Shown here: one piece after another, positions 1 through 64,000 of the stretch
Numbering within the stretch: position 1 is the first letter of the stretch
Layout: each line of letters opens with the position of its first letter
Origin: an uncultured virus (IMG/VR IMGVR_UViG_3300038318_000112)
Taxonomy: Duplodnaviria > Heunggongvirae > Uroviricota > Caudoviricetes
Reading direction: 5' to 3' (one strand)
Length of the DNA stretch: 64,000 nt
Virus record (IMG/VR): IMGVR_UViG_3300038318_000112
Span: 1-64,000 of that record
The notes under the pieces: model-generated
What the model was told of the DNA's origin: nothing
Seen by the model: the letters and a program-made list of their open reading frames with translations, nothing else
The model's database searches: none
Program-made: the position numbers and the translations under genes

Positions 1-613
1 AGTATGAAAACTGAGTGAGCGTACTGGCTTCATCGGAAAACGAATTTGATTCTCTCCCGAATACTTCTTTTTCGGCTGGCAGAGCAAAATAATCATCTGT
101 AGTCTGAGTGCCACTAGAAGCTCCGCCACCTACACCTGATATATTCTTGAATTGTTTGAATATCGGAAGCAATGTAGAAGGAAAAGCGTGCTTGTATATA
201 TCGTTGCACCACGTACGACGTGGGCAATCCTTCCAGCCGCCCGAGTTAGAGCCTGATGAGTTCATCATACCAGTTTCATCAACATTGTTACCAAAGCCAA
301 GCACATTTTTCTGTCCTACAATGAAATTGCACGTGCCTCCAGCCGTAAGAGTTTTTCCTCCGGCATTCATGAGCACGAGCACAATATCTTGAGCCGCATG
401 AGTTTCAGACAATCCTGATACCGTCTGAGCCATTGCTGTAAGAGGAACTGTTCTTTCATCTCCAACAGCCCAGTAATCAGCCAGACTTATAATGCCTGCA
501 TCTGCAGCAGATACCATGTCTGCTATCTCCTGGTCAGTCCCTCCGGCCCACGTAACAATTTTAACCGTACCAGAAGATGAGCCTCCCCTTCTTGTTATAA
601 AAGCATTTCCCAT
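1..613 (-). CDS. DUF6273-type receptor-binding/tail tip protein, 3' end off the window edge
   Basis: Read by hand from ATG at 613: MGNAFITRRGGSSSGTVKIVTWAGGTDQEIADMV...LPAEKEVFGRESNSFSDEASTLTQFSY; colinear with 51413-51978. Confidence 0.85.
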   Translation of the reverse strand, partial: MGNAFITRRGGSSSGTVKIVTWAGGTDQEIADMVSAADAGIISLADYWAVGDERTVPLTAMAQTVSGLSETHAAQDIVLVLMNAGGKTLTAGGTCNFIVGQKNVLGFGNNVDETGMMNSSGSNSGGWKDCPRRTWCNDIYKHAFPSTLLPIFKQFKNISGVGGGASSGTQTTDDYFALPAEKEVFGRESNSFSDEASTLTQFSY

Positions 614-614
614 A

Positions 615-1535
615 TTATCTCACCACCATTATCTGTATTGGTATCACATTAGTGCTAATTTCTTTAGAATATATTGTTAGGGTATTTGCTGATGCCATCA
701 TCTTATATATATTACCATAATCCGCCGCAACATCAGCATTAAAATCCAAAGTAGGTACATAGTCAACAACTGGTTTATCCGTTGTAAGTAATCCTGTAAC
801 TGTAACATCTTGAGTATAGTATCCAGTTTGATCAACCCAAGTTGTTCCAATATTTGCAGTATAGTAAGTTACTGCAGATTTTCCAGTTTGTAATGTATCT
901 ATCTGAGTTTGTAAATGTCCTGCGGTTGTGCCATCCATTGCATTAACAAGGATTGTTTCTATGTGTTCTAAATAATCCTGATAATTTTCAAATACTGTGG
1001 TGGTATCAATTACTTCAGGGTTACAAGTTACTATTCCACATCTTGCAGTATCAAGTCTTGTATCTGTTATTCTAGATAAAGATATTGAAGTTGCAGTTGC
1101 CGGGATATAAATATTTGCTAACCCAAGTTCATAAATATTCCCTGTTGTAGTCAACTCGGGTTGTACTGGAGTAGTTGCCGCAGTACCAGTTAATACATAT
1201 AAATCAACTGATCTAACTTCTGTTGATAAATCTAATCTTGCAACTATGGTATCTATTCGATCATAACTTGCATTTGCGGCCTGTAACTGCATCTCCCTTG
1301 GAGATTCCTCAATCCCAATCGCACCCTCTATAAAACATATCCCTGGATTAACTGTGACATATAATCCAGTTGATGCGGAGGTTGTAACTTGAAAATTAGT
1401 TGACGGATTAGCAAAAACACCATTTTTATAAAAAACATTAAATAAGTGTCTCCAATCTTCCGCCGACATTGGTCTGTCTGCTTGTACTGTTTCCCCGACT
1501 GTAGTTAATATCGAGGTAAAAGGAAAACTATTCAT
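615..1535 (-). CDS. Upper baseplate/tail fibre anchor protein
   Basis: RIDTIVARLDL and YELGLANIYI...ITDTRLD..CG motifs; lies after the Tal-like gene. Confidence 0.75.
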   Translation of the reverse strand: MNSFPFTSILTTVGETVQADRPMSAEDWRHLFNVFYKNGVFANPSTNFQVTTSASTGLYVTVNPGICFIEGAIGIEESPREMQLQAANASYDRIDTIVARLDLSTEVRSVDLYVLTGTAATTPVQPELTTTGNIYELGLANIYIPATATSISLSRITDTRLDTARCGIVTCNPEVIDTTTVFENYQDYLEHIETILVNAMDGTTAGHLQTQIDTLQTGKSAVTYYTANIGTTWVDQTGYYTQDVTVTGLLTTDKPVVDYVPTLDFNADVAADYGNIYKMMASANTLTIYSKEISTNVIPIQIMVVR

Positions 1536-1584
1536 TTTTATTCATTCCCTCCTTTATTGTATTATACAACATAATCATATAAAA

Positions 1585-2724
1585 TTATATATTTTTCTTT
1601 TGTCTTATTTTATTTCCGAATGTTAATGTAAACTCTTGATGGTTCTCTTTCCACACCTCTGCTACCTCAATAATCCTTGCTTGATATTGTACTCCCATTC
1701 GATCAATATTTATAGTTACCTTATCACCTAGATCATAATCAGAAATATAATAAATTACATCTTGCTGAACTACTGCTTCCACATTATTTGCATTTTGATA
1801 ATCTAATAAATATTTTTGACAAGCAAGTGGAATTAAGATAGTTTTTATATAGTCTACTAAGTCCATCCCTGCGGCAGGTAATGCAACTGATTCTTCAGTA
1901 TCAGTAGGGTCTGATAACCCATCCAAAGAAACTGAGGCTGTTATACCCTTATCTCCCGAACCATAACTTCCACGAACATAATAATTTTTATCTGAACAGA
2001 GATCTGAGAAACTTGAAGTTGCTAAACCATCAATCTGAGATGCGTCGGCATAACCTGAGCAAAATGTTTTTAAATTACTGTCATCATAAGTATATTCCAA
2101 AGATGAAATATTACCGAGTTGTCTTGAAAATACCACTGAGTTGGTTTTATCTTTCCCATATTTCAGATTTAACTGGTAGCCATTATTATAACTAACTAAC
2201 ATCCCCATCTGTTGAGTTTGCAGATCGGTATACATTTGATCACCAACTTTATCAAATGATTTAAACTCAATTAATTTTTTACTTGATGGAAAATATTCAG
2301 ATTGTGGAATGACAGTAACCGGGACCCCCAAATGACCCAATACATCGTTATATCTTGCTTGAGTAATTTCAGCATACGTAGTAATATCCTCCACGTTTAC
2401 TGCGTCATAATAACTATCACCAACATAGGTTTCATAGTTAGTAGGATAATTATTTAACCAATTTTCTAAGAAAAATCCGGATAATGTAATAAAATCACCA
2501 TCTATTTTCTCCTCATATTTTAATTTCTGAATAATGCCAGTTTCGGGTCTTGTTCCATGATCATCTGCAACTTTTAAGTATTTAATATTTTCATCATAAT
2601 CTTCAGCTCTCATATATAGGCTAAAATCACCACACTCGTAATATTTACGATTCCAACCTAATTCTATAAAATTGCTATAATTACCTATTGCTACAAAGTT
2701 TGAGTTTAATCCAATTATATTCAT
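1585..2724 (-). CDS. Siphovirus ReqiPepy6 Gp37-like tail hub/Tal protein
   Basis: WNRKYYECGDFSL at N-terminus and DYDLGDKVTI...LTFG at C-terminus; position after Dit. Confidence 0.8.
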   Translation of the reverse strand: MNIIGLNSNFVAIGNYSNFIELGWNRKYYECGDFSLYMRAEDYDENIKYLKVADDHGTRPETGIIQKLKYEEKIDGDFITLSGFFLENWLNNYPTNYETYVGDSYYDAVNVEDITTYAEITQARYNDVLGHLGVPVTVIPQSEYFPSSKKLIEFKSFDKVGDQMYTDLQTQQMGMLVSYNNGYQLNLKYGKDKTNSVVFSRQLGNISSLEYTYDDSNLKTFCSGYADASQIDGLATSSFSDLCSDKNYYVRGSYGSGDKGITASVSLDGLSDPTDTEESVALPAAGMDLVDYIKTILIPLACQKYLLDYQNANNVEAVVQQDVIYYISDYDLGDKVTINIDRMGVQYQARIIEVAEVWKENHQEFTLTFGNKIRQKKNI

Positions 2725-2730
2725 AATTTT

Positions 2731-3615
2731 TTACATCCCCATATAAGTTGCTGACCAACTATAAGTTGCCGCAAAGTTTTGATTTCCATCAGCATCTGAC
2801 ATAGTTAAACTATTGTCTCCGAATGTCATATATAGTTTGCTCATCCCGCTTATCGAATCGACATAGTATTGTGGTGACATTGCGGTTCCATTTAATGTCA
2901 CTGAGTTTGGTGTAACCACCACCACATCTCCAGATACAAATTGATAATTTATTGTTATTAGCGCATGATCTCCATTTGAGTTATAAAAGTTTATGATCAA
3001 TTCATTTCCGGCTCCGCTAAACTTAATGGATATTGTAAAGGGGCTCTTTTGAGTACCTCCATAATATATAGGTTTTGAGGATACACTGGTATAAGTTGAT
3101 AAAGCATCTTTCTTTAAATTGGTATCAGTCACCACATAAGGAAAATACATCAATTTAATTTTATCTGAATAATCATTTGTGTAACTTTCTGAACCCTTTA
3201 AATAAGGATCCGGAGAAAGGAATTGTACTTTCATATTTAGTGGACTGGTTTGTCTTTCGCTTGGTAATGAGAATTCCTGTAATCTTACATTATCTGCATA
3301 TCTAGTTTGACCTTGGTAAGTAAAATATAAAGTATAAATAAATGTATGGTTGAAAAATGATATTGCTTTATACCTTTGTAATGCCCGATCACTTCCTGCT
3401 TTAGTTCTGCATGATATGGTAACCTCTCTTGAAGTTGCTCTAATGCCAGTTACTATATCACCATCTCCAAAACCTTTCTTGGCGGTAAATACCTCAAATC
3501 CGGCATTATCAATTCCCTCCAATCCATCTGCTAATATGCACCAATCGGAATCACAAAAATTAAAAACCTTATTATCTGATCTAACTGCTTTTACTGTTAT
3601 TTCATTTTTTGCCAT
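2731..3615 (-). CDS. Distal tail (Dit) protein
   Basis: Immediately downstream of TMP; GDG..G.R...REVTI and F..PDPY motifs. Confidence 0.75.
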   Translation of the reverse strand: MAKNEITVKAVRSDNKVFNFCDSDWCILADGLEGIDNAGFEVFTAKKGFGDGDIVTGIRATSREVTISCRTKAGSDRALQRYKAISFFNHTFIYTLYFTYQGQTRYADNVRLQEFSLPSERQTSPLNMKVQFLSPDPYLKGSESYTNDYSDKIKLMYFPYVVTDTNLKKDALSTYTSVSSKPIYYGGTQKSPFTISIKFSGAGNELIINFYNSNGDHALITINYQFVSGDVVVVTPNSVTLNGTAMSPQYYVDSISGMSKLYMTFGDNSLTMSDADGNQNFAATYSWSATYMGM

Positions 3616-5625
3616 TTAATCCGCCCCCAGTAATCCAAAGGTATTGTAATTCTTTAACTGTCTTGCAGTTTCAACCGGAGTTTGAACTGGCTGGTTAAAG
3701 TTCACCGTCTGATTATATGTTGCAATTGCTTTTTCTTGATCATTATTTCTTGATCCGGATAAAGCAGTTAATGACTGAGCATCAGTATAAAGTTGATCAT
3801 CCAATCCGGACATTGAATCAATAACAGTAGTGCCCATTCTTTGTGCTTTTGCAACGGCATAATCTGTAGTATCTTCTATGCCATTTCCAAGACCTTCAAC
3901 TAAATATCTTCCTATCTTAGCAAATACTTTTGATGGAGATTTTTCACCAAATATTGATTTAACCTTATTAACAATTTTACTTGCTAATCCGCCCACCTTA
4001 CCAATAATCCAACTGACTTTTGAAGCTAAACCTCTCCAAAGCCCCGATATTAAATTAGCTCCGGCGGATACCATTGCAGATACTTTTGATTTAATCGCAC
4101 TCGCAAGTCTACCCGGAATTGATTTTACAAAACTTATTCCATGACTCATTTTTGATTTTAGTCCTGTCCAAAGTTTCATAAGTAATTGAGCTCCAGCAGA
4201 AATCATTGCCGCAAACCCGGACCTAACTTCCTTAGGTAATGACATAATAAATGATCTAAAGTTCCCGGCAACTGTAGATACTTTTGACTTCATACCTTTC
4301 CAAAGTTCACCTAAAAACTTTGCACCTAGCATAAATAATTTATATATGATTTCATTGAATCCTATATAAATTCCATTTAGTATTGCTAATATTAATTTTG
4401 CTCCTGCAACTAAAAGTACCGGAGTCATTTTTAGTAAAGCCCCCACTATCTTTGGAATAATCTCAACAATCTTCGCTATAACGTCAGGCAGTTTAGCAGT
4501 AATCTTATCAATAAACCCAGGAATTTTATCTGAGATATTATTTATGAACTCTGTTGCTTTTCCGATTTTATCTGGTAGTTCAAGGAATCCATTTTTTATA
4601 GCATCCAGCGCTTGTTTCCATCCACCACATATTGAAATAAATGATGCTATTGCTGCAACAATTCCAATAATCCATCCTACTGGATTTGTAAGTAACACTC
4701 CAGAAATAACTGTCATGATTGTTTTGATTATTGATATTATAGCACTGAATTTTGATATTGCCCATGCCGCAAAGAATGCAGTTGCTAAACCCGTAAGTAA
4801 TGGAGCTATAATTTTTATATGTGCTTCCACAAAACTGACTAAATTAATTGCCGCAGGAAGTAATATATTGCTAAGGAAATTACTTAATGGCTGAAAAAAC
4901 ATTCCAAGCATTTCATTGACATTATCTTTTAATGTTGAAAGTCGGCCATTTAAAGTTTGTGACTGCTTTTCCATTGATTGATAAAACTGTCCACCTTTAC
5001 TGGTTGCACGTTCCATTGATTTAGTAATTTCATCAACTTTTAATGTTCCTTTGGATATTCTATCATAAAGGCTACTCATACTTTCTCCGGTTGATTCACT
5101 TATCTCTTTTAAAGGGTTAAACCCACCATTGATCATCTGCTTTATATCCTGTAGATTTACTTTTCCTGCCGAACTCATTTGAGCATAACCAGTTGCTATA
5201 GATTGCATCTTTTCCGCTGAACCTTGTGATACGTCACCCAACATCTGCATTTTATCTATAGCATCATCCGCAGTAAATCCATACTGCATGAGTAATTGTG
5301 TAGCCTGTGCTATATCGGTCATTTCAAATGGAGTTTCTGCCGCAATTTTTCTGAGTTCATTTGTAACTTCTAAACCCTTTTGAGCTGATCCTGTCATAAC
5401 TTCGAATGAAGTTGTATACTGTTCCATTTGAGCATTATATTTTATGGCATGTGCCGCAACCCCCGCAAGGGCTACACCCACTCCAGCTATTGCTAAATCG
5501 GCTTTGGAAAATGCACTTGCCGAACTTGTGCCGGCATTTGATAATGAACTTTCTAAATTCTTAGATTCATTTAATGCTCCTGAATCATCAAGTTTAGTTT
5601 CAATTGTAACTATACCATCAGCCAT
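3616..5625 (-). CDS. Tape measure protein
   Basis: MADG start, AAETPFE tape-measure domain, Trp/Gly periodic helices, SPSKVF motif. Confidence 0.92.
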   Translation of the reverse strand: MADGIVTIETKLDDSGALNESKNLESSLSNAGTSSASAFSKADLAIAGVGVALAGVAAHAIKYNAQMEQYTTSFEVMTGSAQKGLEVTNELRKIAAETPFEMTDIAQATQLLMQYGFTADDAIDKMQMLGDVSQGSAEKMQSIATGYAQMSSAGKVNLQDIKQMINGGFNPLKEISESTGESMSSLYDRISKGTLKVDEITKSMERATSKGGQFYQSMEKQSQTLNGRLSTLKDNVNEMLGMFFQPLSNFLSNILLPAAINLVSFVEAHIKIIAPLLTGLATAFFAAWAISKFSAIISIIKTIMTVISGVLLTNPVGWIIGIVAAIASFISICGGWKQALDAIKNGFLELPDKIGKATEFINNISDKIPGFIDKITAKLPDVIAKIVEIIPKIVGALLKMTPVLLVAGAKLILAILNGIYIGFNEIIYKLFMLGAKFLGELWKGMKSKVSTVAGNFRSFIMSLPKEVRSGFAAMISAGAQLLMKLWTGLKSKMSHGISFVKSIPGRLASAIKSKVSAMVSAGANLISGLWRGLASKVSWIIGKVGGLASKIVNKVKSIFGEKSPSKVFAKIGRYLVEGLGNGIEDTTDYAVAKAQRMGTTVIDSMSGLDDQLYTDAQSLTALSGSRNNDQEKAIATYNQTVNFNQPVQTPVETARQLKNYNTFGLLGAD

Positions 5626-5648
5626 TTTCCTCACCTCACATTCTTTAA

Positions 5649-6203
5649 TTAGCAGTTATAAAATAATTTATTGATTTCTTCAATTTCTTCTTTTTCTTCT
5701 AATTTCTGTTTTTCGATATTCTCTACTCCATCCAAACTCCAAACTTTTTTCATCTCTTGCATAAACTGATCTTCTGTTTTCTTGCTTCTTATATAAGACC
5801 GGTATCCCATGATTTTTTTCATTTTTGAATCATCAGGAAGACCGATCAATAATGCTTTGAATAGGTGCCAGTGTAAATTATCTAAGGTTAGGTTAATTCT
5901 GTATTCTTTATAAAAAGAAGATATTAGATATTCACTGTCAAACTTATAGTCAATTAGTTTTTCGGAGGAACTTTGTTGCGTAGTCCTTGGCAAAGGATTA
6001 TCATTGATATAAAACGCTAACAATTCCTTAGAAAAATCTACATCTGGCACCACATCAGTAAACAAGAAGGCTAAGTCATATAAATGAGGTTTATCTTTTA
6101 ATATCTGATCAAACTTTATCCAATACCGGAAATCTGTATTAATCAAATATTCTTTATCCTCAACTATTATTGAGTTTTGTAATGGTGCAGTTAAATCTAT
6201 CAT
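5649..6203 (-). CDS. A118 Gp15-family tail assembly chaperone
   Basis: INTDFRYWI, LHWHLFKALL, IMGYR motifs; precedes TMP. Confidence 0.85.
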   Translation of the reverse strand: MIDLTAPLQNSIIVEDKEYLINTDFRYWIKFDQILKDKPHLYDLAFLFTDVVPDVDFSKELLAFYINDNPLPRTTQQSSSEKLIDYKFDSEYLISSFYKEYRINLTLDNLHWHLFKALLIGLPDDSKMKKIMGYRSYIRSKKTEDQFMQEMKKVWSLDGVENIEKQKLEEKEEIEEINKLFYNC

Positions 6204-6565
6204 TTTGTATTCATTTTCTCAGTGGTTTTAACCACTTCAATTAATTTATCAATATCATATTTTTTTAACTGATCCTGAGTTTGGTCAGACTGGTAATCAT
6301 TCAATGGGGTCTGATACTGATTTACAATTTCTAAATAAATTATATTTAAAATATTTGGGTCAATGTCTTTAAACTCACCCATCAGCTCTATAACTGATTC
6401 TTTACCGAGAAGTTCCGAACATAAATTATACATTGATCTACATCTATCTCTGTATTTTTGATTCCCACCATTTAGCAGATTTTGACCTTCGATTTTTTCT
6501 GCTATCTGCATACTATATTTTGGAAGGCTATATGTTTTGCCCTCAATCGTTATTGAATAATCCAT
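6200..6565 (-). CDS. Tail assembly chaperone
   Basis: Position between tail tube and Gp15; ATGA overlap with next gene. Confidence 0.6.
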   Translation of the reverse strand: MDYSITIEGKTYSLPKYSMQIAEKIEGQNLLNGGNQKYRDRCRSMYNLCSELLGKESVIELMGEFKDIDPNILNIIYLEIVNQYQTPLNDYQSDQTQDQLKKYDIDKLIEVVKTTEKMNTK

Positions 6566-6600
6566 TATTATCTGACCTCCTTGTTAAATGTTTAGTGAGT

Positions 6601-7092
6601 TTATATGGTTGGAGTTGCCGTAAATGTTGGAACCCCATCTGTGATCGTATAGGTTCCCTTGGTAATATCTCCACCCATCTTCAGTGTGAATGTTAATACA
6701 CCATCAACTGTATTCAATTTCTTTTCTGTGAGTGTCGCAACACCCTCCCATGCAACTTTTCCTGTTCCGCCAAAGCAGATCAAGAATGGTACTTTACATT
6801 CATCCCCAACTGGCATATCCTCAAACTCGGCAATCATGAAGTCATACATTGGATTTCCTTCATACAATGCTATTTCCTGGGGAAGTTCTGGTTTATTCGA
6901 AGTTACCTCCGTCACTGCATTTTCATAACAGATATAATCCATATCCTCTTCCTTCTCACCCATTGCAAGTTCGAAGATTGTGGAAAAATCTATTCTTTTC
7001 CAAGTGCAGTTTGTAAATGTTGTATCTTTTGCCGTATCAAGAAATGGTATAAACTTATTTCTTGTAAGTTTAGTCATTGTTGTACCTGCCAT
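6601..7092 (-). CDS. Major tail tube protein
   Basis: 163 aa, acidic, synteny, C-terminal GT.TI.DG.PTF. Confidence 0.8.
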   Translation of the reverse strand: MAGTTMTKLTRNKFIPFLDTAKDTTFTNCTWKRIDFSTIFELAMGEKEEDMDYICYENAVTEVTSNKPELPQEIALYEGNPMYDFMIAEFEDMPVGDECKVPFLICFGGTGKVAWEGVATLTEKKLNTVDGVLTFTLKMGGDITKGTYTITDGVPTFTATPTI

Positions 7093-7530
7093 TTAATTTA
7101 CCTCCTTTATATGTAAATAAGATATTCTATATTGGCCCTGATATTTTGCGAGGTTCTCGTCTGTATCAACCGATACTCCCGGGTTAGTTTCAAGAACCTC
7201 AATGTTAGAAATCACGTCCGTCCCAAAGTCTGGAAATGATTCAGCGTTATTTTGTTTTTCAATCCAATCGGAAATATTTTCAAATTCCTCCATGGCTTCC
7301 ATATTAATATCACTTGTTCCGGAATCAAAATATGTGATCAGGTTTATAGCAAATACTAATTCTACTTCAGCATCACCATTATTGAATATTGCACTTGTTC
7401 TTTGATTCTGAACACTATTTAATGATATTGATCCGGCATCAACTGGAGTTACGTTAAAGTATATCCAATTAGTGCTTAATGGTGTATATCCTTTTAGCCA
7501 TATTGCAATTCTATCATATTTATTGATCAT
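7093..7530 (-). CDS. Tail terminator/neck protein
   Basis: Synteny; AKYQGQYRISY C-terminal motif. Confidence 0.65.
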   Translation of the reverse strand: MINKYDRIAIWLKGYTPLSTNWIYFNVTPVDAGSISLNSVQNQRTSAIFNNGDAEVELVFAINLITYFDSGTSDINMEAMEEFENISDWIEKQNNAESFPDFGTDVISNIEVLETNPGVSVDTDENLAKYQGQYRISYLHIKEVN

Positions 7531-7531
7531 T

Positions 7532-7873
7532 CTATATCATTCCTTTTATGTATGCAGTAAGTTCATTTGATAATTGATTCGCTCTTGCAGTTATCATTGG
7601 TTTTTCCCAATGTGCTGTTGCAAGTGGATGTTTATCCTTACTAAAGTGCATCCCATTCCCTTGATAGACATAAGTTGCGTAGGGTTGCTCATAGGTGACA
7701 TTGAATGGTGTAACTATTACAGTTTGTGCCAGCATTCCAGTATCCATTGGGACATAAGGTTCCATGAATTTTCTACACTCACTTGCCATAAATAATCCCA
7801 CTTTATCAGATTTACATATATTATTGATTTTTTTATAAACACCTGTAAAATCTGTTCTTACTATTGCTGACAT
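7532..7873 (-). CDS. Neck protein (A118 'minor capsid' family)
   Basis: PYVPMDTG.L, PYA.Y.Y.G, HPLATAHW motifs. Confidence 0.75.
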   Translation of the reverse strand: MSAIVRTDFTGVYKKINNICKSDKVGLFMASECRKFMEPYVPMDTGMLAQTVIVTPFNVTYEQPYATYVYQGNGMHFSKDKHPLATAHWEKPMITARANQLSNELTAYIKGMI

Positions 7874-7876
7874 AAT

Positions 7877-8287
7877 CTATACACCACTCAATCTCAACTG
7901 TATTGTTGCCCCACATTTCTGAGGAACTTCATCAATTGATCGAACCTCACATACATTTGGTTCATATTGATTCCTTAATCTAACTATAGTTGTTGGTGTA
8001 ATTTCATCAGTAAGTTCAATTCCTAAGAACACCACATCCCCTTGACTTACTGTGAACTTTGTGTCTCTCTCAGCAGATGCTTTCCAGTCAAGATATGGGA
8101 GATAAATTCCGGTAAATGGGATCAGTATAGTATAGGACTGACTCATGGATATATCACTACCAACAACATTAGTAACCTTTTGCTGAGAATATTTTATATC
8201 TTTAAAAATATATTTGTACCAGACATCCAACCCGGTTGTACTATCTGATTTTTTTAACTTGCTACATAAAGTGATACTATTCAACAT
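7877..8287 (-). CDS. Head closure protein
   Basis: Synteny after connector; FT...GD.V.LG motif. Confidence 0.6.
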   Translation of the reverse strand: MLNSITLCSKLKKSDSTTGLDVWYKYIFKDIKYSQQKVTNVVGSDISMSQSYTILIPFTGIYLPYLDWKASAERDTKFTVSQGDVVFLGIELTDEITPTTIVRLRNQYEPNVCEVRSIDEVPQKCGATIQLRLSGV

Positions 8288-8636
8288 ATATACCACCCCT
8301 ATAGATGTATTCAGGTCTCAAATATATTTTACAAAGTTCAAATACTTTTGAAGTATTATTCTTTACGCTATTACTGGATGAGTTATAGGAAAAACTTTCT
8401 ATACCATCTGAATAACTGGATATTGATTCGTCTCGGTTAATGTCTACAGAATCAAGATAATCTATAACCCTTGTTTCAAGTAATCCTAAATTATCCGGAA
8501 ATGTTGTTAAATCCTCTAACCTGTGATCAGTGCAGTAATTTATCAATACCTCAGCATCTGGTTGCAAAATATCAAAGGCGGATTCTGAACACTTTCCCCC
8601 ATTACCAACATAGTCAGTAAAAGTCAAATAAGCCAT
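8277..8636 (-). CDS. Head-tail connector (adaptor)
   Basis: MAYLTF.DY...GG, S.S.G..S.SY, YRG motifs. Confidence 0.75.
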   Translation of the reverse strand: MAYLTFTDYVGNGGKCSESAFDILQPDAEVLINYCTDHRLEDLTTFPDNLGLLETRVIDYLDSVDINRDESISSYSDGIESFSYNSSSNSVKNNTSKVFELCKIYLRPEYIYRGGIYVE

Positions 8637-8651
8637 AAATCCGCCCCCTAA

Positions 8652-8798
8652 CTATTTCGACTCCTTTGAGTCTGTTTTAACTTCTTTCTTTGGAGTTACT
8701 TTTTCTGTAACTTCCTTGCCCCCGTATTCAAGATACTGTTTAGCAATTTCATCAGTTGCAGGTTCCACAATAACTCCAGTTTCAAGTATAATCTTCAT
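8652..8798 (-). CDS. Small capsid-adjacent protein (48 aa)
   Basis: Read by hand: MKIILETGVIVEPATDEIAKQYLEYGGKEV...; AGGAG RBS. Confidence 0.6.
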   Translation of the reverse strand: MKIILETGVIVEPATDEIAKQYLEYGGKEVTEKVTPKKEVKTDSKESK

Positions 8799-8829
8799 AG
8801 TGTCTCCTTATTATCTACTCTTCTTGCTC

Positions 8830-9675
8830 TTATACTACCGGTGTATAAGTAAGGATTGTTTCCGGAGTAACCGCTTTCGTGCCATAGTAGAAGAACATTT
8901 CTACTGCCATATCTTCGGAAAGTGGAATTCTTTCTGCCGCATACGGGCTGGACATTACTGGCTGAGCGATTGAACTGTTCATCATAAGTTCAAACTTTGT
9001 GCCACTCGGAAGTCTGTTCGAGCTATATGCCGGTACTCCATGGAATGCTATAAACTCTTCCACTGCCGTATTTACGTTTGAATTGGATACGGTATCAAGA
9101 TACTTTCTGATCGAGGAATAATAAGTTGCATCCATTACCACTTTCATCATATCTCTATTGATACCATCAATATAGCTATTTTTAAGTGTTTCAAGTGTTA
9201 CGATTGCTTCCTCAAGAATATCCTGTGCCGCAGTTGTACCACTTGCTGGAGTAAATGCCGTTCCTGATGTTTTACCTTCTGCGAAGAATGCGGTATCAAG
9301 TTCTGCCGCCATTCTAAGTGCATGGTTTGCTGATCTCTTTGCGAGTAACCCATCTACACCAATGAGTTTAACATCTTTCTCTGCTATCTCTTCTACAAAT
9401 TCCTTATTCTGATCAATTGAGATTGTTACCGGCTTACCAGTGATTCCATCACCTTTACCCGCAGTTCTTGCTGTTCCATAAGTTTTGGAAGTTGCGTTCT
9501 CAAATCTCTTTGCCTCTACTGTTCCTGCCTGTGGATCGCCTGACAGATCAGTATTTTTCATACCGACTGAAATTGCCATCTTCTGTACGTTCTCGATAAC
9601 GCCATCATACATTTCTGCAAGAAGCATCTTCCCCGAAGGATCAAGCAGTGCACTGAGTGAATCTAATCTTGCCAT
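8830..9675 (-). CDS. Major capsid protein
   Basis: 281 aa after scaffold; LSGDPQAGTVEAKRF and YGTKAVTPE motifs. Confidence 0.85.
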   Translation of the reverse strand: MARLDSLSALLDPSGKMLLAEMYDGVIENVQKMAISVGMKNTDLSGDPQAGTVEAKRFENATSKTYGTARTAGKGDGITGKPVTISIDQNKEFVEEIAEKDVKLIGVDGLLAKRSANHALRMAAELDTAFFAEGKTSGTAFTPASGTTAAQDILEEAIVTLETLKNSYIDGINRDMMKVVMDATYYSSIRKYLDTVSNSNVNTAVEEFIAFHGVPAYSSNRLPSGTKFELMMNSSIAQPVMSSPYAAERIPLSEDMAVEMFFYYGTKAVTPETILTYTPVV

Positions 9676-9704
9676 AATTAATCTTCCTTTCGATTATTGG
9701 CCTC

Positions 9705-10346
9705 TTACCATACAAGAGGTCTTTCTTTTGGTTCAGGGGGTTCATCATCATCGCCATCAAGTTTAGTGTTTTTAGTAGTTATTTTTGGTGGTTTTGGTTT
9801 TGAATCATCATCTGGATTAGGCTCCGTAATAAATGCCCCTGAATCTTCTTCTTTGTACTTATCTACATAATCATCAAATCCAAGTAGTGTATCTCCGTCC
9901 ATTTTGAGATCTTTGGAAATCACATCTTCTAAAAATGCCTTTTTAGCTGAATTAGAACTAAACTTCAATGTATTTGCTTTCTCTTTGATAGCAAACTCAT
10001 ATCTCTGTTTTGCCAAATCTGTCTGATACTTTGTTTTGTCCTCTTCATATTTAGTATTGAGTGTATCAAACTGATTTTGTAAATCAGTAAGTTTTGTTGC
10101 ATCCTCTCCAGCATTTTCAAGCTGACTTTTGAGTCCGGCTAAATCTTCATCTCTGGATTTAATATCCTGATCGTATTTTGATTTAATCGTATCTCTTTCC
10201 TTTTCCGCCTTGTCAAGTTTGGTTTTAACCCCATCAAGTTCATTTACAGTCTTGTAATTTTCATTAAGGGCTTTATCAAACTTTTCTTTGTTCTCTTCTG
10301 TAACTTCAACTCCTACAGATTTTAGAATATCGTAGATATTTTTCAT
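9705..10346 (-). CDS. Capsid scaffolding protein (Gp20-like)
   Basis: Acidic/Lys coiled coil preceding MCP. Confidence 0.8.
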   Translation of the reverse strand: MKNIYDILKSVGVEVTEENKEKFDKALNENYKTVNELDGVKTKLDKAEKERDTIKSKYDQDIKSRDEDLAGLKSQLENAGEDATKLTDLQNQFDTLNTKYEEDKTKYQTDLAKQRYEFAIKEKANTLKFSSNSAKKAFLEDVISKDLKMDGDTLLGFDDYVDKYKEEDSGAFITEPNPDDDSKPKPPKITTKNTKLDGDDDEPPEPKERPLVW

Positions 10347-10411
10347 TTTATATTTCCTCCCTAAAATGATATTTATAGTGATTTTTCATCACTCAGGTTT
10401 TATTTATTAAT

Positions 10412-10440
10412 ATTATAATACATTATGTTTTAAATGTAAA
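10412..10440 (-). promoter_or_regulatory. sigmaA-like promoter upstream of scaffold/MCP
   Basis: TTTACA-17 nt-TATAAT on minus strand. Confidence 0.55.
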
Positions 10441-10448
10441 TATAATTT

Positions 10449-11594
10449 TTACTTATTTTTAATAAGTTTGGTTTCATTTAAAGTTGGTTTTGCATTAAAC
10501 TCAGGTATTGTTGATCGTTCCCATCTTGGAGTTAATCCTGATTGTTTAGTTATATTTGCATATAACCCGGATTGCTTCTTTAATAAATTGGTATAATGCT
10601 GTTCTAATTTAGCATTTCCTATCTCTCTTGCAGATAAAATCTTTTCTTTAGTTCCTCGCATAGCAGTTTCTGTTCTTCTCATATATTGACTTGCTTCATA
10701 TCTGGTCATGGTTTTGCCGTTTACAGTTATCTTCTTTTGTGCTAAATCGTTCATTTTCTTTAATTCAGAATCCGAATAAGTTGGCTCAGATACACCTAAG
10801 ATTATTGGGAATAAGAAATGGTGACAATTTAATTCTCCTATCTGCCTATCCAATCCCGCACTCACTTGTGCCCATTCCTTTTTTGAATACTGTCTACCTT
10901 GAACTGGTATATGATCCAGAGCACATAAAGCATGAACTGAAACTTCAACTCCATCTGATCCAAATTGCTCACCGATTCTTGAGTTAACTCCTATATTCAT
11001 CTGTCTTACGCCATCAAGAACATTCATCCTTGCCGCACTATCTAATCTTCGAGTAAGACCACTGGCATACTGTACTCTCATACCATTACTTACTTCCTTC
11101 ATAATTAAATTATCAATCTGATCTTTATAATTAGAAGCTCCAGTCGATACCATTCTTATTGCTTCATCAACTGCATTTTTATAAGATTGGGACATCACTG
11201 TGGTTTTAGCAAGATTGGTAAAAGTTCCTGCAGTTAATATTTTCATTGAATTAACATAGTCATTTAATAACTTGTTTTCTTCAAGTGGAACCTGAGTCAC
11301 TCCATTTATTCTATAATATTCTGATACTGTTTCATAACTATCTTTTGCTATCTTATCATATAACTTGTCCATCTGATCAAGAGTTATATTTAGTTCATGA
11401 GCAAATTCTTTATTTATCTTCTTTACATTTACTCCATATTTAGCAAGTTGATTTAATAAATGAACATCATCCGCTGATAACTCCCCGATTTTAGATAAAT
11501 GGTCAGCCATCAATGTTATATATTTTATATTAACCTTTTCAAAGTTATCACCTAAAGCATAAGCGATTTCATTTAACTGTTCCTGAGTTATCAT
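10449..11594 (-). CDS. Minor capsid/head morphogenesis protein
   Basis: VSVH..CALDH...QGRQY, NCHH, YEASQYMR..E motifs. Confidence 0.85.
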   Translation of the reverse strand: MITQEQLNEIAYALGDNFEKVNIKYITLMADHLSKIGELSADDVHLLNQLAKYGVNVKKINKEFAHELNITLDQMDKLYDKIAKDSYETVSEYYRINGVTQVPLEENKLLNDYVNSMKILTAGTFTNLAKTTVMSQSYKNAVDEAIRMVSTGASNYKDQIDNLIMKEVSNGMRVQYASGLTRRLDSAARMNVLDGVRQMNIGVNSRIGEQFGSDGVEVSVHALCALDHIPVQGRQYSKKEWAQVSAGLDRQIGELNCHHFLFPIILGVSEPTYSDSELKKMNDLAQKKITVNGKTMTRYEASQYMRRTETAMRGTKEKILSAREIGNAKLEQHYTNLLKKQSGLYANITKQSGLTPRWERSTIPEFNAKPTLNETKLIKNK

Positions 11595-11599
11595 TTATT

Positions 11600-13114
11600 T
11601 TACTCCAATGTCTGATCTTTATTACCTGAATTATATATATCATTCATCAATTCGTTTGTAGAATCTTTTGCAATCTGATCAATCATTTTCTGTGCTGTCT
11701 CAATATCTTCATCTGTATACCAAGCACGAACTTCAGCTTTGCTTAATATATCTGCCTGAACTAAACTTATCTTCTGAGTTAATTCGGTTTCAGTATCAGT
11801 TAAGATATTATCTTTCCAATCAATATTAACTGTATACTCACCCTCAGGAGCCATGCCATAAATACTGCATAAAATATCTGCCGCATAAACTGCATCTTTC
11901 AATGCTTTATCCAAAGATTTCTGATTGGCTGATACTGTGATATATGTTCGTTGTCTAAGTATCTTTATTTCAGTTGCGGTTCTTACATCTATAGTAACAT
12001 CTGAAATTGTACCTCTTGCAATACCAACTAAATCTTCGATTCTTGCCAGATACTTATTCAGTCCTTGTAGATAACTTGTATCTCGTAACGATGGAACAAA
12101 AGCATTGTAAGTTTGATCGGTTCCAACATCAATCCCTCGGTATAATCTTTTCTTAAATGCGTCCATAACTGGACCGGTTTTGAAATAATTAGTTGTATAG
12201 TTTATAGCGGAAGGATCAACATCAATTGCCATCTGCCCCCCATTATATTCCCAATCCAACCTACTAAACTGTTCGTCGGCTCTTTGAATCATGTGTAATG
12301 CGGGAGAGAAAATAGATATTCCCATTGGACTATTCATATCTACATTATTGGCTATTGGTACCCTATAATATCCAAATAGTGGTCTATCAATATTTTCAAT
12401 AGTAACTTGAGGTTCAATCGAACTCCATCTTACTATTGAATCAAGAGCCACTTCCATACCTAAATCTTGTTTCTGGCCATCATCCGCACTAACTATTTCT
12501 GCAACAAAGGCTTTATTTTCAATAATCATTTTATCTTCAGCAAATGTCTGACGTTCAACCTTAGTAAAAATTCTACCTCCTGAAATGAACTGATCTATAA
12601 ATGCTACATCTGTCATGTTTCCATTATCATCAAAAGTTATAGGGTAGAAATCGCCTTGATAAGTAAAATCAAAATAAATTGTATTCTTATCAACATAAGG
12701 CTTGATTACCACTCCACCCAATGCCATTCCCTTTTCAAGGTTACTGGGTAATTTATCAATCAAATGTTTATTATAAATATTATTCAAATACCCGGCTCTG
12801 GTATTTGTATTCATTTCCGGATCATCATCATTCTCAATATCACCCGGAGTACTTACAGACGATTCCATTTCTGCTAAAACCTGTATCTGCATTGCCTCAC
12901 AAATCTGTTTACCCAGTCCTAAAGAATAAACTCCTTCTTCATCACTTAACCATTTAGATTTATCTTTATAAACAGATTTCCATGTATCTAAAGAATCTGT
13001 CATTGCATCCGATACTGTATATACATTAACATTTTCAACTGTTTCTGAAATGTCTTTGTATGCCACCATCTTTCTTAATGCCTGTTTAATTAAATCAAGT
13101 AATCTTCTAAACAT
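11600..13114 (-). CDS. Portal protein (A118-like)
   Basis: 504 aa; ALGG..IKPY, SPMGISIF, TATEI motifs. Confidence 0.88.
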   Translation of the reverse strand: MFRRLLDLIKQALRKMVAYKDISETVENVNVYTVSDAMTDSLDTWKSVYKDKSKWLSDEEGVYSLGLGKQICEAMQIQVLAEMESSVSTPGDIENDDDPEMNTNTRAGYLNNIYNKHLIDKLPSNLEKGMALGGVVIKPYVDKNTIYFDFTYQGDFYPITFDDNGNMTDVAFIDQFISGGRIFTKVERQTFAEDKMIIENKAFVAEIVSADDGQKQDLGMEVALDSIVRWSSIEPQVTIENIDRPLFGYYRVPIANNVDMNSPMGISIFSPALHMIQRADEQFSRLDWEYNGGQMAIDVDPSAINYTTNYFKTGPVMDAFKKRLYRGIDVGTDQTYNAFVPSLRDTSYLQGLNKYLARIEDLVGIARGTISDVTIDVRTATEIKILRQRTYITVSANQKSLDKALKDAVYAADILCSIYGMAPEGEYTVNIDWKDNILTDTETELTQKISLVQADILSKAEVRAWYTDEDIETAQKMIDQIAKDSTNELMNDIYNSGNKDQTLE

Positions 13115-13126
13115 TATTTAATCTCC

Positions 13127-13882
13127 TTATACAAGTGCCTTGATTTTAGCTCTTGTTTTCGGTCCAACTGAACCGTCAATAGTGAGTTTATATTTTTTCT
13201 GGAATATTTTAACTGCTTTAAATGTCGCATCACCAAAGGAACTATCCAAAGTAAGTTCAGCATTCATGATTTTATTTAGGCATTTCTGTAATCTGAGAAC
13301 CTGTGCCCCGGTGTCACCTTTAATCAAATCTTTAGTTGGGTAAACATGAGTCTTCTTTTTAGTAACTGTTATTCCAGTCAACTTATCTCTCAGTCTGATC
13401 CATCTATCGTGATCAATATAACCATTTGGGCAACATTTACCCGTAACATCAAAATGTCTTATAACTCGAGTTGCAGGTATATCATATTTCTTCATCAACC
13501 ATTTGACTAAAGGAATTGCTGTTCTTATAGCTGTTGGTGTAGGTATAATTCTTCCATGCTTTCTGTAGCAACAAAGTTCAATTCCTATACTGTTGCTATT
13601 AGTACATATCTTATGAAACTTTGCCCCACCTTTCTTCATTCCATAATCCTGTAAACCACCTCCGCAATGCCATGCCGACCTTGACACTGGTATGCTCTGC
13701 CATATTGCTGAATCAACAAAGAAATGAGCACCTGCTCGCCTATCTCCTCCTCTAAAATATCTACAGTTATCTTTAGCAGTTGATATTGCTCCTACATAAT
13801 GAATAACTATATATTTTATATCTGTTCCATATCGAGGAGATGAGTTGTAACTTGAAAGTAATTTATTTATCTTCATCTTCAT
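13127..13882 (-). CDS. Endolysin: N-acetylmuramoyl-L-alanine amidase (Amidase_2) plus PG-binding domain
   Basis: YIVIHY, AHFFVD, AWHCG, NSIGIE, RHFDVTGK.CP; C-terminal FG..T..AVK.FQ...DG.VGP.T. Confidence 0.92.
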   Translation of the reverse strand: MKMKINKLLSSYNSSPRYGTDIKYIVIHYVGAISTAKDNCRYFRGGDRRAGAHFFVDSAIWQSIPVSRSAWHCGGGLQDYGMKKGGAKFHKICTNSNSIGIELCCYRKHGRIIPTPTAIRTAIPLVKWLMKKYDIPATRVIRHFDVTGKCCPNGYIDHDRWIRLRDKLTGITVTKKKTHVYPTKDLIKGDTGAQVLRLQKCLNKIMNAELTLDSSFGDATFKAVKIFQKKYKLTIDGSVGPKTRAKIKALV

Positions 13883-13985
13883 CCACCTCTACTTCATAAG
13901 CATTAGGATCAACCTTTTTATCTACTTCGTCCCTCTGATCATCTTTGCATGCTTTCGCAATTTTTCTTTTAGTTATAGGATTCAT
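13863..13985 (-). CDS. 40-aa lysis-module-associated peptide
   Basis: Read by hand: MNPITKRKIAKACKDDQRDEVDKKVD...; homologous to 50366-50476. Confidence 0.65.
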   Translation of the reverse strand: MNPITKRKIAKACKDDQRDEVDKKVDPNAYEVEVDEDEDK

Positions 13986-14002
13986 AATTCTACTTCCTTT
14001 CT

Positions 14003-15577
14003 TTAGTTACCTTTACGTTTCCAAACTCTTTCAAGTGCATACCTGGTCATATCAATGCTATGATTGTTTTCATCTGGATATGCTGAAATTGGTTCTCCAT
14101 CTTTGGTTAATTCATACTGATATTTACTAAATTCTTTATATGTTTCCGGACATCTTACCGGATCAATAATTATTGCATTTAATGATTGTAGCCATTTGAT
14201 TCCTTCATGTATTGAGTTCGGGCCTTTTTCCGCACCTTTAGTATTACTCCCATAACTTCTAAAATCTGATATTGATTTATTCTCAGCAGAATCAGCAGTT
14301 ATCAAATCAACATTATTAACTCCTTTATGATCATGTAGATAACTCCATGTATCTTCATTTCTCATTTTATTGGTACGAAATTCATCATAAATATATAATG
14401 TTCTTCTAGATAATTCCAAATCCATTTTGCCCCAGTGGAAAGGATCAGGGAACCATCCCCAGTCAATGCCTTGATAGATATGGTCAAATGATGCTATCTG
14501 TTCATCTGTTATAGTCTCAGCTCTTACATTTTCAAATACAGTTGTACCTAAACCCACTGCTAAACCTAAATATTCATGTTTAAATGCCTTTATATTTGTA
14601 TCTCTTAACCACTTTGCTTCATCCATAAATGGTTTTCCTAACCATTGTACCGGAGCTTTAAGATAATTGGTTAAACTAAATAATCTATTTGGCTTTGGTA
14701 ATGCGGCTTCTTGATTTATCCAATGTAATTTTGATATTGGTGTATTATAAGACACAAACTTTATAAAATCGTCCCCGCCTCTCATTACAGACTGATCTAT
14801 ATTCCTTATTTCGGCCATGCCAGCCATCTGATCGCACTCTTCGTACCATATAATTCCAATGTGCATATTAAGTGGTGGTCTTATAGATTTAATCTTTTCT
14901 GGTTCATCTGCACCTCTAAAATAAATCTTTTGTCCTGTTTTCTTCATTACAATTTCAAGTGGGTTAACGGTAGACTTAAAATCGGCATCCAGCTCACAAT
15001 TACTTATTGCCCATTGTAACTGAGAATAAACAGAATCCCTCATTGTTGCCGCAACTCTTCTTACTACGATACAACACATATCCGGATTGTTTTTCATCAA
15101 TTCAATTATCTTTAAAGATATAAATGTTGATTTAAGTGAACCTCTTCCTCCTGCTAACCAATATTCAAGATGTCCACGTTCATCTATATCCCTATTCATA
15201 TCCACAAAAGATGAGCCTATATCTTTAGCTGGAAGATTGTAATGATCTTTATTCGATGATTTTCCTTGTTCTGCTAAATCAGTTAATATTTGAAATGCTG
15301 AAGTATTTCCTTTGATCGCACTATTTGCTTGTCCTGCTACCATTGCGGCCATAACATTAATATCTTCTGTGTCTAAATCTTTACATAACTTCTGTACTGA
15401 TTTTACCTTCTTTGCATCTACATTGGATTCTAACATAGCTACAGTTAATTCCTGTAATGATTTTTTCCTTCTTCTTGCCTTACCACTATTAATTCCACCC
15501 TTACTCGCTATTTTCTTTTGTTCCTCTTTAGTGCGAGTATTCATAGGTCTCATATTTTGAGGGTTACCTCTTGGCAT
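14003..15577 (-). CDS. terL: Terminase large subunit (PBSX type) with fused N-terminal TerS-like domain
   Basis: GGRGSLKS Walker A, WYEE Walker B, GIDWG and NHSID nuclease motifs; N-terminal ~110 aa with IASKGG..SG..RR and A.KGN..A. Confidence 0.9.
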   Translation of the reverse strand: MPRGNPQNMRPMNTRTKEEQKKIASKGGINSGKARRRKKSLQELTVAMLESNVDAKKVKSVQKLCKDLDTEDINVMAAMVAGQANSAIKGNTSAFQILTDLAEQGKSSNKDHYNLPAKDIGSSFVDMNRDIDERGHLEYWLAGGRGSLKSTFISLKIIELMKNNPDMCCIVVRRVAATMRDSVYSQLQWAISNCELDADFKSTVNPLEIVMKKTGQKIYFRGADEPEKIKSIRPPLNMHIGIIWYEECDQMAGMAEIRNIDQSVMRGGDDFIKFVSYNTPISKLHWINQEAALPKPNRLFSLTNYLKAPVQWLGKPFMDEAKWLRDTNIKAFKHEYLGLAVGLGTTVFENVRAETITDEQIASFDHIYQGIDWGWFPDPFHWGKMDLELSRRTLYIYDEFRTNKMRNEDTWSYLHDHKGVNNVDLITADSAENKSISDFRSYGSNTKGAEKGPNSIHEGIKWLQSLNAIIIDPVRCPETYKEFSKYQYELTKDGEPISAYPDENNHSIDMTRYALERVWKRKGN

Positions 15578-15625
15578 AATTTACACCTCTATTGTATAAC
15601 ATAACGACTGTTCTAATTATTACAT

Positions 15626-15654
15626 ATTATAATACATTCTTATATAAATTACAA
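15626..15654 (-). promoter_or_regulatory. sigmaA-like promoter upstream of terminase
   Basis: TTGTAA-17 nt-TATAAT on minus strand. Confidence 0.5.
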
Positions 15655-15778
15655 ATAAAAAAATAATCCTTTATATTTAATAAAAGATTATTTTAATTAT
15701 CTTTATTTATATTATAGTTAAATAAAGATATTATATTATTTCTTTAGTTATTCTCTTGCCCCCCCGGAATTTTTATTT

Positions 15779-15952
15779 TTATACTAATGTATCTGGATCA
15801 CTCTCATAAAATTCCTTTACCCAGTATGATATATAAGCAGTATATGATTGTTTTGTATTTTGTAAAGGTAAATCTATATTTAATCTTTCCGATATTGCTT
15901 CCGCAAATTCTATCTGTTTATCAGTAGGTTTTTCTATCAATTCTTTCTTCAT
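15779..15952 (-). CDS. Hypothetical protein (57 aa)
   Basis: Read by hand: MKKELIEKPTDKQIEFAEAISERL...; ATGA overlap with upstream gene. Confidence 0.6.
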   Translation of the reverse strand: MKKELIEKPTDKQIEFAEAISERLNIDLPLQNTKQSYTAYISYWVKEFYESDPDTLV

Positions 15953-16227
15953 CTTGATTCCTCCAATGATTTTTCCATCTGATACTGCTTATACGTTATT
16001 CCTCTTACTCTGCCCTCTTCTAATTTTTTATCAAGTGATCCCGTACAATATCTTTCTTGATATTCTCTTTTTATTTTTAACTGTCTTGCCAGTTCAGCGG
16101 GTTTTCCAATTCTCACTCTTTCTTTTTCCAGATTTTTTGCTCGTTCAATCCTGCATGCTTCCGAGCACATTTTCTGTCCATTAGATTTTGGCTCAAATTC
16201 TTTACCACAAATAATACACTTCATCAT
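15949..16227 (-). CDS. Zinc-finger protein
   Basis: CIICGKEF...CSEAC; AAGGAG RBS. Confidence 0.65.
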   Translation of the reverse strand: MMKCIICGKEFEPKSNGQKMCSEACRIERAKNLEKERVRIGKPAELARQLKIKREYQERYCTGSLDKKLEEGRVRGITYKQYQMEKSLEESR

Positions 16228-16702
16228 ATCTCCTTATATAAATCTCTTGCCCGGCGGATTGTAAAAGATAAAACATAATTAACAACAAAGGAAATAACCT
16301 GCCAGGCAAGATTCTTGCTACCATCTATTGTGTTTCTCGTCTTTTCTAATATCATCGAATAACTTAGCAAATATAAATACTCCGCCACCTATCACGATCA
16401 ATGCTATAACAAATATCATATTATACTCCTATACAGTGATCCAAATATCATTGGCATGAACGGTAATAATACAAGCCCATTACACATTTGATATTTAAAC
16501 ATTACATATATAACTGGTAAAGCTAATGCCAGCATCCAGATTCTTTCAAAATTCTTCAACTCGATCATCCTCCCTTTACTAAATTCTTTAATAGTCCTTT
16601 CTCGCTCGTGACCTTATCCTGCATTACTTTTAAACAATCACCTTGTATTAATTTAATACCCTTTTCTCTATTTCTATATATCATATTTACTCATCCTTCC
16701 AG

Positions 16703-17458
16703 TCAAAACAGTTTATTTCTTTTGATCTTGTCTTCTTTGCAAAATCTTTCTTCAATATCATGCAGAGTCACTCCTTTGGGACGAAAGCTCATAGGGCTAT
16801 CTTCATCAAGCCAAAGTAACGCCTTCCATCTATCCGGATAATTTTCTCTTAAATACCTCAGTTGCCCAAGTGTCTGATAATGGCAGAACCAACAGCCATC
16901 TCTTGCAAAGCTATTATAAACAGGACTCAATAAACTATTTTTTTTACACCACTCATAACAATCTTTTTCGGTCAGCTCTGCCTTAACAAGCGGATACAAA
17001 TTAAAGTCTTTACAATCCCTTATCTTTTCTTGCCTCTCGAGCTTCTTTTCGTCTACAGCGTACCCTACATACCAAAAACTATCCTTTAACTTTGTCTTAT
17101 ATTTTCTAATCGGGGACATTTTTAAGTTACTATTACACCATGCGCCGCGAACAATAGGAAAGCCATATATTTTCCCCCGATTCTCTTCTTTTGCTCTCTC
17201 TCCGCGAACTTGATAAAATTTATCGCAGTACGTTAAATCTGCTTTCAGATGCTTTATCTTGAACCCATACCTACGTTCAATAATTCTATCCGCCTTTTCT
17301 CTAAATTCTTCAACTTCGGGATAATAGGCGGATACTCCATTATCGAACATAACATCAACGGTAACTATCTCATCAAGCGGTAAATGCAATCTCTCTACAA
17401 TAACATCAATCATACAAATACTATCTTTACCATAGCTACAGCTTGCTATATATTTCAT
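16703..17458 (-). CDS. PAPS-reductase-family PP-loop protein
   Basis: SYGKDS PP-loop, WC...LK, YPL, R.GCWFC. Confidence 0.8.
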   Translation of the reverse strand: MKYIASCSYGKDSICMIDVIVERLHLPLDEIVTVDVMFDNGVSAYYPEVEEFREKADRIIERRYGFKIKHLKADLTYCDKFYQVRGERAKEENRGKIYGFPIVRGAWCNSNLKMSPIRKYKTKLKDSFWYVGYAVDEKKLERQEKIRDCKDFNLYPLVKAELTEKDCYEWCKKNSLLSPVYNSFARDGCWFCHYQTLGQLRYLRENYPDRWKALLWLDEDSPMSFRPKGVTLHDIEERFCKEDKIKRNKLF

Positions 17459-17982
17459 TTCGCCATCTCCCATTTATCACACGAACTTGCAGCAGGCTTT
17501 AGTCTTCCCCTTGCTTTCGCACACTTGCCGTATCTTGCTACCAATCCACCGCACATAATCTCTCTGCTCCATGCTCCGCACGTCTCGCACTTCTTCTCAG
17601 GCTTCGTCTCATACACTTCTACACCTGCAATCTTACCGAGATGTCCTTTATCATTCGGTAGTAATTCCTCACCGTCTATCCACGTAAGGCCGTAGCTTTC
17701 AGCACACATCTGCTCGATCTTGCAGCCTCTTGTGCCTTCCCAACCGGGAGCAAATACTACAACGTCTGCGGTAGACATAAGCTGCAAACTCCTGCCTAAA
17801 AACCATAATGGCTTTGCTGCTGTCGGAGCATCCTGAAAGAAACTGTCGATAACCTTTACGCAAGGGATTCCTCCGTCGTCGCTTGTGTATATCCTCTCGA
17901 TCTCCGCTATTATCTCCTGCCTTACTGTTAGAATCTCATCGTCTGTTTTTCCTCTCATCGGCTGCGATATAAATACTTTCAT
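17455..17982 (-). CDS. DUF4406/nucleoside deoxyribosyltransferase-like protein with C-terminal Cys cluster
   Basis: VFISQPMRG, AD...F.PGW...RGC.IE. Confidence 0.7.
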   Translation of the reverse strand: MKVFISQPMRGKTDDEILTVRQEIIAEIERIYTSDDGGIPCVKVIDSFFQDAPTAAKPLWFLGRSLQLMSTADVVVFAPGWEGTRGCKIEQMCAESYGLTWIDGEELLPNDKGHLGKIAGVEVYETKPEKKCETCGAWSREIMCGGLVARYGKCAKARGRLKPAASSCDKWEMAK

Positions 17983-17990
17983 TTTCTATT

Positions 17991-18114
17991 CCTTTCCGGG
18001 GCAGCCATTGCTAAAATACGTTTTCATGTTTCAATAAATCATTGTTGTTTTGTTTTGACGCACGCATTGAGAAAAGTTCCGTGCGCCAGTTATAATTAAT
18101 GTGCACGCTGCCCC
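17991..18114 (-). ncRNA. Candidate structured leader element, copy 1
   Basis: GGGGCAGC...GCTGCCCC closing stem followed by GGAAAGG RBS; same architecture as 18661-18783. Confidence 0.5.
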
Positions 18115-18221
18115 TATATCTGGTCCGCGTAGTAGGTGCGGACGGTTAATCGTTTTCAATTTCCTCAGCCCAACATTTTTCACAATCGACACGACATACT
18201 ATGCCTTGCCCTGCAAAACAT

Positions 18222-18653
18222 TCATCTGTAATTCCAAGTTTTTTTCACAAATACTTTTCTATATTTAATCCCGAATGAATCGCAAGAATCATATCCAATA
18301 TGGTAGTCAATAATATTTCCATTAATAGCTCCTCCGGTATCATCTGATCTTACAATACCCAATCCCTCAATCTTAAACTTCGTCCCTAATAGGATAATAT
18401 CAGGATCAGTTGCAACTGTATAGTATGGCACTGGAGTTCTGCCGCTTGCCGTACTGTAGTTTTCCCCTCCCCCTTCATTATAGTTATATGCAGTGATCTT
18501 AAATGTTCCAATACATACCCATTCAGTTTTCGGTTTAGATTTCTCATATTTTGCCTTTGCTTCACAGTTGCAATACTTTGGAAGTATCATCGGCATAGCC
18601 AAAACCAAAATCAATAATGTGATCAAAATATATAAATCTATCTTTCTATTCAA
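18222..18653 (-). CDS. 3D-domain (peptidoglycan-active) protein with N-terminal membrane anchor
   Basis: ITAY, TASG, TVATDP..I.LG, DDTGGAI.G..ID; TTG start after GGAAAGG. Confidence 0.8.
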   Translation of the reverse strand: MNRKIDLYILITLLILVLAMPMILPKYCNCEAKAKYEKSKPKTEWVCIGTFKITAYNYNEGGGENYSTASGRTPVPYYTVATDPDIILLGTKFKIEGLGIVRSDDTGGAINGNIIDYHIGYDSCDSFGIKYRKVFVKKTWNYR

Positions 18654-18660
18654 ACTGAAC

Positions 18661-18783
18661 CTTTCCGGGGATCGGATCAAAGTAATAATTTATAGTACAA
18701 TATACGCTGATTATTTATGTTCCAGCATCCAATTGTATAGTATGTTTTGAATGCTTGTAATAATTAATTGTGCACCGATCCCC
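18661..18783 (-). ncRNA. Candidate structured leader element, copy 2
   Basis: GGGGATCGG...CCGATCCCC closing stem followed by GGAAAGG RBS. Confidence 0.5.
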
Positions 18784-18912
18784 TTTATATAAATCAATAT
18801 AGGTTATCCTATATTGATCATGTTCTAAATCAACTGTCTGTCGACGTACCTATCGCACTTTGCGTGGCACTCCGCTGTCCTGTCTGGACAGTTCAGACAC
18901 GGCGATTCGGGC

Positions 18913-19179
18913 TTACGCATCTGTATCACCCCAATCCAGTTTCTGACCACAGCATGGGCAGTATAGATCACCAATGCCATTATCACTATCACTCTCATAT
19001 AGACATGTAGGGCAGGTATAGTCATCCAAATGGCAGTCAATAGGCACTTTAGGTATTTGCCTGTTTAGAGCTTCTATTCCCATCTCTATTGCAAACACTT
19101 TATTCTTATTAGAGATTCCACCCTTCATCTGTTCCATCTGTATCGTTTTCAGCATTGCTTTTGCTTCGATTATCTTCAT
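18913..19179 (-). CDS. Zinc-ribbon hypothetical protein
   Basis: ALNRQIPK, CPTC...YCPCCGQKLDW. Confidence 0.7.
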   Translation of the reverse strand: MKIIEAKAMLKTIQMEQMKGGISNKNKVFAIEMGIEALNRQIPKVPIDCHLDDYTCPTCLYESDSDNGIGDLYCPCCGQKLDWGDTDA

Positions 19180-19304
19180 TCAGCACCACCTCGCTCTTTC
19201 AACTTCAATCTTTTCGGCTTTTTTAAGAACCTCGTTCCACTCCATCATCGTAATTTCTCTTTTGGTTCCTCTTAATATCTGCATTTTGTTTTCCTCCTAG
19301 AAAT

Positions 19305-19592
19305 TTATTTATTTTCAAGTTCAGCAAATTGTTTGATATATTCATCTTGCTCATCTTCAAGCCTTTCAAGTTCAGCTTCAAACGCAAGTCTTGCTTTTTC
19401 TTTTCTTGCTTCGTAACCTTCAATCTTTTCTTTAAGATCTGCTTTGCGTTTGTCTTGATTATATTTGTTTTCAACATATATGGCTACTCCATTATCTTTT
19501 CTAACAATCTTTGTTTTATAGCCTTTATACTTAACTTTTGCTCTTGCTTTCATCTTGTCTACCGCTTCGACATGGGAAGCTCTTTCCCACAT
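19305..19592 (-). CDS. Hypothetical coiled-coil protein
   Basis: ORF with phage-like codon use in early operon; start uncertain. Confidence 0.55.
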   Translation of the reverse strand: MWERASHVEAVDKMKARAKVKYKGYKTKIVRKDNGVAIYVENKYNQDKRKADLKEKIEGYEARKEKARLAFEAELERLEDEQDEYIKQFAELENK

Positions 19593-19699
19593 TCCTGTAA
19601 AGCTAAAGTTTTCATTTAATTTAATTCTCTTTCTTTCATCATCTGATTATAAGTCATATCTTTGTCCTCCTAGACTAATTTGATTATTAATTTTATTTA

Positions 19700-20020
19700 T
19701 TATGCTTCTGTATAATCAACATCATAACTCGTAAAGCAATCAACTTCAGGATGAGCAATTCCAGTTGCCTTTTCAATAACCATATTGTTTGTTACAATAT
19801 GGAAGCAGTCAGCTTTATAACTACCGTCCATACCTTGAAAAGAATTACGAGTGTAAACAAATTTTTTATCAGGATGCTTATCACATACCCATACATTCAT
19901 CCTACGTGCTTCACCATCATAACTTTTACCGTCCCAGCCATTGAATGTGATTTCAATCTTTTCATTTGTCTTTACGAAGCCATACATATTATTTGTTGCC
20001 TTAGCATAAATCTTTCTCAT
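19700..20020 (-). CDS. Hypothetical early protein
   Basis: First gene after repeated promoter; AAAGGAG RBS. Confidence 0.7.
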   Translation of the reverse strand: MRKIYAKATNNMYGFVKTNEKIEITFNGWDGKSYDGEARRMNVWVCDKHPDKKFVYTRNSFQGMDGSYKADCFHIVTNNMVIEKATGIAHPEVDCFTSYDVDYTEA

Positions 20021-20054
20021 TTTGTTTCTCCTTTGTTATTTAACATTAACTTGT

Positions 20055-20092
20055 TTACAATTATATTGTAACACATAATATATAAATGTCAA
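20055..20092 (-). promoter_or_regulatory. Repeated strong promoter, copy 1
   Basis: TTGACA-16 nt-TACAAT with TG extension and TTACAAT-N3-ATTGTAA palindrome. Confidence 0.8.
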
Positions 20093-20256
20093 TAGGATTA
20101 AACAAAGTTTTTCAAGTTTTTTTAAATAATTTTTTATGTCTATCTTGATTCAATCTCTTAAAACATACTGGGCCCACCCCCAATTCCACTGCTTTAGGAT
20201 TTTTTAATTTTCTGCCACATACCTTGCAAATATTAGATTTATGATCATTCATCTTA

Positions 20257-21210
20257 TCACCTCATACAATTAACTAGCATATAGTCAAGTGCTAAATCTG
20301 CATCCAATCTTCCCGCCTTGATCCCGGATTCTACTGATTGACATATACCTATATTTCTAACCAGTTCCTTTATTGAGTATCCCCCAATATTTTTCTTTGC
20401 TCCATATAGTTGCCCTTTAGTTAATCCAGTTCTTTGCTCAGCGTTTGATTTATCTTTCCCCAATCCTTTATATGCTAAAACATTGGTGAACGAACTGAAT
20501 AGTAAAGATTCAATTCCAAATACTGATTCATTCTTTTGCTTGATCCCATTCAATAATTTTCCTGCTCGATCTGGATATCCAGCAACCACTGCATTTATAA
20601 AATCAAATGTATTATCTGATTCCTGTCCATTCGTTATCTGCCCGGAATGATATAGAAGCTTAAAAGCATCATTCCCAGTGATATTTTTTACGGCTCTCAA
20701 ATTATTTATCTTATCCATTTCAAGCAGTATTCTACCGTAATCATTATTACAAATCTGAATTAATTTCTTAGCATTAGGATCATCCAAATCTATTTGATCA
20801 TCACCGGTTATGATATATTTCTGTAAGACTTCCGGAGTTAATTTTTCAAACTCAACAGTTTGATTTTGCTTGAAAAACTTGGTAATTTTATTTATCTTAG
20901 TGGTTCTAAAAATCAGCACATGATTCAACTTTGAAAATGTCTGCTCCATCTGCCTCCAACTTTTTTCTGCCTTCATGAAATCTTGATCGGATGAAACCAC
21001 ATAAAGATTCTTTGTAGCAGTAAGATTCTTTTTCCTGCATACTCGGTTTACTTCAGCTACAGTTTCATATTCATATCTTGTATAACCTATATCAACAAGA
21101 TGATCTAAATATTTATCTAACACCAACTGCTCTTCTCCGAACCAAACCATGAAGTGCGGAAAGGATTCATTAGACATCATCTTTATAAGATCCATTAATT
21201 TAATCTTCAT
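20257..21210 (-). CDS. holA: Clamp loader delta subunit (HolA-like)
   Basis: FGEE, C.NDY..I..E.DK, IK.G motifs; adjacent to delta' and gamma. Confidence 0.75.
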   Translation of the reverse strand: MKIKLMDLIKMMSNESFPHFMVWFGEEQLVLDKYLDHLVDIGYTRYEYETVAEVNRVCRKKNLTATKNLYVVSSDQDFMKAEKSWRQMEQTFSKLNHVLIFRTTKINKITKFFKQNQTVEFEKLTPEVLQKYIITGDDQIDLDDPNAKKLIQICNNDYGRILLEMDKINNLRAVKNITGNDAFKLLYHSGQITNGQESDNTFDFINAVVAGYPDRAGKLLNGIKQKNESVFGIESLLFSSFTNVLAYKGLGKDKSNAEQRTGLTKGQLYGAKKNIGGYSIKELVRNIGICQSVESGIKAGRLDADLALDYMLVNCMR

Positions 21211-21994
21211 TTTTTCTCGCCCTCAATATGCTAAACATCATCACCTGTAGCATCTGTAAACTATTACTCTTAGCACCTAAATAAGCACAACCATGAATAT
21301 ATTCCTTAAGTGTTGCTTCACTCAGAATGTCAAAATCCATCAGATATTCCTCGGACATCCATCTTGTCACTAACATTATATCAGTATCATCAATTCCACT
21401 CAATTCAAACTCTCTAAGAATCTTAATAATTGCAACACCCGATCCATCCTGGACTGCTTTACATAAATCCTCAGCACACTTTCTCGCCTTTATTACTTTT
21501 TCTTTATCTACCATCTTGATCAATCCCGGAGTATCGCATACCCTCAGTATATCAGGATCAGTTGTGAAGAACTTTAATTCATCCTTAGTATATGGTCGCA
21601 TAGTTATAGTGGTGGATCGACTTTGAATTGTTGGAAGTATTCTTGCAAATGATTTATTTTTTACTATCAGTGCAAAATAAACATTATTTGGAGGTTCCTC
21701 AATAACCTTTAATAGTGCATTTTCTGCTGCCGCAGTCATTTCCTGTATTTCATCAAATATAAATAATGTCGGGGTAGTTATGGTATATGCTAAATTAATA
21801 CATTCCCTAACCTCCTGAATACTGGTACCAAATATGATCAATGCTAAATTGGCATCCAATGAGATTTTCCTACACATGGTTTTTCTACCACTTCCAAGCT
21901 CCCCAGATATAATTAAAGTTCTGGGTAATGTATTATTACTTATAAAACTATCAATATTTCTCTGTACATATTCTTGACCAATTATATTAAGCAT
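21200..21994 (-). CDS. holB: Clamp loader delta' subunit (HolB-like)
   Basis: G..GSGRKT, AAENALLKVIEEPP, ILPTIQSR. Confidence 0.8.
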   Translation of the reverse strand: MLNIIGQEYVQRNIDSFISNNTLPRTLIISGELGSGRKTMCRKISLDANLALIIFGTSIQEVRECINLAYTITTPTLFIFDEIQEMTAAAENALLKVIEEPPNNVYFALIVKNKSFARILPTIQSRSTTITMRPYTKDELKFFTTDPDILRVCDTPGLIKMVDKEKVIKARKCAEDLCKAVQDGSGVAIIKILREFELSGIDDTDIMLVTRWMSEEYLMDFDILSEATLKEYIHGCAYLGAKSNSLQMLQVMMFSILRARKNED

Positions 21995-24065
21995 CTATCT
22001 TTCCTTTCGTGTAAATCATAAATGATAACTCAACTATAGTTTTTACATCCCCGCTCCATTTAATCTCAGGAAGAAGTTTAAATATCATTTCAGAAACATC
22101 GAATAATCCATCACAAGCAATATCATTTATCTTTGCCAGATTCTCTTCAGTTGGGGGAATATCCAAATCCGATTTAACAGTATCATGGAATAAATAATAT
22201 TTTTCACAATCCAGCAAGAATCTTGCATAGTCGTTAAGAAATAATTTTAAATCTTTTCCAGAGTTATATATTCGATCAATAATCAAGCAAGCTCTTTTAT
22301 CCTGCTCTAGCAATCTATGAGTTAAATCAAAATATACATTTATGTCCTCTGCTCCCAAAACTTCAAGAACCTTATTCAAATCAAGTTCAGGATATATTGA
22401 AAGACATTTATCAAGAAGTGTAATTGCATCTCTCATTCCACCTTTTGCCATTCTTGTAAGATAATCAAGGGATTCTTTAGATGCAATTACACCCTCTTGA
22501 TTTTTAATATATTCCAATCTGCTATGTATTATATCACTATCAATTTTGCTAAAATTAAACCTTTGTACTCGGGATAATATTGTTGCAGGTATCTTTTGTG
22601 GATCAGTTGTGCAAAGAATAAATATAGAAAATGCTGGAGGTTCTTCCAGTAGCTTCAACATTGCCTGCCATGCCCCGTTAGAAAGTGAATGACAGTTGTG
22701 AACTAATGCTCCATTTGCAAAATATGAATGGTGATTGTCAACTTCTATATCATACATTTCTACATATTCTCCATATAAGATTTCACTTGAGAAACCACAT
22801 CTGAACAATTCATCATTATATCCTCGTTTGTAAACCTCAACACTTTCCACCCTATTGAGTTTAGAAATTGAGTTTTCTTCAAATCCTTTACTATACAACT
22901 TTTCGTTCTGTGTCCTTTCCCATCCACCTCTATCGCCAGCTTTATCGTAGGATAAGCAAGGTCTACTTTGTAACAGGTAGGATATAGATGTTCCTTTCTT
23001 TGGCAATTCGTTTTTATCGGATATTCTAATATTGGTGCTTGATTCAGTTCGTTGTATAATTTCATTTGAGGAGTTGTATATTGACCATTGCCACCCCTCT
23101 GTGCGTTCCAGATTCCCCAAGTACCATTCGATTTCCTTGTTTCTATCATCTTCTCTATATTCTGTGAATCGTACATCGGGTTTTGTGTTAGCATACGTTG
23201 ACTTGATTTCTCTCTCAACATCTTTCCATATTCTGTTTGCCGAAATACTTGTTTTTCCTGTATAGAAATCAATTCGTTCTTGCACTCGTCTGAACAAGTC
23301 TTTCTTTGTTTGCAAGGTATCGTCTTGAATTGCTTTCCACAAATCACACAATACTGAACAACCATATTCTCGGCTGATTTCTTTCTTTTCTCCTGTGTCT
23401 GTGAAACAACACAACATTCGTGACAGCAATACTTCGCTACCTTTCGTCTGTTTGAAAATGTCTTTCCACAAGTTACGCAAATATGTTGGTGCATAAACAA
23501 TATCTCCTTCTCTTAAATTCTGTGCTTCAACCCAACCATAATTTGTAAAATATAAATGGTCAACGGTTGTAAATGTTTTTACACCATCTATTGTAACACA
23601 ACATAATCTATCTGTAAACACGCTGTTCTTAAATAAGTGTGTCACAGTACCTATACCAGACATATTACAAACTTTATCTCCAACTTTAATATCTTTTATT
23701 GGGATTGCACCTGATGGAGTTGTTATAAGTGTACTACCCTGAAAGCATTCATCTACAATATATATCTTATATTTACTATCAAGAGATTTCTTTTTACTAT
23801 CCCCAATAACTTTTCTGATATTATCCACGCCACTATTACTTGCGGCATCAATCTCAATGGGATTTCCTTTCCCTTCATTGATCATGCTGGCAAAGATTCT
23901 CGCTACAGTGGTTTTACCACAACCAGCAGGGCCGGTAAATAAATAAGCGTGCTGAAAACTTTTATCCCTAATCTGATTCTGTAGTATTGCTGATATTATT
24001 TCCTGCCCGCATAAATCCTCAAATGTCTTCGGACGGTACGTTACTGCTAATGATTTTTTTGCCAT
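21987..24065 (-). CDS. dnaX: Clamp loader gamma/tau subunit with intein
   Basis: YRP.TF, GPAGCGKTT, EIDAAS, DE|CH, LK.LEEPP, TILSR, GGMRDA; 341 aa after splicing. Confidence 0.93.
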   Translation of the reverse strand: MAKKSLAVTYRPKTFEDLCGQEIISAILQNQIRDKSFQHAYLFTGPAGCGKTTVARIFASMINEGKGNPIEIDAASNSGVDNIRKVIGDSKKKSLDSKYKIYIVDECFQGSTLITTPSGAIPIKDIKVGDKVCNMSGIGTVTHLFKNSVFTDRLCCVTIDGVKTFTTVDHLYFTNYGWVEAQNLREGDIVYAPTYLRNLWKDIFKQTKGSEVLLSRMLCCFTDTGEKKEISREYGCSVLCDLWKAIQDDTLQTKKDLFRRVQERIDFYTGKTSISANRIWKDVEREIKSTYANTKPDVRFTEYREDDRNKEIEWYLGNLERTEGWQWSIYNSSNEIIQRTESSTNIRISDKNELPKKGTSISYLLQSRPCLSYDKAGDRGGWERTQNEKLYSKGFEENSISKLNRVESVEVYKRGYNDELFRCGFSSEILYGEYVEMYDIEVDNHHSYFANGALVHNCHSLSNGAWQAMLKLLEEPPAFSIFILCTTDPQKIPATILSRVQRFNFSKIDSDIIHSRLEYIKNQEGVIASKESLDYLTRMAKGGMRDAITLLDKCLSIYPELDLNKVLEVLGAEDINVYFDLTHRLLEQDKRACLIIDRIYNSGKDLKLFLNDYARFLLDCEKYYLFHDTVKSDLDIPPTEENLAKINDIACDGLFDVSEMIFKLLPEIKWSGDVKTIVELSFMIYTKGKIDA
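22695..23747 (-). mobile_element. Class 1 intein (351 aa) in DnaX Walker B
   Basis: Starts CFQGSTLI; block B TVDHLY; ends MYDIEV..HHSYFANGALVHN, followed by Cys+1. Confidence 0.93.
22760..23494 (-). CDS. Nested +1-frame endonuclease: two Zn fingers plus Vsr/DUF559 (EDxHD-like) nuclease
   Basis: CxxC...CxxxC twice; KVDLAYP..KLAIEVDG..H...D..K..FL..IGWKVLRF; AAGGAG 9 nt before ATG 23494. Confidence 0.85.
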   Translation of the reverse strand: MHQHICVTCGKTFSNRRKVAKYCCHECCVVSQTQEKRKKSAENMVVQYCVICGKQFKTIPCKQRKTCSDECKNELISIQEKQVFRQTEYGKMLREKSSQRMLTQNPMYDSQNIEKMIETRKSNGTWGIWNAQRGGNGQYTTPQMKLYNELNQAPILEYPIKTNCQRKEHLYPTCYKVDLAYPTIKLAIEVDGKGHRTKSCIVKDLKKTQFLNSIGWKVLRFTNEDIMMNCSDVVSQVKSYMENM

Positions 24066-24407
24066 TTAAAATCCTCCTAATTCTTCAAAATAATCAACAA
24101 GTTCTTTCATAAGGCTTTCAGATATAACATAATAATTTTGTCCATTCGGGGCAAACGTAAATGCTAAAACTGCTTCTAAACAACCTTGTTCAAATGCTTG
24201 TTGCCTTACTTTTGCTATCCAATCCTTCTTGATCGAGAAAGATTCTTTAGCGGTGGTGGGTGTTTTTGCTTCAATTAAGAAATCATTTCTTATTTTTACA
24301 TCCCCTCCGCTAAACTTTGTTCCTCCGGAATTGGGAGTTATATTACCTCCCAAAACTTTTGCAATTTCTTTTTCCTGATTACTGCTAAAATCTCTTGTGC
24401 TATTCAT
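24066..24407 (-). CDS. PD-(D/E)XK nuclease, Holliday junction resolvase-like
   Basis: QEK..A, SG....GDV, IEAK. Confidence 0.7.
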   Translation of the reverse strand: MNSTRDFSSNQEKEIAKVLGGNITPNSGGTKFSGGDVKIRNDFLIEAKTPTTAKESFSIKKDWIAKVRQQAFEQGCLEAVLAFTFAPNGQNYYVISESLMKELVDYFEELGGF

Positions 24408-24510
24408 GTAACTGAGTCACCTCCCCATTTTTATTAACCTAAATCTTATCGGTACTGCATCTCTTTTAAACTTTTCCATTTTAAATAATTCTTTCATCTT
24501 ATTTCTCCTA

Positions 24511-24690
24511 TTATAATATGTCTAATATATAATCCATCTCTAATCCTAAATTTGATGCTATAATATCTTCTGCTTCTTCTATATCATAATTACAATCATC
24601 TAATTCTTGTCTTGTCTGAATTAATAAATCTTCTGCTTCCTCTTGTGTCATTGAATTTCTCTGCATTAAAATTTCTACTGCTTTGTTCAT
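24511..24690 (-). CDS. Small acidic protein (59 aa)
   Basis: Read by hand: MNKAVEILMQRNSMTQEEAE...LGLEMDYILDIL. Confidence 0.65.
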   Translation of the reverse strand: MNKAVEILMQRNSMTQEEAEDLLIQTRQELDDCNYDIEEAEDIIASNLGLEMDYILDIL

Positions 24691-24691
24691 T

Positions 24692-25231
24692 TTAATTTTC
24701 CTCCTTAAATTCTTTTATTGCTGATTTAATAACCCATCCCGTCCACTTAATGTTGCATATAGTATTTCTTATTTCTTCTATATGTTCCTGCAACTCTTCT
24801 TCTGTATTATAAGGGTTAAGATAATAATGCCCACCACATTCTGGACCTACTCCATATATCTGAGAAATCGGATTAGTAAGAGGTCTGCCACAGCACATAC
24901 AAGTAGTTGTCTTTTCCGCCTCTGCATGGAGTTCCATATACACCATTCCTCTTGTTTCCTTTATTGCTGTTCCTCGCATGATCACAAAAGGCATCGGTAT
25001 ATCATTATTCCACCTGCTTTGAAAATCAAATGTTGAAGTAGACGGTTTAGTCATATATCGCTTCACTTGGATCCTATAATCCTTTCCCATTTCCATAAAT
25101 ACGTCCGGGTCAGATTTTTCAACCATTCCTGTTTCCTTCTGAACGGGTTCCAGTACAAATCTAAATTCCCGCCCAATTACAAAATCCTGATCTTGAAATC
25201 TATTTATCTGCTTGAATATCTGTTCCATCAT
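24692..25231 (-). CDS. DUF6011-like zinc-binding protein
   Basis: CMCCGRPLTNPIS..YGVGPEC. Confidence 0.7.
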   Translation of the reverse strand: MMEQIFKQINRFQDQDFVIGREFRFVLEPVQKETGMVEKSDPDVFMEMGKDYRIQVKRYMTKPSTSTFDFQSRWNNDIPMPFVIMRGTAIKETRGMVYMELHAEAEKTTTCMCCGRPLTNPISQIYGVGPECGGHYYLNPYNTEEELQEHIEEIRNTICNIKWTGWVIKSAIKEFKEEN

Positions 25232-25475
25232 TTTCCTCGATTCTTGATACTTGAGAACTTGCAAATAAGTTTGCTTTTGCTAAATAAAAATGCTCTCTTT
25301 CTTCTTCATCATCCTTCTTGGATTTATTTGACATTCTCCAAAGTGATGTCTTTATGCAAGCGTGTTCTCCCTTATTGACTTTGAACCCCATCTTCTTCCA
25401 AACCTGATAAGTATGAACTGGTTCATCAATTCCATTTAATGCTTTCTCTTGCATTATGATCTGTTCATTAGTCAT
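25200..25475 (-). CDS. ArdC N-terminal-like ssDNA-binding small protein
   Basis: HTYQVWKKMGFKVNKGEHA...LF..SQV. Confidence 0.6.
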   Translation of the reverse strand: MTNEQIIMQEKALNGIDEPVHTYQVWKKMGFKVNKGEHACIKTSLWRMSNKSKKDDEEEREHFYLAKANLFASSQVSRIEENDGTDIQADK

Positions 25476-25542
25476 ATCATTTGCTCCTTGAATTATTTGC
25501 ACCAACTTCTTATTTCTTCATTTGTTTTTATGTTTATCTTTA

Positions 25543-25580
25543 TTACAATTATATTGTAACACATAATATATAAATGTCAA
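25543..25580 (-). promoter_or_regulatory. Repeated strong promoter, copy 2
   Basis: Same core sequence as 20055-20092. Confidence 0.8.
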
Positions 25581-25612
25581 TAGTTTTTGACAAAGTTTTT
25601 CAAGTTTTTTTT

Positions 25613-25646
25613 AAATAAAATTGCCCGAGATTCAACCCGGGCAATT
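25613..25646 (-). terminator. Intrinsic terminator after clamp gene
   Basis: AATTGCCCG/CGGGCAATT stem followed by T-rich tail on minus strand. Confidence 0.7.
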
Positions 25647-25656
25647 AATCAATTAA

Positions 25657-26730
25657 TTATTCTTCATCTTCAAGCAACGCCAATATCTGAGTAACCCCAT
25701 TTGATTTTATTTTCAGTGCGTTTTCATCACCGTACCAAATCTCTACTACTTCATCATTCATTGCTTCCACTTGAGTTTTTAGCATTTCAGAATCTGCAAA
25801 GCACATAAAGTTTGTTGGATTTTCTGAACCTACAAAATTAATTGTTTCAATACCAGAAACCTTTTTATTCTGTATGATTACTGATCCGCTCTTAGCAAAA
25901 TTAAGAGTGATCCCATTCTGATCATACGGATCAATAAATAATGATATTCTATCAATTACTGCAAGTAATATATCTTTTGGGATTTTACACATTGAAGGGA
26001 ATTTAGTATCGAGATACGCTGATATTTCAGTTGCTGGAAAGTCTGAAATACCATCCATAATCTCACTATAAATTACTACATTATCAGTGCTAAATGCAAG
26101 TTTATTTTGATCCCGATATACTTTTATATCCTCCTGATTATTCAATACTAAGAGATTAATCAACTGAGCCGGAAGTAATACTGGTTCATCTAATATGGTG
26201 GCATCATTAAAAGTAATGGTCATTGAATCAGATGTTATGGTTTTATCATTTATATAGTATCCAGTTAATGAAGGCACTTCAAATGTCTTCGCAAGTGCCG
26301 GTTTATTTATATCAAATATATTTTTTACATCTAAAAGTTTAATGTTTGATTTTGCTTCGTACTTTTCTATGTCGGGAACTGGAAACTTTACATTGCCTGA
26401 TTCATCGGCAATAAGGGGTATCTTATATGTCCCATCTGCATCTATTTCTAGCTCACTATCAGATACAAATAATTTTATTTTATCCTGGGTAATCTTTGAA
26501 ATTAGTTTGCTAAATAAATCAGCATCAACAACCACATCAAAATCTTTATCATCCGGTTCTACCTTTATCTCATATAAGATTGTATTGGTCATATCTGTGG
26601 CGACTAAATCAAGTGTATTTTCTTTGTGCTTTAGTCCAATCATTGAAGTAAGTGGGATCAATTTATTCATTCCCGCTCCTTTGATCACCGTACTTGTGCC
26701 TGCCTGCAATTCAATTCTTAATAATTCCAT
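25657..26730 (-). CDS. dnaN: Sliding clamp (DNA Pol III beta-like)
   Basis: 357 aa, three-domain size; L.L.ATD motif and repeated FP motifs; near clamp loader genes. Confidence 0.75.
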   Translation of the reverse strand: MELLRIELQAGTSTVIKGAGMNKLIPLTSMIGLKHKENTLDLVATDMTNTILYEIKVEPDDKDFDVVVDADLFSKLISKITQDKIKLFVSDSELEIDADGTYKIPLIADESGNVKFPVPDIEKYEAKSNIKLLDVKNIFDINKPALAKTFEVPSLTGYYINDKTITSDSMTITFNDATILDEPVLLPAQLINLLVLNNQEDIKVYRDQNKLAFSTDNVVIYSEIMDGISDFPATEISAYLDTKFPSMCKIPKDILLAVIDRISLFIDPYDQNGITLNFAKSGSVIIQNKKVSGIETINFVGSENPTNFMCFADSEMLKTQVEAMNDEVVEIWYGDENALKIKSNGVTQILALLEDEE

Positions 26731-26745
26731 TTTTTTAATCCTCCT

Positions 26746-27318
26746 TTATTTCAAACTCATTAAAGAGTATGCCTCTTTACGAAGCTCCACATTAGACTTA
26801 AATAATCCCCGGATTGTCGCAGTTCTTGTTTTAGATCCCCTGCTCTTAATACCCCTTGCAGTCATACAGCTATGTTCACCTTCTACAACGACTAGTACAT
26901 CCTGAGAACCTGTAGCCAACTGAATAATTTCAGCTATATCTGAACCTATTCTTTCCTGAAGCTGTAATCGTTTTCCAACCATATCTGCTATTCTTGCAAA
27001 CTTGCTTAATCCTAAAACTTTTCCCCTTGGAATATATGCAATAGAAACTGTCATATTATACATCAAAGCCATATGATGTTCACAATAGCTAAAGATTGGA
27101 ATATCCTGTACAACAACTAAATCATTATTATCTGTATCAAAGCATTTACAGAATTTTTCTGCGATTTCCTCGTTCCTATAATTCATTCCTTCAAAAACTT
27201 CCTGATACATTTTAGCGACCCTTTTAGGTGTCTCTTTCAGTCCTTCCCTATCTGGGTCATCTCCCAATGCTTCTAATATTTCTCTTACTGCTTTCTCAAT
27301 TCTGATTTTATCAATCAT
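26746..27318 (-). CDS. folE: GTP cyclohydrolase I
   Basis: [29 protein letters not shown]. Confidence 0.97.
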
Positions 27319-27319
27319 T

Positions 27320-27961
27320 CTATACACCTCTTTTCTGTGGGTCCCATATAATCTTATGAAGCTGAGCTTGTATCCTCCAATTATTGATATAATGAGTATT
27401 CATATAATTTACAATATCTTCCAATTCAATATTACCAAATACAGGACTAATATAAATCGTTGGAACACTATTCATTGATTCTGTAATCTGTAATGCTTTA
27501 TTTAAGTCGTCTTTACAACCTACCACGAATTTCAAAACATCTGTAGCTAGTAATGAATCTACATTTCCCAAACTCATCTTATCTTCCATCTTACTTGTAG
27601 GACATTTATAATCCATTGTGAAAGTAATGCCGATTGGAAAATCAATAGGTCTTTCAATAGTACCATTTGTTTCAATATTAATCTTGTAATCTAAACGACA
27701 TAAAGCTCTTACAAGATTTTTAATTCCTGGATGTATCATTGGTTCTCCGCCTGTGATTGTTATCATATTACAATCATAAGTTGAAACCTTCTTAATAATT
27801 TCCTCAATAGACATTACTTCATAATTGTTCTCTTCACATCCATATCTTGTATCACAATAACTACAATTAAGATTACAACCATATAATCTTATAAAGGTAC
27901 ATCGGTATCCTGCACGGATACCTTCTCCTTCTATACTGTTGAATATTTCTACTACTTTCAT
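27320..27961 (-). CDS. queE: 7-carboxy-7-deazaguanine synthase (radical SAM)
   Basis: [33 protein letters not shown]. Confidence 0.95.
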
Positions 27962-28296
27962 TCCTGTTCCTCCTTGAAAATTGCAATATTTCCTTCACTT
28001 TCCTGCACTGAAACTTTATAACAAAATGGTACTAAATCGTGAATCCATTTTGCCATATTCTCTGCGGTTGGATTGAAATCTACAACATCATTGATATACT
28101 GATGGTCTAGTTTATCACTAATCATTGTCTTGATGTGCTTAAAATCTACAATCATCCCATCCTGATTAAGTGTTTCATTTTTGCAAAAAACTGTAATAAT
28201 CCAATTATGTCCGTGAATATTACTGCATTTACTTTCATAACTTAATTTAAGATTATGAGCTCCAGCTACTTCCATTCTTTTCGATACATAATACAT
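27958..28296 (-). CDS. queD: 6-carboxy-5,6,7,8-tetrahydropterin synthase
   Basis: AH.L, C..IHGHNW, G...DF, LDH, NPTAEN. Confidence 0.95.
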   Translation of the reverse strand: MYYVSKRMEVAGAHNLKLSYESKCSNIHGHNWIITVFCKNETLNQDGMIVDFKHIKTMISDKLDHQYINDVVDFNPTAENMAKWIHDLVPFCYKVSVQESEGNIAIFKEEQE

Positions 28297-28311
28297 AATA
28301 AAAACCTCCTT

Positions 28312-28812
28312 TTATTTACTGCCTAAAAATTCTTTCAATGTGTTCAGATAATCTGTTTCGTAAGAGATATCAACCCTTGCTGGTAAGTAATAATTATATC
28401 CATCTTTAGAAAAAATCGTCTTGATCAAATCTAACTCTTCTAAAGATTTGAAATAACACATTAATTTCTTTCTTTGCGGATAAACCTCAGCAAACGGCTT
28501 TCCATTTCTCATAATTTTATAACAATTAACTGAAGAATAAAATCTATTCTCAGAAAGAAACTGTCTTACTAAAGATATTTCTTCTCCATACTTTTTCTGT
28601 TTCTGTTTTACACACTTTGATTTCTTTGATTTTTCTTCTTTAGGTTTTACGTTTTCTAAAAATTTCCACCATCTTTTCAATGTGACCTCACTAAACTGTT
28701 TTTCCACTCCAACATCTTTTCCGGAAATAATCTTTATAGACACTTTTCCTTCTTCAACAGAAAGTAATTCTGCTTTGATATTGCTGTCTTTTTTAGATAC
28801 ATATACATCCAT
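28312..28812 (-). CDS. Hypothetical protein heading the queD-queE-folE-dnaN operon
   Basis: TLKRWWK motif; AAGGAGG RBS. Confidence 0.65.
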   Translation of the reverse strand: MDVYVSKKDSNIKAELLSVEEGKVSIKIISGKDVGVEKQFSEVTLKRWWKFLENVKPKEEKSKKSKCVKQKQKKYGEEISLVRQFLSENRFYSSVNCYKIMRNGKPFAEVYPQRKKLMCYFKSLEELDLIKTIFSKDGYNYYLPARVDISYETDYLNTLKEFLGSK

Positions 28813-28851
28813 TACATTGTCCTCCTTTTATGTATTTCTTAACTTTTTTAT

Positions 28852-28880
28852 ATTGTAACACATAAAAGTAGAATTGTCAA
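28852..28880 (-). promoter_or_regulatory. Promoter variant upstream of queD operon
   Basis: TTGACA-17 nt-TACAAT with TG extension. Confidence 0.75.
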
Positions 28881-28885
28881 ATTTT

Positions 28886-29734
28886 TTAGAAAAGTTTTTT
28901 AGATTTTTTCTTTACAAAGAATAAAATCTCATCTGATTCTTTTGGATAAGGAATACTTACAATAGAACTGAGCCAAGCAGAAGGGACATATGATGCCATT
29001 TTATTATAGAAGTTTTTCATTTCTGAAGATACCTTATCACTTTGGAAAAATTCTTTCATCTTTTTCACTTTCATAACAAGTCCTATCTCATTTATTACTT
29101 CAAAACCTAATTCATCTAGTTTTTCTTTCAGTTCATCATAACCCCATTCATATACATGCGCCGCATACTGTGTATCATATCCATTTCCTGGTGTATTTGG
29201 ACAACTTAAGAACATTGTAGAATCTTTATTCATTATCTTATAGCATTCTTCTAAGCTCTTAGAACCTATATCCTTATGCATATGTTCTAAAGCGCTTGTA
29301 TAAATTACAAGGTCAGCAAAGCCTTTTTCAATATGATCACTCATTTCTGCAACATTAGAAAGAATCCAGTCTATCTTAAATGGATAATAATCTTCTAAAT
29401 CTTCTTCTTTCAGCTGTCTATTTGCCGCACCTCTTTTTGCTTCTCTTATATTTGTTTCACAAATATCCACTCCGGTATAACTGTTAATATCTTTGGCATA
29501 ATATCTTAACAATGGAAGGATCAGAGACCTTCCACAACAAACATCCACAACATTCATTCCTTTTTTAGCAAGCATTGTTGCGGAATGATGCTGGATATAG
29601 TTCATGACATCTAGCTGAGTGAAAAATCCATCTCTAAACTGTGAATAGAAGTTCCTCATCTGATAAGTGGTACATAATACATCTTCAGGATTCATTCCTT
29701 CTTCTATCTTATGAACAATTTTCTTTTCGATCAT
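28886..29734 (-). CDS. Class I SAM-dependent methyltransferase
   Basis: VVDVCCGR motif I, YTGVD motif II, ALEH, LSCPN, H..EW...E. Confidence 0.8.
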   Translation of the reverse strand: MIEKKIVHKIEEGMNPEDVLCTTYQMRNFYSQFRDGFFTQLDVMNYIQHHSATMLAKKGMNVVDVCCGRSLILPLLRYYAKDINSYTGVDICETNIREAKRGAANRQLKEEDLEDYYPFKIDWILSNVAEMSDHIEKGFADLVIYTSALEHMHKDIGSKSLEECYKIMNKDSTMFLSCPNTPGNGYDTQYAAHVYEWGYDELKEKLDELGFEVINEIGLVMKVKKMKEFFQSDKVSSEMKNFYNKMASYVPSAWLSSIVSIPYPKESDEILFFVKKKSKKLF

Positions 29735-29746
29735 AATAATTTTCTC

Positions 29747-30880
29747 CTAAAATAATCTCTTTCTATAATTGAAATTTCTTGACTTATTGTTAAGTTTTTC
29801 CACTTTTTTATTCATATACATAGCATTAAAAAGAATTCTATTATCTCTATGTTCTGTCAGTTCATCCAATGTGAATCCGTATTCTTCTATTATCTTATTA
29901 AAGTTATCAATAGCTTTTTTTGGAAGATGTGAATAATGTTTAGGGTCTAATTTCCTGTTATTAGATACAGCTATATTTCCAAAATCAGTCATTATAGACC
30001 CCATAGCTCCTACCATAATCCAAGCGGTACTATCTGCGGAAGTTATTGGATACTTTTCAAGGATGGAAAAATCTGTCATCCCAAAGGTGTGTACTTTTAC
30101 ATTCGGATTACTTGATTTTCTAATAATAATATAACAATTTTCAATAAACTTATCTCTTGTCTCTCTAGTATTACCAACAACTCCTCCAAGTGCTATATAG
30201 TCCATTTTCCTTCCTTTGTCATCAGTCCACTCCAAAGCCTGTTCAAGGTATTTCATTGGTTCTCCTGCGTGGAAAGTATAAAGCATTTTTTGTGGTTCTT
30301 TCATCTTAGGATACATATATAAATAATTTTCCCAAGTCTTGCGGGCAGATTTCTCAAAATCTTTGGTAGTAAGTCCTTCCGATAAAAGCCCTGGAATAAC
30401 GTCAAGCTGTCCATATAAATCAATATCCTCTGAACGCTCATTTATCCATTCTATATATTCATTAACATCAATCTTTATTCCTTTCGTCCAAGCACTAAAT
30501 GCTCCGGAATCAACAAACAATTTTCCTGGCTTGATAAAATCCTTCATATTATCAAAAGTTCTTTTTCCTTGGTCTGCAAAGGAAAATAATGCATCACTAT
30601 TCACCGGTGGTTTGTCAGTTGTTGATGCTCCTGCAAAGTATAGTTTCATAAATTTCTTTATTGTCTCCTTTCCATACTTGTCACACCCTCCGAAAAATAT
30701 ATTCAAATTCTGTTCTCTTTGCTTCTTGTTCATATCTTTCCTTCCTTCACATATATATTTTGAAGTAAATCTGTACTGGTAGTCTCCGTGTGACAATAAT
30801 CGGTTATAGTTAGAAATATCATAAATGTCAATTGAACTATTAGGTCGAAAAGCGTAACCTCCTGCTAAATAAAGTTCCAT
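29747..30880 (-). CDS. TGT-fold base-exchange enzyme, DpdA-like
   Basis: FVDSGAFS, LDVI, IALGG, VHTFG, SADS..W; sits in que cluster; TAATG overlap with polA. Confidence 0.8.
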   Translation of the reverse strand: MELYLAGGYAFRPNSSIDIYDISNYNRLLSHGDYQYRFTSKYICEGRKDMNKKQREQNLNIFFGGCDKYGKETIKKFMKLYFAGASTTDKPPVNSDALFSFADQGKRTFDNMKDFIKPGKLFVDSGAFSAWTKGIKIDVNEYIEWINERSEDIDLYGQLDVIPGLLSEGLTTKDFEKSARKTWENYLYMYPKMKEPQKMLYTFHAGEPMKYLEQALEWTDDKGRKMDYIALGGVVGNTRETRDKFIENCYIIIRKSSNPNVKVHTFGMTDFSILEKYPITSADSTAWIMVGAMGSIMTDFGNIAVSNNRKLDPKHYSHLPKKAIDNFNKIIEEYGFTLDELTEHRDNRILFNAMYMNKKVEKLNNKSRNFNYRKRLF

Positions 30881-33129
30881 TATTCTACCTCCACACTTTC
30901 CCCATACCAATTATAAGAAACTTCACAATCACATTTGAAAGGTAATTCTATTAAATGTGATGGAGCCATTCTCATAAGATATGATAATCTTTCTTTAACT
31001 TCTTTAGCGTTTTCTTTTGGACATTCTCCAATAACTTCATCGTGTACACATATAAGCAAATGAAAATCTAATTCTTTCATTCTTTCATCATTATTGATGG
31101 AAATCATTGCTAACTTTGCCATATCTGCCGCTGATCCTTGTACTCGTGCATTTACACACTGTCTTTCCGCTTGTGCTATAAATCCTCCATTATCTTTAAC
31201 TTCAATTCCTTTTTCCCGCAGTGAATCTTTAAGTTTATTTCTTTGAGCGTATCCGTATGCCTTATCAAGTTTAGCGGTATATGATTTCTTTACTGATTCT
31301 GGTACTTCCTTCTGCTCGGAATCAAATGCAAGTGGATCAATATTATGATCTGTAAACTCATATTTTTCAAGTTGCATATCAAGTAAATGTCTCCTTCTGC
31401 TCCAAGCCGTTTCTACATATCCTTTTTCTTTAGCATCTTTTTGGCTTTGCTTAATGAAATCTGCTAACTCTGGAAAAGCTTTCAATACAGCATTATAAAT
31501 ACCTTGAGCTTCTTTTGTTGATACTCCTAATTGTTCACCTATAGACGGAATCTGTCTACCATACAAAATTCCCAAAACAATCGATTTTGCTTGAGTTCGT
31601 CTTTCTTTTCCAGCAGGATTTACTGTTCCGTCGTCTCTGAACTCTTTACACTCTTCATAAGGTTTATGAAAGGCTAATGAAGCTATTGTGGCATATATAT
31701 CTTTTCCATTTATAAATGCTTCTTTCATCTTTTTATCCTTAGATAAATGAGCTGTAACCATTGGCTCCTGTTGTGAATAATCTCCGCCTATCAGCACATA
31801 TCCATCTTGTGCTTTGAACATTTGACGGATTTCCTTATTGTGTGAAGGTATGTTCTGTAGATTTGGATTAGACGAACTAAACCTTCCCGTCTTTGCCCCA
31901 TACTGATTAAAACTCGCATGAATCCTTCCATCCTTCTTCATCACAGCTGGCAATTTATCAATATAAGTTGAAAGTAATTTATCAACTTCCCTGATACCTA
32001 ATATTGCTTCACAAAGATTTCTTAATTTCTTATCTTGACCTTTTGCAAAATCTTTAAGTATATCTTCTCCGGTTCCTCGCTTAGATTTTTTACTTGGAGA
32101 TTCGAGTCCAAGTATGTCATAAAATAATATGGCAAGTTGCGTGGGACTGGTTAAAGAAATAGGATCGGATAATTTATTATTCAGATGTCTTGCTCTATAA
32201 GAATCAATTATATCCTTATAATCAGAAATTGCCTCGTTTGCTATCTGTTCTTTTTCTTCCTTGATCTTATGATATTTTTCTTTAAGGCTCTTACAAACTT
32301 TTGCATCTAAACAAACTCCTCTATCCTCCATATCACATACTACTCTTAATACTGGCATCTCAATATTTTTAAATACGCTCATTGGTCCGGACATTGATCT
32401 TGATTCTAATATGTTTTTCTGATACTGATAAAGCTCATAAGTTTTTATTGCATCTCCTGCCGCATAAAGATACCCAACATTTATTGGTATTTGGTCAAAA
32501 GTCACTCCTCTAAAAAGTGAATCAAATTTCAATGCTTCTTTATCTTTTGAATCACAATATTTCAAATGTAAATCCTTTAAAGCATGACTTTCATTTTCAT
32601 CTATGCAATATGCCGCCAACATTGTATCCCAGTAGCAAGAAATATCAATTCCAACTGTATGCCTTAATACTCTAATATCATATTTTCCATTGTGCATGAT
32701 ATATTTTATCTGAGTATCAACTGGAAATACATCTTTAAAATCTTCCTCAGTCAATTGATTATCTGTCCTTGCTCCAGTTACGTAAGATTTATGATTAATT
32801 GGTATATAGGCCGGCTTTTTACTGGGCGTATATAAACATACTCCAACTATATCAATTTCCATTGGGTCAAGACCAGTTGTTTCAGTATCAATAGCACAAA
32901 TACCATTTGCTATAATTGACCTGCAATAATATTCTAAATCATTTTTATTTCTGATCAAAATATAGTCATCTTTATGGTTGGCAAGTTTTGATTCAGCAGT
33001 AGCAGAAATCATCTGCACTTTTGCCGCAATACTGCTACCAGTTGTTCTTGATGTTCTAGTAACCTTATTCTTAGTTTTACCAATAAGACCTTTATCATCA
33101 ACTTTGGGTCTTGCAAATGACAGTGGCAT
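30880..33129 (-). CDS. polA: Family A DNA polymerase with 3'-5' exonuclease
   Basis: DTETTG, HN.KYD, TGRFSS..PNLQNIP, DYSQQE, R...K...LG..YG, VHDE. Confidence 0.95.
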   Translation of the reverse strand: MPLSFARPKVDDKGLIGKTKNKVTRTSRTTGSSIAAKVQMISATAESKLANHKDDYILIRNKNDLEYYCRSIIANGICAIDTETTGLDPMEIDIVGVCLYTPSKKPAYIPINHKSYVTGARTDNQLTEEDFKDVFPVDTQIKYIMHNGKYDIRVLRHTVGIDISCYWDTMLAAYCIDENESHALKDLHLKYCDSKDKEALKFDSLFRGVTFDQIPINVGYLYAAGDAIKTYELYQYQKNILESRSMSGPMSVFKNIEMPVLRVVCDMEDRGVCLDAKVCKSLKEKYHKIKEEKEQIANEAISDYKDIIDSYRARHLNNKLSDPISLTSPTQLAILFYDILGLESPSKKSKRGTGEDILKDFAKGQDKKLRNLCEAILGIREVDKLLSTYIDKLPAVMKKDGRIHASFNQYGAKTGRFSSSNPNLQNIPSHNKEIRQMFKAQDGYVLIGGDYSQQEPMVTAHLSKDKKMKEAFINGKDIYATIASLAFHKPYEECKEFRDDGTVNPAGKERRTQAKSIVLGILYGRQIPSIGEQLGVSTKEAQGIYNAVLKAFPELADFIKQSQKDAKEKGYVETAWSRRRHLLDMQLEKYEFTDHNIDPLAFDSEQKEVPESVKKSYTAKLDKAYGYAQRNKLKDSLREKGIEVKDNGGFIAQAERQCVNARVQGSAADMAKLAMISINNDERMKELDFHLLICVHDEVIGECPKENAKEVKERLSYLMRMAPSHLIELPFKCDCEVSYNWYGESVEVE

Positions 33130-33777
33130 TTATCCCACTCTCCTTGATGATCTTCTTGATGGTGTTTCAGATTCTGCTGACCTTCTTCTTACTGGTTCTG
33201 AACCATCCGATTTCTCTTCATCCGGGAATGCTCCATTATCAATATAAAACTGCATATCATCAGCAGATTTTTCCATAATAAATCCCCCTAAGAATTCTGG
33301 CTTTTCTATATTTGTAAGGTCAACTGGAGTTACATCTGGCATTGGATAAATATCATAAGTTGTCTTTTTATCACCTTTTGCTCCATGTCTTTCTATCTCA
33401 AATACATGATTGATCAGATCGGGATATCTATTAAATAGTGCAGAAAGTTTCTTGCTGAATGTTTTTCCTCTTTCCCAAATCTTAATTTTATTATCATTGA
33501 GGTCATACATAGCAATCATACAAACCACACTTGTTTTCATTCCCGCAAGACAGAATGGACAATCCTCAACAGGTGAATCATAATCTTCTCTTGCACAACT
33601 CACATAACGATCAAACTCTCCAACCTTAACTTTGTGGCAGTTATAAAAATCCATTTCTGAATAATCTCTATAAAGAAACTGCACTCTTGCTACGTCACCA
33701 TCATTCTGAAGTTTTAACCATTCACTCGAATTATTACTTCCATACTTGTCAACATCATTTGGGTTAATTCTTCCCAT
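33130..33777 (-). CDS. Single-stranded DNA-binding protein (gp32-like)
   Basis: W.KL..DG...V.FL, C...CPFC, ER.G.KG...TTY; between recA and polA. Confidence 0.75.
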   Translation of the reverse strand: MGRINPNDVDKYGSNNSSEWLKLQNDGDVARVQFLYRDYSEMDFYNCHKVKVGEFDRYVSCAREDYDSPVEDCPFCLAGMKTSVVCMIAMYDLNDNKIKIWERGKTFSKKLSALFNRYPDLINHVFEIERHGAKGDKKTTYDIYPMPDVTPVDLTNIEKPEFLGGFIMEKSADDMQFYIDNGAFPDEEKSDGSEPVRRRSAESETPSRRSSRRVG

Positions 33778-33928
33778 TTATTTTTCCTCCTTGTTAAAAA
33801 ATGAACCTATTCCCCGGTTTATTTGGTTCCTCCCTCAATGAGCGCATTTAACGTGTCATGCTCCTTTTCATTCTGTTTTGCCGGCCAAGGGATAATAATT
33901 AATTTATATATACATTGTAATACATATT

Positions 33929-34990
33929 CTAACCAATTACAATAGTTTTTTCCATATTTTCTTTTACTAATTTTACTAAAATATCATAATCAGATTCTGA
34001 CTGCCTAAGATATTCGACTGCCTTTGGTTTGCCGTGAAACTTCATATCAATTTCATTTCCTTCCTGATCCTGCATTGTCTTAACAACTCCATCTTGATCT
34101 AAAAATGTAAACCACGCTCCTGCCTTGTTTATCAATTTTAAATTCACTGCAACATCAAATGTATCTGAAATATAATCTATGCCACTTTGATAATTCAATG
34201 TATAGAACCCAACTTTACGATCAGGAGGACAGACTTTGGATTTAACCAGTGAAACCATTACCTGATGCCCTGCTGGATTTTCGCATGATCTTGATAAATT
34301 ATTTCCCTTATCATCTAAAAAATTACCATGTCTAAATGATAATCTTGTAGAACAATTATGCCTCCAACCTCTTCCTCCAGTTGTAACCGTTCCGCCATAC
34401 ATTGAATTCATATCATCTCTAACCTGATTAATTCCGAGAAATATACACCCCGTCCTTGCACATATCGGAACCGCCTTTTTAGAAAATGTTGTCAGAGATT
34501 GGGATATGCCTCCATAGGTCTTTTCTCCTATACTTTTTTCATTTGCTAAATCACTAACCATTGCTCCGAGTGAATCCAGTACAACCATTGACGCATCTCC
34601 CGTATCCATCAAATCAAGAAGATATTGGAATACCTCTTCAGCACCTTGAGAATCAGGCCGATATAAAATTATACTGTCTATATTCACACCCATCTTAATC
34701 GCCCATGCTGGGTCAAAGGTTGATTCAATATCGCAGAATATAACTTTCTTATCCGGATATTTTCTTTGGCACTGCCCAACTAAATCAAGTGCAGTGGTGG
34801 TCTTGCCACTTCCATCCGATCCACTAAACTCCGCTAATCTTCCTTCCGGAATACCTCCATGCAACATATAATTTAACCGACAAGATGAAAAAGGTACTTT
34901 ATCAATATCTTTAAATTCAACACCTAATTGAATCGTGCCAACTGGCATTTTCTTTTCCATCATCTTTATAATTTTATCAAGTTCGTCCAT
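33929..34990 (-). CDS. recA: RecA/UvsX recombinase
   Basis: GGIP.GR..E..G..GSGKTT, VLDS, INQ.R, T.GG, GAWF. Confidence 0.93.
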   Translation of the reverse strand: MDELDKIIKMMEKKMPVGTIQLGVEFKDIDKVPFSSCRLNYMLHGGIPEGRLAEFSGSDGSGKTTTALDLVGQCQRKYPDKKVIFCDIESTFDPAWAIKMGVNIDSIILYRPDSQGAEEVFQYLLDLMDTGDASMVVLDSLGAMVSDLANEKSIGEKTYGGISQSLTTFSKKAVPICARTGCIFLGINQVRDDMNSMYGGTVTTGGRGWRHNCSTRLSFRHGNFLDDKGNNLSRSCENPAGHQVMVSLVKSKVCPPDRKVGFYTLNYQSGIDYISDTFDVAVNLKLINKAGAWFTFLDQDGVVKTMQDQEGNEIDMKFHGKPKAVEYLRQSESDYDILVKLVKENMEKTIVIG

Positions 34991-35501
34991 TATCATTCCT
35001 TTCTAAAAATCTTGAATTGGATAATTCCATCTCAGATATTCTATGATTCATCACCTTTTTTAAACTGTTCAGCATTTCATAACCTGATTCTACTTTAATT
35101 TTTATGGTCTTATAAGCTCTACTATAAATTGCCAAAACTTGAGATTCAACTTCGGATGCTTTGATGCCAATTGCATCTTTATCCGCAACCGTTCCCTCTG
35201 CCTTTGATCTTCCTTCACTGTAAACCTGTTGTCTGATCATCTTGCAGACATCTTCTTTGATACCTAATAATTCCTGTCTTGCTCCCACAAAATATAAAGA
35301 GTTTGCGAGTTCAAGAATATATCGTTCAAGCATCTGATCGGAAATGTTATTAGCGTAAATTGATTCCTGTATCTCGTCCATTAGTTCATCCAAGGATTGA
35401 GTATTTTCAGAAATAAGATTTTTTAAAATCTTTAATGATTTTTCGGCTGAAATATCAATTCTCTGTACTGGATCAATTTCAATTATAACTCGTCTACTCA
35501 T
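34977..35501 (-). CDS. UvsY-like recombination mediator
   Basis: Helical, GTVADK and SLKKV..R motifs; upstream of RecA. Confidence 0.5.
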   Translation of the reverse strand: MSRRVIIEIDPVQRIDISAEKSLKILKNLISENTQSLDELMDEIQESIYANNISDQMLERYILELANSLYFVGARQELLGIKEDVCKMIRQQVYSEGRSKAEGTVADKDAIGIKASEVESQVLAIYSRAYKTIKIKVESGYEMLNSLKKVMNHRISEMELSNSRFLERNDNGRT

Positions 35502-35532
35502 CTATAACTCCTTTCATATATCTGTACAGAAA

Positions 35533-35871
35533 TTAATCATAGCTGTGTCGAAATCCAATATATATATTCATCCAATCCTCCAACTGCATGGTGACCAACC
35601 AATTCTTATTATTTTTTCTATGAAATACTGCTGGCATTTCATTTTCCTTTGCATCTGACTTTGCTTGACCCACAGCATTATCTATATTGAGATGTTCTAC
35701 CCTTTTACATTCAATATGAATTTTTGGTAATCCAACTACATCTGCATCTCCATTAGCTCCACAATACTGCTGACCCCTTCGACAATCAAACCCATATTCT
35801 TTTTTTAGAATATTAGCAAGTTCACGTTCACCAGTTGCTCCCTTATTCCTGCTATTCGTCATCTTGATCAT
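35533..35871 (-). CDS. Holliday junction resolvase-like PD-(D/E)XK nuclease
   Basis: SR.KG..GERE, ADV, HIECKR. Confidence 0.8.
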   Translation of the reverse strand: MIKMTNSRNKGATGERELANILKKEYGFDCRRGQQYCGANGDADVVGLPKIHIECKRVEHLNIDNAVGQAKSDAKENEMPAVFHRKNNKNWLVTMQLEDWMNIYIGFRHSYD

Positions 35872-36019
35872 CCCCTTTATCTAAAAGTTTCAAAGCATTT
35901 TTTATATCATCAATTGCTTCATCATTAGTGAGATGATACGTATTCCATTGCTTTGTTACCTCTCTTACATATCCCAATACCGCAGTGCTTATGGATATAT
36001 CATGATTCATTGGCATCTA

Positions 36020-36811
36020 TTATCCTTCCTTTCTACAAGCAGTCTTATAAGGGCACCATCTACAATAATTTTGATTAGAAGTCTTTATAGGAGCTTTAAG
36101 TTTCTCCACGTAAGATTCACAAACCAGTAAATAGTCAATCATTTTATTTTTATCTGACTGAGTAATCTTTAAGACTTCCGGACAATCAAGCATACAGACA
36201 TCTCGATTTTCATACAGAACCAATGCTTTATCTAAATCCAATGAAGTACAATAGCAAGTCACCTGCTTTTTATGCTGATCAAGAACTGAATTAATCTTAT
36301 CATATTTAAAAGATATAACATTCTTAAATTCAAATAAATAATATTCTCCCGAACTTAATCTCTGAACTATACCATCACACCTAAATGAGGTAAGAAGTGT
36401 AGAATCAAATAGTGCGGTTTCCAATCCATGAACTCCCTTGATCTGTATACCTTTGCACTTTCCATCCTTTTGCTTCATTGCTAAATAATCAGGTACTGAG
36501 ATATATTTCCAATCATACCCCATATCTGTCATATTCATCAAAACCTGCTGGATTGATTCATGTCTTTTAGTACCCGTATCAGCCATGCCTATTGATTGAT
36601 AATCTTCTGACTGAGGATCCTGATCCATTCCAATCCGGGTAAAATACATATTACGCATACAGTTTAAAGACGAAGGTTTATACCATTTACTTCCTTTATG
36701 TCTTGGATTGGATCGTTCTACACATGACATCACATCATGAGTAAATTGCTTATTATCGGGTAATCCAGTTTCGGACTGCTCAATCATATTCAATAATTTT
36801 CTTCGACTCAT
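36020..36811 (-). CDS. Cas4-like exonuclease
   Basis: PSS..C.R, GT..H, D...EFK, Q...Y, C..C.Y...C Fe-S ligands. Confidence 0.8.
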   Translation of the reverse strand: MSRRKLLNMIEQSETGLPDNKQFTHDVMSCVERSNPRHKGSKWYKPSSLNCMRNMYFTRIGMDQDPQSEDYQSIGMADTGTKRHESIQQVLMNMTDMGYDWKYISVPDYLAMKQKDGKCKGIQIKGVHGLETALFDSTLLTSFRCDGIVQRLSSGEYYLFEFKNVISFKYDKINSVLDQHKKQVTCYCTSLDLDKALVLYENRDVCMLDCPEVLKITQSDKNKMIDYLLVCESYVEKLKAPIKTSNQNYCRWCPYKTACRKEG

Positions 36812-37002
36812 TTTTTATATCTCCTCTCGCCATAATCACTCCTACCATATTTCGTTCCTAAATAAGAATCTATTTCCGAAGTTTTGGGTTTCTGCTCCAA
36901 TCTTTCTTTTGTTCTTTCTGCTTCAAACTCCTGATAGCGTTTGCACGTCTTCACACACTCAGCTTTTCTATGGGGACAATTTTTTATACATGGATTTTTC
37001 AT
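36808..37002 (-). CDS. Small Cys-rich protein
   Basis: PC...C..R...C...C. Confidence 0.6.
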   Translation of the reverse strand: MKNPCIKNCPHRKAECVKTCKRYQEFEAERTKERLEQKPKTSEIDSYLGTKYGRSDYGERRYKK

Positions 37003-37013
37003 TTTAACTCTCC

Positions 37014-37208
37014 TTATAATTTTCTACCACACATCGGGCAATAATCTATATTTATTTTAAACTGAGTTATACACATTGAATCTATATCTTTCTCCTCAGA
37101 TGTATACTCAATAGCTAATGCTGGGTATGCACGATCAAAGTCTATATATACCAATGCTTCATCGTCTAATATTAATTTCTTATCTATCTTATTACAATAT
37201 TCACACAC
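37014..37208 (-). CDS. Small zinc-ribbon protein
   Basis: MCEYC...YCPMCGRKL. Confidence 0.7.
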   Translation of the reverse strand: MCEYCNKIDKKLILDDEALVYIDFDRAYPALAIEYTSEEKDIDSMCITQFKINIDYCPMCGRKL

Positions 37209-37328
37209 AATCTACTCCTATAAATTAATATATCCTGCCAGCTTCAAAGGTTTGATTTTGATCAAATCACAACCTTCAGTTGTACCAAATGCTTTTTTAC
37301 ATCTATTTGTTATTTAACATTAACTTGT

Positions 37329-37366
37329 TTACAATTATATTGTAACACATAACAGATAAATGTCAA
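37329..37366 (-). promoter_or_regulatory. Repeated strong promoter, copy 3
   Basis: TTGACA-16 nt-TACAAT; shares a long identical flank with the 20032-20078 region. Confidence 0.8.
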
Positions 37367-37394
37367 GAGGTTTAGACAAAGTTTTTCAAGTTTT

Positions 37395-38333
37395 TTAGAA
37401 AATTTCTTTAAGGTCTAAAAACTCGCCTCCTAAATCATTTATATCTTTTCCCTCTTCTTGATATTCAATTTCCTTCAGCAATTTATTTTTAACTTGACAT
37501 TTAAATCTTACTGTTGCTTTTCTTCCTGCTTCATCAGGATCAAGACAAATTACATATTCGCGCACTGGAAGATTCCTTAAAATCTGATACTGCCGTTTGT
37601 TTCCCAATCCTATCAAAGCCATGGCAGGTTTATCGAGTTGCCACAGAGTCAAAGCATTAAAAAAAGATTCACAGATATACGCTTTTTTATATTTTCCGGA
37701 TAAGAATTCATCCATTAGATAAATTGGTTTTGATTTATTTGGAGGCAATCTAAAAAACTTTCCTGTCACTGATCTTTTAGCCACGAACAAAACCTTTCCA
37801 TGGTCAGTTATTGGAAATGTAATACTATCTGTTTTACGATCATAACCAATATCAAATCTTTCTATTGTATTTAAAGTCAAACCTCTTTCATACATATATG
37901 GATGGATATATCTATATGAATCAAGTTCATCTTCTTTTGTTGCTTCAACTTGATCTCCTAAAATCTTATGCCTTGGATTAAATTCAATTTTATTTCGAGT
38001 TATGATTTCAGTAGAATTAAAATGTCTTATCAACCATTTCATCCCAAACTTTCCCTCATCCTGATAACCAAATATTTCAGAAATCATTTGATCAATCGTA
38101 CCACTCCATCCACAAGCAAAGCAATGACATTTTCCAGTATCAACATTTATTCCGAAGGATGGTTTAGCTTCGTGGCCATCTTTATGAAAGGGACAGTTGG
38201 TTTGAATGTTATATCCGGAATTTCTGAATACTGCAAATAAATCAATTCCATTTTTTACACTCAGCTCTGATTTTAAAGTTTCAAGAACATCAATTAATTC
38301 TGCTTGTATCAATGTTTCATTTACAGTTAGCAT
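37395..38333 (-). CDS. dnaG: DNA primase (CHC2 zinc finger plus Toprim)
   Basis: CPFH...E..PSF...CFAC; ICES..NA; D.D.AG; KD.ND. Confidence 0.9.
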   Translation of the reverse strand: MLTVNETLIQAELIDVLETLKSELSVKNGIDLFAVFRNSGYNIQTNCPFHKDGHEAKPSFGINVDTGKCHCFACGWSGTIDQMISEIFGYQDEGKFGMKWLIRHFNSTEIITRNKIEFNPRHKILGDQVEATKEDELDSYRYIHPYMYERGLTLNTIERFDIGYDRKTDSITFPITDHGKVLFVAKRSVTGKFFRLPPNKSKPIYLMDEFLSGKYKKAYICESFFNALTLWQLDKPAMALIGLGNKRQYQILRNLPVREYVICLDPDEAGRKATVRFKCQVKNKLLKEIEYQEEGKDINDLGGEFLDLKEIF

Positions 38334-39596
38334 TTAAAAATCCTCATCTTCCTCATATCTTCTTCTCAAATCTCTTGCTTGTTCTTCATCATCTATTCCG
38401 GATTCATCCGAAGGAATATAATCAAACTGTCCTGTATCAATATCCCATAAATAAGTTAATTTTGTTCCTATCCTGGTATTTCTAGATTTATTTAGTACCA
38501 ACTGCAACCCAGGTTCTTTCTGCTGAACTGATATTACTATACTTGCATTATATGCGATACCATCTGAATCTCGTATATTTTCCAATTTCAAATCATCTTC
38601 TTTTGCACCTTCCCTATTTGACTGGCAGACAACTAATATTGGTATACCTAAATCAATTGATAAATCCATTAAATCCTCACTGATATTTGTGAGCTGAGTT
38701 GTTCTGTTATCTCCCTTTTCTTTTCTTTGATCAGTGAGATAAGAAATACCATCAACCGCTAAAATATCAATTTTATTTGATTCACAAAATGATCTTAATT
38801 TGGATACCGTTATTTTTCTCTGAAAATCTTTTGGATGAGTCACATAAAAAGGTACTTCTGCATTCTGAAGATTTTGTATATATTTTTCATATCCTCTTAT
38901 TTCATCTCCTCGGATTAAGGAAGTATTTGAAATATGATTGTTGACTGTATCGAATCTATATCCAGTTTTATTTGCGGACATTTCTGGCTCAACTAAGCCA
39001 ACTCTTTTTTTCATCTTCCAAGCATGTTCAAGCATTTTGATCAATACCCAAGACTTGCCTTGTCCGGTTCTCGCAAATAGTACAACCAACTCTTCTCCTG
39101 TATGAAATCCAGTAATGACTTCATCAAGTTCCTTGAATCCAGTTTCTATAAACCTTTGCTCTCTATGCTCCTGCACATCTTTATACTCATTTAATCTTTC
39201 ATTTGCAGCTGAAATAATATCAGTGCCAGTTCTTAATTCGGGTATTGTTAGTTCGGGTAATTTTTCCCTCAAATAATCGACTGCCGCATAAGAATCAGTT
39301 TGTAGCAGTTCGGCCAGTTTTGTTATAACCGGAACCGATAAGGAGTATAAATATTCCTCTCTAAACGTACTCACTAAATACTCATTTGATTCCTGCACAT
39401 TTATTATCTCAAAATCCGGAAACTGAGATAAGAAAGATTCTGTATCAGGTATATTTCCAAAATCATCTTTATGATTTTCTATCCAATTATATTCTTCTTG
39501 ATACTGGATAAAATATTCTTTTGTGATCCCATTTAATTTAAGGATTCCATCTGATCTGTCGGCAAGAACTTTATTAATTAACTGTAGCTCAACCAT
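38334..39596 (-). CDS. dnaB: Replicative DnaB-like helicase
   Basis: TGF.ELD, ARTGQGKS, EM, VD, Q.NR, K.R. Confidence 0.9.
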   Translation of the reverse strand: MVELQLINKVLADRSDGILKLNGITKEYFIQYQEEYNWIENHKDDFGNIPDTESFLSQFPDFEIINVQESNEYLVSTFREEYLYSLSVPVITKLAELLQTDSYAAVDYLREKLPELTIPELRTGTDIISAANERLNEYKDVQEHREQRFIETGFKELDEVITGFHTGEELVVLFARTGQGKSWVLIKMLEHAWKMKKRVGLVEPEMSANKTGYRFDTVNNHISNTSLIRGDEIRGYEKYIQNLQNAEVPFYVTHPKDFQRKITVSKLRSFCESNKIDILAVDGISYLTDQRKEKGDNRTTQLTNISEDLMDLSIDLGIPILVVCQSNREGAKEDDLKLENIRDSDGIAYNASIVISVQQKEPGLQLVLNKSRNTRIGTKLTYLWDIDTGQFDYIPSDESGIDDEEQARDLRRRYEEDEDF

Positions 39597-40251
39597 TTGT
39601 CTTTCCTCTCTTGTCCTCTTCCTTAAACTCGATCAATTCACTATAACCAAATATTCTGCTCACCAACCTTGATCCCAGAATAGATTCACATTCACTTTGA
39701 TTTCGGTTACCAGTATAAATATTTGATAACCCTGAATTAAGACGACCATCAATATATTGAAAAATTATCTGATATTCAAATGAAGTAAAATCAGCACATG
39801 AGATATCATCCCAGATTACTAGATCAACTTCCGGAATCAAACTGCACTGTCTTTCATAATCTAATACTTGCTGTGAGATTGATCTTTTGCAGTCATATAG
39901 AAATCTTGGAACTGATATAAATAATGCCTTGCAATCAAATCCTGATTTATGCCAAATCTGATCAAAATAATTATACATCAATTTTATTGCCCATGATGTT
40001 TTTCCATTCCCGCAAATCTCGGAATACAGATAAATATTATTTCCATTCTCAACAAAACCAAGCATATCTATTTCAGATAATCTTGTAAAGACATCTAAAT
40101 CAGTACTCCCACATTTAAGACTTTTAGATTTCCACTGACTCTGTGGTAACCCAGATAACTCAAATAATGATCGCATGGAACTATACCGTACACATGACCC
40201 AATACAATCTTTATTACATTTATCCTTATACCAACAATCTTCCCTACTCAT
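39589..40251 (-). CDS. DnaC/IstB-like helicase loader ATPase
   Basis: GNGKTSW, LVIWDD, IDGR, SRL.SR. Confidence 0.85.
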   Translation of the reverse strand: MSREDCWYKDKCNKDCIGSCVRYSSMRSLFELSGLPQSQWKSKSLKCGSTDLDVFTRLSEIDMLGFVENGNNIYLYSEICGNGKTSWAIKLMYNYFDQIWHKSGFDCKALFISVPRFLYDCKRSISQQVLDYERQCSLIPEVDLVIWDDISCADFTSFEYQIIFQYIDGRLNSGLSNIYTGNRNQSECESILGSRLVSRIFGYSELIEFKEEDKRGKTNG

Positions 40252-40693
40252 TTGTTTCAGCTCCTCCGCAAGCCGCATATCCACAAATATCCACCCAATT
40301 ATCACCTCCACCATGCCCAGTATTGATTCTTGCTATTTTAAGTAAAATCATCATTATTGAGACATCTTCGGGGGTTATAAGGGACTGAGGTCTAAACTTC
40401 AGATACGCCGTCCATAACTCTGCTATATCTTTGAAATTATCTTCTGACTTCCCACCTGATCTTTTCTCAGTTACAATTTCTTTAGCATCCTCTAAAATAT
40501 CCGATCTTGATATTTTTGCCTTTTTCACTTCACAATTTTTAACCGGAATATCTAAATCCCAATTATTTGGAAGTGCCTCAAGTACACAACCAACTTGATC
40601 AAAGTCGTAGAAAGGACATTCGATACATTCAGCATCTTCGCAAAATCTTGATATATATTTTAACTGACGCATTAAATCTTTTGAGACTTCCAT
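40244..40693 (-). CDS. DUF6378-like protein with N-terminal Cys cluster
   Basis: NF..IA.LW..YL, M.LLK.AR, D.WVD..GYAA. Confidence 0.75.
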   Translation of the reverse strand: MEVSKDLMRQLKYISRFCEDAECIECPFYDFDQVGCVLEALPNNWDLDIPVKNCEVKKAKISRSDILEDAKEIVTEKRSGGKSEDNFKDIAELWTAYLKFRPQSLITPEDVSIMMILLKIARINTGHGGGDNWVDICGYAACGGAETNE

Positions 40694-40881
40694 TATTCAA
40701 CCTTTCCCCAATCTATTTTCTGCCCACATTCTGAGCAATATTTATATGATGTATAAATCTCATTCCCACAATTAGAACATATACCAGCACTTTTTCCTTC
40801 TTTGGAGTATGCCATAAATGGTTTCTTTGGTACATCTTTTTTAAGTGTACTCATAACTTCAATTATTTCTTTGTTAGTCAT
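40693..40881 (-). CDS. Zinc-ribbon small protein
   Basis: CSNCG...YCSECGQKIDW. Confidence 0.7.
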   Translation of the reverse strand: MTNKEIIEVMSTLKKDVPKKPFMAYSKEGKSAGICSNCGNEIYTSYKYCSECGQKIDWGKVE

Positions 40882-40893
40882 CTTGTTCCTCCT

Positions 40894-41079
40894 CTAGTCT
40901 AAATAATTTCTTGTGCTTGATACACCTTTAACCTGAATACCTTTTACATTATCACTTATCTCAATAGTGACTTTTAACCCTTCATTCCTATCCATCTCTC
41001 GAATCATATCTAAAGCAGTATGCAGTTCAAAGTTGATATATGGAATTACTTCTTTTCTTAGTCTATCTAAATCAATCAT
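40894..41079 (-). CDS. Hypothetical protein
   Basis: ORF in tightly packed operon. Confidence 0.5.
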   Translation of the reverse strand: MIDLDRLRKEVIPYINFELHTALDMIREMDRNEGLKVTIEISDNVKGIQVKGVSSTRNYLD

Positions 41080-41389
41080 TGTCCCAGCCTTTCTTGCATT
41101 TCTTTAATGCCCTTATTGAGGCATTTAACCCGTTTCTTTCATTCTCGAGTCTCTTGATTGTTTCATGCAATTCATCTTCATCCTTTGCCGCCCAATACCC
41201 TGACTGGGTATTACTGCATATCGGAAACCCGAGCTGACGGGCATTAAATATGATCCTTCTAATATCCCGATTGCTCCAACCAAATATCTGAGTAAGTTCT
41301 TTAGTATGCTTTGCATTTGACTCCCCATAATAAATATGATCAATTAAGATCAATGCTTTTTCTCTTTCCTGCTCTGTGATTTTTTTCAT
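41072..41389 (-). CDS. Winged-HTH protein
   Basis: R..R..I..AR..G.PI.S....GYW. Confidence 0.65.
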   Translation of the reverse strand: MKKITEQEREKALILIDHIYYGESNAKHTKELTQIFGWSNRDIRRIIFNARQLGFPICSNTQSGYWAAKDEDELHETIKRLENERNGLNASIRALKKCKKGWDND

Positions 41390-41403
41390 TTTGTTACTCC
41401 TCG

Positions 41404-42237
41404 CTAAAATTCAAAACTTTGCTTACATTGTGGTTTAGGCTTAGATTTTCGTACCTGAGTTTTATATTCGGGGATCTTGCCAAATGTCTTTTGCCCTTCA
41501 TGTTTGGGAAAAATACCTTTATATCCACTCCGGATAGAATTATTTATTGCATCTAAAATCTCTGTCTCTGAATAATGACTTAACTCATCCAGCATCATAG
41601 TCAACTGGTTATCGGCGGGATAAGATTTTTTTTCTATCTGATCTTCATAAAAATCTAAAATCTTATCTTTTACATTTTCTGTAAAATCGTACTCTTCAAA
41701 CTTTGCTATAATCTTTTCTATAGATTTATCCTTTTTACTCTTTTTAGGTTTTACTATAGAAGAAGATGATTTAGGTTCAGGATTGGGTTTTTGCGTAAAA
41801 TTATTATTTATATTATTATTTATATTATTTTTATTATTTATATTATTATTTGATGTTAGTTTTTTACAGGATAGTTTGTTAGTTTCTTTATTGCTAGTTT
41901 GTGAATTATTAACAAACTTGTCTGTAATAGCGTCAGGGAATAGTTTGATAAATCTTTTAGCTGGTATACCTTGGACACTTACTTCGATCAATCCTGCTTC
42001 CTGTAGATTATCTAGTGCGTTCTTTTGCTGATACCTAGATAATGTTGTTTTATCTTCAAGGTTTTCTATAGTTGAATAAAATGATCCATCACTTGTTAAT
42101 TTTCCTTCTTGTTCATAATAATTGTACTCACTTGCTAATTCACCTAAAATCACTGCTTCATGTAATCCAAGTTCCTTCATTAGCAGCTTGTTTACCGCAA
42201 TAAAACTACTGGATGAAATAAGTTGTAATATTCCCAT
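41404..42237 (-). CDS. Phage replication initiator
   Basis: N-terminal wHTH (LGLHEA..L, F..T...L...T.LS...Q...L..L...GLI), Asn-rich linker, C-terminal SI..GYKG.F; upstream of loader and helicase. Confidence 0.8.
   Translation of the reverse strand: MGILQLISSSSFIAVNKLLMKELGLHEAVILGELASEYNYYEQEGKLTSDGSFYSTIENLEDKTTLSRYQQKNALDNLQEAGLIEVSVQGIPAKRFIKLFPDAITDKFVNNSQTSNKETNKLSCKKLTSNNNINNKNNINNNINNNFTQKPNPEPKSSSSIVKPKKSKKDKSIEKIIAKFEEYDFTENVKDKILDFYEDQIEKKSYPADNQLTMMLDELSHYSETEILDAINNSIRSGYKGIFPKHEGQKTFGKIPEYKTQVRKSKPKPQCKQSFEF
41801..41850. repeat. AT-only direct repeats inside initiator gene (putative origin)
   Basis: TTATTATTTATA-like units encoding NNNINNKNNINNNINNN. Confidence 0.55.
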
Positions 42238-42428
42238 TTGTAAATATCCTTTCTTTGTTCAAAATAAAAACTCAACTAATCAGATGTTATTAGGCCATCT
42301 TTTTAGTTGAGTTTTAGCACTCAATCGTTATTGGAACTCAATCAGTCCCTAATAACTCTGACCGAGTGTACGACATTTTTGTCGTTACAATTATTATACA
42401 TTATGTTGAACAAGAAAACAATACTTAT

Positions 42429-42926
42429 TTAAGAAATTACATCAGAAACCTGATCATCTACTTCTTTATTTAGATGATCCCAAAGTGCTTTTCTAACTTC
42501 ATTCATATCTGCTAAATCAGGATTAACTTCCCACTCCTCTTCTGCAGTGAATTTATAATAGGTATCATCATGGCAAATGGTTACTCCTGACATATATTTT
42601 AATGATTTTACTGTAACTCCGTTCATGTTAATCTGTTTCTCTTCGTTCTTATGTTCTGTTACTACATTGTTTTTGTTATTTTTTGAATCAATTTCGAGTT
42701 TTTCTGCGGTTGTAGTATCATTGTTCACCTCAGGATTTTTGCTTGTATTTGACTTAGATTTTGTTGTATTTTTAGTAACTGGTTTTTTCTCGATTTTTTC
42801 CTCTGTTGGTTCATATCCTGCACATGAATCACATAATATTTTTTTATCACCCACAACCATTTCTGTCCCATTACAGTCTTTGCAGAATTCATCTGTCTTA
42901 TCCCCTGCATATTTACATTTGATCAT
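42429..42926 (-). CDS. Hypothetical protein with N-terminal Cys cluster
   Basis: ORF track; ATGA overlap. Confidence 0.65.
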   Translation of the reverse strand: MIKCKYAGDKTDEFCKDCNGTEMVVGDKKILCDSCAGYEPTEEKIEKKPVTKNTTKSKSNTSKNPEVNNDTTTAEKLEIDSKNNKNNVVTEHKNEEKQINMNGVTVKSLKYMSGVTICHDDTYYKFTAEEEWEVNPDLADMNEVRKALWDHLNKEVDDQVSDVIS

Positions 42927-43210
42927 TTCTTTTTCCTCCTTGCTTTTTTTAATCGTTCTGCCGCATCTTTTTTCTGTTGATCGGTGAGAACTCTTGTACT
43001 TAGATTTATTTTAACTGCTTTCACTGGTATTCTTGCATAAATTGATCCATCATCATTAACTCCCTTAATATCAATTTTATCAGGATATTTTTTTTGAAGC
43101 TCTTTTATTCGATCAATATATTTCTTTTGAGAAAAAGTTACGAAGGCATACCGTTCCCCAGTTATCCACTGTACTAGATTTTCAGTTACTTCCATATCAT
43201 CACCGCTCAT
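42923..43210 (-). CDS. Hypothetical protein
   Basis: DGS....P and LT..Q....AERL motifs common in phage small proteins. Confidence 0.6.
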   Translation of the reverse strand: MSGDDMEVTENLVQWITGERYAFVTFSQKKYIDRIKELQKKYPDKIDIKGVNDDGSIYARIPVKAVKINLSTRVLTDQQKKDAAERLKKARRKKK

Positions 43211-43611
43211 TTCTTCTTACCTATCCTTAACGTGACAACTGGTTCTAATACAGTTCGGCATGATGCTAAATCTTCCACGCTGAACTTTTTATTATAAACC
43301 AGTTTTTCCAAAGCATCATCATCAATATACTCTTGAGTCTTTACCACCGATTCTAAATCTTCTTTTGATAATTTATTTTTTAAAATCTCAATTGCTTTGA
43401 GTTCATTAAAATCTTCCTTTGGTGTTTTAGTGATCGTAGCCACCCAATGCTCAGTTTCAAACTTATCTAAATCGGTATCTGACATTATGGTTTTTATACG
43501 ACCATTTAAAACTCCATTATCTTTTTTTAACTGGTTCTCGGTATCTTTATTATTTTTGTATACCTCTATAAGATTTTCCAGTTCAAGCGGTGCGAAACTT
43601 GATCTACTCAC
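43207..43611 (-). CDS. Hypothetical protein
   Basis: ORF track; operon packing. Confidence 0.6.
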   Translation of the reverse strand: MSRSSFAPLELENLIEVYKNNKDTENQLKKDNGVLNGRIKTIMSDTDLDKFETEHWVATITKTPKEDFNELKAIEILKNKLSKEDLESVVKTQEYIDDDALEKLVYNKKFSVEDLASCRTVLEPVVTLRIGKKK

Positions 43612-43933
43612 CTTTGTCCTCCTTCTGTTTTTCTCGCATTAACTTTTCTGTACCATACTGACCCCACTGCCAGCAGGCATTGAAATCTGACATAATACCC
43701 CTATATTTACCCTGCATATCATCTCTAAATTGCATAAGTATTGCTAAATCAGATTTTAGGAAAAACTTTGTTTTCCGCTTATCCAAGAAATAATATTTAG
43801 GTAATTTAAGCTCGATCGGTTTTTCATAGTCATCATTCTCGTACCACTTGTACCATCTTTTAATGGTATTGGTGGATAAATCAAGAATCTGAGCCACCTG
43901 ACCAATGCTAAAATAATTATCTCTGTTTTCCAT
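43604..43933 (-). CDS. MerR-type HTH DNA-binding protein
   Basis: SIGQVAQILDLS..TIKRW. Confidence 0.75.
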   Translation of the reverse strand: MENRDNYFSIGQVAQILDLSTNTIKRWYKWYENDDYEKPIELKLPKYYFLDKRKTKFFLKSDLAILMQFRDDMQGKYRGIMSDFNACWQWGQYGTEKLMREKQKEDKGE

Positions 43934-43964
43934 TATATATCACCTCCTCCCTTATAACATATTT

Positions 43965-43993
43965 ATTGTATAACATAATGTAGAAAATTGCAA
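43965..43993 (-). promoter_or_regulatory. Promoter variant
   Basis: TTGCAA-17 nt-TACAAT; GGAGG RBS downstream. Confidence 0.6.
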
Positions 43994-43999
43994 TACATT

Positions 44000-46756
44000 T
44001 TATGAAAGTAAATAATCCAAATCTGAACTTGATATTTTTCCATCCACTATAGCATCTGAGATTTCACCTTTCTTTGCTATCAGTGATTCAATACGTTCAT
44101 CAATAGTATCCTTACAACAAATTGTGATCACATTTACAGTTCCTTTTGTTCCTATTCTATGTGCTCTATCCTCCGCTTGATCTTTTAGAGCTCTGTTCCA
44201 GGGACTATCTAAAAATATAACAGTTTGTGCCGCAGTAAGTGTTAGCCCGGTTCCCATTGCTCCAATGGTTCCAACTATTACTTTACATTTAGGATCATTC
44301 TGGAATCTTTCAATTTCATCCAATCTTTCTGTTGAATCTGTTTCTCCGGTTATGCAAGCAGGATGATATTTTTTTAATCTTTTAATAACTTCATCGGTAA
44401 TGCTTGTCCAGTTGCTAAATATAATACATTTTTTATTTGATTCATTGAGTTCTTCTACTATACTTTCCATACGATCAAGTTTTGCGGATTCAGTCACACT
44501 ATCCGAGAGTATACCCGGGTATCCTGTTGCCTGTCTTAATCTGATCAACATGGAAAGTGGGTTATTACTAAACTTCACTTTGTTGATCTCATCCATAATT
44601 CCATCAAGAGCTTCTTCATAAATCTTTGACTGTTTCGGAGTCATATCAACAAATTCTGTTGTATGAATTTTTTCTGGAAGATCTAATACTTCATTTTTTA
44701 ATCTCCTAATCATAACCTGATCAAGACTTGCTCTGAGTTCATCAAGATTTTTATAACCAACTACTTCATGGTTATTAAATCCACCCATTCTGCAATAATG
44801 ATTTTTAAACATATAAAATGAATGATTTTCATATCCAAGCCAGTGCAATGGAAAATATAAATCAAGTGGATTATTCATTAATGGTGTTCCTGACATTGCT
44901 ACCATGTAAGGAGCTTTTAAAATTGACATTGCTCTGCTCTGAAGTGATTTCGGGTCTTTGCTTTTATGGCATTCATCGAATGCTATCATTGATATAGTTC
45001 CATTATCACATAGTGATTTTATTTTTTCCGCAACCGGAAATGTATATTTAGTTTTGCTTATCTTCTTTGCTCCGGCTCTGAGTGTTTCTATATTTGTGAT
45101 TAAGTAACGGCAATCAGGAAGATTATTTAAGTCATCAACTTTATCAGTTGTACCTCCATCATAACGCTTTCCATTCTTTCTTGTCCTGCTTCCGAGCACC
45201 CATCCGAATTCATCTGAATGAGTTTTGATTTCTGCCGACCAGTTATATTTCAAAGAATTAACTCCACAGATAATAAGAACCTTATTGATATTATTTTCTT
45301 TTTCTAAACATCCAACTAAATCAATAATCTGCTTCGTGTTGTGTGTAACGATAAAATGCTCCACAAGATATAAATGGTCTGGACTATCTACAGTTATACA
45401 TTTAGCATCTGCATTTTGTATTTTCTCAACTTTGACTATATTTCTTCTTGCCTTAAATTTTCTCGAGTGTAATAAATTTTTCTTTCTTGATAATCTACAT
45501 AAAATCTGAGGATTATCATGCTTTATAGTTAGCGTATATGCGATTCCTGTTATTTTATCCTTATATCCACATTCATTTTCTGTATAACTGACAATTCCTC
45601 CAAGGCTTTCAACTAAAAATCTAACATCCTCGCATAATTGTTTAGACACTGTTGTGTACTGAACAAGATTGTCCTTAGTAGCATATCCGTCCGTATCTAT
45701 AAGCCCTTGTAGTATCAATAATCTATATTCCTCACAGTTATATTTATAACAGTCTGGAATAAATTTTGTATGTGAATTAGCTCCATATAGACCAAGATTT
45801 TTTATTTCTGTTTTAACAATATTTTCTTTTGAGCTTTTTAGGTCTTTTTTTACTATATTATAGTCAATATCAGACATACTTTTGCTTGAATTTAAAAAAT
45901 ACTCTTTTGGTAACCTGCAATTTATTTCTGTTATAATTTCTTTGTCCTTTGATGTAAACGAAATACATCCCGAAGATATACTTCCATCACCAAGCAAACA
46001 TCCTAATACATAAGGGTCTATAGGAACATCCCTTTTATTAAACCTTACCGGACTACATCTATCAATCCAAAATTTATAACTACCTGCTGAAAAGAGATTT
46101 TCATTTCGATAGTTTCCAAATTGGTCTTTTGATACTAACCAAGATGTGTCTACTACTTTTTTACGACCATGCTGTGAATTTATCTCCCATAAGTGGTCTT
46201 TACAGCAATCTATATAGCATCCGTCAGAGAATGTTATTCTATACATTTCTACATTTTTATGATTGTATACAGCGGTTACCTTAGTAGGCAAGCCAGATTT
46301 GGAAAATACATAGTCACCAACTCGTATATCTCTCATATATTTGAATCCGTTTGGAGTATAAATCTTTGTATTTAATGCTAATGCTTTCCCGAGTCCTTGA
46401 TCATCACAAAGTAAAAACTTTTTCATCTGTAAACCAAATCTCACCCCGTCAATCTGATGCCTATAAGGTTTTGTTTTGAACTCGAATCCTTCTGGAATCT
46501 CGGCAAGTTCCTGTTTAGTGATATCTTTATAAACACCTGATACTGCAATTTCTTTATCTTCGAAATGGTTACAAAATCCAATAATATTTTCAACGGGTGT
46601 TTCCCAAATCTTTGTAGCAGGATCATAAATTCTTATCCCCAGATTCTTGATATATGATACTACTTCTGGATCGTAAGGGAACGAGATAAATGCACTCGCC
46701 TTAACAAGTACGTTATCTTTTAATTTATTTGGATTGTCTATATTTATCCTGATCAT
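44000..46756 (-). CDS. SNF2-family helicase with intein
   Basis: DDQGLGK|T, DECH, SGTP, GLTLT, QAEDRAHRIG; 569 aa after splicing. Confidence 0.93.
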   Translation of the reverse strand: MIRINIDNPNKLKDNVLVKASAFISFPYDPEVVSYIKNLGIRIYDPATKIWETPVENIIGFCNHFEDKEIAVSGVYKDITKQELAEIPEGFEFKTKPYRHQIDGVRFGLQMKKFLLCDDQGLGKALALNTKIYTPNGFKYMRDIRVGDYVFSKSGLPTKVTAVYNHKNVEMYRITFSDGCYIDCCKDHLWEINSQHGRKKVVDTSWLVSKDQFGNYRNENLFSAGSYKFWIDRCSPVRFNKRDVPIDPYVLGCLLGDGSISSGCISFTSKDKEIITEINCRLPKEYFLNSSKSMSDIDYNIVKKDLKSSKENIVKTEIKNLGLYGANSHTKFIPDCYKYNCEEYRLLILQGLIDTDGYATKDNLVQYTTVSKQLCEDVRFLVESLGGIVSYTENECGYKDKITGIAYTLTIKHDNPQILCRLSRKKNLLHSRKFKARRNIVKVEKIQNADAKCITVDSPDHLYLVEHFIVTHNTKQIIDLVGCLEKENNINKVLIICGVNSLKYNWSAEIKTHSDEFGWVLGSRTRKNGKRYDGGTTDKVDDLNNLPDCRYLITNIETLRAGAKKISKTKYTFPVAEKIKSLCDNGTISMIAFDECHKSKDPKSLQSRAMSILKAPYMVAMSGTPLMNNPLDLYFPLHWLGYENHSFYMFKNHYCRMGGFNNHEVVGYKNLDELRASLDQVMIRRLKNEVLDLPEKIHTTEFVDMTPKQSKIYEEALDGIMDEINKVKFSNNPLSMLIRLRQATGYPGILSDSVTESAKLDRMESIVEELNESNKKCIIFSNWTSITDEVIKRLKKYHPACITGETDSTERLDEIERFQNDPKCKVIVGTIGAMGTGLTLTAAQTVIFLDSPWNRALKDQAEDRAHRIGTKGTVNVITICCKDTIDERIESLIAKKGEISDAIVDGKISSSDLDYLLS
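45338..46384 (-). mobile_element. Class 3 intein (349 aa) with LAGLIDADG endonuclease
   Basis: Ala1 (ALALNT); HLW, AKCITV, THN = WCT triplet; LGCLLGDG and LQGLIDTDG. Confidence 0.9.
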
Positions 46757-46846
46757 TTTGTTTCTCCTTTGTTGTTCTCCCAGTTTGTAAAAGTATTAGG
46801 TTCGCATACACACGTTGCCTTATACCTTTAACCTTTTTATAATTAT

Positions 46847-46874
46847 ATTGTAACACATAATATATAAATGTCAA
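46847..46874 (-). promoter_or_regulatory. Repeated strong promoter, copy 4
   Basis: TTGACA-16 nt-TACAAT; same core as copies 1 and 2. Confidence 0.8.
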
Positions 46875-46994
46875 TAGTTTTTGACAAAATAAAGAAAAGA
46901 TTTTTTTTATCTTCTCTTTATCGTCCTTATCATCCTTTTTATAATTTTATATTAATTTAATTCGGACAAAGAAAACATATAAATTAAATGTAAT

Positions 46995-47031
46995 AAAAAT
47001 AGTGACTCAAGTTTTTATACCTGAATCACTA
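46995..47031 (-). terminator. Intrinsic terminator downstream of holin
   Basis: TAGTGA.TCA/TGA.TCACTA stem followed by T run on minus strand. Confidence 0.5.
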
Positions 47032-47179
47032 CATAATTAATGTATTAATTTAAACCTCTAACAAGAGTTTATGCAAGTTTAGTATCACAATACTTTAATG
47101 ATTTTTCGATTCACTTTCTGACTGATTTTTCTAATATTATCAATTGACATATATAGGTCCAGATGTTTTTCCCATCTGT

Positions 47180-47419
47180 TTATTCTTTGCCGTCGTCTTT
47201 CGACATATCCGTGATACCCGGAGTGTTAGGGTCTACTACTATCCCGAGGATAGCGAGTACGACGAACAGCGCATTGAGTATTGCTATCAGGTTCTTACTG
47301 ATAACGGTATAGTCCCATGTGATGCCGAACGCACTGAGTACTGCCTGCACAAGCAGGAGTATTGCCGGGATGATCGCGAGCCAAAAGGCTTTGTTTTTTA
47401 TCTTCGATTTCCAATCCAT
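47180..47419 (-). CDS. Holin (phiLC3-like)
   Basis: W..KIKNK.FW, two TM segments, GIVVDP.T.G..D. Confidence 0.88.
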   Translation of the reverse strand: MDWKSKIKNKAFWLAIIPAILLLVQAVLSAFGITWDYTVISKNLIAILNALFVVLAILGIVVDPNTPGITDMSKDDGKE

Positions 47420-47431
47420 AATAATGATCTC

Positions 47432-47836
47432 CTATTCTACTGGTTTTGATTTTAGTTGCTGATACATGAGCTCACCTTCGTGATTTCCGCCGTGTACATC
47501 ATGATACCGATGCCACAGCACATCGAGGTTTGCCCGGTCCTTGACTGATAGTGAGGGCTGCTCAGATAAGTTGTCGAACATATCATAGATGCTGTCATGC
47601 AGGATCGCGAGATTGTCGTCTTTGATCTCAGATACATCTTTGGTCAGAGCCTCGATCTGTGTAGTGAGTGCTTTCACATTTTCGCTCAGTTCCTTGATGT
47701 CCTTCTGCATACAGCTTGTCTTGCCCTTCTTCCTGTCGTGTATTCCGATCAGCCATTCAATCACTTTAATTATTGCTCCTGTGACAGCACTCGAGCTGAG
47801 TACTGCTATTATCATCTGCTGCATAGGGCTTAGCAT
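47432..47836 (-). CDS. Holin-adjacent membrane-anchored protein, copy 1
   Basis: N-terminal TM, coiled coil, LHD.IY...RAN.D.L..RY...GGNH; paralog of 49933-50349. Confidence 0.75.
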   Translation of the reverse strand: MLSPMQQMIIAVLSSSAVTGAIIKVIEWLIGIHDRKKGKTSCMQKDIKELSENVKALTTQIEALTKDVSEIKDDNLAILHDSIYDMFDNLSEQPSLSVKDRANLDVLWHRYHDVHGGNHEGELMYQQLKSKPVE

Positions 47837-47863
47837 ACTATCGCCCCTTACGCCACAAGTTTT

Positions 47864-48088
47864 TTGATTTTCGCACGCGTCTTTGCCGGGCTAAAAAGGA
47901 TAACGCTGCATCAACTCCGCCACACGAACGTCAGCATCATGATTAGCATGGGTCTTGATATAAAAACGATCCAGTCTCGCGGCGGATATTCGAACGCCAC
48001 TACACCGCTGAACATCTATGGACATCTATTCAACCGTGATGATAAATCAGTCGCAGACGGCATCGCTGATATCGCACAGAAAAAGTAA
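47864..48088 (+). pseudogene. Tyrosine integrase C-terminal remnant
   Basis: HQLRHT box and IYGH catalytic Tyr only; no N-terminal ~300 aa upstream. Confidence 0.85.
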
Positions 48089-48100
48089 ACTGAGCGTCTA

Positions 48101-48363
48101 TTTGTAGTCATTTTGTAGTCAAGGGCCATTTTGAGCGAAAATAAAAGCCACAGAACCTAGTAAAATCAACGGATCTGCGGTTTTTATTCTGGTGGAGAAC
48201 AGGGGGATCGAACCCATTTTACTATGTATTCATGGATGGTCACAAGCAGTCACCAAAGACGGTAACCGTACTGGTTGCAACAATGTTGACGCTTTCGAGT
48301 AGTCAGCAGTAGCCACAAGTAGTCAGCGCCGTCGGTAAAAATGTAGTCAGAATTGTAGTCAGA
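48101..48363. other. attP site (core plus flanking arm-type repeats)
   Basis: TGTAGTCA pairs at 48101-48121 and 48341-48363 on both sides of a tRNA 3'-end core, just after the integrase stop. Confidence 0.75.
48190..48215 (-). other. att core: 3' fragment of tRNA-Ala-like gene
   Basis: GGGTTCGATCCCCCTGTTCTCCACCA: T-loop, U70, A73 and CCA; no D or anticodon arm upstream. Confidence 0.8.
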
Positions 48364-48547
48364 ATCATTATTGAATATGATATAATGTCAGCGTATATAA
48401 AAAGCATAGCTTTTAACCGAGTAAGCCTCAGGGCCGTCTCGGTTTTTTTCAATAAAAAAAGCCGGAGAACCGTAAGTAGTCCGGCAGGCTCCTTCGGATA
48501 TTCCAATGAGCTGGTTATATTATAACACAAATGTACTTTAAAAAAAA

Positions 48548-48601
48548 TATCACTAAATTAGTGATAAAAGTGTTGACAAGTCACTAATTTGGTGATATTA
48601 T
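48548..48601 (+). promoter_or_regulatory. sigmaA promoter with two palindromic operators
   Basis: TTGACA(48573)-17 nt-TATTAT(48596); TATCACTA-AAT-TAGTGATA at 48548 and TCACTA-ATT-TGGTGA in the spacer. Confidence 0.8.
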
Positions 48602-48638
48602 ATAGACAAGATAAAGGAAGAGATGAAAGGAGCACATC

Positions 48639-48908
48639 ATGTTAATAGTCAAGGATTGGTTCGCAGATAAAAAATGCAAAGAGAACAAAAGACATATGAA
48701 CAGCACGAACATTTTCGCGATAGTAAAGGAATCGGAAAAGGCAGCTTACGTCATGGTTGCTGACAGCAATCTCAGATCATTCTGCTTCTGGTGCCCGAAA
48801 AGCCAGATCGAGACAAGAGAAGATGTCGATACTGAGACTCTTCCAGCCGGAAAAACTTATGATGAATATAAAGCAAGATTCGACGCTGAGATGACGATGT
48901 GCAGATAA
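48639..48908 (+). CDS. Small moron protein
   Basis: AAAGGAG RBS; ESEKA...WCPKSQI motif. Confidence 0.75.
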   Translation: MLIVKDWFADKKCKENKRHMNSTNIFAIVKESEKAAYVMVADSNLRSFCFWCPKSQIETREDVDTETLPAGKTYDEYKARFDAEMTMCR

Positions 48909-48918
48909 GGAGAAAAAG

Positions 48919-49368
48919 ATGAACAGATTAAAAGAAGCGAGAAAGATCGCGGGACTGACCCAGCAGATGATGTCGGACATTCTCGGAATCCCAAAGAGGA
49001 CTATTGGTAACTGGGAGACTGGATCATCTTCACCAGTGGACTGGGCCGAGCCTATGATCTATCACACACTTATGAGACTCTCCGAAGTTATGGTCGATCA
49101 CAGATATATCGTAGTCGACGATGCCAGCGTGGATGTATGGCAAGAGTTTTACGAGACGAAAAAAGAAGCGAACGAAGCTGCATCTAATGTGTGGAATAAT
49201 CTGACCAAGAGCGAGCAGAAATATCGACACGTATATGTTACCGATATATTCGGATCAGATCTCGACCCGGACGCATTCCGAGATTTCGTAGACGATGATA
49301 TCATTGATTGGTATGGATACTCACAGAGTGGACATGATACGAAAGGATGCTTCGATTCTGATAAATAG
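48919..49368 (+). CDS. XRE-HTH protein with acidic C-terminal domain
   Basis: LKEARK.AGLTQ..MS..LGIP.RTI.NWE.G...P. Confidence 0.85.
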   Translation: MNRLKEARKIAGLTQQMMSDILGIPKRTIGNWETGSSSPVDWAEPMIYHTLMRLSEVMVDHRYIVVDDASVDVWQEFYETKKEANEAASNVWNNLTKSEQKYRHVYVTDIFGSDLDPDAFRDFVDDDIIDWYGYSQSGHDTKGCFDSDK

Positions 49369-49381
49369 CCATACCCATACA

Positions 49382-49408
49382 GGCCCGGGAGCGATTCCGG
49401 GTCTTTTT
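49382..49408 (+). terminator. Intrinsic terminator of moron
   Basis: GGCCCGGGA-GCGA-TTCCGGGTC followed by TTTTT. Confidence 0.8.
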
Positions 49409-49603
49409 CATGCCGGGGCCGATCTACTTCGCATCTACTTCGCATCCGTCCGCTACAGCGTAGTGATTGCAACGGTTACAGGGGTTGACGCTTTAATTTG
49501 CGTTCTAAGCGACTTTTTTCGCATTTAGGTATTCCAGTACCACCGTTTTACGCGATAAAATTTGCGATTGCTTTGTGATTGCGCGCAAATGGTTTTCCGC
49601 ACT

Positions 49604-49643
49604 AAAAAAGCGGCCCCGGGAGTGTGAAATTCTCTCGGGACCG
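49604..49643 (-). terminator. Intrinsic terminator of lysis operon
   Basis: Imperfect GC-rich stem followed by six T on minus strand. Confidence 0.55.
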
Positions 49644-49703
49644 TTCAGCCCGGCACTTATATTACTGCTGACCGGGTCTTACGCTATTTCTTGCGTCCGC
49701 CTC

Positions 49704-49940
49704 CTAATCTTTTAGTCCGCCTGTCGTCGGGTCTACATAGGCGCCTAGCAGAGCCATAGCGACTGTACCAAGTGCGAATGGATTCTGGATCACGCCCATA
49801 AATGCGCTTCCTAGTGCCGCCCACGATGTAAGCGTTGTTCCGTCCACTCCAAGGGCTGTGCCGATCACGCCGATAATGCCAACCCAAAGCCACGGGTTTT
49901 TCCATCTGTTTCTGCTGGATTTTGTTTTTGTTTCAGCCAT
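49704..49940 (-). CDS. Holin
   Basis: RWKNPWLW, hydrophobic segments, VDPTT.G..D. Confidence 0.85.
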   Translation of the reverse strand: MAETKTKSSRNRWKNPWLWVGIIGVIGTALGVDGTTLTSWAALGSAFMGVIQNPFALGTVAMALLGAYVDPTTGGLKD

Positions 49941-50349
49941 TCCTATCATTCCTTTCTGAAAGATCATCTATATCCTCAACCGGGATTTTTTTGATCTTTT
50001 CGTACATTAAATTAGCTTTATGATTTCCTCCTCGTTTCTGATACCTATCTGATAAATAATCAATATTAGCTCGTTCCTCAAGGCTTATCTTTCCAAGTAC
50101 CATGCTTTGCGTGCTGGCGTATCGGTAAGCCTGATAAATCCGGTCGTGTAATAATGTTAAATCATCTTCACGCAATTCATTTACTTCTTTGGTGACTATA
50201 TTCAAATTAGATGCTATTTGCTTTAAATCTTTTTCAAGTTTTACTGTTGAATTATTTTTACGATCTTTTCTTCGTATGAGAAATTCAATAAAAGTAAATA
50301 CACCCCCTGTGGCTAATACTGCACATATCATTTGTAAAATTGGATTCAT
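49933..50349 (-). CDS. Holin-adjacent membrane-anchored protein, copy 2
   Basis: FLIRRKD, LHDRIY, RY..RGGNH. Confidence 0.75.
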   Translation of the reverse strand: MNPILQMICAVLATGGVFTFIEFLIRRKDRKNNSTVKLEKDLKQIASNLNIVTKEVNELREDDLTLLHDRIYQAYRYASTQSMVLGKISLEERANIDYLSDRYQKRGGNHKANLMYEKIKKIPVEDIDDLSERNDRNG

Positions 50350-50365
50350 CCTCTTGTGCCTTTCT

Positions 50366-50476
50366 TTAAATGCTATCCTTTATTCCGTACTTATCCAGAT
50401 CCTCTTTTTTGTCGATCTCGTCGCGCATATCATCTGCGTGTGCTTTCGCGATTTTGTGTTTTGTAATCAGATTCAT
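50366..50476 (-). CDS. 36-aa lysis-module-associated peptide
   Basis: Read by hand: MNLITKHKIAKAHADDMRDEIDKKED...; homolog of 13863-13985. Confidence 0.65.
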   Translation of the reverse strand: MNLITKHKIAKAHADDMRDEIDKKEDLDKYGIKDSI

Positions 50477-50494
50477 TTTTTATGCCTTTCTGCT

Positions 50495-50662
50495 TTATGC
50501 CACGTATTTTTCTCCTGTTAACTCTTTGTACTGTGCCGCCGTTATGACACCATCCACAACATCCTGCTTCATGAGTGCCAATACACCCGGTTTATATTTA
50601 GCCGGGCAATTACTGTAAAGCTGGTCTCCAGCTTCAATTCTGTTTCTCCAAATCTTTGCCAT
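50495..50662 (-). CDS. XkdX/CD1375-like small protein
   Basis: Read by hand: MAKIWRNRIEAG...VITAAQYKELTGEKYVA. Confidence 0.7.
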   Translation of the reverse strand: MAKIWRNRIEAGDQLYSNCPAKYKPGVLALMKQDVVDGVITAAQYKELTGEKYVA

Positions 50663-50671
50663 GTCTACCCC

Positions 50672-50875
50672 CTACTTTGACAAATCGCATAGAGCATTCT
50701 CTATGTCGCTTAATTTTGATTCAACGTCTGCAGATAATTCACACGCTGCATTTTCATTTGCTGAAATGCCTGCAGTAGAATCTGAGTGTTTGCTATCATA
50801 ATAGTTTCCTGTTACCGAGAATTTTTCAAATATCTGATCTCGGTATATTTTGAACTGCTTCAATAATTCGTCCAT
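50672..50875 (-). CDS. Small tail-fibre-associated coiled-coil protein
   Basis: GAGGAGG RBS, MDELLKQF...ENALCDLSK. Confidence 0.65.
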   Translation of the reverse strand: MDELLKQFKIYRDQIFEKFSVTGNYYDSKHSDSTAGISANENAACELSADVESKLSDIENALCDLSK

Positions 50876-51279
50876 CCTTTTCCGCCTCCTCAACGGTCCT
50901 ATATTGTGCTAACTCAATTTTACTCTCATTCCGTCTGTAAGTTGGTACTGACATTTATTCTCCTTGCGCACACATTCGTGTGCGATTATTAGATTCAAGA
51001 TTATATACAGCCGAAGGGAGCGAACCCATAAGCAATGTCGGCGNNNNNNNNNNATCATAATAGTTTCCTGTTACCGAGAATTTTTCAAATATCTGATCTC
51101 GGTATATTTTGAACTGCTTCAATAATTCGTTCATCCTTTTCCGCCTCCTCAACGGTCCTATAATGTTCTGTTGTGCGTTGCTACTGACATTTATTCTCCT
51201 TACGCACACATTCGTGTGCGATTATTAGATTCAAGATTATATACAGCCGAAGGGAGCGAACCCATAAGCAATGTCGGCG
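50795..51279. repeat. Two variant copies (50795-51043 and 51054-51279) flanking a 10-N scaffold gap
   Basis: Direct repeat identical except one short block and two SNPs. Confidence 0.9.
51203..51220 (-). other. DGR-type target hairpin (second copy at 50967-50984)
   Basis: CGCACAC-GAAT-GTGTGCG perfect 7-bp stem, 16 nt after the stop of the DUF6273 gene. Confidence 0.65.
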
Positions 51280-52505
51280 CTGTCCACGTCGGCGGTGCCG
51301 CTGCCGCTCACAAGGCAGAAAATGGTGCTGTCGCCGCTCTGCGGGGACCTTTCCCACCAATATTCAGCTGTTCCGGAGGCGGAATATTTTATTATGTTCG
51401 CACCAGTTTTATAGTATGAAAACTGAGTGAGCGTACTGGCTTCATCGGAAAACGAATCTGATACACTCCCGAATACTTCTTTTTCGGCTGGCAGAGCAAA
51501 ATAATCATCTGTAGTCTGAGTGCCACTAGAAGCTCCGCCACCTACTCCTGATACATTTTGGAACTGCTTAAATATGCCCTGTAAGACGCTCGGAAAAGCA
51601 TTCTTGTAGATTCCGTTGCACCACGTACGACGTGGACAACTGCTCCATCCTCCAGTATTGGATCCGGATGAATTCATCACGCCTGATTCAAATGTACCAT
51701 TACTATATCCAAGCACATTTTTCTGTCCTACAATGAAATTGCACGTGCCCCCAGCCGTAAGAGTTTTTCCTCCGGCATTCATGAGCACGAGCACAATATT
51801 CTGTGCTGCGTGCGTTTCAGACAATCCTGATACCGTCTGAGCCATTGCAGTAAGCGCGACGGTCCTTTCATCACCAACCGTCCAATAATCAGCCAGGCTG
51901 ATTACTCCGGCATCTGCTGTTGATACCATGTCTGCTATCTCCTGGTCAGTCCCTCCGGCCCAAGTGACAGTTTTGACTGAAACTGATACGTTTGTTGTTG
52001 CTGTCTTTGTAATTCCGTTTTCTGTATACGATGCCGTTACCGGAACAGTGCCGAATGATGACAGCGTGCTACCGTCAGCCGGACTGAACGTCGGTGTTAC
52101 TGTTGCTGTCGAGCCTAAACTGTATGTTGCAGTAGCCACGCATCCGCTCATATCAAGCGCATCGCCTTTGTAGTACGAAACTTTTGTAGGAGCAGTAATA
52201 GCGAGACTTGATAGCACTTCAATTTGAATAGCCTGTACTGTAGTGTATGTCTTTCCTTCATTGATCCACGATATTGTTACAGACGTATTTGCTTCTTGAA
52301 GAGTTGATCCCTGCGCAGGACTTGATGTCCAGTCTGTGACAGTAGTTAATGTTTCGGTGTCTCCGTCGCTGAGTACGCTTTTTACCACCATCCCAGTCAG
52401 ATCAAGTGTCTCTCCTGCTTTATACAGTACTTTGGTAGGCGGAGTCGTTATACGAATTCCTACTAAGATTTCTCCACCGCCTCCACTGTTTTTTACACTA
52501 AGCAT
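51237..52505 (-). CDS. Tail fibre/RBP: two bacterial Ig-like domains plus DUF6273-type domain with DGR VR-like C-terminus
   Basis: PTK..Y..G..LD..G twice; YW.VGD; WWERSP...FC.V...G.......A....G.AP..CI. Confidence 0.85.
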   Translation of the reverse strand: MLSVKNSGGGGEILVGIRITTPPTKVLYKAGETLDLTGMVVKSVLSDGDTETLTTVTDWTSSPAQGSTLQEANTSVTISWINEGKTYTTVQAIQIEVLSSLAITAPTKVSYYKGDALDMSGCVATATYSLGSTATVTPTFSPADGSTLSSFGTVPVTASYTENGITKTATTNVSVSVKTVTWAGGTDQEIADMVSTADAGVISLADYWTVGDERTVALTAMAQTVSGLSETHAAQNIVLVLMNAGGKTLTAGGTCNFIVGQKNVLGYSNGTFESGVMNSSGSNTGGWSSCPRRTWCNGIYKNAFPSVLQGIFKQFQNVSGVGGGASSGTQTTDDYFALPAEKEVFGSVSDSFSDEASTLTQFSYYKTGANIIKYSASGTAEYWWERSPQSGDSTIFCLVSGSGTADVDSADIAYGFAPFGCI

Positions 52506-52875
52506 TCTTCGCCACCGCCTTTACTATGATAGGGATGTCGATTGACGGCACCGTGCCTTTTGCGATAGCCTTATTGGCTGTAGCAGACCCGTAAATTTTT
52601 GCATTATTCCAAGCTTTCATTTGGTCAGATGTGATACTGTCTCCGTTCGGCTGGATCTCAATGTTATAAGTCGCGACAGGGTATGTTCCCTCAAACGAAT
52701 ACTCCGATCCGGACCATCCCGATGCCGACATTGTAGCTGCCGATATAGTAGCTTTTTCTTCCTTGCCAAACAGAACTGTATCGACAGTATCGGCGTTGCC
52801 GTTAAGCACTGATATGTCAACAAAGTCGCTCTGCGCTGGTTTGGTAAGATTGTAATTTGTAGTTGTGCTGCTCAC
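52498..52875 (-). CDS. Tail fibre proximal protein
   Basis: TTNY.L.KP...D..DI..LN.N.D..D. Confidence 0.7.
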   Translation of the reverse strand: MSSTTTNYNLTKPAQSDFVDISVLNGNADTVDTVLFGKEEKATISAATMSASGWSGSEYSFEGTYPVATYNIEIQPNGDSITSDQMKAWNNAKIYGSATANKAIAKGTVPSIDIPIIVKAVAKNA

Positions 52876-52876
52876 G

Positions 52877-53422
52877 TTATATCTCCTCTCTTATTTCGTT
52901 CCATGTTTTACTAGCTAATGCGCTCCATTTTGTCGAAGCATATTTTGACCACGTGTTGTATTTGATCGTTGCGCTGATGATAATCTGCAGCGGAACAAGC
53001 TCGTTGATCAGAGCGAGCATCTCCGCATAGTTTTTCTTATTTGACAGACCTAGCCGCACTTCGATTTTTTGCAAATCTAGGTCAATATTTAAGATATAGT
53101 CTCCGTTTGGACATAGCCTCGATAGCCTGTCTCTAAGGTCATATTCAGTGTATGGGAACGTATCATACCATTGAAGCAGTATCCTGTATCTGCGCTCATC
53201 AAGCGTGTCGGTATCGAGCGGCGTGATGTCTAAGATCCCCTCTCGCCTTTTCACACCGTCAACGTCAGATGTAAGTATGAAGATATTATCTTCAAGAGAC
53301 TCTACTGCGTCTACGATCTTCTGCGTCCACTTATCCTGTATCGTCTGTAGAACTTCGAATTCAGGCATATTAAGCAGATAGTCAGGGAACTGTGTGTAAT
53401 TCTCCATTTCTGTCACTAGCAT
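52877..53422 (-). CDS. Baseplate wedge protein (XkdU/DUF2313-like)
   Basis: R.E.IL.I.P....TL.ERR.RI motif. Confidence 0.8.
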   Translation of the reverse strand: MLVTEMENYTQFPDYLLNMPEFEVLQTIQDKWTQKIVDAVESLEDNIFILTSDVDGVKRREGILDITPLDTDTLDERRYRILLQWYDTFPYTEYDLRDRLSRLCPNGDYILNIDLDLQKIEVRLGLSNKKNYAEMLALINELVPLQIIISATIKYNTWSKYASTKWSALASKTWNEIREEI

Positions 53423-54486
53423 GTTATCGTCCCCCTTACAGGCAGCTCGTTTGTCCCGAGCGTCAGATTCGCGTCAACACTGTTGAGCATGATATTTTCC
53501 ACGTCGGTTATGCCTGATATATCCAACAGACGTATTTCTATCTGAGATTTCCTTACCGTGAGAACTTCCGTAGATGCCTCCCAAGTCTGACCCAATTCGA
53601 CGAAGTACGCGTCAATTGCCGCTTCGACCTGAGACTGCACATCGGCATAGGTGATTCCAGATGCGAATGTGAGAGTAGCAGCTATATTCACAGTCTTTGC
53701 TGTGCAGCCGTATATCGTAACTCCAGACCCGATTGGAGTGAGCCCCTCGTTATCGGCAGTCGCTGTTGTTGGACCAGCCGCCTGCTGTACCGCCGCGATC
53801 ACTGCCGCCGATGGCACTTTGAAGTCGGATCCGATAATTGTTATATCGATGTGCCCGCCTCCTGCTGTTGCTCTTACTGGTTTGCATCCTCCTACACCGT
53901 CCAGAGCATCTATCTCTTCGCGCCAGTACGCTATGTTTCCCGCAAACGATTTGACCGTGTAGAACTTCATGCGGCGCTCTCTGTATATCTCTTCATCCTC
54001 AATATCTGTTCCTGCGGATATGACTGATAATATCGTGCCAGTTTCGAATCCCTCGATATAATCTATAGGCTCTATTTCTCCAATATACGAATTAGCTTCT
54101 GCCCCCGGATCCTCAGACTCAAGTGAATAGATATGCTCCGTATCGTCAAGGCACTCAATTACATAATATGTTAGATCGGTGTCCGGAGCCTCGAATCTGT
54201 CCGAGACACTTACTGCGCAGTTGAACTGTGCTCTCAGTGTTGCCGGAGTAGCGTCCACTATAGGACATCCGCACTCAGCTCCGCCAGTAATAAGATGGTC
54301 AAGATCCTGAGTGTCTACTTCCATGTTATCGTTGACGTTTGACAGTTCCGAGAAAGCTTCTTCGACCATAAGCGCCATCCTAGAAAGCGCAGTATGCATA
54401 AACGAGCCCTCAGCTGTATCGATACCAGCTGTAACGTCTGCAAGCATACTGCTTAATATATTATCGTATGTGTATTCCTCATACAT
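53416..54486 (-). CDS. Baseplate J-like protein (XkdT)
   Basis: EGSF, G.D.E..E.YR.R, GN...Y, PIG..VT. Confidence 0.88.
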   Translation of the reverse strand: MYEEYTYDNILSSMLADVTAGIDTAEGSFMHTALSRMALMVEEAFSELSNVNDNMEVDTQDLDHLITGGAECGCPIVDATPATLRAQFNCAVSVSDRFEAPDTDLTYYVIECLDDTEHIYSLESEDPGAEANSYIGEIEPIDYIEGFETGTILSVISAGTDIEDEEIYRERRMKFYTVKSFAGNIAYWREEIDALDGVGGCKPVRATAGGGHIDITIIGSDFKVPSAAVIAAVQQAAGPTTATADNEGLTPIGSGVTIYGCTAKTVNIAATLTFASGITYADVQSQVEAAIDAYFVELGQTWEASTEVLTVRKSQIEIRLLDISGITDVENIMLNSVDANLTLGTNELPVRGTITC

Positions 54487-54877
54487 TGAGCTCCTCCTCC
54501 CCGTAGTCTGTGACAAGCGTAAAGCTCGCAGATAAATTGTTACTGCTAAAATCGATTTCAAGGTTCTTAATACCGGTAACGTGTTCGTTGACTTTTAGGC
54601 AGTCTGTAATAAGTTTCTTTGCTCTTGCTTTAGTGTAGCTCTCAGAGTAATTGGTCCCTGTCAGCTGCCCAAGTTCAGATCCGTAAGACCACGTGAATAA
54701 TGGCGATCTATATCTTGGCGTGCGAAGTGCAAGCCATGCCCACACAGCCACCGCAGCTGATCCATATACCTTTTCTCCGGTAAGTTTGCCTGTGCTGAAA
54801 TCTATTCCAAATTCACAAGGCGTAGTATCTGTTACTTCGGAATCTACTACGTCATCAGTGTCTAAAAAAACCGCCAT
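54479..54877 (-). CDS. Baseplate protein (XkdS/DUF2634-like)
   Basis: W...AL.T.R.R....W.YG.EL; T.YG. Confidence 0.8.
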   Translation of the reverse strand: MAVFLDTDDVVDSEVTDTTPCEFGIDFSTGKLTGEKVYGSAAVAVWAWLALRTPRYRSPLFTWSYGSELGQLTGTNYSESYTKARAKKLITDCLKVNEHVTGIKNLEIDFSSNNLSASFTLVTDYGEEELNV

Positions 54878-54878
54878 A

Positions 54879-55205
54879 TCAAACCACCTTCCCGATCAAT
54901 ATGTAACTCGATCCTGTATCATACATGAGTACGATGTCTCCCGCTTTGAGCACGTTTACATCTTTATCGTCATCATTGTAGCTGACTGTTATCCCTGCTC
55001 CGTCAGACGATGACGCAGTGTGTTTATGTTTCCACGGACTCTTGACTACACTGAAATCTTCGTCTTTTTTCAGATCGATGCCCTTGTAATTTGCTACTTT
55101 AGCGCTCTTCATTTTTGCAAGGATAAGACCTCCGCTATTACTGGCTTTTGTGCCCTGTCTTTGCATGACCGCTATGATTCTGCTGTAGCCTGATTTTGTA
55201 CTCAT
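54879..55205 (-). CDS. Spike-like protein (XkdR/DUF2577-like)
   Basis: HKH motif and LKAGD.V..; synteny. Confidence 0.7.
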   Translation of the reverse strand: MSTKSGYSRIIAVMQRQGTKASNSGGLILAKMKSAKVANYKGIDLKKDEDFSVVKSPWKHKHTASSSDGAGITVSYNDDDKDVNVLKAGDIVLMYDTGSSYILIGKVV

Positions 55206-56965
55206 ACTATCCGCCTTCCCATGTAGAATTTGCTCCGGTAGTAAGAACTGCCCATGCTCTCCATGTGCACACCGTGACTACATCCGCAATGGATGAAGTG
55301 CTGCTTGCTTATGCAGATTCCTACGTGCGTGCACCGTCCTACTGTGTTGAACAGAATGAGATCACCAGCACGGAGGCTAGACCATTTTGACACCTTTGTG
55401 CCATGCGTGACCTGGTCATACGTTGTGCGTCCTATGTCTTTGCCTACAGCGTGTTTAAAAACGTATCTGGTAAAGCCGGAGCAGTCTGAGCGTCCGCCTG
55501 TGACGTTTGTAGCGCCCCATACGTACTTGACCTTCCCAAGCCACTTTTTAGCTTCTTTTACTACCTTAGATTGTGACGAAGAAAGGCTGCTGCCACCCGT
55601 TGTCTTATATCCTGTGCCGTCTGATATGATGATGTATCCGCTTGGATTGTTCCATGAGCGTTCCTCTGATTTCGTCATCAAAATATCAATGGTGTGGTTA
55701 TTGCCAAGCCCGCAGTCACGTACTGTCATTACCTTCTTGTCATACTTTGTTCCTGTGCCGAATATCTGCACTTTCTGACCATATTTTAAAAAGTCTGCAG
55801 CTATGGTTCTTTCGCCGTATTTAAGAGCCCGCCCGCGCTCGTCCTTTGTTCCGCCTTCACCTATAGCGTATGCAGTGAACCGGATCCCAGTACGTTTCTT
55901 GCCGTTCAGTACTCCTGTAGACACGCTGCTTGATGAAGATGATGTGCTTGAGTCGGATCCTACCTCTGGGTTCTCTGTCACGTTTTTTAGCGTGAGTTCC
56001 AGCGACATCTGATGATTCCCGTTCTGCCATGTATGGGAATCACTTTTGACCCAGAATATACCGACTAGTCCGGATGAATCGTCCTTGATATGAACGCCTG
56101 CTCCGGCTATGCATCTTTCATCGCCTATAGCATCAAGGCTCATGGTCTTTTCGAGATTTGTAAGAGCCTTTTTAGCTGCCGATCTGCCGTTGCCTTTTTC
56201 TACTGACAGAGTAGCCTGCAGCGTACCGAAAGTTTTGATCCAGTCGGACTTGCTGACGGATCCTATCTTCTTGCCTTTTTTATAGATGTCAACCTTGTTT
56301 ACCATGTCGCTTGCGTCTTCTGTGACAGTAGCTGACGTGATATTAGCATCTCCGGACAGAATAAAATTCTCTTCTACCTGTTTAGTAGATTCGTTGTAAG
56401 AACGCCCTACGAGCTGGCCTTTTTCTTTAACGCAAAATCTCTTACCGTCCATATAGGGAAAATACTGAACGCCAGTCTGGGCGCTTGCGAGCTTGTATGC
56501 CCTCATTGCTATGTTGTATACCGGAGTATCCGTCGCATATAGCTTTGGAATGCTGTATCCTGTAGATGCAAGATGACCACACGAAATACCAACACGCTTA
56601 CAGGCATCTTTCGTTATCGATGCTGCTGATTTACCCTTGTATTTTTTAGATGTGTTCGATTTGAGAATATTGTTCATATAATCTTTGACCGTATACGAAA
56701 CCGACCCTTTTTCGCCAGGGCGATCCTTTGTGATTATGCGTCCAAAGAATAGCCTCTCGTTATTGTCGTTGTATAGAGAAACGATATCTCCTGACTTTAA
56801 AAGCGGAGCTGACTGCTCCGCTTTATCAGGATTGTATATCAGAGTCAGAGTCATCGATCTAGACGCTTCTGTGTCTGCGCCGGACCATCCGATCTGTGAT
56901 ACTTGATCTACTATATCTGTGATCTTTTCCACGCTCTTATTTGTGCTGTGCCAGTATACGTGCAT
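55202..56965 (-). CDS. Baseplate hub (XkdQ-like) fused to 3D and NlpC/P60 domains
   Basis: WSG.....SR, SD.H.W.NG.H.M.L.L; TAY..IAAD...RDCG...IDI; YVWG....DCSG...HVGI...FIH. Confidence 0.88.
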   Translation of the reverse strand: MHVYWHSTNKSVEKITDIVDQVSQIGWSGADTEASRSMTLTLIYNPDKAEQSAPLLKSGDIVSLYNDNNERLFFGRIITKDRPGEKGSVSYTVKDYMNNILKSNTSKKYKGKSAASITKDACKRVGISCGHLASTGYSIPKLYATDTPVYNIAMRAYKLASAQTGVQYFPYMDGKRFCVKEKGQLVGRSYNESTKQVEENFILSGDANITSATVTEDASDMVNKVDIYKKGKKIGSVSKSDWIKTFGTLQATLSVEKGNGRSAAKKALTNLEKTMSLDAIGDERCIAGAGVHIKDDSSGLVGIFWVKSDSHTWQNGNHQMSLELTLKNVTENPEVGSDSSTSSSSSSVSTGVLNGKKRTGIRFTAYAIGEGGTKDERGRALKYGERTIAADFLKYGQKVQIFGTGTKYDKKVMTVRDCGLGNNHTIDILMTKSEERSWNNPSGYIIISDGTGYKTTGGSSLSSSQSKVVKEAKKWLGKVKYVWGATNVTGGRSDCSGFTRYVFKHAVGKDIGRTTYDQVTHGTKVSKWSSLRAGDLILFNTVGRCTHVGICISKQHFIHCGCSHGVHMESMGSSYYRSKFYMGRRIV

Positions 56966-57624
56966 TAGATCACCTGCTGAACGATTTTCAGCTTAGTACC
57001 CTTGTACAGGTACTTACCTTTCTTGCTTGTCTTTGACTTCACCTGTGGTTTGCCAGCCTTCCTAAGCGACTTCTGGTGCTTTTTAAATGCTGCCTCGATT
57101 ACTGCTTTATTCTGCTCATAGATCGTATCTCTGTACTTGGTAGCGCCGAGATACTTATAAGCTATAGCAGATAGTGTATCGCCTTTTTTGACTGTGTAAT
57201 TGGTTGTCTTCGTTTCTTTGGTTATCCGCCCAGCTGGAGCCTTATAACGCTTTAATGACAGCGTATAATTTATGTCCCCAAGAGCGTCAGATTCGCCGTA
57301 CGTGAATGTATCTATTGAAACGTTCCAGTCTATGTCTGTTGACGTTACCTGCAGTACAGGTGTTTTCCTGCCTTCCTTCCATGACCTCAGAGTCTTTACG
57401 TAGTCCCACGGATCATTGAAATTCGTGTCTGCGTAACTACGCTCACTCGATGGGAATTCAGACTTGATTTCTATAGTATCAAGATTGCTCTGCCCGAGAA
57501 GATTGACTTCTCCGACAGAGTGTACGTTGACTGTTTCGTTGTTCTGTGAACTTGAGACTTCGAAGCTTTCCGGTAATACAGGGAGCTGCATATCGTCATC
57601 ATCAACTATAAGATGTATTTCCAT
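56965..57624 (-). CDS. LysM-domain tail initiator (XkdP-like)
   Basis: LPV.P, G.V...G, GDI.Y.L.L..Y, YTVKKGDTL..IA. Confidence 0.88.
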   Translation of the reverse strand: MEIHLIVDDDDMQLPVLPESFEVSSSQNNETVNVHSVGEVNLLGQSNLDTIEIKSEFPSSERSYADTNFNDPWDYVKTLRSWKEGRKTPVLQVTSTDIDWNVSIDTFTYGESDALGDINYTLSLKRYKAPAGRITKETKTTNYTVKKGDTLSAIAYKYLGATKYRDTIYEQNKAVIEAAFKKHQKSLRKAGKPQVKSKTSKKGKYLYKGTKLKIVQQVI

Positions 57625-57633
57625 GTTTTCCTC

Positions 57634-59658
57634 CTATGCCATTACAACGTCTGCTTCAATATCTTCCAGTTTCTTTGCTATCCTGACTGCGATCTTGTCG
57701 ATGTCAGCCTCTTCCCTGACCACTATCTTATCAGCCAGTTTGTTTACTACCACCGAGCGTGATGTGCCCATTCTCCGGCTTTCACCGTTACTGTATACGC
57801 TCGATCCTTTCGGCATCTGCACATACTCCGGCCCGTTTTCGCCGACCAGCGCCATATTGCCCGTGAAGTTCCTCGTGCCTTTTGCCAGCTGTGGAATCTT
57901 CGGAATGTTGAACCCAATAGACTTACCGCCTATTTTCGGCACCCATGACGGGATGCTTACGTGCAGGCTGTTGATTCCGCTTATAGCCTTGTTAACGAGC
58001 CAGATCACGCCGTTGAGCGGTGCTTTCGCAACTGCCTTGATGCTGTTGAATATGGTCTTGAATATCTGCACAACGCCTTTCCAAGCCTTACCCCAGTTGC
58101 CTGTGAATACGCCTGAAACGAAGTTGTTGAGTCCGCCGAGTACGCCTTTAACTCCATAAGTCGAGTTCTTGCATGACTTCATGAATGTCTTTGTGGCTTT
58201 CCCCGCAGCTTTGAATTTCTTATCCATATGGCTTGCAAATTTGGATATCTTATCCTTTGTACTGTCAAGAGCAGCTCCAAAGCCCTTCTTGAGTGAGGAT
58301 CCTGTTTTCTTGATATGCGACCACAGCTTCGTGAATATGCCGAACTTCTTTTGCAGAACTATCAGTACTACTACTACTGCCGCTATAGCCGCTATGACCC
58401 ATGTAAGAGGTGATGCGAGCATTGCAGCATTAAGCCCTACCTGTGCTCCTGTTGCTGTCTTTGTTGCGGCTGCCTGTGCTACTGTAGATCCGGTAGCAAG
58501 CGCCGCTCTCGCGGCTGATATTGTCATGAGCGCGTTATTGATCGCAACTGCTGTTTTCCATGCTCCCCAGATGCCGACTCCTATAGCAAGAGCTTTCGTA
58601 ACCGTGGATATGGCATTCGAGAGATTTGTAAAGGAGCTTTTACTTCCTCCAAGTTTCCCGATCCATCCGAACACAGTAGATACTCCAGTCGCTACTGACG
58701 TAAGACCTTTAAGAACGCCGGACACAAGCGCACCGAACACAGATGCCATCATCTTGATCGATGTCAGATTGTCTTTTTTGCCTAGCGCCTTGTTCATGTT
58801 TGTGAGCGCTGGCATAATGCCCTGACCTATCTCGAGTTTCACTCCGGCCATTTTGTTTTTCAGCTGTGCCATCTGGCCTTGCGGAGTTTTCGCGATGGCC
58901 TTGTTCATGTCACCTACGTTATTATTAATAACGCTTGCGAGTGCTGCCGCTCTTTCCTGTTCTGATCCGTATTTAATGGCTTTTTCCTGTGCAGCGGTAA
59001 AACTGATACCTACACGCTTGAGCGCGCCTGTCTGGCCCTGCATGACCTTGCCGACCATGTTGCCGATGTTTCTCATGTCTTCGCCAGTAGCGTTGACACC
59101 TTTTTGCTGTACGGCTAAATTATCCATAGCAGGAATCAGTGTTTTGAGCGATTTTTCCTCGTTCAGGAATGTAGCCATCTGCTGAGCGCCCTGCATCTGG
59201 GTAGTAGTCCCTAGAACGCCTGTCTGAGACTCAGCTGTCATAGTGCTAGTTACGCCCTTGATGTTATTCGTACCCATACGTTCCTGCATGATCGTTGCCA
59301 GCTTTGTTTCCTGCTGGGTACGGTTCATAGCAGCGCTGATAGAGTCGCTTATAAGCGTGAAAGCTTTCTGCACGGCGTAAAGCCCGCCGACTGTGCCTAT
59401 GATTCCTTTGATTGATCCAAGAAGCCCCGAGCTCTTTGTCCGTGTAGTTGCCATTGCTCCGCCGACATTATTCACTCCGGTGCGGAGTTTTGAGAACCCG
59501 CCCGTTGCTGTTTCTGCCTGTTTCGCGACTCCGGATATCGGAGATGAGCTTGCAGTGCGTTTAAGAGCGCTGTCTACTGCTGTAGTATTTGATGCTATTT
59601 TTTTAAGTGGTCCCGACGCTAGGTCATTGATCACAAAATCTGTTCTTACAGTGCCCAT
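57634..59658 (-). CDS. Tape measure protein
   Basis: Ala/Gly-rich helices; IP.LAKGT...LVGE.GPE; REEADIDKIA. Confidence 0.9.
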   Translation of the reverse strand: MGTVRTDFVINDLASGPLKKIASNTTAVDSALKRTASSSPISGVAKQAETATGGFSKLRTGVNNVGGAMATTRTKSSGLLGSIKGIIGTVGGLYAVQKAFTLISDSISAAMNRTQQETKLATIMQERMGTNNIKGVTSTMTAESQTGVLGTTTQMQGAQQMATFLNEEKSLKTLIPAMDNLAVQQKGVNATGEDMRNIGNMVGKVMQGQTGALKRVGISFTAAQEKAIKYGSEQERAAALASVINNNVGDMNKAIAKTPQGQMAQLKNKMAGVKLEIGQGIMPALTNMNKALGKKDNLTSIKMMASVFGALVSGVLKGLTSVATGVSTVFGWIGKLGGSKSSFTNLSNAISTVTKALAIGVGIWGAWKTAVAINNALMTISAARAALATGSTVAQAAATKTATGAQVGLNAAMLASPLTWVIAAIAAVVVVLIVLQKKFGIFTKLWSHIKKTGSSLKKGFGAALDSTKDKISKFASHMDKKFKAAGKATKTFMKSCKNSTYGVKGVLGGLNNFVSGVFTGNWGKAWKGVVQIFKTIFNSIKAVAKAPLNGVIWLVNKAISGINSLHVSIPSWVPKIGGKSIGFNIPKIPQLAKGTRNFTGNMALVGENGPEYVQMPKGSSVYSNGESRRMGTSRSVVVNKLADKIVVREEADIDKIAVRIAKKLEDIEADVVMA

Positions 59659-59852
59659 CAGTCCACCTGCCTTTCCGCTTCTTTCATTTCTTTTTCTTTG
59701 ATCTCATCCTTCGTATTGATAGCGGCTATGATGAAGGCCTTGCTTTCATCGTCCATTGCGAGATAATCTCTCGGCATGATGTTGAATTCGCAAAGACACC
59801 TCATCGCCACTATTGCTTCCGGGTCAGGATCGTCCCCGGTCAGGAGTTTTTT
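59658..59852 (-). CDS. -1 frameshift extension of tail assembly chaperone
   Basis: A AAA AAC heptamer at 59846-59852; the -1 frame stays open (LLTGDDPDPEA...ERQVD) to a TGA overlapping the TMP ATG. Confidence 0.8.
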   Translation of the reverse strand, partial: KKLLTGDDPDPEAIVAMRCLCEFNIMPRDYLAMDDESKAFIIAAINTKDEIKEKEMKEAERQVD

Positions 59853-60274
59853 GCTTCTTTTGACTTAGAATCGAGGTCTTCATTCAGCCCGAGAGCTTCG
59901 GAGATCACGTTCTGCAGTTCAAGGAACTCACCGTAATTATCCATCATGGCGTAGAGCAGATCGCCCGGAGTCGTTACTCCATAGCTGTCCTGCAGTTCTG
60001 CGTCACGAAGATCCGGATCGGATATGCACTCACACATAAGAGCGAGCAGATATTCTTCCTGCTTAAAAACTTCCTTAGTCTGACCGTACTTGCCAGGGAC
60101 AGGCTCTTCGAAAGTGAATTTCTTTTTGAGCTTGTCTACCTGTGCAGACGATATATGCCTTATAGTCCATAAGAGCGGGTTGCCCTTGCTGTCTACAAGT
60201 GACTTTGTAGCCGGATATTTGATATCCGGCTGCTCAGCCTTGTTCTGTTTCATAAAACGTTCGAACTTTGACAT
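59840..60274 (-). CDS. Tail assembly chaperone (XkdN-like)
   Basis: PDL.DAELQDSYGV, GE, ends EAKNS. Confidence 0.88.
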   Translation of the reverse strand: MSKFERFMKQNKAEQPDIKYPATKSLVDSKGNPLLWTIRHISSAQVDKLKKKFTFEEPVPGKYGQTKEVFKQEEYLLALMCECISDPDLRDAELQDSYGVTTPGDLLYAMMDNYGEFLELQNVISEALGLNEDLDSKSKEAKNS

Positions 60275-60277
60275 TTA

Positions 60278-60763
60278 TTAGTCCTCCATCCCGTTCAGCG
60301 GAGTAAACGTCTCAGGAAGATCCCAGTCATCGAATGTGCCGGAGATATCCTCCTCAAGAGATTCTGCGTTTGCGTCCAGTTTCGCGAGAGTGAATGAATC
60401 ACTCAGGCAGTCGTAAAGGATGGTTGTCTTCCTGCCCGTGTCAGATGACGAATCGTTGTTGACGATCTGCATCTGGAAGTACGGAGCACCAGACTTTCCG
60501 TCCTTATAGTCCGTCCACGCCTGTCTTTCGATATCGTGAACGTAGTAGCCTTTGCCTTTAAATTTGCCTTCCATAGTGCCAGGCTTGTGCCCTACCATGT
60601 TGCTGTTCAGCGTTGCTACTGTCCCCGACTTGGAATCTACTGTTGCTTCGATCTCAGTCAGGTTCATGAGCGTGTAGCGCTTGCCTCCAAGCACCATGAA
60701 CACATATCCTTCTTTTCCGCTGACGGCGTTTATTCCGTCCATTGACGATACTTCTTTATTCAT
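60278..60763 (-). CDS. Tail tube protein (XkdM-like)
   Basis: SG..G, GHK, N.D.SS..GR, LAK.D, TF.D.D. Confidence 0.88.
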   Translation of the reverse strand: MNKEVSSMDGINAVSGKEGYVFMVLGGKRYTLMNLTEIEATVDSKSGTVATLNSNMVGHKPGTMEGKFKGKGYYVHDIERQAWTDYKDGKSGAPYFQMQIVNNDSSSDTGRKTTILYDCLSDSFTLAKLDANAESLEEDISGTFDDWDLPETFTPLNGMED

Positions 60764-60773
60764 ATTCTGCCTC

Positions 60774-62075
60774 CTAACCTATCAGCATAGTGACGTACAG
60801 TTTTTCGACTGTGCCGACTACTGTCAGCGCGTCTGTTACTACTACGTCTCCTTTGCCTTCTCCGGCTTCTACAGTGAGGTCTGCAGTGTCATAGCCTGTA
60901 ACTGCGCCCTTCTGCTCATACTTCTTATGCAGAGCGGATATCTCGCCCCACAGGCTCATGCGTCCGTCCTTGTTGTTCGGTACGAGTCCGATGTACTTAG
61001 TGTTCGCTATGCTGCACACTTCTGTTGCGAAGCCGTCTACAGTACGTACAGTTTCGTTCTTGGCGAACAGATTGCTCTTCGCTGTAGTGTATGTAGTGAG
61101 ACTGTTTACATCCATGAGGACTCTGATATCGTCTCCGTCTCTGTGGAATGCGAGTTCGCCATCAGTTATAGCGAGTTCGAGTTCTGCCTGTGAGAGCGTC
61201 GGTGTTACTGTATATTCACCGTCGTACTTAAAGTTTGTCAGTGATCCAGGCACCTTGCACCCAGCCTCAGCTCCGGTGAGCCAGTAAACGAGTGCTGATG
61301 CACTTGCTCCGGTGTCAGATACAGTATTTTTAAGATTAATAACTCCCTCATAGTCAGCCGCGTCCTGATATGCAACAAGCTGGAACTTCGAGCCCTGCTC
61401 ATCTCTCATGCGCTTCGTGTATGCTACGTACATATCCTTCGTTGTTGCGTCTGAGCTGTCGAGTCCGAGCACGTTGAATGACTGGCTCTCGAACGCTGTA
61501 AGTGCCGCCTGATGAGCCGTACCGTCTACAGTACCGTTCGTACCGCCTGCCAGTGCTAGAGTGCCTACAGCCAGTGTTGATGACTTAATAAAGTCAACGA
61601 AGCTGTTATCAACAAGTCCAGTAGCAGCTGATACCGTCTGCGTATCTACTGTGTTATTTCCGAGCCTGGTGACTACATCGTATTTCGTCTCATCATCAAC
61701 GTTTTTGCTGACTACAATAGACAGGCTGTTGCCTCTGGTTCCTGTGTATTTCGCTGTAGCGTATGTATTGGACGCTTTTGTGCCGCCCGATGTAAGCTTA
61801 TAAGCTATCAGCTTTGTAGCGTGCTTAAATATCTCTCTTATATCCTTCATCGCATCGTCTTCGAGCGAATAACCGAATATTTTGAGAGCCTTAGCACGAA
61901 CTTCTGACGCAAGCACAGTGAACGCAGTACTGTCAGGACCCCAATCAAGTGTGAGCCCCATTGCCGCCGTTCCTCTGTCGCTGGCATCCGCCGTGTAGCT
62001 TTTGGACACGACATTGATGTATGTGCCAGGTATGATCTTATCCATAGCCTGGAATGTTCCACCGCCTAATGCCAT
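60774..62075 (-). CDS. Contractile tail sheath (XkdK-like)
   Basis: MALGGGTF...K.IPGTYIN, AKY.G.RGN, YIG...N...GR. Confidence 0.93.
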   Translation of the reverse strand: MALGGGTFQAMDKIIPGTYINVVSKSYTADASDRGTAAMGLTLDWGPDSTAFTVLASEVRAKALKIFGYSLEDDAMKDIREIFKHATKLIAYKLTSGGTKASNTYATAKYTGTRGNSLSIVVSKNVDDETKYDVVTRLGNNTVDTQTVSAATGLVDNSFVDFIKSSTLAVGTLALAGGTNGTVDGTAHQAALTAFESQSFNVLGLDSSDATTKDMYVAYTKRMRDEQGSKFQLVAYQDAADYEGVINLKNTVSDTGASASALVYWLTGAEAGCKVPGSLTNFKYDGEYTVTPTLSQAELELAITDGELAFHRDGDDIRVLMDVNSLTTYTTAKSNLFAKNETVRTVDGFATEVCSIANTKYIGLVPNNKDGRMSLWGEISALHKKYEQKGAVTGYDTADLTVEAGEGKGDVVVTDALTVVGTVEKLYVTMLIG

Positions 62076-62076
62076 A

Positions 62077-62268
62077 TTAATTTACCTCCTTGTTTCTATA
62101 ATCTTCTATCGCTTTGTCTGTCTCGGCGATGGTGTATGTTTTGCCATCGCTAAGCAGTGCGCTCAGCAGGTCTTTATCTCCCGCATATTTACGCGATTTG
62201 ATAAGCGATTCTTTTGCGAATTTGTTCTCTGCGGTTTTTTCTGCCGCAGGTTTCTTATCTTTTGCCAT
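62077..62268 (-). CDS. Small tail-associated protein
   Basis: F.KE.L..S.KY....D.L.ALL.D.K.YT. Confidence 0.7.
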   Translation of the reverse strand: MAKDKKPAAEKTAENKFAKESLIKSRKYAGDKDLLSALLSDGKTYTIAETDKAIEDYRNKEVN

Positions 62269-62271
62269 ATT

Positions 62272-62706
62272 TTATCCTTTCACCGTCACCGCGACGTTGC
62301 TCATGTCTGTGTCTGCCACAGGAATGTAAGTGCGTGCAATATACCTCACTTTGTAAGTGAGAACGTTATCTACTATGTCAGATTCTGCTTTGATCCGTCT
62401 AGCCATGACCGCAGTACTGAGATTTCCTCCAGCTGGTATGGTTATGGTTTCGAGCGCATCTTCAAGCGTGTCTATGACATCATAGATCTCTGTCTTCTTC
62501 TCAGGTCCTTGCGGGAAATACTGGATCGCGAATACAGCGTCATATGTACGTGAAGCACACATTTCTCCTTTGATGCTAGGAGATATCATCGTGATCAGAA
62601 AAGTCTTAGGCTTTATGCCCTGAGTCACCGTCTCTGCGAATATCTTGCTGTCCGGATACCATGTATGTATAGCTGCTGCTATTCCTTTTTTGATTCCATT
62701 AAACAT
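62272..62706 (-). CDS. Tail terminator
   Basis: E...QG...P.F, F.I.YFP; synteny. Confidence 0.75.
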   Translation of the reverse strand: MFNGIKKGIAAAIHTWYPDSKIFAETVTQGIKPKTFLITMISPSIKGEMCASRTYDAVFAIQYFPQGPEKKTEIYDVIDTLEDALETITIPAGGNLSTAVMARRIKAESDIVDNVLTYKVRYIARTYIPVADTDMSNVAVTVKG

Positions 62707-63139
62707 TTATTATCTCCTTGACCTGCTCTTCTATGCATTTTCTGACCGCGGGTCCGGCGATCCTCTGCATTTCTGCTTCGGACTTCGCTGTAAAAAACTG
62801 GCCCTCCACCCACGGAGCAACAAGCCGCTTGCCTAGAGCCGGAACATAACGTCCAACGTCCTGCATATGACCGTTCTCCACATACTCTGCGTATGCTGTA
62901 GGATTTATGAGTGCCAGCATATATACCGATCCGGACTTGGACCGTTCGCTGTTTTCCATCTTCCAATTGTTTTTTAAAAGTCCTGTTTTGCCTACCGGAG
63001 TGCGTGACTTCACCTTCTGAACAAATCTGTTTCCAAGTTCATCCAGCGCAGTATTCATAACGCCTTCGAGCTCGATGCTCGACAGCTTGTCGATGAATGC
63101 CTTAAGTTCCGTATCATTGATAGTAATATCCTTAGACAT
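62699..63139 (-). CDS. HK97 gp10-family neck protein
   Basis: RTPV..TG.L...W, YA.YVE.GH. Confidence 0.85.
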   Translation of the reverse strand: MSKDITINDTELKAFIDKLSSIELEGVMNTALDELGNRFVQKVKSRTPVGKTGLLKNNWKMENSERSKSGSVYMLALINPTAYAEYVENGHMQDVGRYVPALGKRLVAPWVEGQFFTAKSEAEMQRIAGPAVRKCIEEQVKEIINV

Positions 63140-63513
63140 TATGCGTACTCCTCATACAGCCTCAGTGGTATCTCCTGGTGGGAAACATACACGGCAGGCT
63201 GCCCTGACAGCTGATACTTTACTGTTGTGCCGTTCTGCGTCACGACTATCTTGCTACCTGTCTTGATCACCAGCGCCGGATCGCAGTAAAGAGAAATCTC
63301 CTGCACTACGGATCCGCTTTCTGACTGATCATCTGCATTGACCGTCTTATAAGACACTCTGCATGGAGTATCCGTATATTTCGGGTCATCTGACAGCGTA
63401 GGAAGGCCTGTGGTCGCGTCTGCTGAACTTTCTAAGACTTCATAGACTGTCATAGTTCCTGCGTACATAGAAGCCTGTGCGGTCTTTAGAACGCTTGCAT
63501 CCATAGTTACCAC
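63139..63513 (-). CDS. Head closure protein
   Basis: PCR.S, I..GSKI.VTQ.G, Y.SHQEI. Confidence 0.75.
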   Translation of the reverse strand: MVTMDASVLKTAQASMYAGTMTVYEVLESSADATTGLPTLSDDPKYTDTPCRVSYKTVNADDQSESGSVVQEISLYCDPALVIKTGSKIVVTQNGTTVKYQLSGQPAVYVSHQEIPLRLYEEYA

Positions 63514-63884
63514 CTCAGTTTCCTGTACGCTATCTCGAGGTCGTTCAGTCCGTCTATCATCTGCATGAGTATCTTGGAGAACTTAGTCTCTGCGCTGTCA
63601 TCGTCTGCAAACGTGAATGAGCTGTCTCCCTCAGTTATCGCTTTTACTGTAGCGTCGAAAGTATATCCTGTCAGTTTCCCGATTCCGAGAAGCTGCTGCA
63701 GATATTCCCCGCATACGCGATCCACCATCGCGCTATCGAGGTCGCTCGGCGCAGCAGATACATTGCAATTGATTTTAACTTCCGCAGTTACCTTATCCAT
63801 AAGGAACTGTAGCGCAGTGTCTTCTGAACTCTGCGCTACATATCCTAACTGGCTAAGTCTTTCCTTTACTGCTTGAAGCGTCAT
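63507..63884 (-). CDS. Head-tail connector
   Basis: CN....P..L, I.EGD.S..F, YRKLRW. Confidence 0.78.
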   Translation of the reverse strand: MTLQAVKERLSQLGYVAQSSEDTALQFLMDKVTAEVKINCNVSAAPSDLDSAMVDRVCGEYLQQLLGIGKLTGYTFDATVKAITEGDSSFTFADDDSAETKFSKILMQMIDGLNDLEIAYRKLRW

Positions 63885-64000
63885 TTCTTGCCTTTTCCGG
63901 TGGACTTTTTAGGTGCTTCTTTTGGCTCAGGTGCTTCATCGGCAGGAGCTTCTGTAGGAACCTCCGCTTCATCAGCGACCTTTTCAGTAGCTTCTTCCGC
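63881..64000 (-). CDS. Acidic low-complexity protein, 5' end off the window edge
   Basis: Open frame ...AEEATEKVADEAEVPTEAPADEAPEPKEAPKKSTGKGKK stop. Confidence 0.55.
   Translation of the reverse strand, partial: AEEATEKVADEAEVPTEAPADEAPEPKEAPKKSTGKGKK

Follow-up and report, generated by a model that had tools for sequence, protein, structure and literature searches.

The window, that is, the whole stretch of DNA analysed, is 64,000 nt of the uncultured virus IMGVR_UViG_3300038318_000112 (IMG/VR), whose whole record is 85 kb. Genes of the phage part of the record lie on the minus strand. The features considered below are as follows, with the basis of each assignment in brackets.

16703-17473, minus strand: PAPS-reductase-like PP-loop protein, likely start at 17458, tail KRNKLF at 16706-16723 (Pfam PF01507)
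20257-21210, minus strand: clamp loader delta (Pfam)
21200-21994, minus strand: clamp loader delta' (Pfam)
21987-24065, minus strand: clamp loader DnaX with an intein (Pfam)
25619-25646, minus strand: terminator-like hairpin directly past the clamp stop (consensus match only)
25657-26730, minus strand: phage beta sliding clamp, 357 aa, acidic end ...ALLEDEE (profile, Pfam, structure model)
26746-27327, minus strand: FolE, without the tail (Pfam)
27320-27961, minus strand: QueE, without the tail (Pfam)
27958-28296, minus strand: QueD, without the tail (Pfam)
28852-28880, minus strand: promoter-like site TTGACA-17-TACAAT with TG, opening the unit ORF166-queD-queE-folE-clamp (consensus match only)
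28886-29734, minus strand: class I SAM-dependent methyltransferase (MTase), 282 aa, tail KSKKLF at 28889-28906 (Pfam Methyltransf_23/11/25/31)
29747-30880, minus strand: DpdA-like DNA guanine transglycosylase, 377 aa, ending ...NFNYRKRLF (tblastn homology, TGT-fold model)
29750-29767, minus strand: YRKRLF tail of DpdA (window sequence)
30880-33129, minus strand: family A DNA polymerase (PolA) with 3'-5' exonuclease, N-terminus MPLSFARPK (33115-33129) (Pfam)
37395-38333, minus strand: DnaG-type primase, ending LKEIF (Pfam)

All four protein endings named in a preliminary description of this DNA, YRKRLF (DpdA-like ORF), KSKKLF (MTase), KRNKLF (PAPS-reductase-like ORF) and KEIF (primase), were confirmed in the minus-strand sequence. 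An ending [KR]LF was observed in 3 of the 59 minus-strand ORFs of at least 50 aa between 1 and 47.5 kb, compared to 0.042 expected from the 10 internal occurrences of [KR]LF in 13,889 positions (Poisson probability of three or more, 1.2e-5). The only other LF endings in the 85-kb record belonged to five short plus-strand ORFs (40-91 aa) with at most one K or R among the last six residues. Since the codons and stops differ among the three tails (AAACTGTTTTGA, AAACTTTTCTAA, AGATTATTTTAG), what they have in common is protein sequence, not a repeat in the DNA.

The bacterial beta-clamp-binding motif, QL[SD]LF or QLxLxL, is carried by Pol II, Pol IV, Hda, MutS/MutL and the delta subunit. The three phage tails fit QL[SD]LF in its last two positions, L-F, but have no Gln and are basic from -3 to -6; by sequence comparison, they are a variant clamp-binding motif, not the canonical one. 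Closer fits were found among relatives, namely PGPKKLSLF and QMELF in DpdA homologues and QMTIF in PAPS-like proteins. The tails are also terminal and outside folded domains: residues 365-377 of DpdA are a coil beyond the last helix in the predicted structure, and the MTase tail follows the core strand.

The clamp gene at 25657-26730, to which these enzymes had been proposed to dock, proved real. A profile search against PDB matched 4tr6 (B. subtilis beta clamp) with E of 4e-21, with 47 clamp sequences at E ≤ 0.01, and the score for Pfam PF00712 was 26.1 bits (cut-off 24.4). The monomer model (pLDDT 92.7) has the three-domain clamp fold, with Foldseek TM of 0.79-0.86 to E. coli, B. subtilis and other bacterial clamps; the last predicted strand spans residues 346-351 and is followed by coil. 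A cognate clamp loader (DnaX, delta' and delta) is encoded at 20257-24065, with the delta subunit showing a basic-x-Leu element, RKKNL, ahead of a conserved strand. The clamp gene starts 15 nt downstream of folE, which together with the promoter-like site and the terminator-like hairpin makes plausible the co-transcription with queD, queE and folE claimed for it earlier.

The ATG of the DpdA-like ORF overlaps the PolA stop (TAATG). In tblastn the ORF showed 39% identity to gp7 of Dp-1, 44% to DpdA of Flasso and 29-31% to those of 9g and CAjan, with matches spread over 189 phage records. It matched no Pfam family at E ≤ 0.01, the TGT model included; this family has diverged too far for that model. 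The TGT fold was nevertheless recognized in the structure model (Foldseek 1iq8, E 4.5e-7, probability 1.00, TMq 0.50), the quality of which is poor over the N-terminal 80 residues. The LF ending was present in 118 of the 120 best homologues and was retained down to 45% identity. Among 150 representatives of the family, 86 ended in LF, 15 in LW, 6 in LL and 5 in LI, and 81 of the 86 LF tails were net basic.

Conservation of the tail in orthologs, as anticipated in the preliminary description, thus held for DpdA and also for the MTase, with a basic-LF ending in 93 of 120 homologues, but not for the PAPS-like protein. MTase homologues without the tail end directly at the core strand EILF[IV]V[KR]K, so that the tail appears in this comparison as an addition of 5-8 residues. 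Identification of the MTase ORF with DpdM, the YkgJ-type dPreQ1 methyltransferase of PMC10516641, was rejected, as the ORF lacks the CxxxCxxCC of YkgJ and is a class I Rossmann MTase (Methyltransf_23/11/25). CxxCxxCC proteins bearing an LF tail were seen in two relatives (L051 and L053).

FolE, QueE and QueD are, by sequence, enzymes of free-base synthesis, and none of their 34, 38 and 36 homologues in related loci, respectively, had an LF ending. QueC was not found in the record of the window phage, and of 158 loci only 2 contained both the MTase and QueC. Without QueC, the free 7-deazaguanine base is probably 7-carboxy-7-deazaguanine.

The PAPS-like ORF matched PF01507 weakly and slightly under the cut-off (21.4 bits against 22.5, E 2.9e-4); several of its homologues carry a precomputed PF01507 assignment, and close to its N-terminus stands SYGKDS, which we take to resemble the PP-loop motif. 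Only 2 of 120 homologues, one being the window's own protein, had a basic-LF ending. Qxx[ILMV][FYW] occurred within the last 14 residues of 41 of the 120, compared to none in a mid-protein control window, and typically at the extreme C-terminus (QMTIFDFI), the site of KRNKLF in the window protein. Of 76 PAPS-like ORFs in IMG/VR, 35 ended in R[LWF]F in loci without a clamp; hmmsearch with the clamp profile found no match in five whole records with such ORFs (four at least 90% complete), whereas it recovered both positive controls.

In 80 related loci, LF was the commonest C-terminus (124 of 1847 ORFs), borne by 76 DpdA, 8 MTase, 7 primase, 1 helicase and 32 other proteins. Pfam scans of 19 of these 32 gave N6_N4 DNA methylases, DUF6884, DUF5591, PAPS_reduct, Nlig-Ia, HNH and CxxCxxCC proteins; described by type, the tail bearers in related phages include DNA methylases and DUF6884, ArcS2-like, DpdM-like, HNH and ligase-domain proteins. 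These comparisons support a modular tail restricted to enzymes predicted to act on DNA. A clamp gene lay 3-4 kb downstream of dpdA in 60 of the 80 loci, and in the remaining 20 the sequence on that side is shorter than 3.9 kb; a clamp was thus present in every locus long enough to show one (60/60), and in all 60 its C-terminus was net acidic. The proposed co-occurrence of the tail with a phage clamp therefore stands for this acidic-tailed subtype but fails for the PAPS-like proteins, whose LF-type endings also occur in clamp-less phages.

Gain and loss of the tail were shared between enzymes, with LF-tailed DpdA neighbouring 6 of 7 LF-tailed MTases. Tail-less DpdA and MTase were found in proviruses, and the tail-less DpdA/MTase phages carry a ParB_N gene directly upstream of dpdA. 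A ParB-like gene was present in 64 of 71 tail-less MTase loci, compared to 0/7 and 0/80 tail-bearing loci (0/87), although such contrasts cover few separate lineages, and fewer events took place than the counts suggest. Within 10 kb, 18 of the 71 tail-less MTase loci had a non-acidic beta clamp, ending PVKV.., and a clamp gene alone is therefore no predictor of the tail. In a second clade (CAjan, 9g, PaMx25, Bhz54, RHEph05), dpdA is shortly upstream of the clamp gene, adjacent to it in three phages and separated by one or two small ORFs in CAjan and RHEph05. There the clamps end in GERV, GFRL, GMRL, GMRG or GQKV, and DpdA in VMELF, LQDLFDE, IQELF, QMELF or EQRLF, endings that resemble Q..LF and lack the basic character.

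PolA, the sole DNA polymerase of the window phage, carries an LF-type motif followed by a basic linker at its N-terminus, MPLSFARPK. A start M-x(0-4)-L-(S)-F with a basic linker next was found in 58 of 66 PolA homologues, so the polymerase has the motif in common with other putative clients, which in related phages come from at least seven Pfam families. Five PolA start with M[GS]LL.IKAP, and they belong to exactly the loci whose DpdA of about 525 aa has no LF; the only such DpdA scanned, that of L059, is a DpdA-QueF fusion. Four Queuovirinae-type polymerases start with MR.DA[IL]G[FLM]FW. The primase ending, which had been grouped with the three tails, is real but belongs to a separate motif, EF.NL.EIF, acidic at -3, across 62 primase homologues.

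We consider it probable, from these sequence patterns, that the basic-x-Leu-Phe-COOH tail is a linear motif docking DNA-acting enzymes on the phage's own beta clamp, and it reads best as a form of the bacterial clamp-binding motif specific to this clade. A chance resemblance in an AT-rich genome has in its favour that K, L, F and N are common at 33% GC, but it is refuted by the excess of [KR]LF endings (P = 1.2e-5) together with the conservation in DpdA and MTase homologues, and its probability is negligible. The tail, having no Gln and being unusually basic, could contact DNA instead, as a DNA-binding or catalytic appendage without protein docking, e.g., a Phe wedge in base flipping; it is indeed Lys/Arg-rich, and every enzyme bearing it handles DNA. 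We find this very improbable, given that the strict L-F-COOH recurs over unrelated folds (TGT, Rossmann MTase, PP-loop, HNH, Nlig-Ia), that non-basic QxELF versions occupy the same place in other clades, that tail loss goes with gain of a ParB-like partner, and that the polymerase N-terminus carries the same motif.

Docking on the host beta clamp, either as a hijack of host replication sites or with the phage clamp serving the polymerase only, agrees with the PAPS-like LF-type and Qxx[IL]F-type endings in phages that have no clamp of their own, and with the match of the terminal LF to the end of QL[SD]LF. On the other hand, the DpdA/MTase tail accompanies a particular phage clamp subtype, its charge complements the clamp C-terminus and switches in the clade with a non-acidic clamp, and the tail-less enzymes occur in proviruses, which presumably meet a host clamp too; we regard the host clamp as an improbable partner. 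Another clade-specific replisome protein (helicase, SSB-like protein, RecA or PolA) is likewise an unlikely hub, even though PolA, the SSB-like protein, helicase and primase co-occur with the tail within 10 kb about as often as the clamp does and the replisome bears several further C-terminal aromatic tails. The helicase and SSB tails, which are acidic-aromatic, resemble client tails rather than pockets; PolA, bearing the motif itself, looks like a client and not a hub; and CAjan and 9g keep LF tails with a differently annotated polymerase, always beside the clamp gene.

If the tails do dock on the phage clamp, the tail-less FolE, QueD and QueE would make the free 7-deazaguanine base, and the clamp loader would place the phage clamp on freshly primed phage DNA. 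PolA would grip the clamp via its N-terminal M-P-L-S-F, while DpdA, the MTase and the PAPS-like enzyme would alternate at the same clamp pocket through their C-terminal LF. With the basic tail residues resting on the clamp's acidic C-terminal tail, modification would track the fork and might, as was suggested at the outset, spare host DNA. That the MTase acts on DNA and not on a free base, also proposed earlier, is backed by comparison: the tail is confined to putatively DNA-acting enzymes, and its conservation, modularity, co-occurrence with the clamp, joint gain and loss, and likeness to the polymerase motif all lend support.

A bolder version, which we offer tentatively and think rather doubtful as a whole, takes the match of basic LF tails with an acidic-tailed clamp as a private code that makes the clamp a tool-belt, with an undescribed DNA base as the product and with clamp tether and ParB-like loader interchangeable for DpdA. 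DpdA would then insert 7-carboxy-7-deazaguanine behind the fork, and the clamp-tethered class I MTase, replacing QueC, would methyl-esterify the carboxyl on DNA; a new 7-deazaguanine derivative may thus be made by the MTase in QueC-less phages.

Clamp docking, if true, would explain how a base-exchange enzyme seeking guanines in double-stranded DNA is aimed at new phage DNA, and also the position of dpdA just upstream of a clamp gene in 9g, CAjan, PaMx25 and Dp-1, which are well-studied phages; the DpdA papers searched make no mention of this. The terminal basic-LF would also be a simple sequence mark telling enzymes that act on DNA from those that act on free bases, and by this mark the DUF6884 and PAPS-like proteins and a 175-aa family are candidate DNA modifiers.

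With the bacterial clamp-binding motif, the phage tails appear to share a terminal peptide on a floppy linker, a Leu-Phe end and unrelated clients of a single bacterial-type clamp, a polymerase included. Unlike it, they have no Gln and a Lys/Arg-rich lead-in, their clamp has an acidic C-terminal extension, and they sit on DNA-modifying enzymes, not on factors of repair or replication. Eukaryotic DNMT1 is recruited to the fork by PCNA via a PIP box for maintenance methylation; its likeness to the window MTase would be a functional analogy only, without homology, as the partners there are eukaryotic PCNA and a PIP box.

Among phages, T4 offers a precedent, in that its alpha-glucosyltransferase and the gp45 clamp co-purify (Sommer 2004, as cited by PMC13216743, where the pull-down was repeated), although the available parts of PMC13216743 conclude that this contact does not chiefly determine the modification share. 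Both cases would place a phage modification enzyme on the phage's own clamp, with modification proposed during replication. In T4, however, gp45 is a PCNA-like trimer and a single enzyme is concerned, with no shared terminal motif described in the parts available, while the window phage has a beta-type clamp.

According to the accessible parts of PMC6884629 and PMC10516641, the phage DpdA1 systems of 9g, CAjan and Dp-1 share with the window phage the DpdA family and the FolE/QueD/QueE neighbours; in a word search "clamp" was absent from both papers, and "C-terminal" and "processivity" from PMC6884629. The window phage resembles Dp-1 further in its gene layout with DnaN and clamp loader, and differs from all three in having no QueC and a class I MTase in its place. 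Dp-1 replaces only about 1.7% of G (PMC6884629) in spite of its tail and clamp, so tethering need not mean complete modification.

Bacterial DpdA works with the ATPase DpdB (PMC10164549), and phage T-dioxygenases are ParB-dependent (PMC13229309). The tail-less DpdA/MTase phages similarly pair a base-modifying enzyme with the gene of an accessory DNA-loading protein (ParB_N). The window phage, in which no ParB_N gene was found, has the LF tail instead. The LF tail and the ParB-like partner look like alternative solutions, which suggests that DpdA may be delivered in either of two ways, by tethering to the clamp or by a partner of ParB type.

Nearly all genes in the low-GC part of the phage (32-39% GC, bases 1 to ~47,000) lie on the minus strand. 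This AT-rich part encodes a complete replisome (Pfam), together with the three proteins that end in a basic-LF peptide ("the tail").

Features of the AT-rich part (replisome functions by Pfam)
16703-17473, minus strand, PAPS-reductase-like (PAPS-like) protein ending KRNKLF
20257-21210, clamp loader delta
21200-21994, clamp loader delta'
21987-24065, DnaX with an intein
25657-26730, beta-type sliding clamp
28886-29734, minus strand, class I SAM methyltransferase (MTase) ending KSKKLF
29747-30880, minus strand, DpdA-like protein ending YRKRLF
30880-33129, family A polymerase with proofreading exonuclease (PolA)
33130-33777, SSB-like protein
37395-38333, DnaG-type primase
38334-39596, DnaB-type helicase
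RecA, also within the AT-rich part

From the polymerase to the clamp, the order of genes is DpdA-like, MTase, a 166-aa ORF, queD, queE and folE. The overlap TAATG (30878-30882) joins the PolA stop and the dpdA start, and the PolA ATG abuts the SSB-like stop (33127-33132); this arrangement suggests that SSB-like, PolA and DpdA are translationally coupled. The DnaX intein has Hint/Intein_splicing matches, with a 246-aa ORF lying in a different reading frame (22760-23500); another intein, with a LAGLIDADG homing-endonuclease domain, interrupts the SNF2 helicase gene at 44000-46756. Past ~47-48 kb the GC content jumps from ~33% to 42-49%, and a second phage gene set occupies window positions ~47000-64000 and the record to 85059; it includes a tail module, a terminase and an SSB ending DDNIPF (76109-76540). 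The window has a 10-N gap at 51044-51053. The record may be a join of two different phages, or of a phage and a prophage.

The preliminary description proposed that the tails dock three DNA-modifying enzymes on the phage clamp. All three endings are present in the sequence as described. Endings of the type [KR]LF were found on 3 of 59 ORFs compared to 0.042 expected (P ~1e-5), and no further LF endings were observed on plausible genes across the 85-kb record. The Leu, Phe and stop codons are not the same in the three genes, so the likeness is at the level of protein and is not a repeated DNA element. The differing codons and stops rule out a DNA-level repeat, a terminator or a ribosome-binding site as the source of the shared ending.

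We observed a strong conservation of the tail in two of the families. Among the best 120 of 817 DpdA homologues (E <= 1e-5; 45-97% identity), 118 end in LF and two in LI, always preceded by Lys/Arg-rich residues; one large subgroup ends in PGPKKLSLF. The wider DpdA family, represented by 150 proteins drawn from 50% identity clusters, had LF (86), LW (15), LL (6) and LI (5) ends, with 81 of the 86 LF tails net basic. The DpdA model has a TGT-type barrel core (Foldseek 1iq8, E 4.5e-7); its final helix closes at residue 364, and residues 365-377 form a coil. The basic-LF end was present in 93 of the best 120 of 699 MTase homologues (E <= 1e-5). Most of the other 27 terminate directly past the final core strand, EILF[IV]V[KR]K, thus the MTase tail is an appendix of 5-8 residues. 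The closest relative in culture, Dp-1, has a DpdA (gp7) with the end NRQRRLF, and none of its QueF, QueC, QueD, QueE and FolE has an LF-type end. Neither gp7 nor gp10 nor the clamp is mentioned in a host-phage interactome paper (PMC4840434). The tails clearly have a function and are modular.

A single DpdA protein used as query retrieved no IMG/VR loci; a DpdA alignment retrieved 80 (set 1). The commonest C-terminal dipeptide in these loci was LF, on 124 of 1847 ORFs: 76 DpdAs, all eight MTases, seven primases, one helicase and 32 ORFs of other families, two of which are probably spurious antisense ORFs. The Pfam scan covered 19 of the 32.

LF-ending proteins of other families in set 1 (families by Pfam)
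N6_N4 DNA methylases, four
DUF6884 proteins, six
DUF5591 (ArcS2-like) protein, one
PAPS_reduct protein, one
Stand-alone Nlig-Ia domains, three
HNH endonuclease, one
CxxCxxCC (DpdM-like) protein, one
Proteins with no Pfam match, three: two of one ~170-aa family and one of 181 aa

Since all 124 LF endings belong to other proteins, none of the FolE (34), QueE (38) and QueD (36) homologues of set 1 has such an end. By this distribution of endings, the tail is a modular mark of DNA-acting enzymes. In many relatives (L002, L010-L017 and L021; for example, L002:10897-11313 and L010:7828-8328), the LF-tailed DUF6884 proteins (138-234 aa) are encoded within ~0.1-0.7 kb of dpdA on its downstream side. 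DUF6884 is an uncharacterised candidate for a DNA-level enzyme of the deazaguanine pathway. In L008, L014 and L030, the clamp gene is directly preceded by the gene of the tailed family of ~170-175 aa with no Pfam match.

The proposed partner is a true beta clamp of the bacterial type: its profile matches the B. subtilis clamp (E 4e-21), and its model (pLDDT 92.7) gave Foldseek TM values of 0.79-0.86. In the model, the acidic coil LEDEE comes after the last strand (346-351). In 60 of the 80 set-1 loci, dpdA was followed at a distance of 3-4 kb downstream by a clamp homologue; in the remaining 20, the DNA available on this side was shorter than 3.9 kb. The last ten residues were net negative in all 60 of these clamps, i.e., opposite in charge to the tails. 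The order dpdA, clamp, polymerase gene was found in an independent clade of phages; dpdA adjoins the clamp gene in 9g, PaMx25 and Bhz54, with one small ORF in between in CAjan and two in RHEph05. In CAjan, 9g, PaMx25, Bhz54 and RHEph05 the clamps end in GERV, GFRL, GMRL, GMRG and GQKV, respectively, which is the reverse charge, and the DpdAs in VMELF, LQDLFDE, IQELF, QMELF and EQRLF, a non-basic, Q..LF-like context. The DpdAs of the actinophages Bipper and Sonali, which have no neighbouring clamp, end in KENGQ and SPFAR. Blank results in whole-record searches of these two phages say little, because PF00712 missed the annotated clamps of CAjan and 9g, and a genome search with the clamp profile, which missed the L120 clamp detected by hmmsearch, is too insensitive for inferring absence. 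Hmmsearch with the clamp profile was run on six whole records plus positive controls.

A candidate N-terminal clamp-binding motif was recognized in the polymerase. The PolA of the window starts with MPLSFARPK (33115-33129), immediately past the stop of the preceding gene. Of the 66 PolA homologues longer than 600 aa in L001-L080, 58 carry M-x(0-4)-L-(S)-F at the N-terminus or close to it (e.g., MALSF, MALF, MSGLF), followed by a variable basic linker. Five PolAs start with M[GS]LL[NS]IKAP, and they come from exactly the five loci (L059, L062, L063, L066, L073) that have a tail-less DpdA of ~525 aa ending in GF or GFNS; the one scanned with Pfam, from L059, has a C-terminal QueF domain. Cross-tabulation of the PolA motif and the DpdA LF end gave 54 loci with both, five with neither and four discordant. 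In CAjan, 9g, PaMx25 and Bhz54, each polymerase opens with MR.DA[IL]G[FLM]FW.D and a basic Pro-rich linker. If any protein is expected to hold the clamp, it is the polymerase; this makes the clamp the most parsimonious shared partner and places PolA among the clients and not at the hub. In the delta subunit, a basic-x-Leu element (RKKNL; KKSL, RKKSIL, QKGL and NTGF in relatives; seven sequences) directly precedes a conserved strand; its position is presumably the site of the clamp-opening plug of E. coli delta.

The loci in which the tail is missing may point to a second way of bringing the enzymes to DNA. In set 2, the 78 IMG/VR loci around MTase homologues, the MTase was found in every locus by six-frame segments (ORF calling missed 18), and seven loci had an LF-tailed MTase. 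Six of these seven adjoin an LF-tailed DpdA, the DpdA match of the seventh ending differently and perhaps being broken. An acidic-tailed clamp was likewise found in six of the seven, the other locus being incomplete, and a ParB-like gene in none. The 71 tail-less MTases adjoin short (~250 aa) tail-less DpdAs, where DpdA was called. In 64 of these 71 loci a ParB_N-type gene is present immediately upstream of dpdA, mostly ending 3 nt into it (for example, L120:8558-9262 and L151:8498-9091 among L097-L166). No ParB_N-type gene was detected in any of the 87 tail-bearing loci (the 80 of set 1 and these seven of set 2) or in the whole record of the window. In one complete 62.7-kb record of the tail-less kind hmmsearch found no clamp, with both positive controls detected. 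According to PMC10164549, bacterial DpdA requires the ParB-like ATPase DpdB, and phage T-dioxygenases are split into ParB-dependent and ParB-independent ones in PMC13229309. From the ParB_N distribution and these precedents, a clamp tether and a ParB-like partner therefore look like alternative ways of bringing DpdA and MTase to DNA.

The docking case is at its weakest for the PAPS-like protein. Only two of its best 120 homologues have the basic-LF end, the window's own protein (P0121) and P0220; conservation of the tail in orthologues thus stands for DpdA and the MTase but not for this protein. Where the window protein has KRNKLF, 41 of the 120 have Qxx[ILMV][FYW] in the last 14 residues (typically ...AQMTIFDFI), compared to none in a mid-protein control window; this is the canonical clamp/PIP-type pattern. 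A third class of ends, ...LNYR[LW]F, was borne by 35 of the 76 PAPS-like ORFs identified across 80 IMG/VR loci, and in such phages no clamp was found within 10 kb or, by hmmsearch, in five whole records. At the C-terminus, this phage family divides into Q[ML][ST]IFDF-type, LNYR[LW]F and fusions of 625 aa. Such ends are consistent with a family generally tethered via a C-terminal peptide, which may be re-tuned to the resident clamp; equally, LF-type ends are seen to occur in phages that lack a clamp. A role of the PAPS-like enzyme in the deazaguanine pathway was rejected, as DpdA was found within 10 kb in 0 of 80 loci and in 0 of five whole records. In relatives with a clamp, the tail is borne by another PAPS_reduct family (346 aa, ...GRKKLF). 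The PAPS-like gene and a DUF4406-like (nucleoside deoxyribosyltransferase-like) ORF at 17455-17982 overlap.

Co-occurrence of tail and clamp was upheld around DpdA; LF-type ends of PAPS-like proteins occur also in phages in which no clamp was found. Docking of the tails on the acidic-tailed beta clamp of the phage is the best-supported mechanism, and from these sequence patterns we consider it fairly probable.

The primase, listed earlier alongside the three enzymes, does end in KEIF; its homologues end in EF.NL.EIF, a different consensus, and it was rejected as a member of the basic-LF group. The helicase homologues end in [DE][DE]VF or EEEEY (EEDEDF in the window), and the SSB-like homologues in [DE].F or SRRAGM. 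In each of the three replisome proteins, an aromatic C-terminal tail of a separate kind is conserved, which calls to mind the acidic-Phe tails of T7 gp4 and gp2.5. Since these tails are different signals, the primase does not belong in a count with the three enzymes.

With respect to the chemistry, Pfam places the tailed MTase neither with DpdM (YkgJ type) nor among the standard DNA methylases. QueC was found in 49 of the 80 set-1 loci and nowhere in the whole record of the window; a class I MTase and QueC occurred together in only 2 of 158 loci (two of the eight MTase loci of set 1, none of the 78 of set 2). Given this rare co-occurrence and a record with no QueC, the free base is probably 7-carboxy-7-deazaguanine, which can be inserted by a phage DpdA in a delta-queC host according to Table 2 of PMC10516641. 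The MTase may methylate the inserted base on DNA. The carboxyl group would be its obvious target, a speculative step, with the product possibly a methyl ester, an undescribed DNA base.

That peptides bind the clamp and that the clamp serves as a tool-belt is textbook knowledge. In full-text searches of main articles, we found no account of clamp docking by DpdA. The word "clamp" is absent from the principal DpdA papers matched, as is "clamp-binding motif" from the matched papers on DpdA, 7-deazaguanine or transglycosylases, and "C-terminal", "processivity" and "replisome" from PMC6884629. Among the papers matched by broader searches, no title or abstract opening describes a clamp-docking tail shared by DNA-modifying enzymes. 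The pairing of a phage modification enzyme with a phage clamp has a direct precedent in T4, whose alpha-glucosyltransferase, according to PMC13216743, binds gp45.

Follow-up and report, generated by a model that had tools for sequence, protein, structure and literature searches.

The locus described here raises the question of where the homing endonuclease of an intein is encoded when the intein's own reading frame, open from one end to the other, holds no recognisable nuclease, and which of two overlapping frames selection then maintains. It lies in a 64,000-nt stretch of DNA from an uncultured virus of the Caudoviricetes (IMG/VR record IMGVR_UViG_3300038318_000112, positions 1 to 64,000), hereafter called the window. 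A preliminary description, made from the letters alone, had placed here a DnaX intein with a second gene in its +1 frame; an ORF and sequence check of the window confirmed the observation, every feature described being found in its place. The features are the following, in coordinates of the window and with the basis of each assignment.

21987..24065, minus strand: intein-bearing gene of 692 codons for a DnaX-like (AAA+) clamp loader (ORF listing and family matches).
23748..24065, minus strand: N-extein, aa 1-106, whose C-terminal end is Walker B ...YIVDE (alignment to the FA88 clamp loader).
22695..23747, minus strand: class 1 intein of 351 aa, Cys1 to His-Asn, followed by Cys+1 (FA88 comparison and Pfam).
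23478..23747, minus strand: N-terminal splicing (HINT) region, intein aa 1-90 (AlphaFold2 pLDDT 93-98).
22857..23465, minus strand: frame-0 filler, intein aa about 95-297, open and lacking a confident fold (pLDDT 36-60).
22695..22856, minus strand: C-terminal part of the splicing domain, intein aa 298-351, with the MYDIEV motif and the final VHN (pLDDT 93-98).
23590..23618, minus strand: promoter-like TTTACA-17-TACAAT, with TG, lying about 96 nt upstream of the ATG of the nested gene (consensus match only).
23504..23509, minus strand: Shine-Dalgarno-like AAGGAG, 9 nt upstream of the ATG at 23494 (sequence).
22760..23494, minus strand: nested gene in the +1 frame, counted to the end of its stop codon, that encodes a 244-aa homing-endonuclease-like protein (DUF559 match, homologues and model).
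23411..23479, minus strand: Zn ribbon 1, nested aa 6-28, CxxC...CCxxCC (sequence; β hairpin and helix at pLDDT >90).
23276..23353, minus strand: Zn ribbon 2, nested aa 48-73 (sequence, weak zinc-finger/treble-clef Pfam matches and model).
22763..23047, minus strand: Vsr/EDxHD-type nuclease domain, nested aa 150-244 (invariant columns, profile and Foldseek matches).
22760..22856, minus strand: region shared by the C-terminal part of the nuclease (LGWKVLRF onwards) and the folded strands at the intein's C-terminal end (RVESVEVYKRG...).

The host gene is a clamp loader by its matches to Pfam DNA_pol3_delta2 (E 1.6e-23) and to PHROG 5846 'clamp loader' (E 1.5e-76). A blastn search against phage records returned distant matches to the exteins only, and supplied an intein-less allele, that of Clostridium phage vB_CtyS-FA88; the N-extein is 62% identical to aa 3-105 of this protein, in which IIDECHML runs uninterrupted, the alignment with the window breaking off after ...IVDEC and picking up again at CHSLS. 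The insertion point is the Walker B site, DE|C...HN|CH. The intein frame scores 37.0 bits against Pfam Intein_splicing (cut-off 35.8) and carries the marks of class 1, namely C1, a block B TVDH with H64, the terminal H350-N351 and C+1; C1, H350 and N351 are invariant across 46 related inteins, H64 is conserved in at least 90% of them, and the MYDIEV motif of the C-terminal splicing region is kept in relatives. The normal splicing blocks claimed for this 351-aa intein are thus borne out by motifs, family match and FA88 allele. The predicted structure has the β-rich N and C parts of a HINT fold (pLDDT 93-98 over aa 1-90 and 301-351, against 36-60 over aa 101-290), in line with the Intein_splicing match, and the intact motifs and the essential nature of the host gene make it probable that the intein splices. 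In the window the host frame is continuous, rather than being divided into two ORFs that each carry half of a split intein, as in fractured genes. As for the intein's remaining part, a Pfam search of its frame returned Hint/Intein_splicing models and, at chance level below threshold, PLA1 (23 bits, cut-off 27); only splicing models passed the cut-offs, in agreement with the claim that this frame encodes no recognisable nuclease.

The nuclease is found in the +1 frame, where the listed ORF spans 22760..23500 (minus strand) and the ATG at 23494 gives the 244-aa protein. A TTG at 23500 lies only 3 nt from the Shine-Dalgarno (SD) motif, which makes the ATG the likelier start. That motif is formed by the intein codons for R-E-G-D-I-V, and the stop codon TAG (22762-22760) directly precedes the codons of MYDIEV, both as initially reported. 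Promoter-like matches are more numerous in the region than in shuffled sequence (25 versus 13.2). Pfam assigns the nested ORF to DUF559 (E 1.2e-13, 51.3 bits, cut-off 20.6), 42 homologues were found for its product, and the model of the protein is confident (pLDDT 90.6); the two zinc fingers, linker and Vsr/DUF559-type nuclease originally read from the letters thus withstand family search and modelling alike. The N-terminal half consists of two Cys4-type Zn ribbons and a helical linker, with no NUMOD/HTH-type module found in it, and matches the Zn-finger region of PHROG 1271 'HNH endonuclease'. In the C-terminal nuclease domain, D178, E189, D191, H195 and D204 are invariant in 22 aligned sequences. 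Its profile matches are DUF559 structure 3hrl (E 8.3e-13) and the homing endonuclease I-Bth0305I, 3r3p (E 0.0015), so that by sequence it is closer to Pfam DUF559 than to I-Bth0305I; in Foldseek 3r3p is the best match (E 8.5e-4; TM on target 0.72), with 3hrl at 0.79 and 1vsr lower. In the printed profile alignment the 3r3p chain has N and W at the positions of D191 and H195. The nested protein is modelled with a Vsr-type nuclease fold.

Two frames open over the same DNA call for an explanation, one possibility being that an ordinary endonuclease domain, originally in frame with the intein, was displaced by compensating indel errors in the assembly. The likely source run matches the window region exactly, and contigs from three independent other samples (pieces of 1138, 847 and 721 nt, with 45, 15 and 11 substitutions) cover the region without indels or gaps. 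The same +1 offset recurs in 78 IMG/VR and 49 GTDB loci from unrelated assemblies and in two cultured-phage genomes, and a search among longer proteins, which is weak evidence, gave no true in-frame fusion with the nuclease. Nor would an in-frame domain leave frame 0 open by chance. In the window, 77 nuclease codons begin with AA, AG or GA and are sites at risk of a host-frame stop; given the nuclease protein, 20.5 such stops are expected and none is seen (P(open) = 6.7e-14), while 71 unique nested genes together have 5950 risk sites, at which 1422 host-frame stops would be expected and a single one is observed. An assembly error, the first worry of the preliminary description, can thus practically be dismissed, and its assertion that both frames are open beyond chance stands. 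This openness is cheap with a +1 offset, since a host-frame stop requires a nuclease codon ending in T before a codon starting with AA, AG or GA; as every T-ending codon has a synonym, an essential host frame can be kept open at no cost to the nuclease protein.

The layout is widespread. A scan of IMG/VR with the single protein returned no relative, whereas an alignment-based scan did find them. Among the best 80 loci of at least 407 confirmed IMG/VR matches, 78 have the nuclease nested in the +1 frame, within host frames open over 470-1914 codons; among the best 80 in GTDB the layout occurs in 49, including 34 of the 36 full-length matches, and the 31 non-nested loci include the short DUF559 genes that rhizobia and relatives carry. 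The two sets share at least two contigs (GTDB L088 = IMG/VR L015, L101 = L003). The 72 unique host spans comprise 45 clamp loaders, 25 SF2 helicases and 2 others. At the junctions located by pattern, clamp loaders and helicases are always interrupted at DE|C, a uniformity partly built in because the patterns required D/E-D/E-C and H-N-C/S/T. Two cultured phages, Pseudomonas phage MR14 and Vibrio phage 1.088.O, carry the +1 nested gene, unannotated, within an annotated helicase CDS. The +1 ORF is therefore conserved, in keeping with what was expected of a real gene.

These relatives also bear on how the nuclease would be translated. A programmed +1 ribosomal frameshift from the intein frame could produce a fusion of N-extein, N-intein and nuclease in place of a protein with its own start; both frames lie on the same strand, the offset is always +1, and one database protein, P0043, is a fusion of this kind. 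It was the single match among the longer proteins, is shifted in frame, comes from a single contig of 2860 nt, resembles L013 in its N-terminal part and stops where the nuclease does, and a solitary sequence of this sort is what a 1-nt indel or read error would yield. All 71 unique nested genes (L074, which has no start codon before the first CxxC, was left out) have an ATG 2-43 codons before the first CxxC of the Zn ribbons. SD-like motifs precede 43 of the 71, against 12.4% of other ATG triplets, leaving 28 where a simple pattern finds none, and in most loci a stop closes the nuclease frame a few codons upstream of the ATG. A frameshift is consequently very improbable; the ATG, the SD motif and the conserved nesting instead suggest that the nuclease is, as had been proposed, a separate +1 gene, probably translated from its own start.

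Which frame is selected can be read from codon positions. Over 2485 pairs of relatives, differences inside the overlap of the two genes rank third position above first above second in the nuclease frame, and amino-acid identity is 0.53 in that frame versus 0.33 in the host frame; in the flanks outside the overlap substitutions follow the host frame. Across the family, the endonuclease frame thus carries the signature expected of purifying selection. These data weigh against the reverse proposition, in which selection would act on a folded frame-0 domain, a novel insert in the intein's own frame, with the +1 ORF as its by-product. Frame 0 is indeed open and has conserved patches in the alignment of 46 inteins, but the patches stand opposite conserved nuclease motifs, and in the overlap host position 3 is the least and position 1 the most variable, the reverse of a coding frame. 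The filler remains at pLDDT 36-60 even when the 46-sequence alignment is the AlphaFold2 input, searches of Pfam and PHROG gave no family above threshold for it, and constraint on the host frame is confined to a single 12-codon block. A selected frame-0 domain, which the preliminary description had itself named as the competing possibility, is almost certainly not the answer. What that description called an overprinted filler kept free of stops appears instead to be a low-confidence, hydrophilic linker that joins two well-folded HINT halves. Its hydrophilicity (Kyte-Doolittle -1.08) is close to that of random synonymous recoding with stop avoidance (-1.16), so that these simulations give no sign of selection for it; hydrophobic residues are slightly above simulation (0.25 versus 0.23), a small excess that may reflect codon usage.

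The nested gene was said to fill the endonuclease slot exactly, and this does not hold: its last ~30 codons overlap intein aa 298-329, which are confidently folded (pLDDT 95-97) and belong to the C-terminal splicing region. In the GWKVLRF block (12 codons), third-position differences fall to 0.37, compared with 0.53-0.59 in the catalytic blocks that lie over filler, third bases being fixed so that the host-frame residues stay; the 10 codons that follow display no reduction (0.62). The pattern thus shows constraint in both frames over about 12 codons only, near the 3' end of the overlap. The expectation of nothing but stop avoidance in frame 0 accordingly agrees with the recoding simulations for the filler and fails for this 3' end.

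Within the window's own lineage the picture is less clear-cut. In its near-identical relatives (96-98% identity), most changes within the overlap alter the amino acid, whichever frame is read: the overlap in run X5 has 12 non-synonymous and 4 synonymous changes in the nuclease frame and the same in the host frame, against 3 and 10 in the host-only flanks, and the changed codons that are non-synonymous in the nuclease frame number 12 of 16 in X5, 7 of 7 in X3 and 4 of 6 in X2. The nuclease gene of this lineage could be drifting, although these relatives give too few changes to tell the frames apart. It may be asked, then, whether this phage carries the nested gene as a decaying relic, the architecture being real in the family and the endonuclease non-working here, with the host frame alone maintained because the clamp loader is essential. 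Such a state would account for the excess of non-synonymous variants in the three samples and would fit the idea of a homing cycle, discussed in the literature, in which endonucleases decay after fixation. The nested ORF is nevertheless intact with its ATG and SD motif, its model is confident, and the protein, being among the 22 aligned rows, has all 23 invariant columns; the 11 amino-acid changes in X5 all miss the invariant and nearly invariant columns, an outcome with a chance of about 1 in 5 at these small numbers. We therefore regard a relic as unlikely, and the layout as one that selection maintains.

The architecture had been put forward as undescribed, and here earlier work contradicts the preliminary description; the comparisons below hold for the accessible parts of the papers concerned. 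Reports of inteins whose endonuclease gene lies in a different frame or on the other strand go back to Gorbalenya 1998, as cited in later papers. A close counterpart is a cyanobacterial dnaX intein with a LAGLIDADG enzyme in its '+2 ORF' (Phillips, DeSimone and Gogarten, bioRxiv 10.64898/2026.09.14.751524), whose site lies directly after Walker B (Novikova 2016, PMC4760082). It shares with the window the host protein family and the position, a host frame open across an unstructured interior, frame-dependent selection, and a separate overlapping endonuclease ORF with SD-like motifs; it differs in being chromosomal and LAGLIDADG-based, where the window has Zn ribbons and a Vsr/EDxHD nuclease, in +1, in a phage, and where inteins of the window's type with nested nuclease also occur in helicases. 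Non-canonical inteins of actinobacteriophages comprise antisense LAGLIDADG, antisense Vsr-like and frame-3 endonuclease VII-like forms (Gosselin, Arsenault and Gogarten, bioRxiv 10.1101/2025.01.02.630785). Like the intein of the window they are contiguous and have a separate endonuclease ORF between the splicing blocks, and the Vsr-like class has EDxHD affinity (3R3P). The window shows the traits by which such inteins are recognised, namely an out-of-frame ORF between splicing blocks and an open host frame, whose interior is modelled at pLDDT 36-60 versus 90.6 for the nested protein. In the actinobacteriophage set, by contrast, the Vsr-like genes are antisense and the same-strand case is the endonuclease VII-like one in frame 3, whereas the Vsr-like gene of the window is on the same strand in +1. 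The hosts there are DNA polymerase, minor capsid, terminase and thymidylate synthase genes, as opposed to Walker B sites here, and out-of-frame layouts are called rare (63 of 784 inteins), as opposed to most of the family sampled here.

Three other systems share parts of the layout. In fractured genes, a Vsr-like endonuclease gene separates the halves of a split intein (Dassa et al. 2009, PMC2677866); they resemble the window in the broad kind of nuclease, in lying in phage replication genes and in the overlap of the endonuclease 3' end with the C-terminal intein part (there by 6-69 bp), but their host gene consists of two ORFs, against one uninterrupted frame here. I-Bth0305I, the prototype EDxHD homing endonuclease (Taylor et al. 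2011, PMC3239194, PDB 3r3p), likewise has an N-terminal DNA-binding part and a C-terminal nuclease; it resides in a group I intron of recA and uses NUMOD/HTH motifs and no zinc, while the nested gene lies in an intein and encodes two Zn ribbons. The ShiLan-type hidden HNH endonuclease of phage methylase genes (Arsenault, Gosselin and Gogarten 2025, PMC11855218) is also an out-of-frame gene in an insert that keeps the host frame open, and its protein has Zn fingers, but the insert lacks a splicing domain, the enzyme is HNH and the frame is the third. The literature covered contains no description of a same-strand +1 Vsr/EDxHD gene in a contiguous intein, or of its abundance; the supplements of both bioRxiv preprints, outside that coverage, may list same-strand Vsr-like cases. 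The layout is thus best viewed as a variant of one already described, in which the combination of same strand, +1 frame, EDxHD nuclease and contiguous intein appears to be new.

Taken together, the locus is very probably a composite selfish element: a class 1 intein at the clamp-loader Walker B site (DE|CH) whose homing endonuclease is a separate gene in the +1 frame inside it. Translation in frame 0 would produce a precursor from which the intein, linker included, is spliced out to restore the DECH Walker B motif, while other ribosomes would start at the internal SD motif and ATG and make the 28-kDa nuclease. Upon co-infection the nuclease would cut intein-less alleles near GAYGAR|TGYCAY, the presumed target, and repair would then copy the whole element into the cut allele. 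As an instance of overprinting the case is a clean natural one, the cost of the second frame being purely synonymous except in the short doubly selected stretch.

The recurrence of the element also alters how common such layouts appear, since the recent preprints call out-of-frame intein endonucleases rare and +1 nesting is found here in most sampled family members, in phages and in many bacterial phyla. Public records of cultured phages annotate the host gene only, so that intein surveys confined to the host frame would score 'no endonuclease' or an unknown insert; the existence of cultured carriers makes expression, splicing and homing amenable to experiment. A broader reading, to which we give about even chances, is that the Zn-ribbon/EDxHD endonuclease and the HINT domain form one old, co-evolved unit, as distinct from a mini-intein that was invaded recently; this unit would partly be a true double code, LGWKVLRF and the RVESVEIY strand sharing bases, and would home to Walker B DE|CH, thereby moving between unrelated ATPase genes (AAA+ clamp loaders, ResIII/DEAD and SNF2 helicases, perhaps a UvrD-like helicase). 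Were this so, phages and bacteria alike would carry this endonuclease family chiefly in the +1 nested form, which would then be no rarity, with most copies unannotated. Free-standing, fractured and nested states coexist in the family, L047 being fractured and L072 free-standing beside an intein-less DEAH helicase, and this bears on how endonucleases enter inteins. Finally, the helicase-hosted L029 and L024 are 55-61% identical to the clamp-hosted L020 in the nuclease and 70-75% in the C-terminal splicing region, while the C-exteins of L020 and L029, the pair that could be scored, are about 23% alike, values that fit movement between host genes.

The virus record containing the window is 85 kb long and is rated 100% complete. 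The intein-bearing clamp-loader gene belongs to a replication module (window 20257-26730) whose members, together with the gene nested in the intein, are:

20257-21210, minus strand: further clamp-loader subunit
21200-21994, minus strand: further clamp-loader subunit
21987-24065, minus strand: clamp-loader ORF, 692 codons (Pfam DNA_pol3_delta2, E 1.6e-23; PHROG 5846, E 1.5e-76)
22760-23494, minus strand: nested gene, 244 aa, ATG 23494 to TAG 22760, in the +1 frame of the intein
24066-24407, minus strand: Holliday junction resolvase
25657-26730, minus strand: sliding-clamp-like processivity factor

The insert occupies residues 107-457 of the clamp-loader ORF and displays the marks of an intein, namely Cys1, TVDH, MYDIEV and a terminal VHN followed by Cys. 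Alignment with the clamp loader of Clostridium phage vB_CtyS-FA88, which lacks the intein, runs to ...IIDEC and picks up again at CHML; the insertion site thus separates the Walker B Asp-Glu from a Cys-His.

The two frames of this intein differ in content. The product of the nested gene exceeds the threshold for Pfam DUF559 (E 1.2e-13), whereas the interior read in frame 0 (the filler) matches no Pfam family above its threshold. The +1 protein, modeled from a 22-sequence alignment with a mean pLDDT of 90.6, is predicted to consist of two β-hairpin/helix Zn-ribbon units, a helical linker and an α/β nuclease domain; its best solved matches are the catalytic domain of I-Bth0305I (3r3p, TM 0.72 on target) and the DUF559 protein 3hrl (TM 0.79), and a profile search with the nuclease family retrieves 3hrl at E 8.3e-13 and 3r3p at E 0.0015. 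In the frame-0 intein model (46-sequence alignment), pLDDT is 93-98 at residues 1-90 and 301-351 and only 36-60 at residues 101-290.

The nested ATG is preceded, 9 nt upstream, by AAGGAG, made by the codons of R-E-G-D in the intein. In all 71 unique nested genes analysed (the related locus L074, with no start before the first CxxC, was excluded), an ATG lies 2-43 codons (median 6) ahead of the first CxxC, and GGAG, GAGG or AGGA is found at -18 to -5 in 43 of them, compared with 12.4% of other ATG triplets (p 1e-21). A promoter-like site, a match to consensus only, lies about 96 nt 5' of the window's nested gene. At the other end, several homologues terminate in ...KCTI or ...NCMI, which is the +1 reading of intein block F (EMYDIE). 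In contigs from X3 and X5, sequencing runs of two other samples, the nested stop TAG (window 22760-22762) is replaced by CAG, and the endonuclease is 5 codons longer, its TAG being formed within the YDIE codons of block F, an ending shared with many homologues.

The nested protein has 42 homologues in a large protein collection, and scanning IMG/VR with an alignment as query gave at least 407 confirmed relatives. Among the best 80 that were kept, the frame placing the nuclease at +1 is open for 470-1914 codons, over the entire nuclease gene, in 78 loci, the third frame being open for at most 90 codons in these; the exceptions are L047 and L072. The 72 unique host spans scanned in this set comprise 45 clamp loaders, 25 SF2 helicases (ResIII/DEAD or SNF2) and 2 unassigned. 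In GTDB, searched with one genome per species, 150 relatives were confirmed and 80 kept, of which 49 are nested in +1 (34 of 36 among full-length matches); the 31 without nesting include, as a control, the short DUF559 genes found in rhizobia and their relatives. The GTDB carriers include bins from metagenomes, spread over many phyla, as well as isolates, among them Longilinea arvoryzae and Azospirillum canadense, and the 48 hosts scanned include 8 clamp loaders, 17 SF2 helicases and one UvrD-like protein; the two sets overlap, at least two GTDB loci being the same contigs as IMG/VR loci. Relatives at E <= 1e-10 are also present in 40 GenBank records of cultured phages (37 Vibrio, 2 Corynebacterium, 1 Pseudomonas). 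Beneath each of the 30 matches listed, the sole annotated feature is a single gene, named helicase, P-loop NTPase or coil containing protein, and in the two records opened the nuclease gene lies at +1 within a long annotated helicase-type CDS and is itself unannotated. The intein with a nested +1 nuclease gene, as first noted in the preliminary description, is confirmed.

The junctions of related inteins read ...DE/CF...VHN/CH (a few have EE, VSN or Ser+1), or GAYGAR/TGYCAY in nucleotides, a uniformity that is partly built in because the search patterns demanded such residues. Further host types were noted at L122, which has a UvrD-like C-terminal domain, and at L048, L115, L120, L124, L126 and L129-L131. 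One host group with the junction LDE/CF...VHN/SSILK, and hence Ser at +1, gave no Pfam match to a host protein at the chosen cut-off; for some of its members the intein splicing domain is the only match. The helicase genes of L055, L076 and L068 contain, 5' of the nested-endonuclease intein, a second intein of the ordinary type, whose LAGLIDADG or Hom_end domain is in frame.

A stop in the host frame requires a nuclease codon ending in T directly before one that starts with AA, AG or GA (a risk site). Given the third-position T frequency of each amino acid at the family's non-risk sites, the 77 risk sites of the window should yield 20.5 stops, and none is seen (P 6.7e-14); the 5950 risk sites of 71 unique related genes should yield 1422, and one is seen. 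Because a synonym exists for each codon ending in T, the host frame can be kept open without cost to the nuclease protein, and from the genetic code we infer that this synonymous escape explains why the offset is +1.

Across 2485 pairs of nested genes, per-site differences decrease from the third to the first to the second position of the nuclease frame (0.53, 0.36 and 0.31 for pairs of 50-70% identity), so that the third position of the host frame is the least variable, and the nuclease-frame products are more alike than the host-frame ones in each divergence class below 90% identity (e.g., amino-acid identity 0.53 versus 0.33). The N-extein, the N-terminal splicing region and the C-extein instead show a pattern set by the host frame. 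The purifying selection anticipated for the +1 frame is therefore borne out across the family, but not among close variants from other samples, which give no indication of which frame is under recent selection. Mere stop avoidance, the corresponding expectation for frame 0, holds for the filler: its hydrophilicity is as expected from synonymous recoding with stop avoidance, and the recoding comparison reveals no selection beyond keeping the frame open. It fails for the LGWKVLRF block of the nuclease, where third-position differences fall to 0.37, versus 0.53-0.59 in the catalytic blocks, and return to 0.62 (no drop) in the 10 codons 3' of it. Because its third bases are nearly fixed, preserving host-frame R-V-E-S-V/I-E-I/V-Y, and because the block falls in the confidently folded C-terminal part of the intein, about a dozen codons are selected in both frames.

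The stretch is present exactly in the likely source run, and contigs of 1138, 847 and 721 nt from three other samples (animal gut or faeces, and sludge) match it with 45, 15 and 11 substitutions and 0 gaps, which rules out compensating indels in the assembly, the read-error explanation for the double frame. In the contig of run X5, 12 of the 16 changed codons in the overlap are non-synonymous in each frame versus 3 of 13 in the host-only flanks, so the endonuclease is possibly drifting in the window's lineage; against such drift, the window's gene is intact and keeps all family-invariant residues. The proposed mechanism, in which the nuclease would be translated independently and the intein would carry an overprinted filler, is well supported at the sequence level; expression, splicing and cleavage by the window's element are predicted.

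That this would be a new kind of system is not supported, as intein endonucleases in other frames or strands have already been reported. Citing papers credit such genes to Gorbalenya 1998. In actinophage inteins, LAGLIDADG and Vsr-like genes have been described on the antisense strand and endonuclease VII-like genes in frame 3, with the statement that Vsr-like enzymes were otherwise known only with split inteins (Gosselin et al. 2025, 10.1101/2025.01.02.630785). In a cyanobacterial dnaX intein, a LAGLIDADG enzyme is encoded by a "+2 ORF", the in-frame interior is disordered and omega depends on the frame (Phillips et al. 2026, 10.64898/2026.09.14.751524); it sits directly after Walker B (Novikova et al. 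2016, PMC4760082), the position of the window's intein. Genes of the Vsr-like family separate the halves of split inteins, overlapping the downstream half by 6-69 bp (Dassa et al. 2009, PMC2677866), and I-Bth0305I was characterised by Taylor et al. 2011 (PMC3239194). Full-text searches of papers and of the preprints' main texts found no description of a contiguous intein with a Vsr/EDxHD gene on its own strand in the +1 frame. Two points go beyond the literature surveyed: the abundance and uniform +1 phase of the nested nuclease family, and the short, truly double-coding stretch.

The nuclease family also occurs in other states. In L047 (L047:1651-3792) the clamp loader is fractured by one host-frame stop inside the nested gene: the N part (319 aa) ends in the filler, the C part starts at an ATG in the filler, and the endonuclease gene extends across the two. 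A split intein, a pseudogene and a read error are all possible readings of L047. L072 (L072:2495-4763) holds a free-standing family member, a 213-aa ORF whose last 35 nt overlap the beginning of an intein-less SF2 (DEAH) helicase gene with the Walker B sequence LIIDEAH, and may represent a free-standing relative beside the type of gene invaded by nested forms. Between the helicase-hosted L029 and L024 and the clamp-hosted L020, nuclease identity is 55-61%, higher than in the median clamp-to-clamp pair (43%), and the last 40 intein residues are 70-75% identical; the C-exteins, where scorable (L020 and L029), are about 23% alike. This fits transfer of the unit between ATPase genes sharing DE/CH. 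In P0001, a 240-aa protein from a single 1450-nt contig, the first ~100 residues resemble a FolD-type dehydrogenase (precomputed PF00763) and are followed without a break by a segment 93% identical to the window's endonuclease over its C-terminal half. P0001 represents an assembly chimera or else a genuine insertion, and its C-terminus, ...SCVENMQKCTI, agrees with the variants of runs X3 and X5.

Follow-up and report, generated by a model that had tools for sequence, protein, structure and literature searches.

A class I methyltransferase in the place of QueC in phage 7-deazaguanine clusters and the methyl-ester DNA base it may make

A deazaguanine cluster that stops at CDG

The FolE-QueD-QueE pathway stops at CDG (7-carboxy-7-deazaguanine); a phage that carries these three genes together with a DNA guanine transglycosylase gene and a methyltransferase gene, with no queC, raises the question of which base it places in its DNA. 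Such a cluster lies in the stretch analysed here (the window), 64,000 nucleotides of DNA from an uncultured virus of the Caudoviricetes. Pfam and PHROG assignments bore out the gene order that had been read from the sequence, polA-dpdA-methyltransferase-(promoter)-orf-queD-queE-folE-dnaN, and the whole set lies on the minus strand:

30880..33129, minus strand: polA, family A polymerase (PF00476, E 6e-90), directly upstream of dpdA, the frames abutting
29747..30880, minus strand: dpdA, DpdA1-type DNA guanine transglycosylase (phrog_887, E 6.3e-52), 377 amino acids from the ATG at 30880
28886..29734, minus strand: class I SAM-dependent methyltransferase, 282 amino acids (PF13489, E 1.4e-9, and related families); predicted dCDG carboxyl methyltransferase
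28852..28880, minus strand: sigma70-type promoter, a consensus match only (11/12, extended -10), upstream of orf166-queD-queE-folE-dnaN
28312..28812, minus strand: orf166, basic protein with no Pfam or PHROG family
27958..28296, minus strand: queD, CPH4 synthase (PF01242, E 2.9e-26), with a CxxxHGH motif (CSNIHGH)
27320..27961, minus strand: queE, CDG synthase, radical SAM (phrog_2076, E 1.6e-41)
26746..27327, minus strand: folE, GTP cyclohydrolase I (PF01227, E 2.5e-66); its start is likely the ATG at 27318, judging by RBS spacing
25657..26730, minus strand: dnaN, phage sliding clamp (PF00712, phrog_947)

The promoter recognised in the original prediction is present as TTGACA-17-TACAAT with an extended -10 at 28880-28852; within 26600-31200 it ranked first among 20 consensus matches, a count no different from chance expectation (shuffles gave 23 +/- 5). 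The orf166 gene was found in only 5 of the 80 methyltransferase loci of a first survey, all five being close relatives, and its product probably acts outside the pathway. This phage (G000) gave a single queD match, and a second QueD-like gene with LxxxHRHxF is absent; since queD carries CxxxHGH, it is not DpdL, the decarboxylase paralogue, according to the motif difference described by Cui 2023.

The source record is 85,059 nt long (~85 kb), extends 21 kb beyond the 64-kb window and joins two phages: the cluster phage at ~1-47.9 kb with 33% GC, and a second phage at 47,885-85,059 with 46% GC, bounded by a 77-nt exact repeat. The earlier description as a nearly complete genome therefore stands in part: the cluster phage looks nearly whole, its missing part falling in the tail/lysis region in comparison with G001, a complete relative, but the record is two phages rather than one. 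A single contig from the run that is the probable source covers 25565-33500 with zero differences, and a 4,269-nt contig from a run of another study has the identical gene order with no space for queC. Over the whole 85,059-nt record, including the 21 kb outside the window, PF06508 gave 0 matches, in agreement with the claimed absence of queC, and scanning it for motifs in all six frames turned up no QueC- or QueF-like ORF; the sole SGGxDS within a long ORF belongs to a PAPS-reductase-like gene of the second phage. Likewise, local profiles of queF and gat, both said to be missing, had no match in this phage, and neither did a local DUF6884 profile. A hidden queC was sought in the QueC-less loci with PF06508 on the record, regex scans and 18 related records, and none was found. 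Another PAPS-reductase-like ORF, at 16703-17473, was rejected as a stand-in for QueC, PF01507 being missing from five of five related methyltransferase phages, a search that is weak because the window protein itself scores just below the family cut-off. Neither this cluster nor those of complete relatives contain queC or gat-queC, the mark of preQ0-pathway clusters of the CAjan and Rosebush type. Rfam gave no matches in the window.

DpdA1 enzymes modify DNA after replication. The DpdA of this phage is 41% identical to that of Dp-1 (E 1e-49) and 31.7% to that of 9g (E 5e-26) at a coverage of 90-96%. Its D124, D160, H204 and D283 are invariant in 18 aligned relatives, and D124, F128, D160, H204 and D283 match Asp95, Phe99, Asp130, His181 and Asp256 of S. 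Montevideo DpdA in motif and spacing. From its family and the position of its gene between polA and dnaN, we infer that it exchanges guanine in DNA, not in tRNA.

The DpdA1 clusters of Dp-1, MS1 and Bacillus phage Flasso resemble this one in their DpdA (41-44% identical), in having folE, queD and queE beside dnaN and in a similar replication module, but they hold queC and queF, and the cultured-phage matches of our methyltransferase include neither Dp-1 nor Flasso; the DNA of Streptococcus phage Dp-1 contains dPreQ1 (PMC6884629). A QueC-less cluster is no novelty in itself, as Cellulophaga phage phiST (dDG; DpdA3 and DpdL) and Mycobacterium phage Bipper precede it (Cui 2023; Hutinet 2019). There too the pathway ends at CDG and a tailoring enzyme stands in QueC's stead; that enzyme, however, is a QueD-like T-fold decarboxylase, whereas here we find a class I methyltransferase, a DpdA1 and a single canonical queD. 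HuiC of huimycin biosynthesis, which belongs to class I and for which O-methylation of the preQ0 ring has been proposed (PMC7439116), is also a SAM-dependent methyltransferase clustered with folE/queD/queE homologues, but by its description it serves a secondary metabolite, with QueC present and DpdA absent. In a search of mostly non-subscription literature we found no paper on this methyltransferase family or on a CDG methyl ester in DNA.

Methyltransferase and queC across phage and prophage loci

Homologues of the methyltransferase fell into 699 clusters and constitute a conserved family, present in lytic and temperate phages, in Faecalibacterium prophages and on one archaeal MAG contig; three of the five viral scans were largely redundant. 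After dereplication at 85%, dpdA was present in 41 of 51 methyltransferase loci, and 7 of the 10 misses were on contigs of <=2.3 kb. Among de novo loci, defined as those having dpdA and two or more of folE, queD and queE, queC occurred in 3 of 27 with the methyltransferase as against 24 of 28 without it (25 of 28 when L397 is counted as QueC-like), and over all 94 loci the counts were 4/40 and 36/54. QueF was found in 0/40 methyltransferase loci versus 8/54 other loci. The neighbourhood survey called for by the original prediction thus revealed that the methyltransferase and queC are almost mutually exclusive; the view that the methyltransferase does not track queC, taken from L009 and L081, was reversed after dereplication and introduction of a baseline. 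On the DpdA tree, queC opposed the methyltransferase in 7.1 of 12 independent pairs and went along with it in 0.7; the median p was 0.039, with p reaching 0.29 at the upper end of the full test, and a de novo-only tree test with 6 pairs was non-significant (median p 0.125).

Sister lineages show the swap between queC and the methyltransferase: L353-L355, whose DpdAs are the nearest relatives (63-65%), carry queC but lack the methyltransferase, and in temperate parB-dpdA-X-T-fold-yhhQ loci X is either queC or the methyltransferase. The deepest methyltransferase branches are QueC-less de novo loci without exception. Whole-record QueC searches of methyltransferase phages were positive in 0 of 5 and then in 2 of 13, these two being known queC-bearing loci. 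Cultured phages yielded five weak matches of the methyltransferase (23-26%), and the two that were examined sit in pyrimidine-modification clusters and were rejected as the core of the family.

The loci that have both the methyltransferase and queC all carry a DpdC-like protein of one DUF6884 subfamily (4/4). DUF6884 is the dpdC domain by name in a preprint, and DpdC converts dPreQ0 to dADG, the product shown being an amide, not an acid. The reading of DUF6884 as methyltransferase-specific was narrowed, since its canonical form accompanies queC alone in L353, L377 and L444 and just one subfamily tracks the methyltransferase; the T-fold was rejected as a methyltransferase-specific partner, because in 20 of the 27 loci examined it is found beside queC or by itself. 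Importer-only loci, with QueT or YhhQ, make up ten of the 40 methyltransferase loci, and six of the ten also have a QueF-L-like T-fold. For importers of these types the cargoes that have been measured are preQ0, preQ1, q and Q, CDG not being among them; in gut bacteria, CDG has been inferred to be a precursor open to salvage (PMC6593275). One importer-only host, a complete F. prausnitzii chromosome, had no QueD, no QueF and only weak QueC-family matches.

Fold and C-terminal tail of the methyltransferase

The AF2 model of the methyltransferase (pLDDT 89.7) has the Rossmann fold, and motif I DVCCGR (D64-R69) and D90, the acidic residue that closes strand 2, are invariant, as is the hallmark of class I enzymes. 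The DNA-methyltransferase motifs (D/N)PP(Y/F) and PCQ are indeed absent, as originally noted, and its nine Pfam matches include no DNA-methylase family. DpdM, which methylates dPreQ1 in phiSM and VH7D (Cui 2023), is also a methylating enzyme within a phage deazaguanine cluster, but it is a DUF3109/YkgJ protein with CxxxCxxCC that requires the QueC-QueF product; the enzyme studied here has neither of these hallmarks, and queF never accompanies it. By VIA, the top structural match was CmoM (4HTF; Z 18.2, rmsd 3.7, 207 residues), which leads the ranking by just 1.3 Z (next 16.9) and is absent among the Foldseek top matches shown; with Foldseek, numerous methyltransferases of the N, C and O types matched at TM ~0.5. 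CmoM (SmtA) is a tRNA methyltransferase that methyl-esterifies the cmo5U carboxylate (PMC10516636), the same chemistry as is proposed here for a carboxylate on a nucleic-acid base, although it is 14% identical to our methyltransferase, has a tRNA substrate and clamps the carboxylate with R26/W124/Y247. Across module types 78 methyltransferase positions are at least 95% conserved, and all conserved residues are present in this phage; among them R27, R69, H151, Y190, H193 and Y195 are candidates for a substrate-carboxylate clamp.

Hydrophobic C-terminal tails of the type found here bind sliding clamps. In this phage DpdA ends in RKRLF and the methyltransferase in SKKLF. A hydrophobic C-terminal tail was present on the methyltransferase in 16 of 20 loci with a tailed DpdA and in 0 of 20 with an untailed DpdA, compared with 0/16 for queD, 1/15 for queE and 4/16 for folE, in a pattern defined after seeing the data and in counts not corrected for kinship. 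Where dnaN lay nearby, 13 of 23 methyltransferases bore an LF-type tail; where it did not, 3 of 39 did. The common tail is likely a clamp-binding tag, and its covariation suggests the dnaN product as the docking partner of both enzymes. Many of the fold matches are small-molecule enzymes, and to this extent the resemblance to small-molecule methyltransferases seen earlier holds; a role as a free small-molecule methyltransferase is, however, improbable because the tail co-varies with that of DpdA.

Which group is methylated

Since the pathway leads only to a carboxylic acid, dpdA is present and the methyltransferase usually stands in the place of the missing enzyme, an undescribed methyl-ester base is likely. 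We lean towards insertion of CDG by DpdA followed by methyl esterification in DNA, the first option of the original prediction, because of the near exclusion with queC, the complete lack of QueF and the top fold match to CmoM. FolE, QueD and QueE would make CDG, and DpdA, provided that it accepts CDG, would swap guanine for it in newly made phage DNA. DpdA and the methyltransferase may dock on the phage clamp via their basic-LF tails, and the methyltransferase would convert the carboxylate, its presumed site being position 7, to the methyl ester, giving 7-methoxycarbonyl-7-deazaguanine, a base that could block restriction nucleases without extra negative charge in the major groove. In loci with queC or a preQ0 importer, the DpdC-like DUF6884 protein would hydrolyse the nitrile first. 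The CDG salvage inferred in gut bacteria and the low-level insertion of CDG by a DpdA2 also speak for this reading. Counted against it were the importer-only loci and the measured importer cargoes, the F. prausnitzii host, the non-significant de novo-only tree test, the QueC-type DpdA pocket, the amide product of DpdC, the acidic methyltransferase and the small Z lead.

N-methylation of a nitrogen side chain (the preQ1 amine, the ADG amide or the G+ amidine), by a class I analogue of DpdM with the host or import supplying the missing steps, would agree with the importer-only QueT/YhhQ loci, the preQ1 riboswitch that precedes yhhQ in L010, the amide made by DUF6884/DpdC and the QueF-L-like partner, whose match to 5JYX spans the full length but is weak (E 0.073). 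It would also agree with the QueC-type pocket residues of this phage's DpdA, which nests among QueC-type enzymes and carries V235, found in 24 of 35 QueC-type versus 3 of 32 methyltransferase-type DpdAs. We nevertheless consider it unlikely: queC and queF should then be enriched beside the methyltransferase, the opposite of what was seen, and the T-fold and riboswitch module occurs also without the methyltransferase. The same counts disfavour the second option of the original prediction, a methylated host preQ0 or preQ1 derivative. Methylation of the deazaguanine ring (N2, N1 or N3) or of an adjacent base, whatever the 7-substituent, would suit a single conserved active site over all supply types, the cap guanine-N7 methyltransferases that are the best PDB sequence matches (E 8.6e-5, residues 43-105 only) and the precedent of HuiC; but it offers no reason for the exclusion of queC, O6 or N1 methylation would break G:C pairing, and we rate it slightly lower still.

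The same ester could arise in reverse order, the methyltransferase esterifying free CDG and DpdA inserting the neutral product. CDG is poorly inserted by DpdA enzymes (67 per million nt for DpdA2 of VH7D), the methyltransferase is acidic (pI 5.7) and its many fold matches include small-molecule enzymes; we find this order improbable, though, as the methyltransferase shares its tail with DpdA but not with QueD or QueE, and 21 of 32 methyltransferase-type DpdAs (uncorrected for kinship) have a basic residue beside the His that binds the base. The DpdA of this phage has no basic residue at that position, 205, and the pocket residues were dropped as independent support, neither being significant in the independent-pairs tree test. 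Its DpdA is 64% identical to QueC-type L355 and ~39% to methyltransferase-type L001, yet the L001 methyltransferase is 96% identical, as would be expected of a recent mosaic in which host preQ0 serves a preQ0-type DpdA and the methyltransferase is short of substrate or transfers another SAM-derived group; the same intact arrangement in an independent strain and the full set of conserved methyltransferase residues leave this with very little credence. Hardly more credible is an ester that serves as an activated intermediate, aminolysed by a Cys T-fold partner, in a SAM-driven substitute for ATP-driven QueC.

Returning to CDG that is inserted and then esterified, we see an even chance that widespread replisome-tethered carboxyl methyltransferases place 7-methoxycarbonyl-7-deazaguanine in phage and prophage DNA as a ninth deazaguanine. 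If true, it would add one more base, with a named enzyme and a named mass (dCDG +14), to the eight listed in phage DNA (Cui 2023). The base would bear an ester, so that alkaline digests would report dCDG, and it would bear on base-calling of such DNA and offer a SAM-dependent handle by which carboxylates in DNA could be labelled in a site-directed way. As the methyltransferase family is common, the base would bear on escape from restriction and type IV nucleases in gut and anaerobic communities.

Organization of the gene cluster and of the record

The order polA-dpdA-MTase-promoter-orf166-queD-queE-folE-dnaN, as originally predicted, was confirmed on the minus strand:

minus strand, polA, on the same strand as the dpdA cluster
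29747-30880, minus strand, dpdA
28886-29734, minus strand, class I methyltransferase of 282 aa (MTase)
28880-28852, minus strand, predicted promoter with a strong consensus match, between MTase and orf166
minus strand, in this order after the promoter consensus, orf166, queD, queE, folE and dnaN

The predicted absence of queC also held, as no PF06508 match was detected in the whole record of 85,059 nt, 21 kb of which lies outside the window; motif scans and local profiles likewise revealed none of the queF and Gat-QueC genes that the prediction had found missing, nor any DUF6884, in the record. The view that this is a single nearly complete genome, however, had to be abandoned. The record joins two phages, with a GC shift from 33% to 46% near 47 kb, separate terminase and capsid-type genes in each part, and repeats: 47,885-47,961 recurs exactly at the record end (77 nt), and 1-562 is 85% identical to 51,413-51,974. 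The second phage, temperate-type and of 46% GC, extends from window position 47,885 to record position 85,059, is bounded by the 77-nt exact repeat and contains an N gap at 51044-51053. Set against its 56-kb relative G001, the cluster phage is missing chiefly genes for tail and lysis functions; G001, in which queC was not found, has terminal repeats by one classification and none by a simple end test. In the probable source run the cluster lies on one contig, and the identical gene order recurs on a contig assembled in a separate study. At window 26734-30440 a joint in sequencing run X2, with a short side of only 20 letters, skips most of the cluster, a possible sign of a second strain, present alongside, that carries a different module. 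Elsewhere, dnaX (21987-24065, minus strand) is interrupted by an intein and encloses, in a different frame, an HNH/DUF559 endonuclease ORF (22760-23500, minus strand).

Association of the methyltransferase with dpdA and its near exclusion of queC

The MTase family comprises 699 clusters at 90% identity, with 54 representatives at E < 1e-30 among the 50%-clusters. Seven homologue scans, the larger ones represented by their best 80 matches each, gave at least 349 loci, many repeated, and dereplication at 85% identity reduced 349 to 51, of which 41 contain dpdA. Among the ten without it, seven are contigs of at most 2.3 kb, two are cut near the MTase gene, and one is L089, a CPR contig on which a distant MTase (41%) accompanies queE, phosphoribosyltransferase, MazG, dTMP kinase, radical SAM and DegT genes, possibly a nucleotide-level pathway. 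SAM synthetase genes adjoin two dpdA-MTase modules (L077, 11848-12657; L157). Weak homologues (23-26%) occur in pyrimidine-modification clusters (MazG-like, thymidylate synthase homologue, dCMP deaminase) of Stenotrophomonas phage AXL3 and a spring phage (L350, L351).

As a baseline we took the best 80 of 483 DpdA loci, 27 of 80 T-fold loci and three cultured phages; removal of loci without any supply gene and dereplication at 80% DpdA identity left 94. The neighbourhood survey that the original prediction had proposed found queC in 3/27 de novo loci (at least two of folE, queD and queE) with MTase versus 24/28 without, and in 1/13 versus 12/26 importer-only loci; whole-record QueC searches of MTase phages agree with these counts. 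Because kin share genes, shared ancestry was checked using independent pairs on the DpdA tree. Over all loci, queC and MTase were opposite in 7.1 and the same in 0.7 of 12 pairs (median p 0.039, range 0.004-0.29), while de novo loci alone gave 6 pairs (p 0.125). QueF was found in 0/40 MTase loci versus 8/54 others. In two lineages the swap can be seen directly: the closest relatives of the window DpdA have queC and no MTase, and in temperate parB-dpdA-X-T-fold-yhhQ loci X is either queC or MTase.

One MTase-less locus, L397, is QueC-like by Pfam; at 8888-10525 in this locus, dpdA precedes genes for a TAGT-like glycosyltransferase and for a divergent QueC-like protein. The three remaining MTase-less, QueC-less loci have a glycosyltransferase or carbon-nitrogen hydrolase near dpdA. 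In L402 (6745-7848) and L403 (6851-7861), without queC or MTase, a GT1-family glycosyltransferase lies immediately upstream of dpdA, making glycosylated 7-carboxy-7-deazaguanine (CDG) a candidate product; in the QueC-less cluster of L420 (6183-7118; also L429) the hydrolase lies between queE and folE, a candidate for an alternative amidation or hydrolysis step.

All four MTase loci with queC, plus two MTase-importer loci, encode one DUF6884 subfamily, which is also present in L357 (queC, no MTase) and in L358, beside a 21-residue MTase remnant. Published work identifies DUF6884 as the dpdC domain, with a YaaA-like DNA-binding fold, and DpdC as converting dPreQ0 to dADG; the MTase-linked subfamily would proceed to the acid. 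A guanine/cytidine-type deaminase recurs in the tailoring slot (L358, 6467-7030; L352, 9585-10061; L457, 4291-4824), and in L358 it is fused to what remains of the lost MTase, its first 21 residues.

In 10 of 40 MTase loci, QueT or YhhQ is the sole supply. In published work, the measured cargoes of these importers are preQ0, preQ1, q and Q, and CDG salvage is deduced from genomes only; the queC-plus-importer loci point the same way as that salvage. A complete F. prausnitzii host has no QueD or QueF and only weak QueC-family matches. The similarity of the T-fold partner to archaeal QueF-L is weak (E 0.073), with Cys21 retained and Asp28 and His62 replaced; QueF-L-like T-fold proteins of ~100 aa showing this residue pattern occur in temperate phages (L434-L460, L082), and Cui 2023 reports no phage sequence aligned with QueF-L. 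A PreQ1 riboswitch (RF00522) precedes a phage yhhQ importer (L010, 3087-3130).

Properties of DpdA and the methyltransferase

The closest cultured matches of the window DpdA are Dp-1, MS1 and Flasso (41-44%), followed by 9g (32%). Counterparts of the S. Montevideo DpdA catalytic set (PMC10164549, section 30) are all present and invariant, and from family and context we infer that it acts on DNA. MTase-type DpdAs can be told from QueC-type ones at residues adjoining the base-binding His and within the GG loop. On the DpdA tree the association of pocket residues with module type was not significant. The window DpdA has QueC-type residues at these positions and nests in a QueC-type clade; it is possible that this module came together recently as a mosaic and that its DpdA favours preQ0.

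Foldseek on the confident MTase model (pLDDT 89.7) matched many class I enzymes with none standing out, and a wide VIA search ranked 4HTF first (Z 18.2; next 16.9). 4HTF is CmoM, which according to PMC10516636 esterifies the cmo5U carboxylate in tRNA. This match of a predicted model, with its small Z lead, does not by itself show MTase function.

A basic-LF tail ends 3/51 cluster-phage ORFs: DpdA, MTase and a PAPS-reductase-family protein (16703-17473, minus strand), possibly another DNA-acting enzyme; PF01507 was found in 0/5 related phages. Such tails are typical clamp-binding motifs. In a pattern chosen after viewing the data, with loci counted irrespective of kinship, MTase has a hydrophobic tail in 16/20 loci where DpdA has one versus 0/20 where it has none, and the same tail occurs in QueD 0/16 and QueE 1/15. 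This co-variation favours action of MTase on nascent DNA.

Proposed reaction and relation to known systems

By established enzymology, FolE, QueD and QueE would synthesize CDG. DpdA would insert CDG into DNA, DpdA and MTase would be tethered to the clamp, and MTase would form an ester on the inserted CDG; taken as one mechanism, this is the account we favour, if only modestly. That MTase instead N-methylates a side chain completed by the host seems unlikely to us, and methylation of the ring or a neighbouring base slightly more so. Esterification of free CDG before insertion, which would yield the same base, we regard as improbable, and an idle mosaic or other chemistry as the least probable.

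Related systems have been described. Cui 2023 reports QueC-less phiST with dDG, STSV-2 with trace dCDG, and DpdM as a DUF3109 preQ1 methylase, and Hutinet 2019 suggests that Bipper, without queC, might carry CDG; the Bipper cluster has no annotated methyltransferase. The accessible text of the huimycin paper, the 2026 deazapurine mining preprint and the MED16 paper does not describe the MTase family, and a literature search, with subscription reviews and preprint supplements outside its reach, turned up no paper on it. Overall, MTase represents a real and probably new tailoring step within an already known kind of system.
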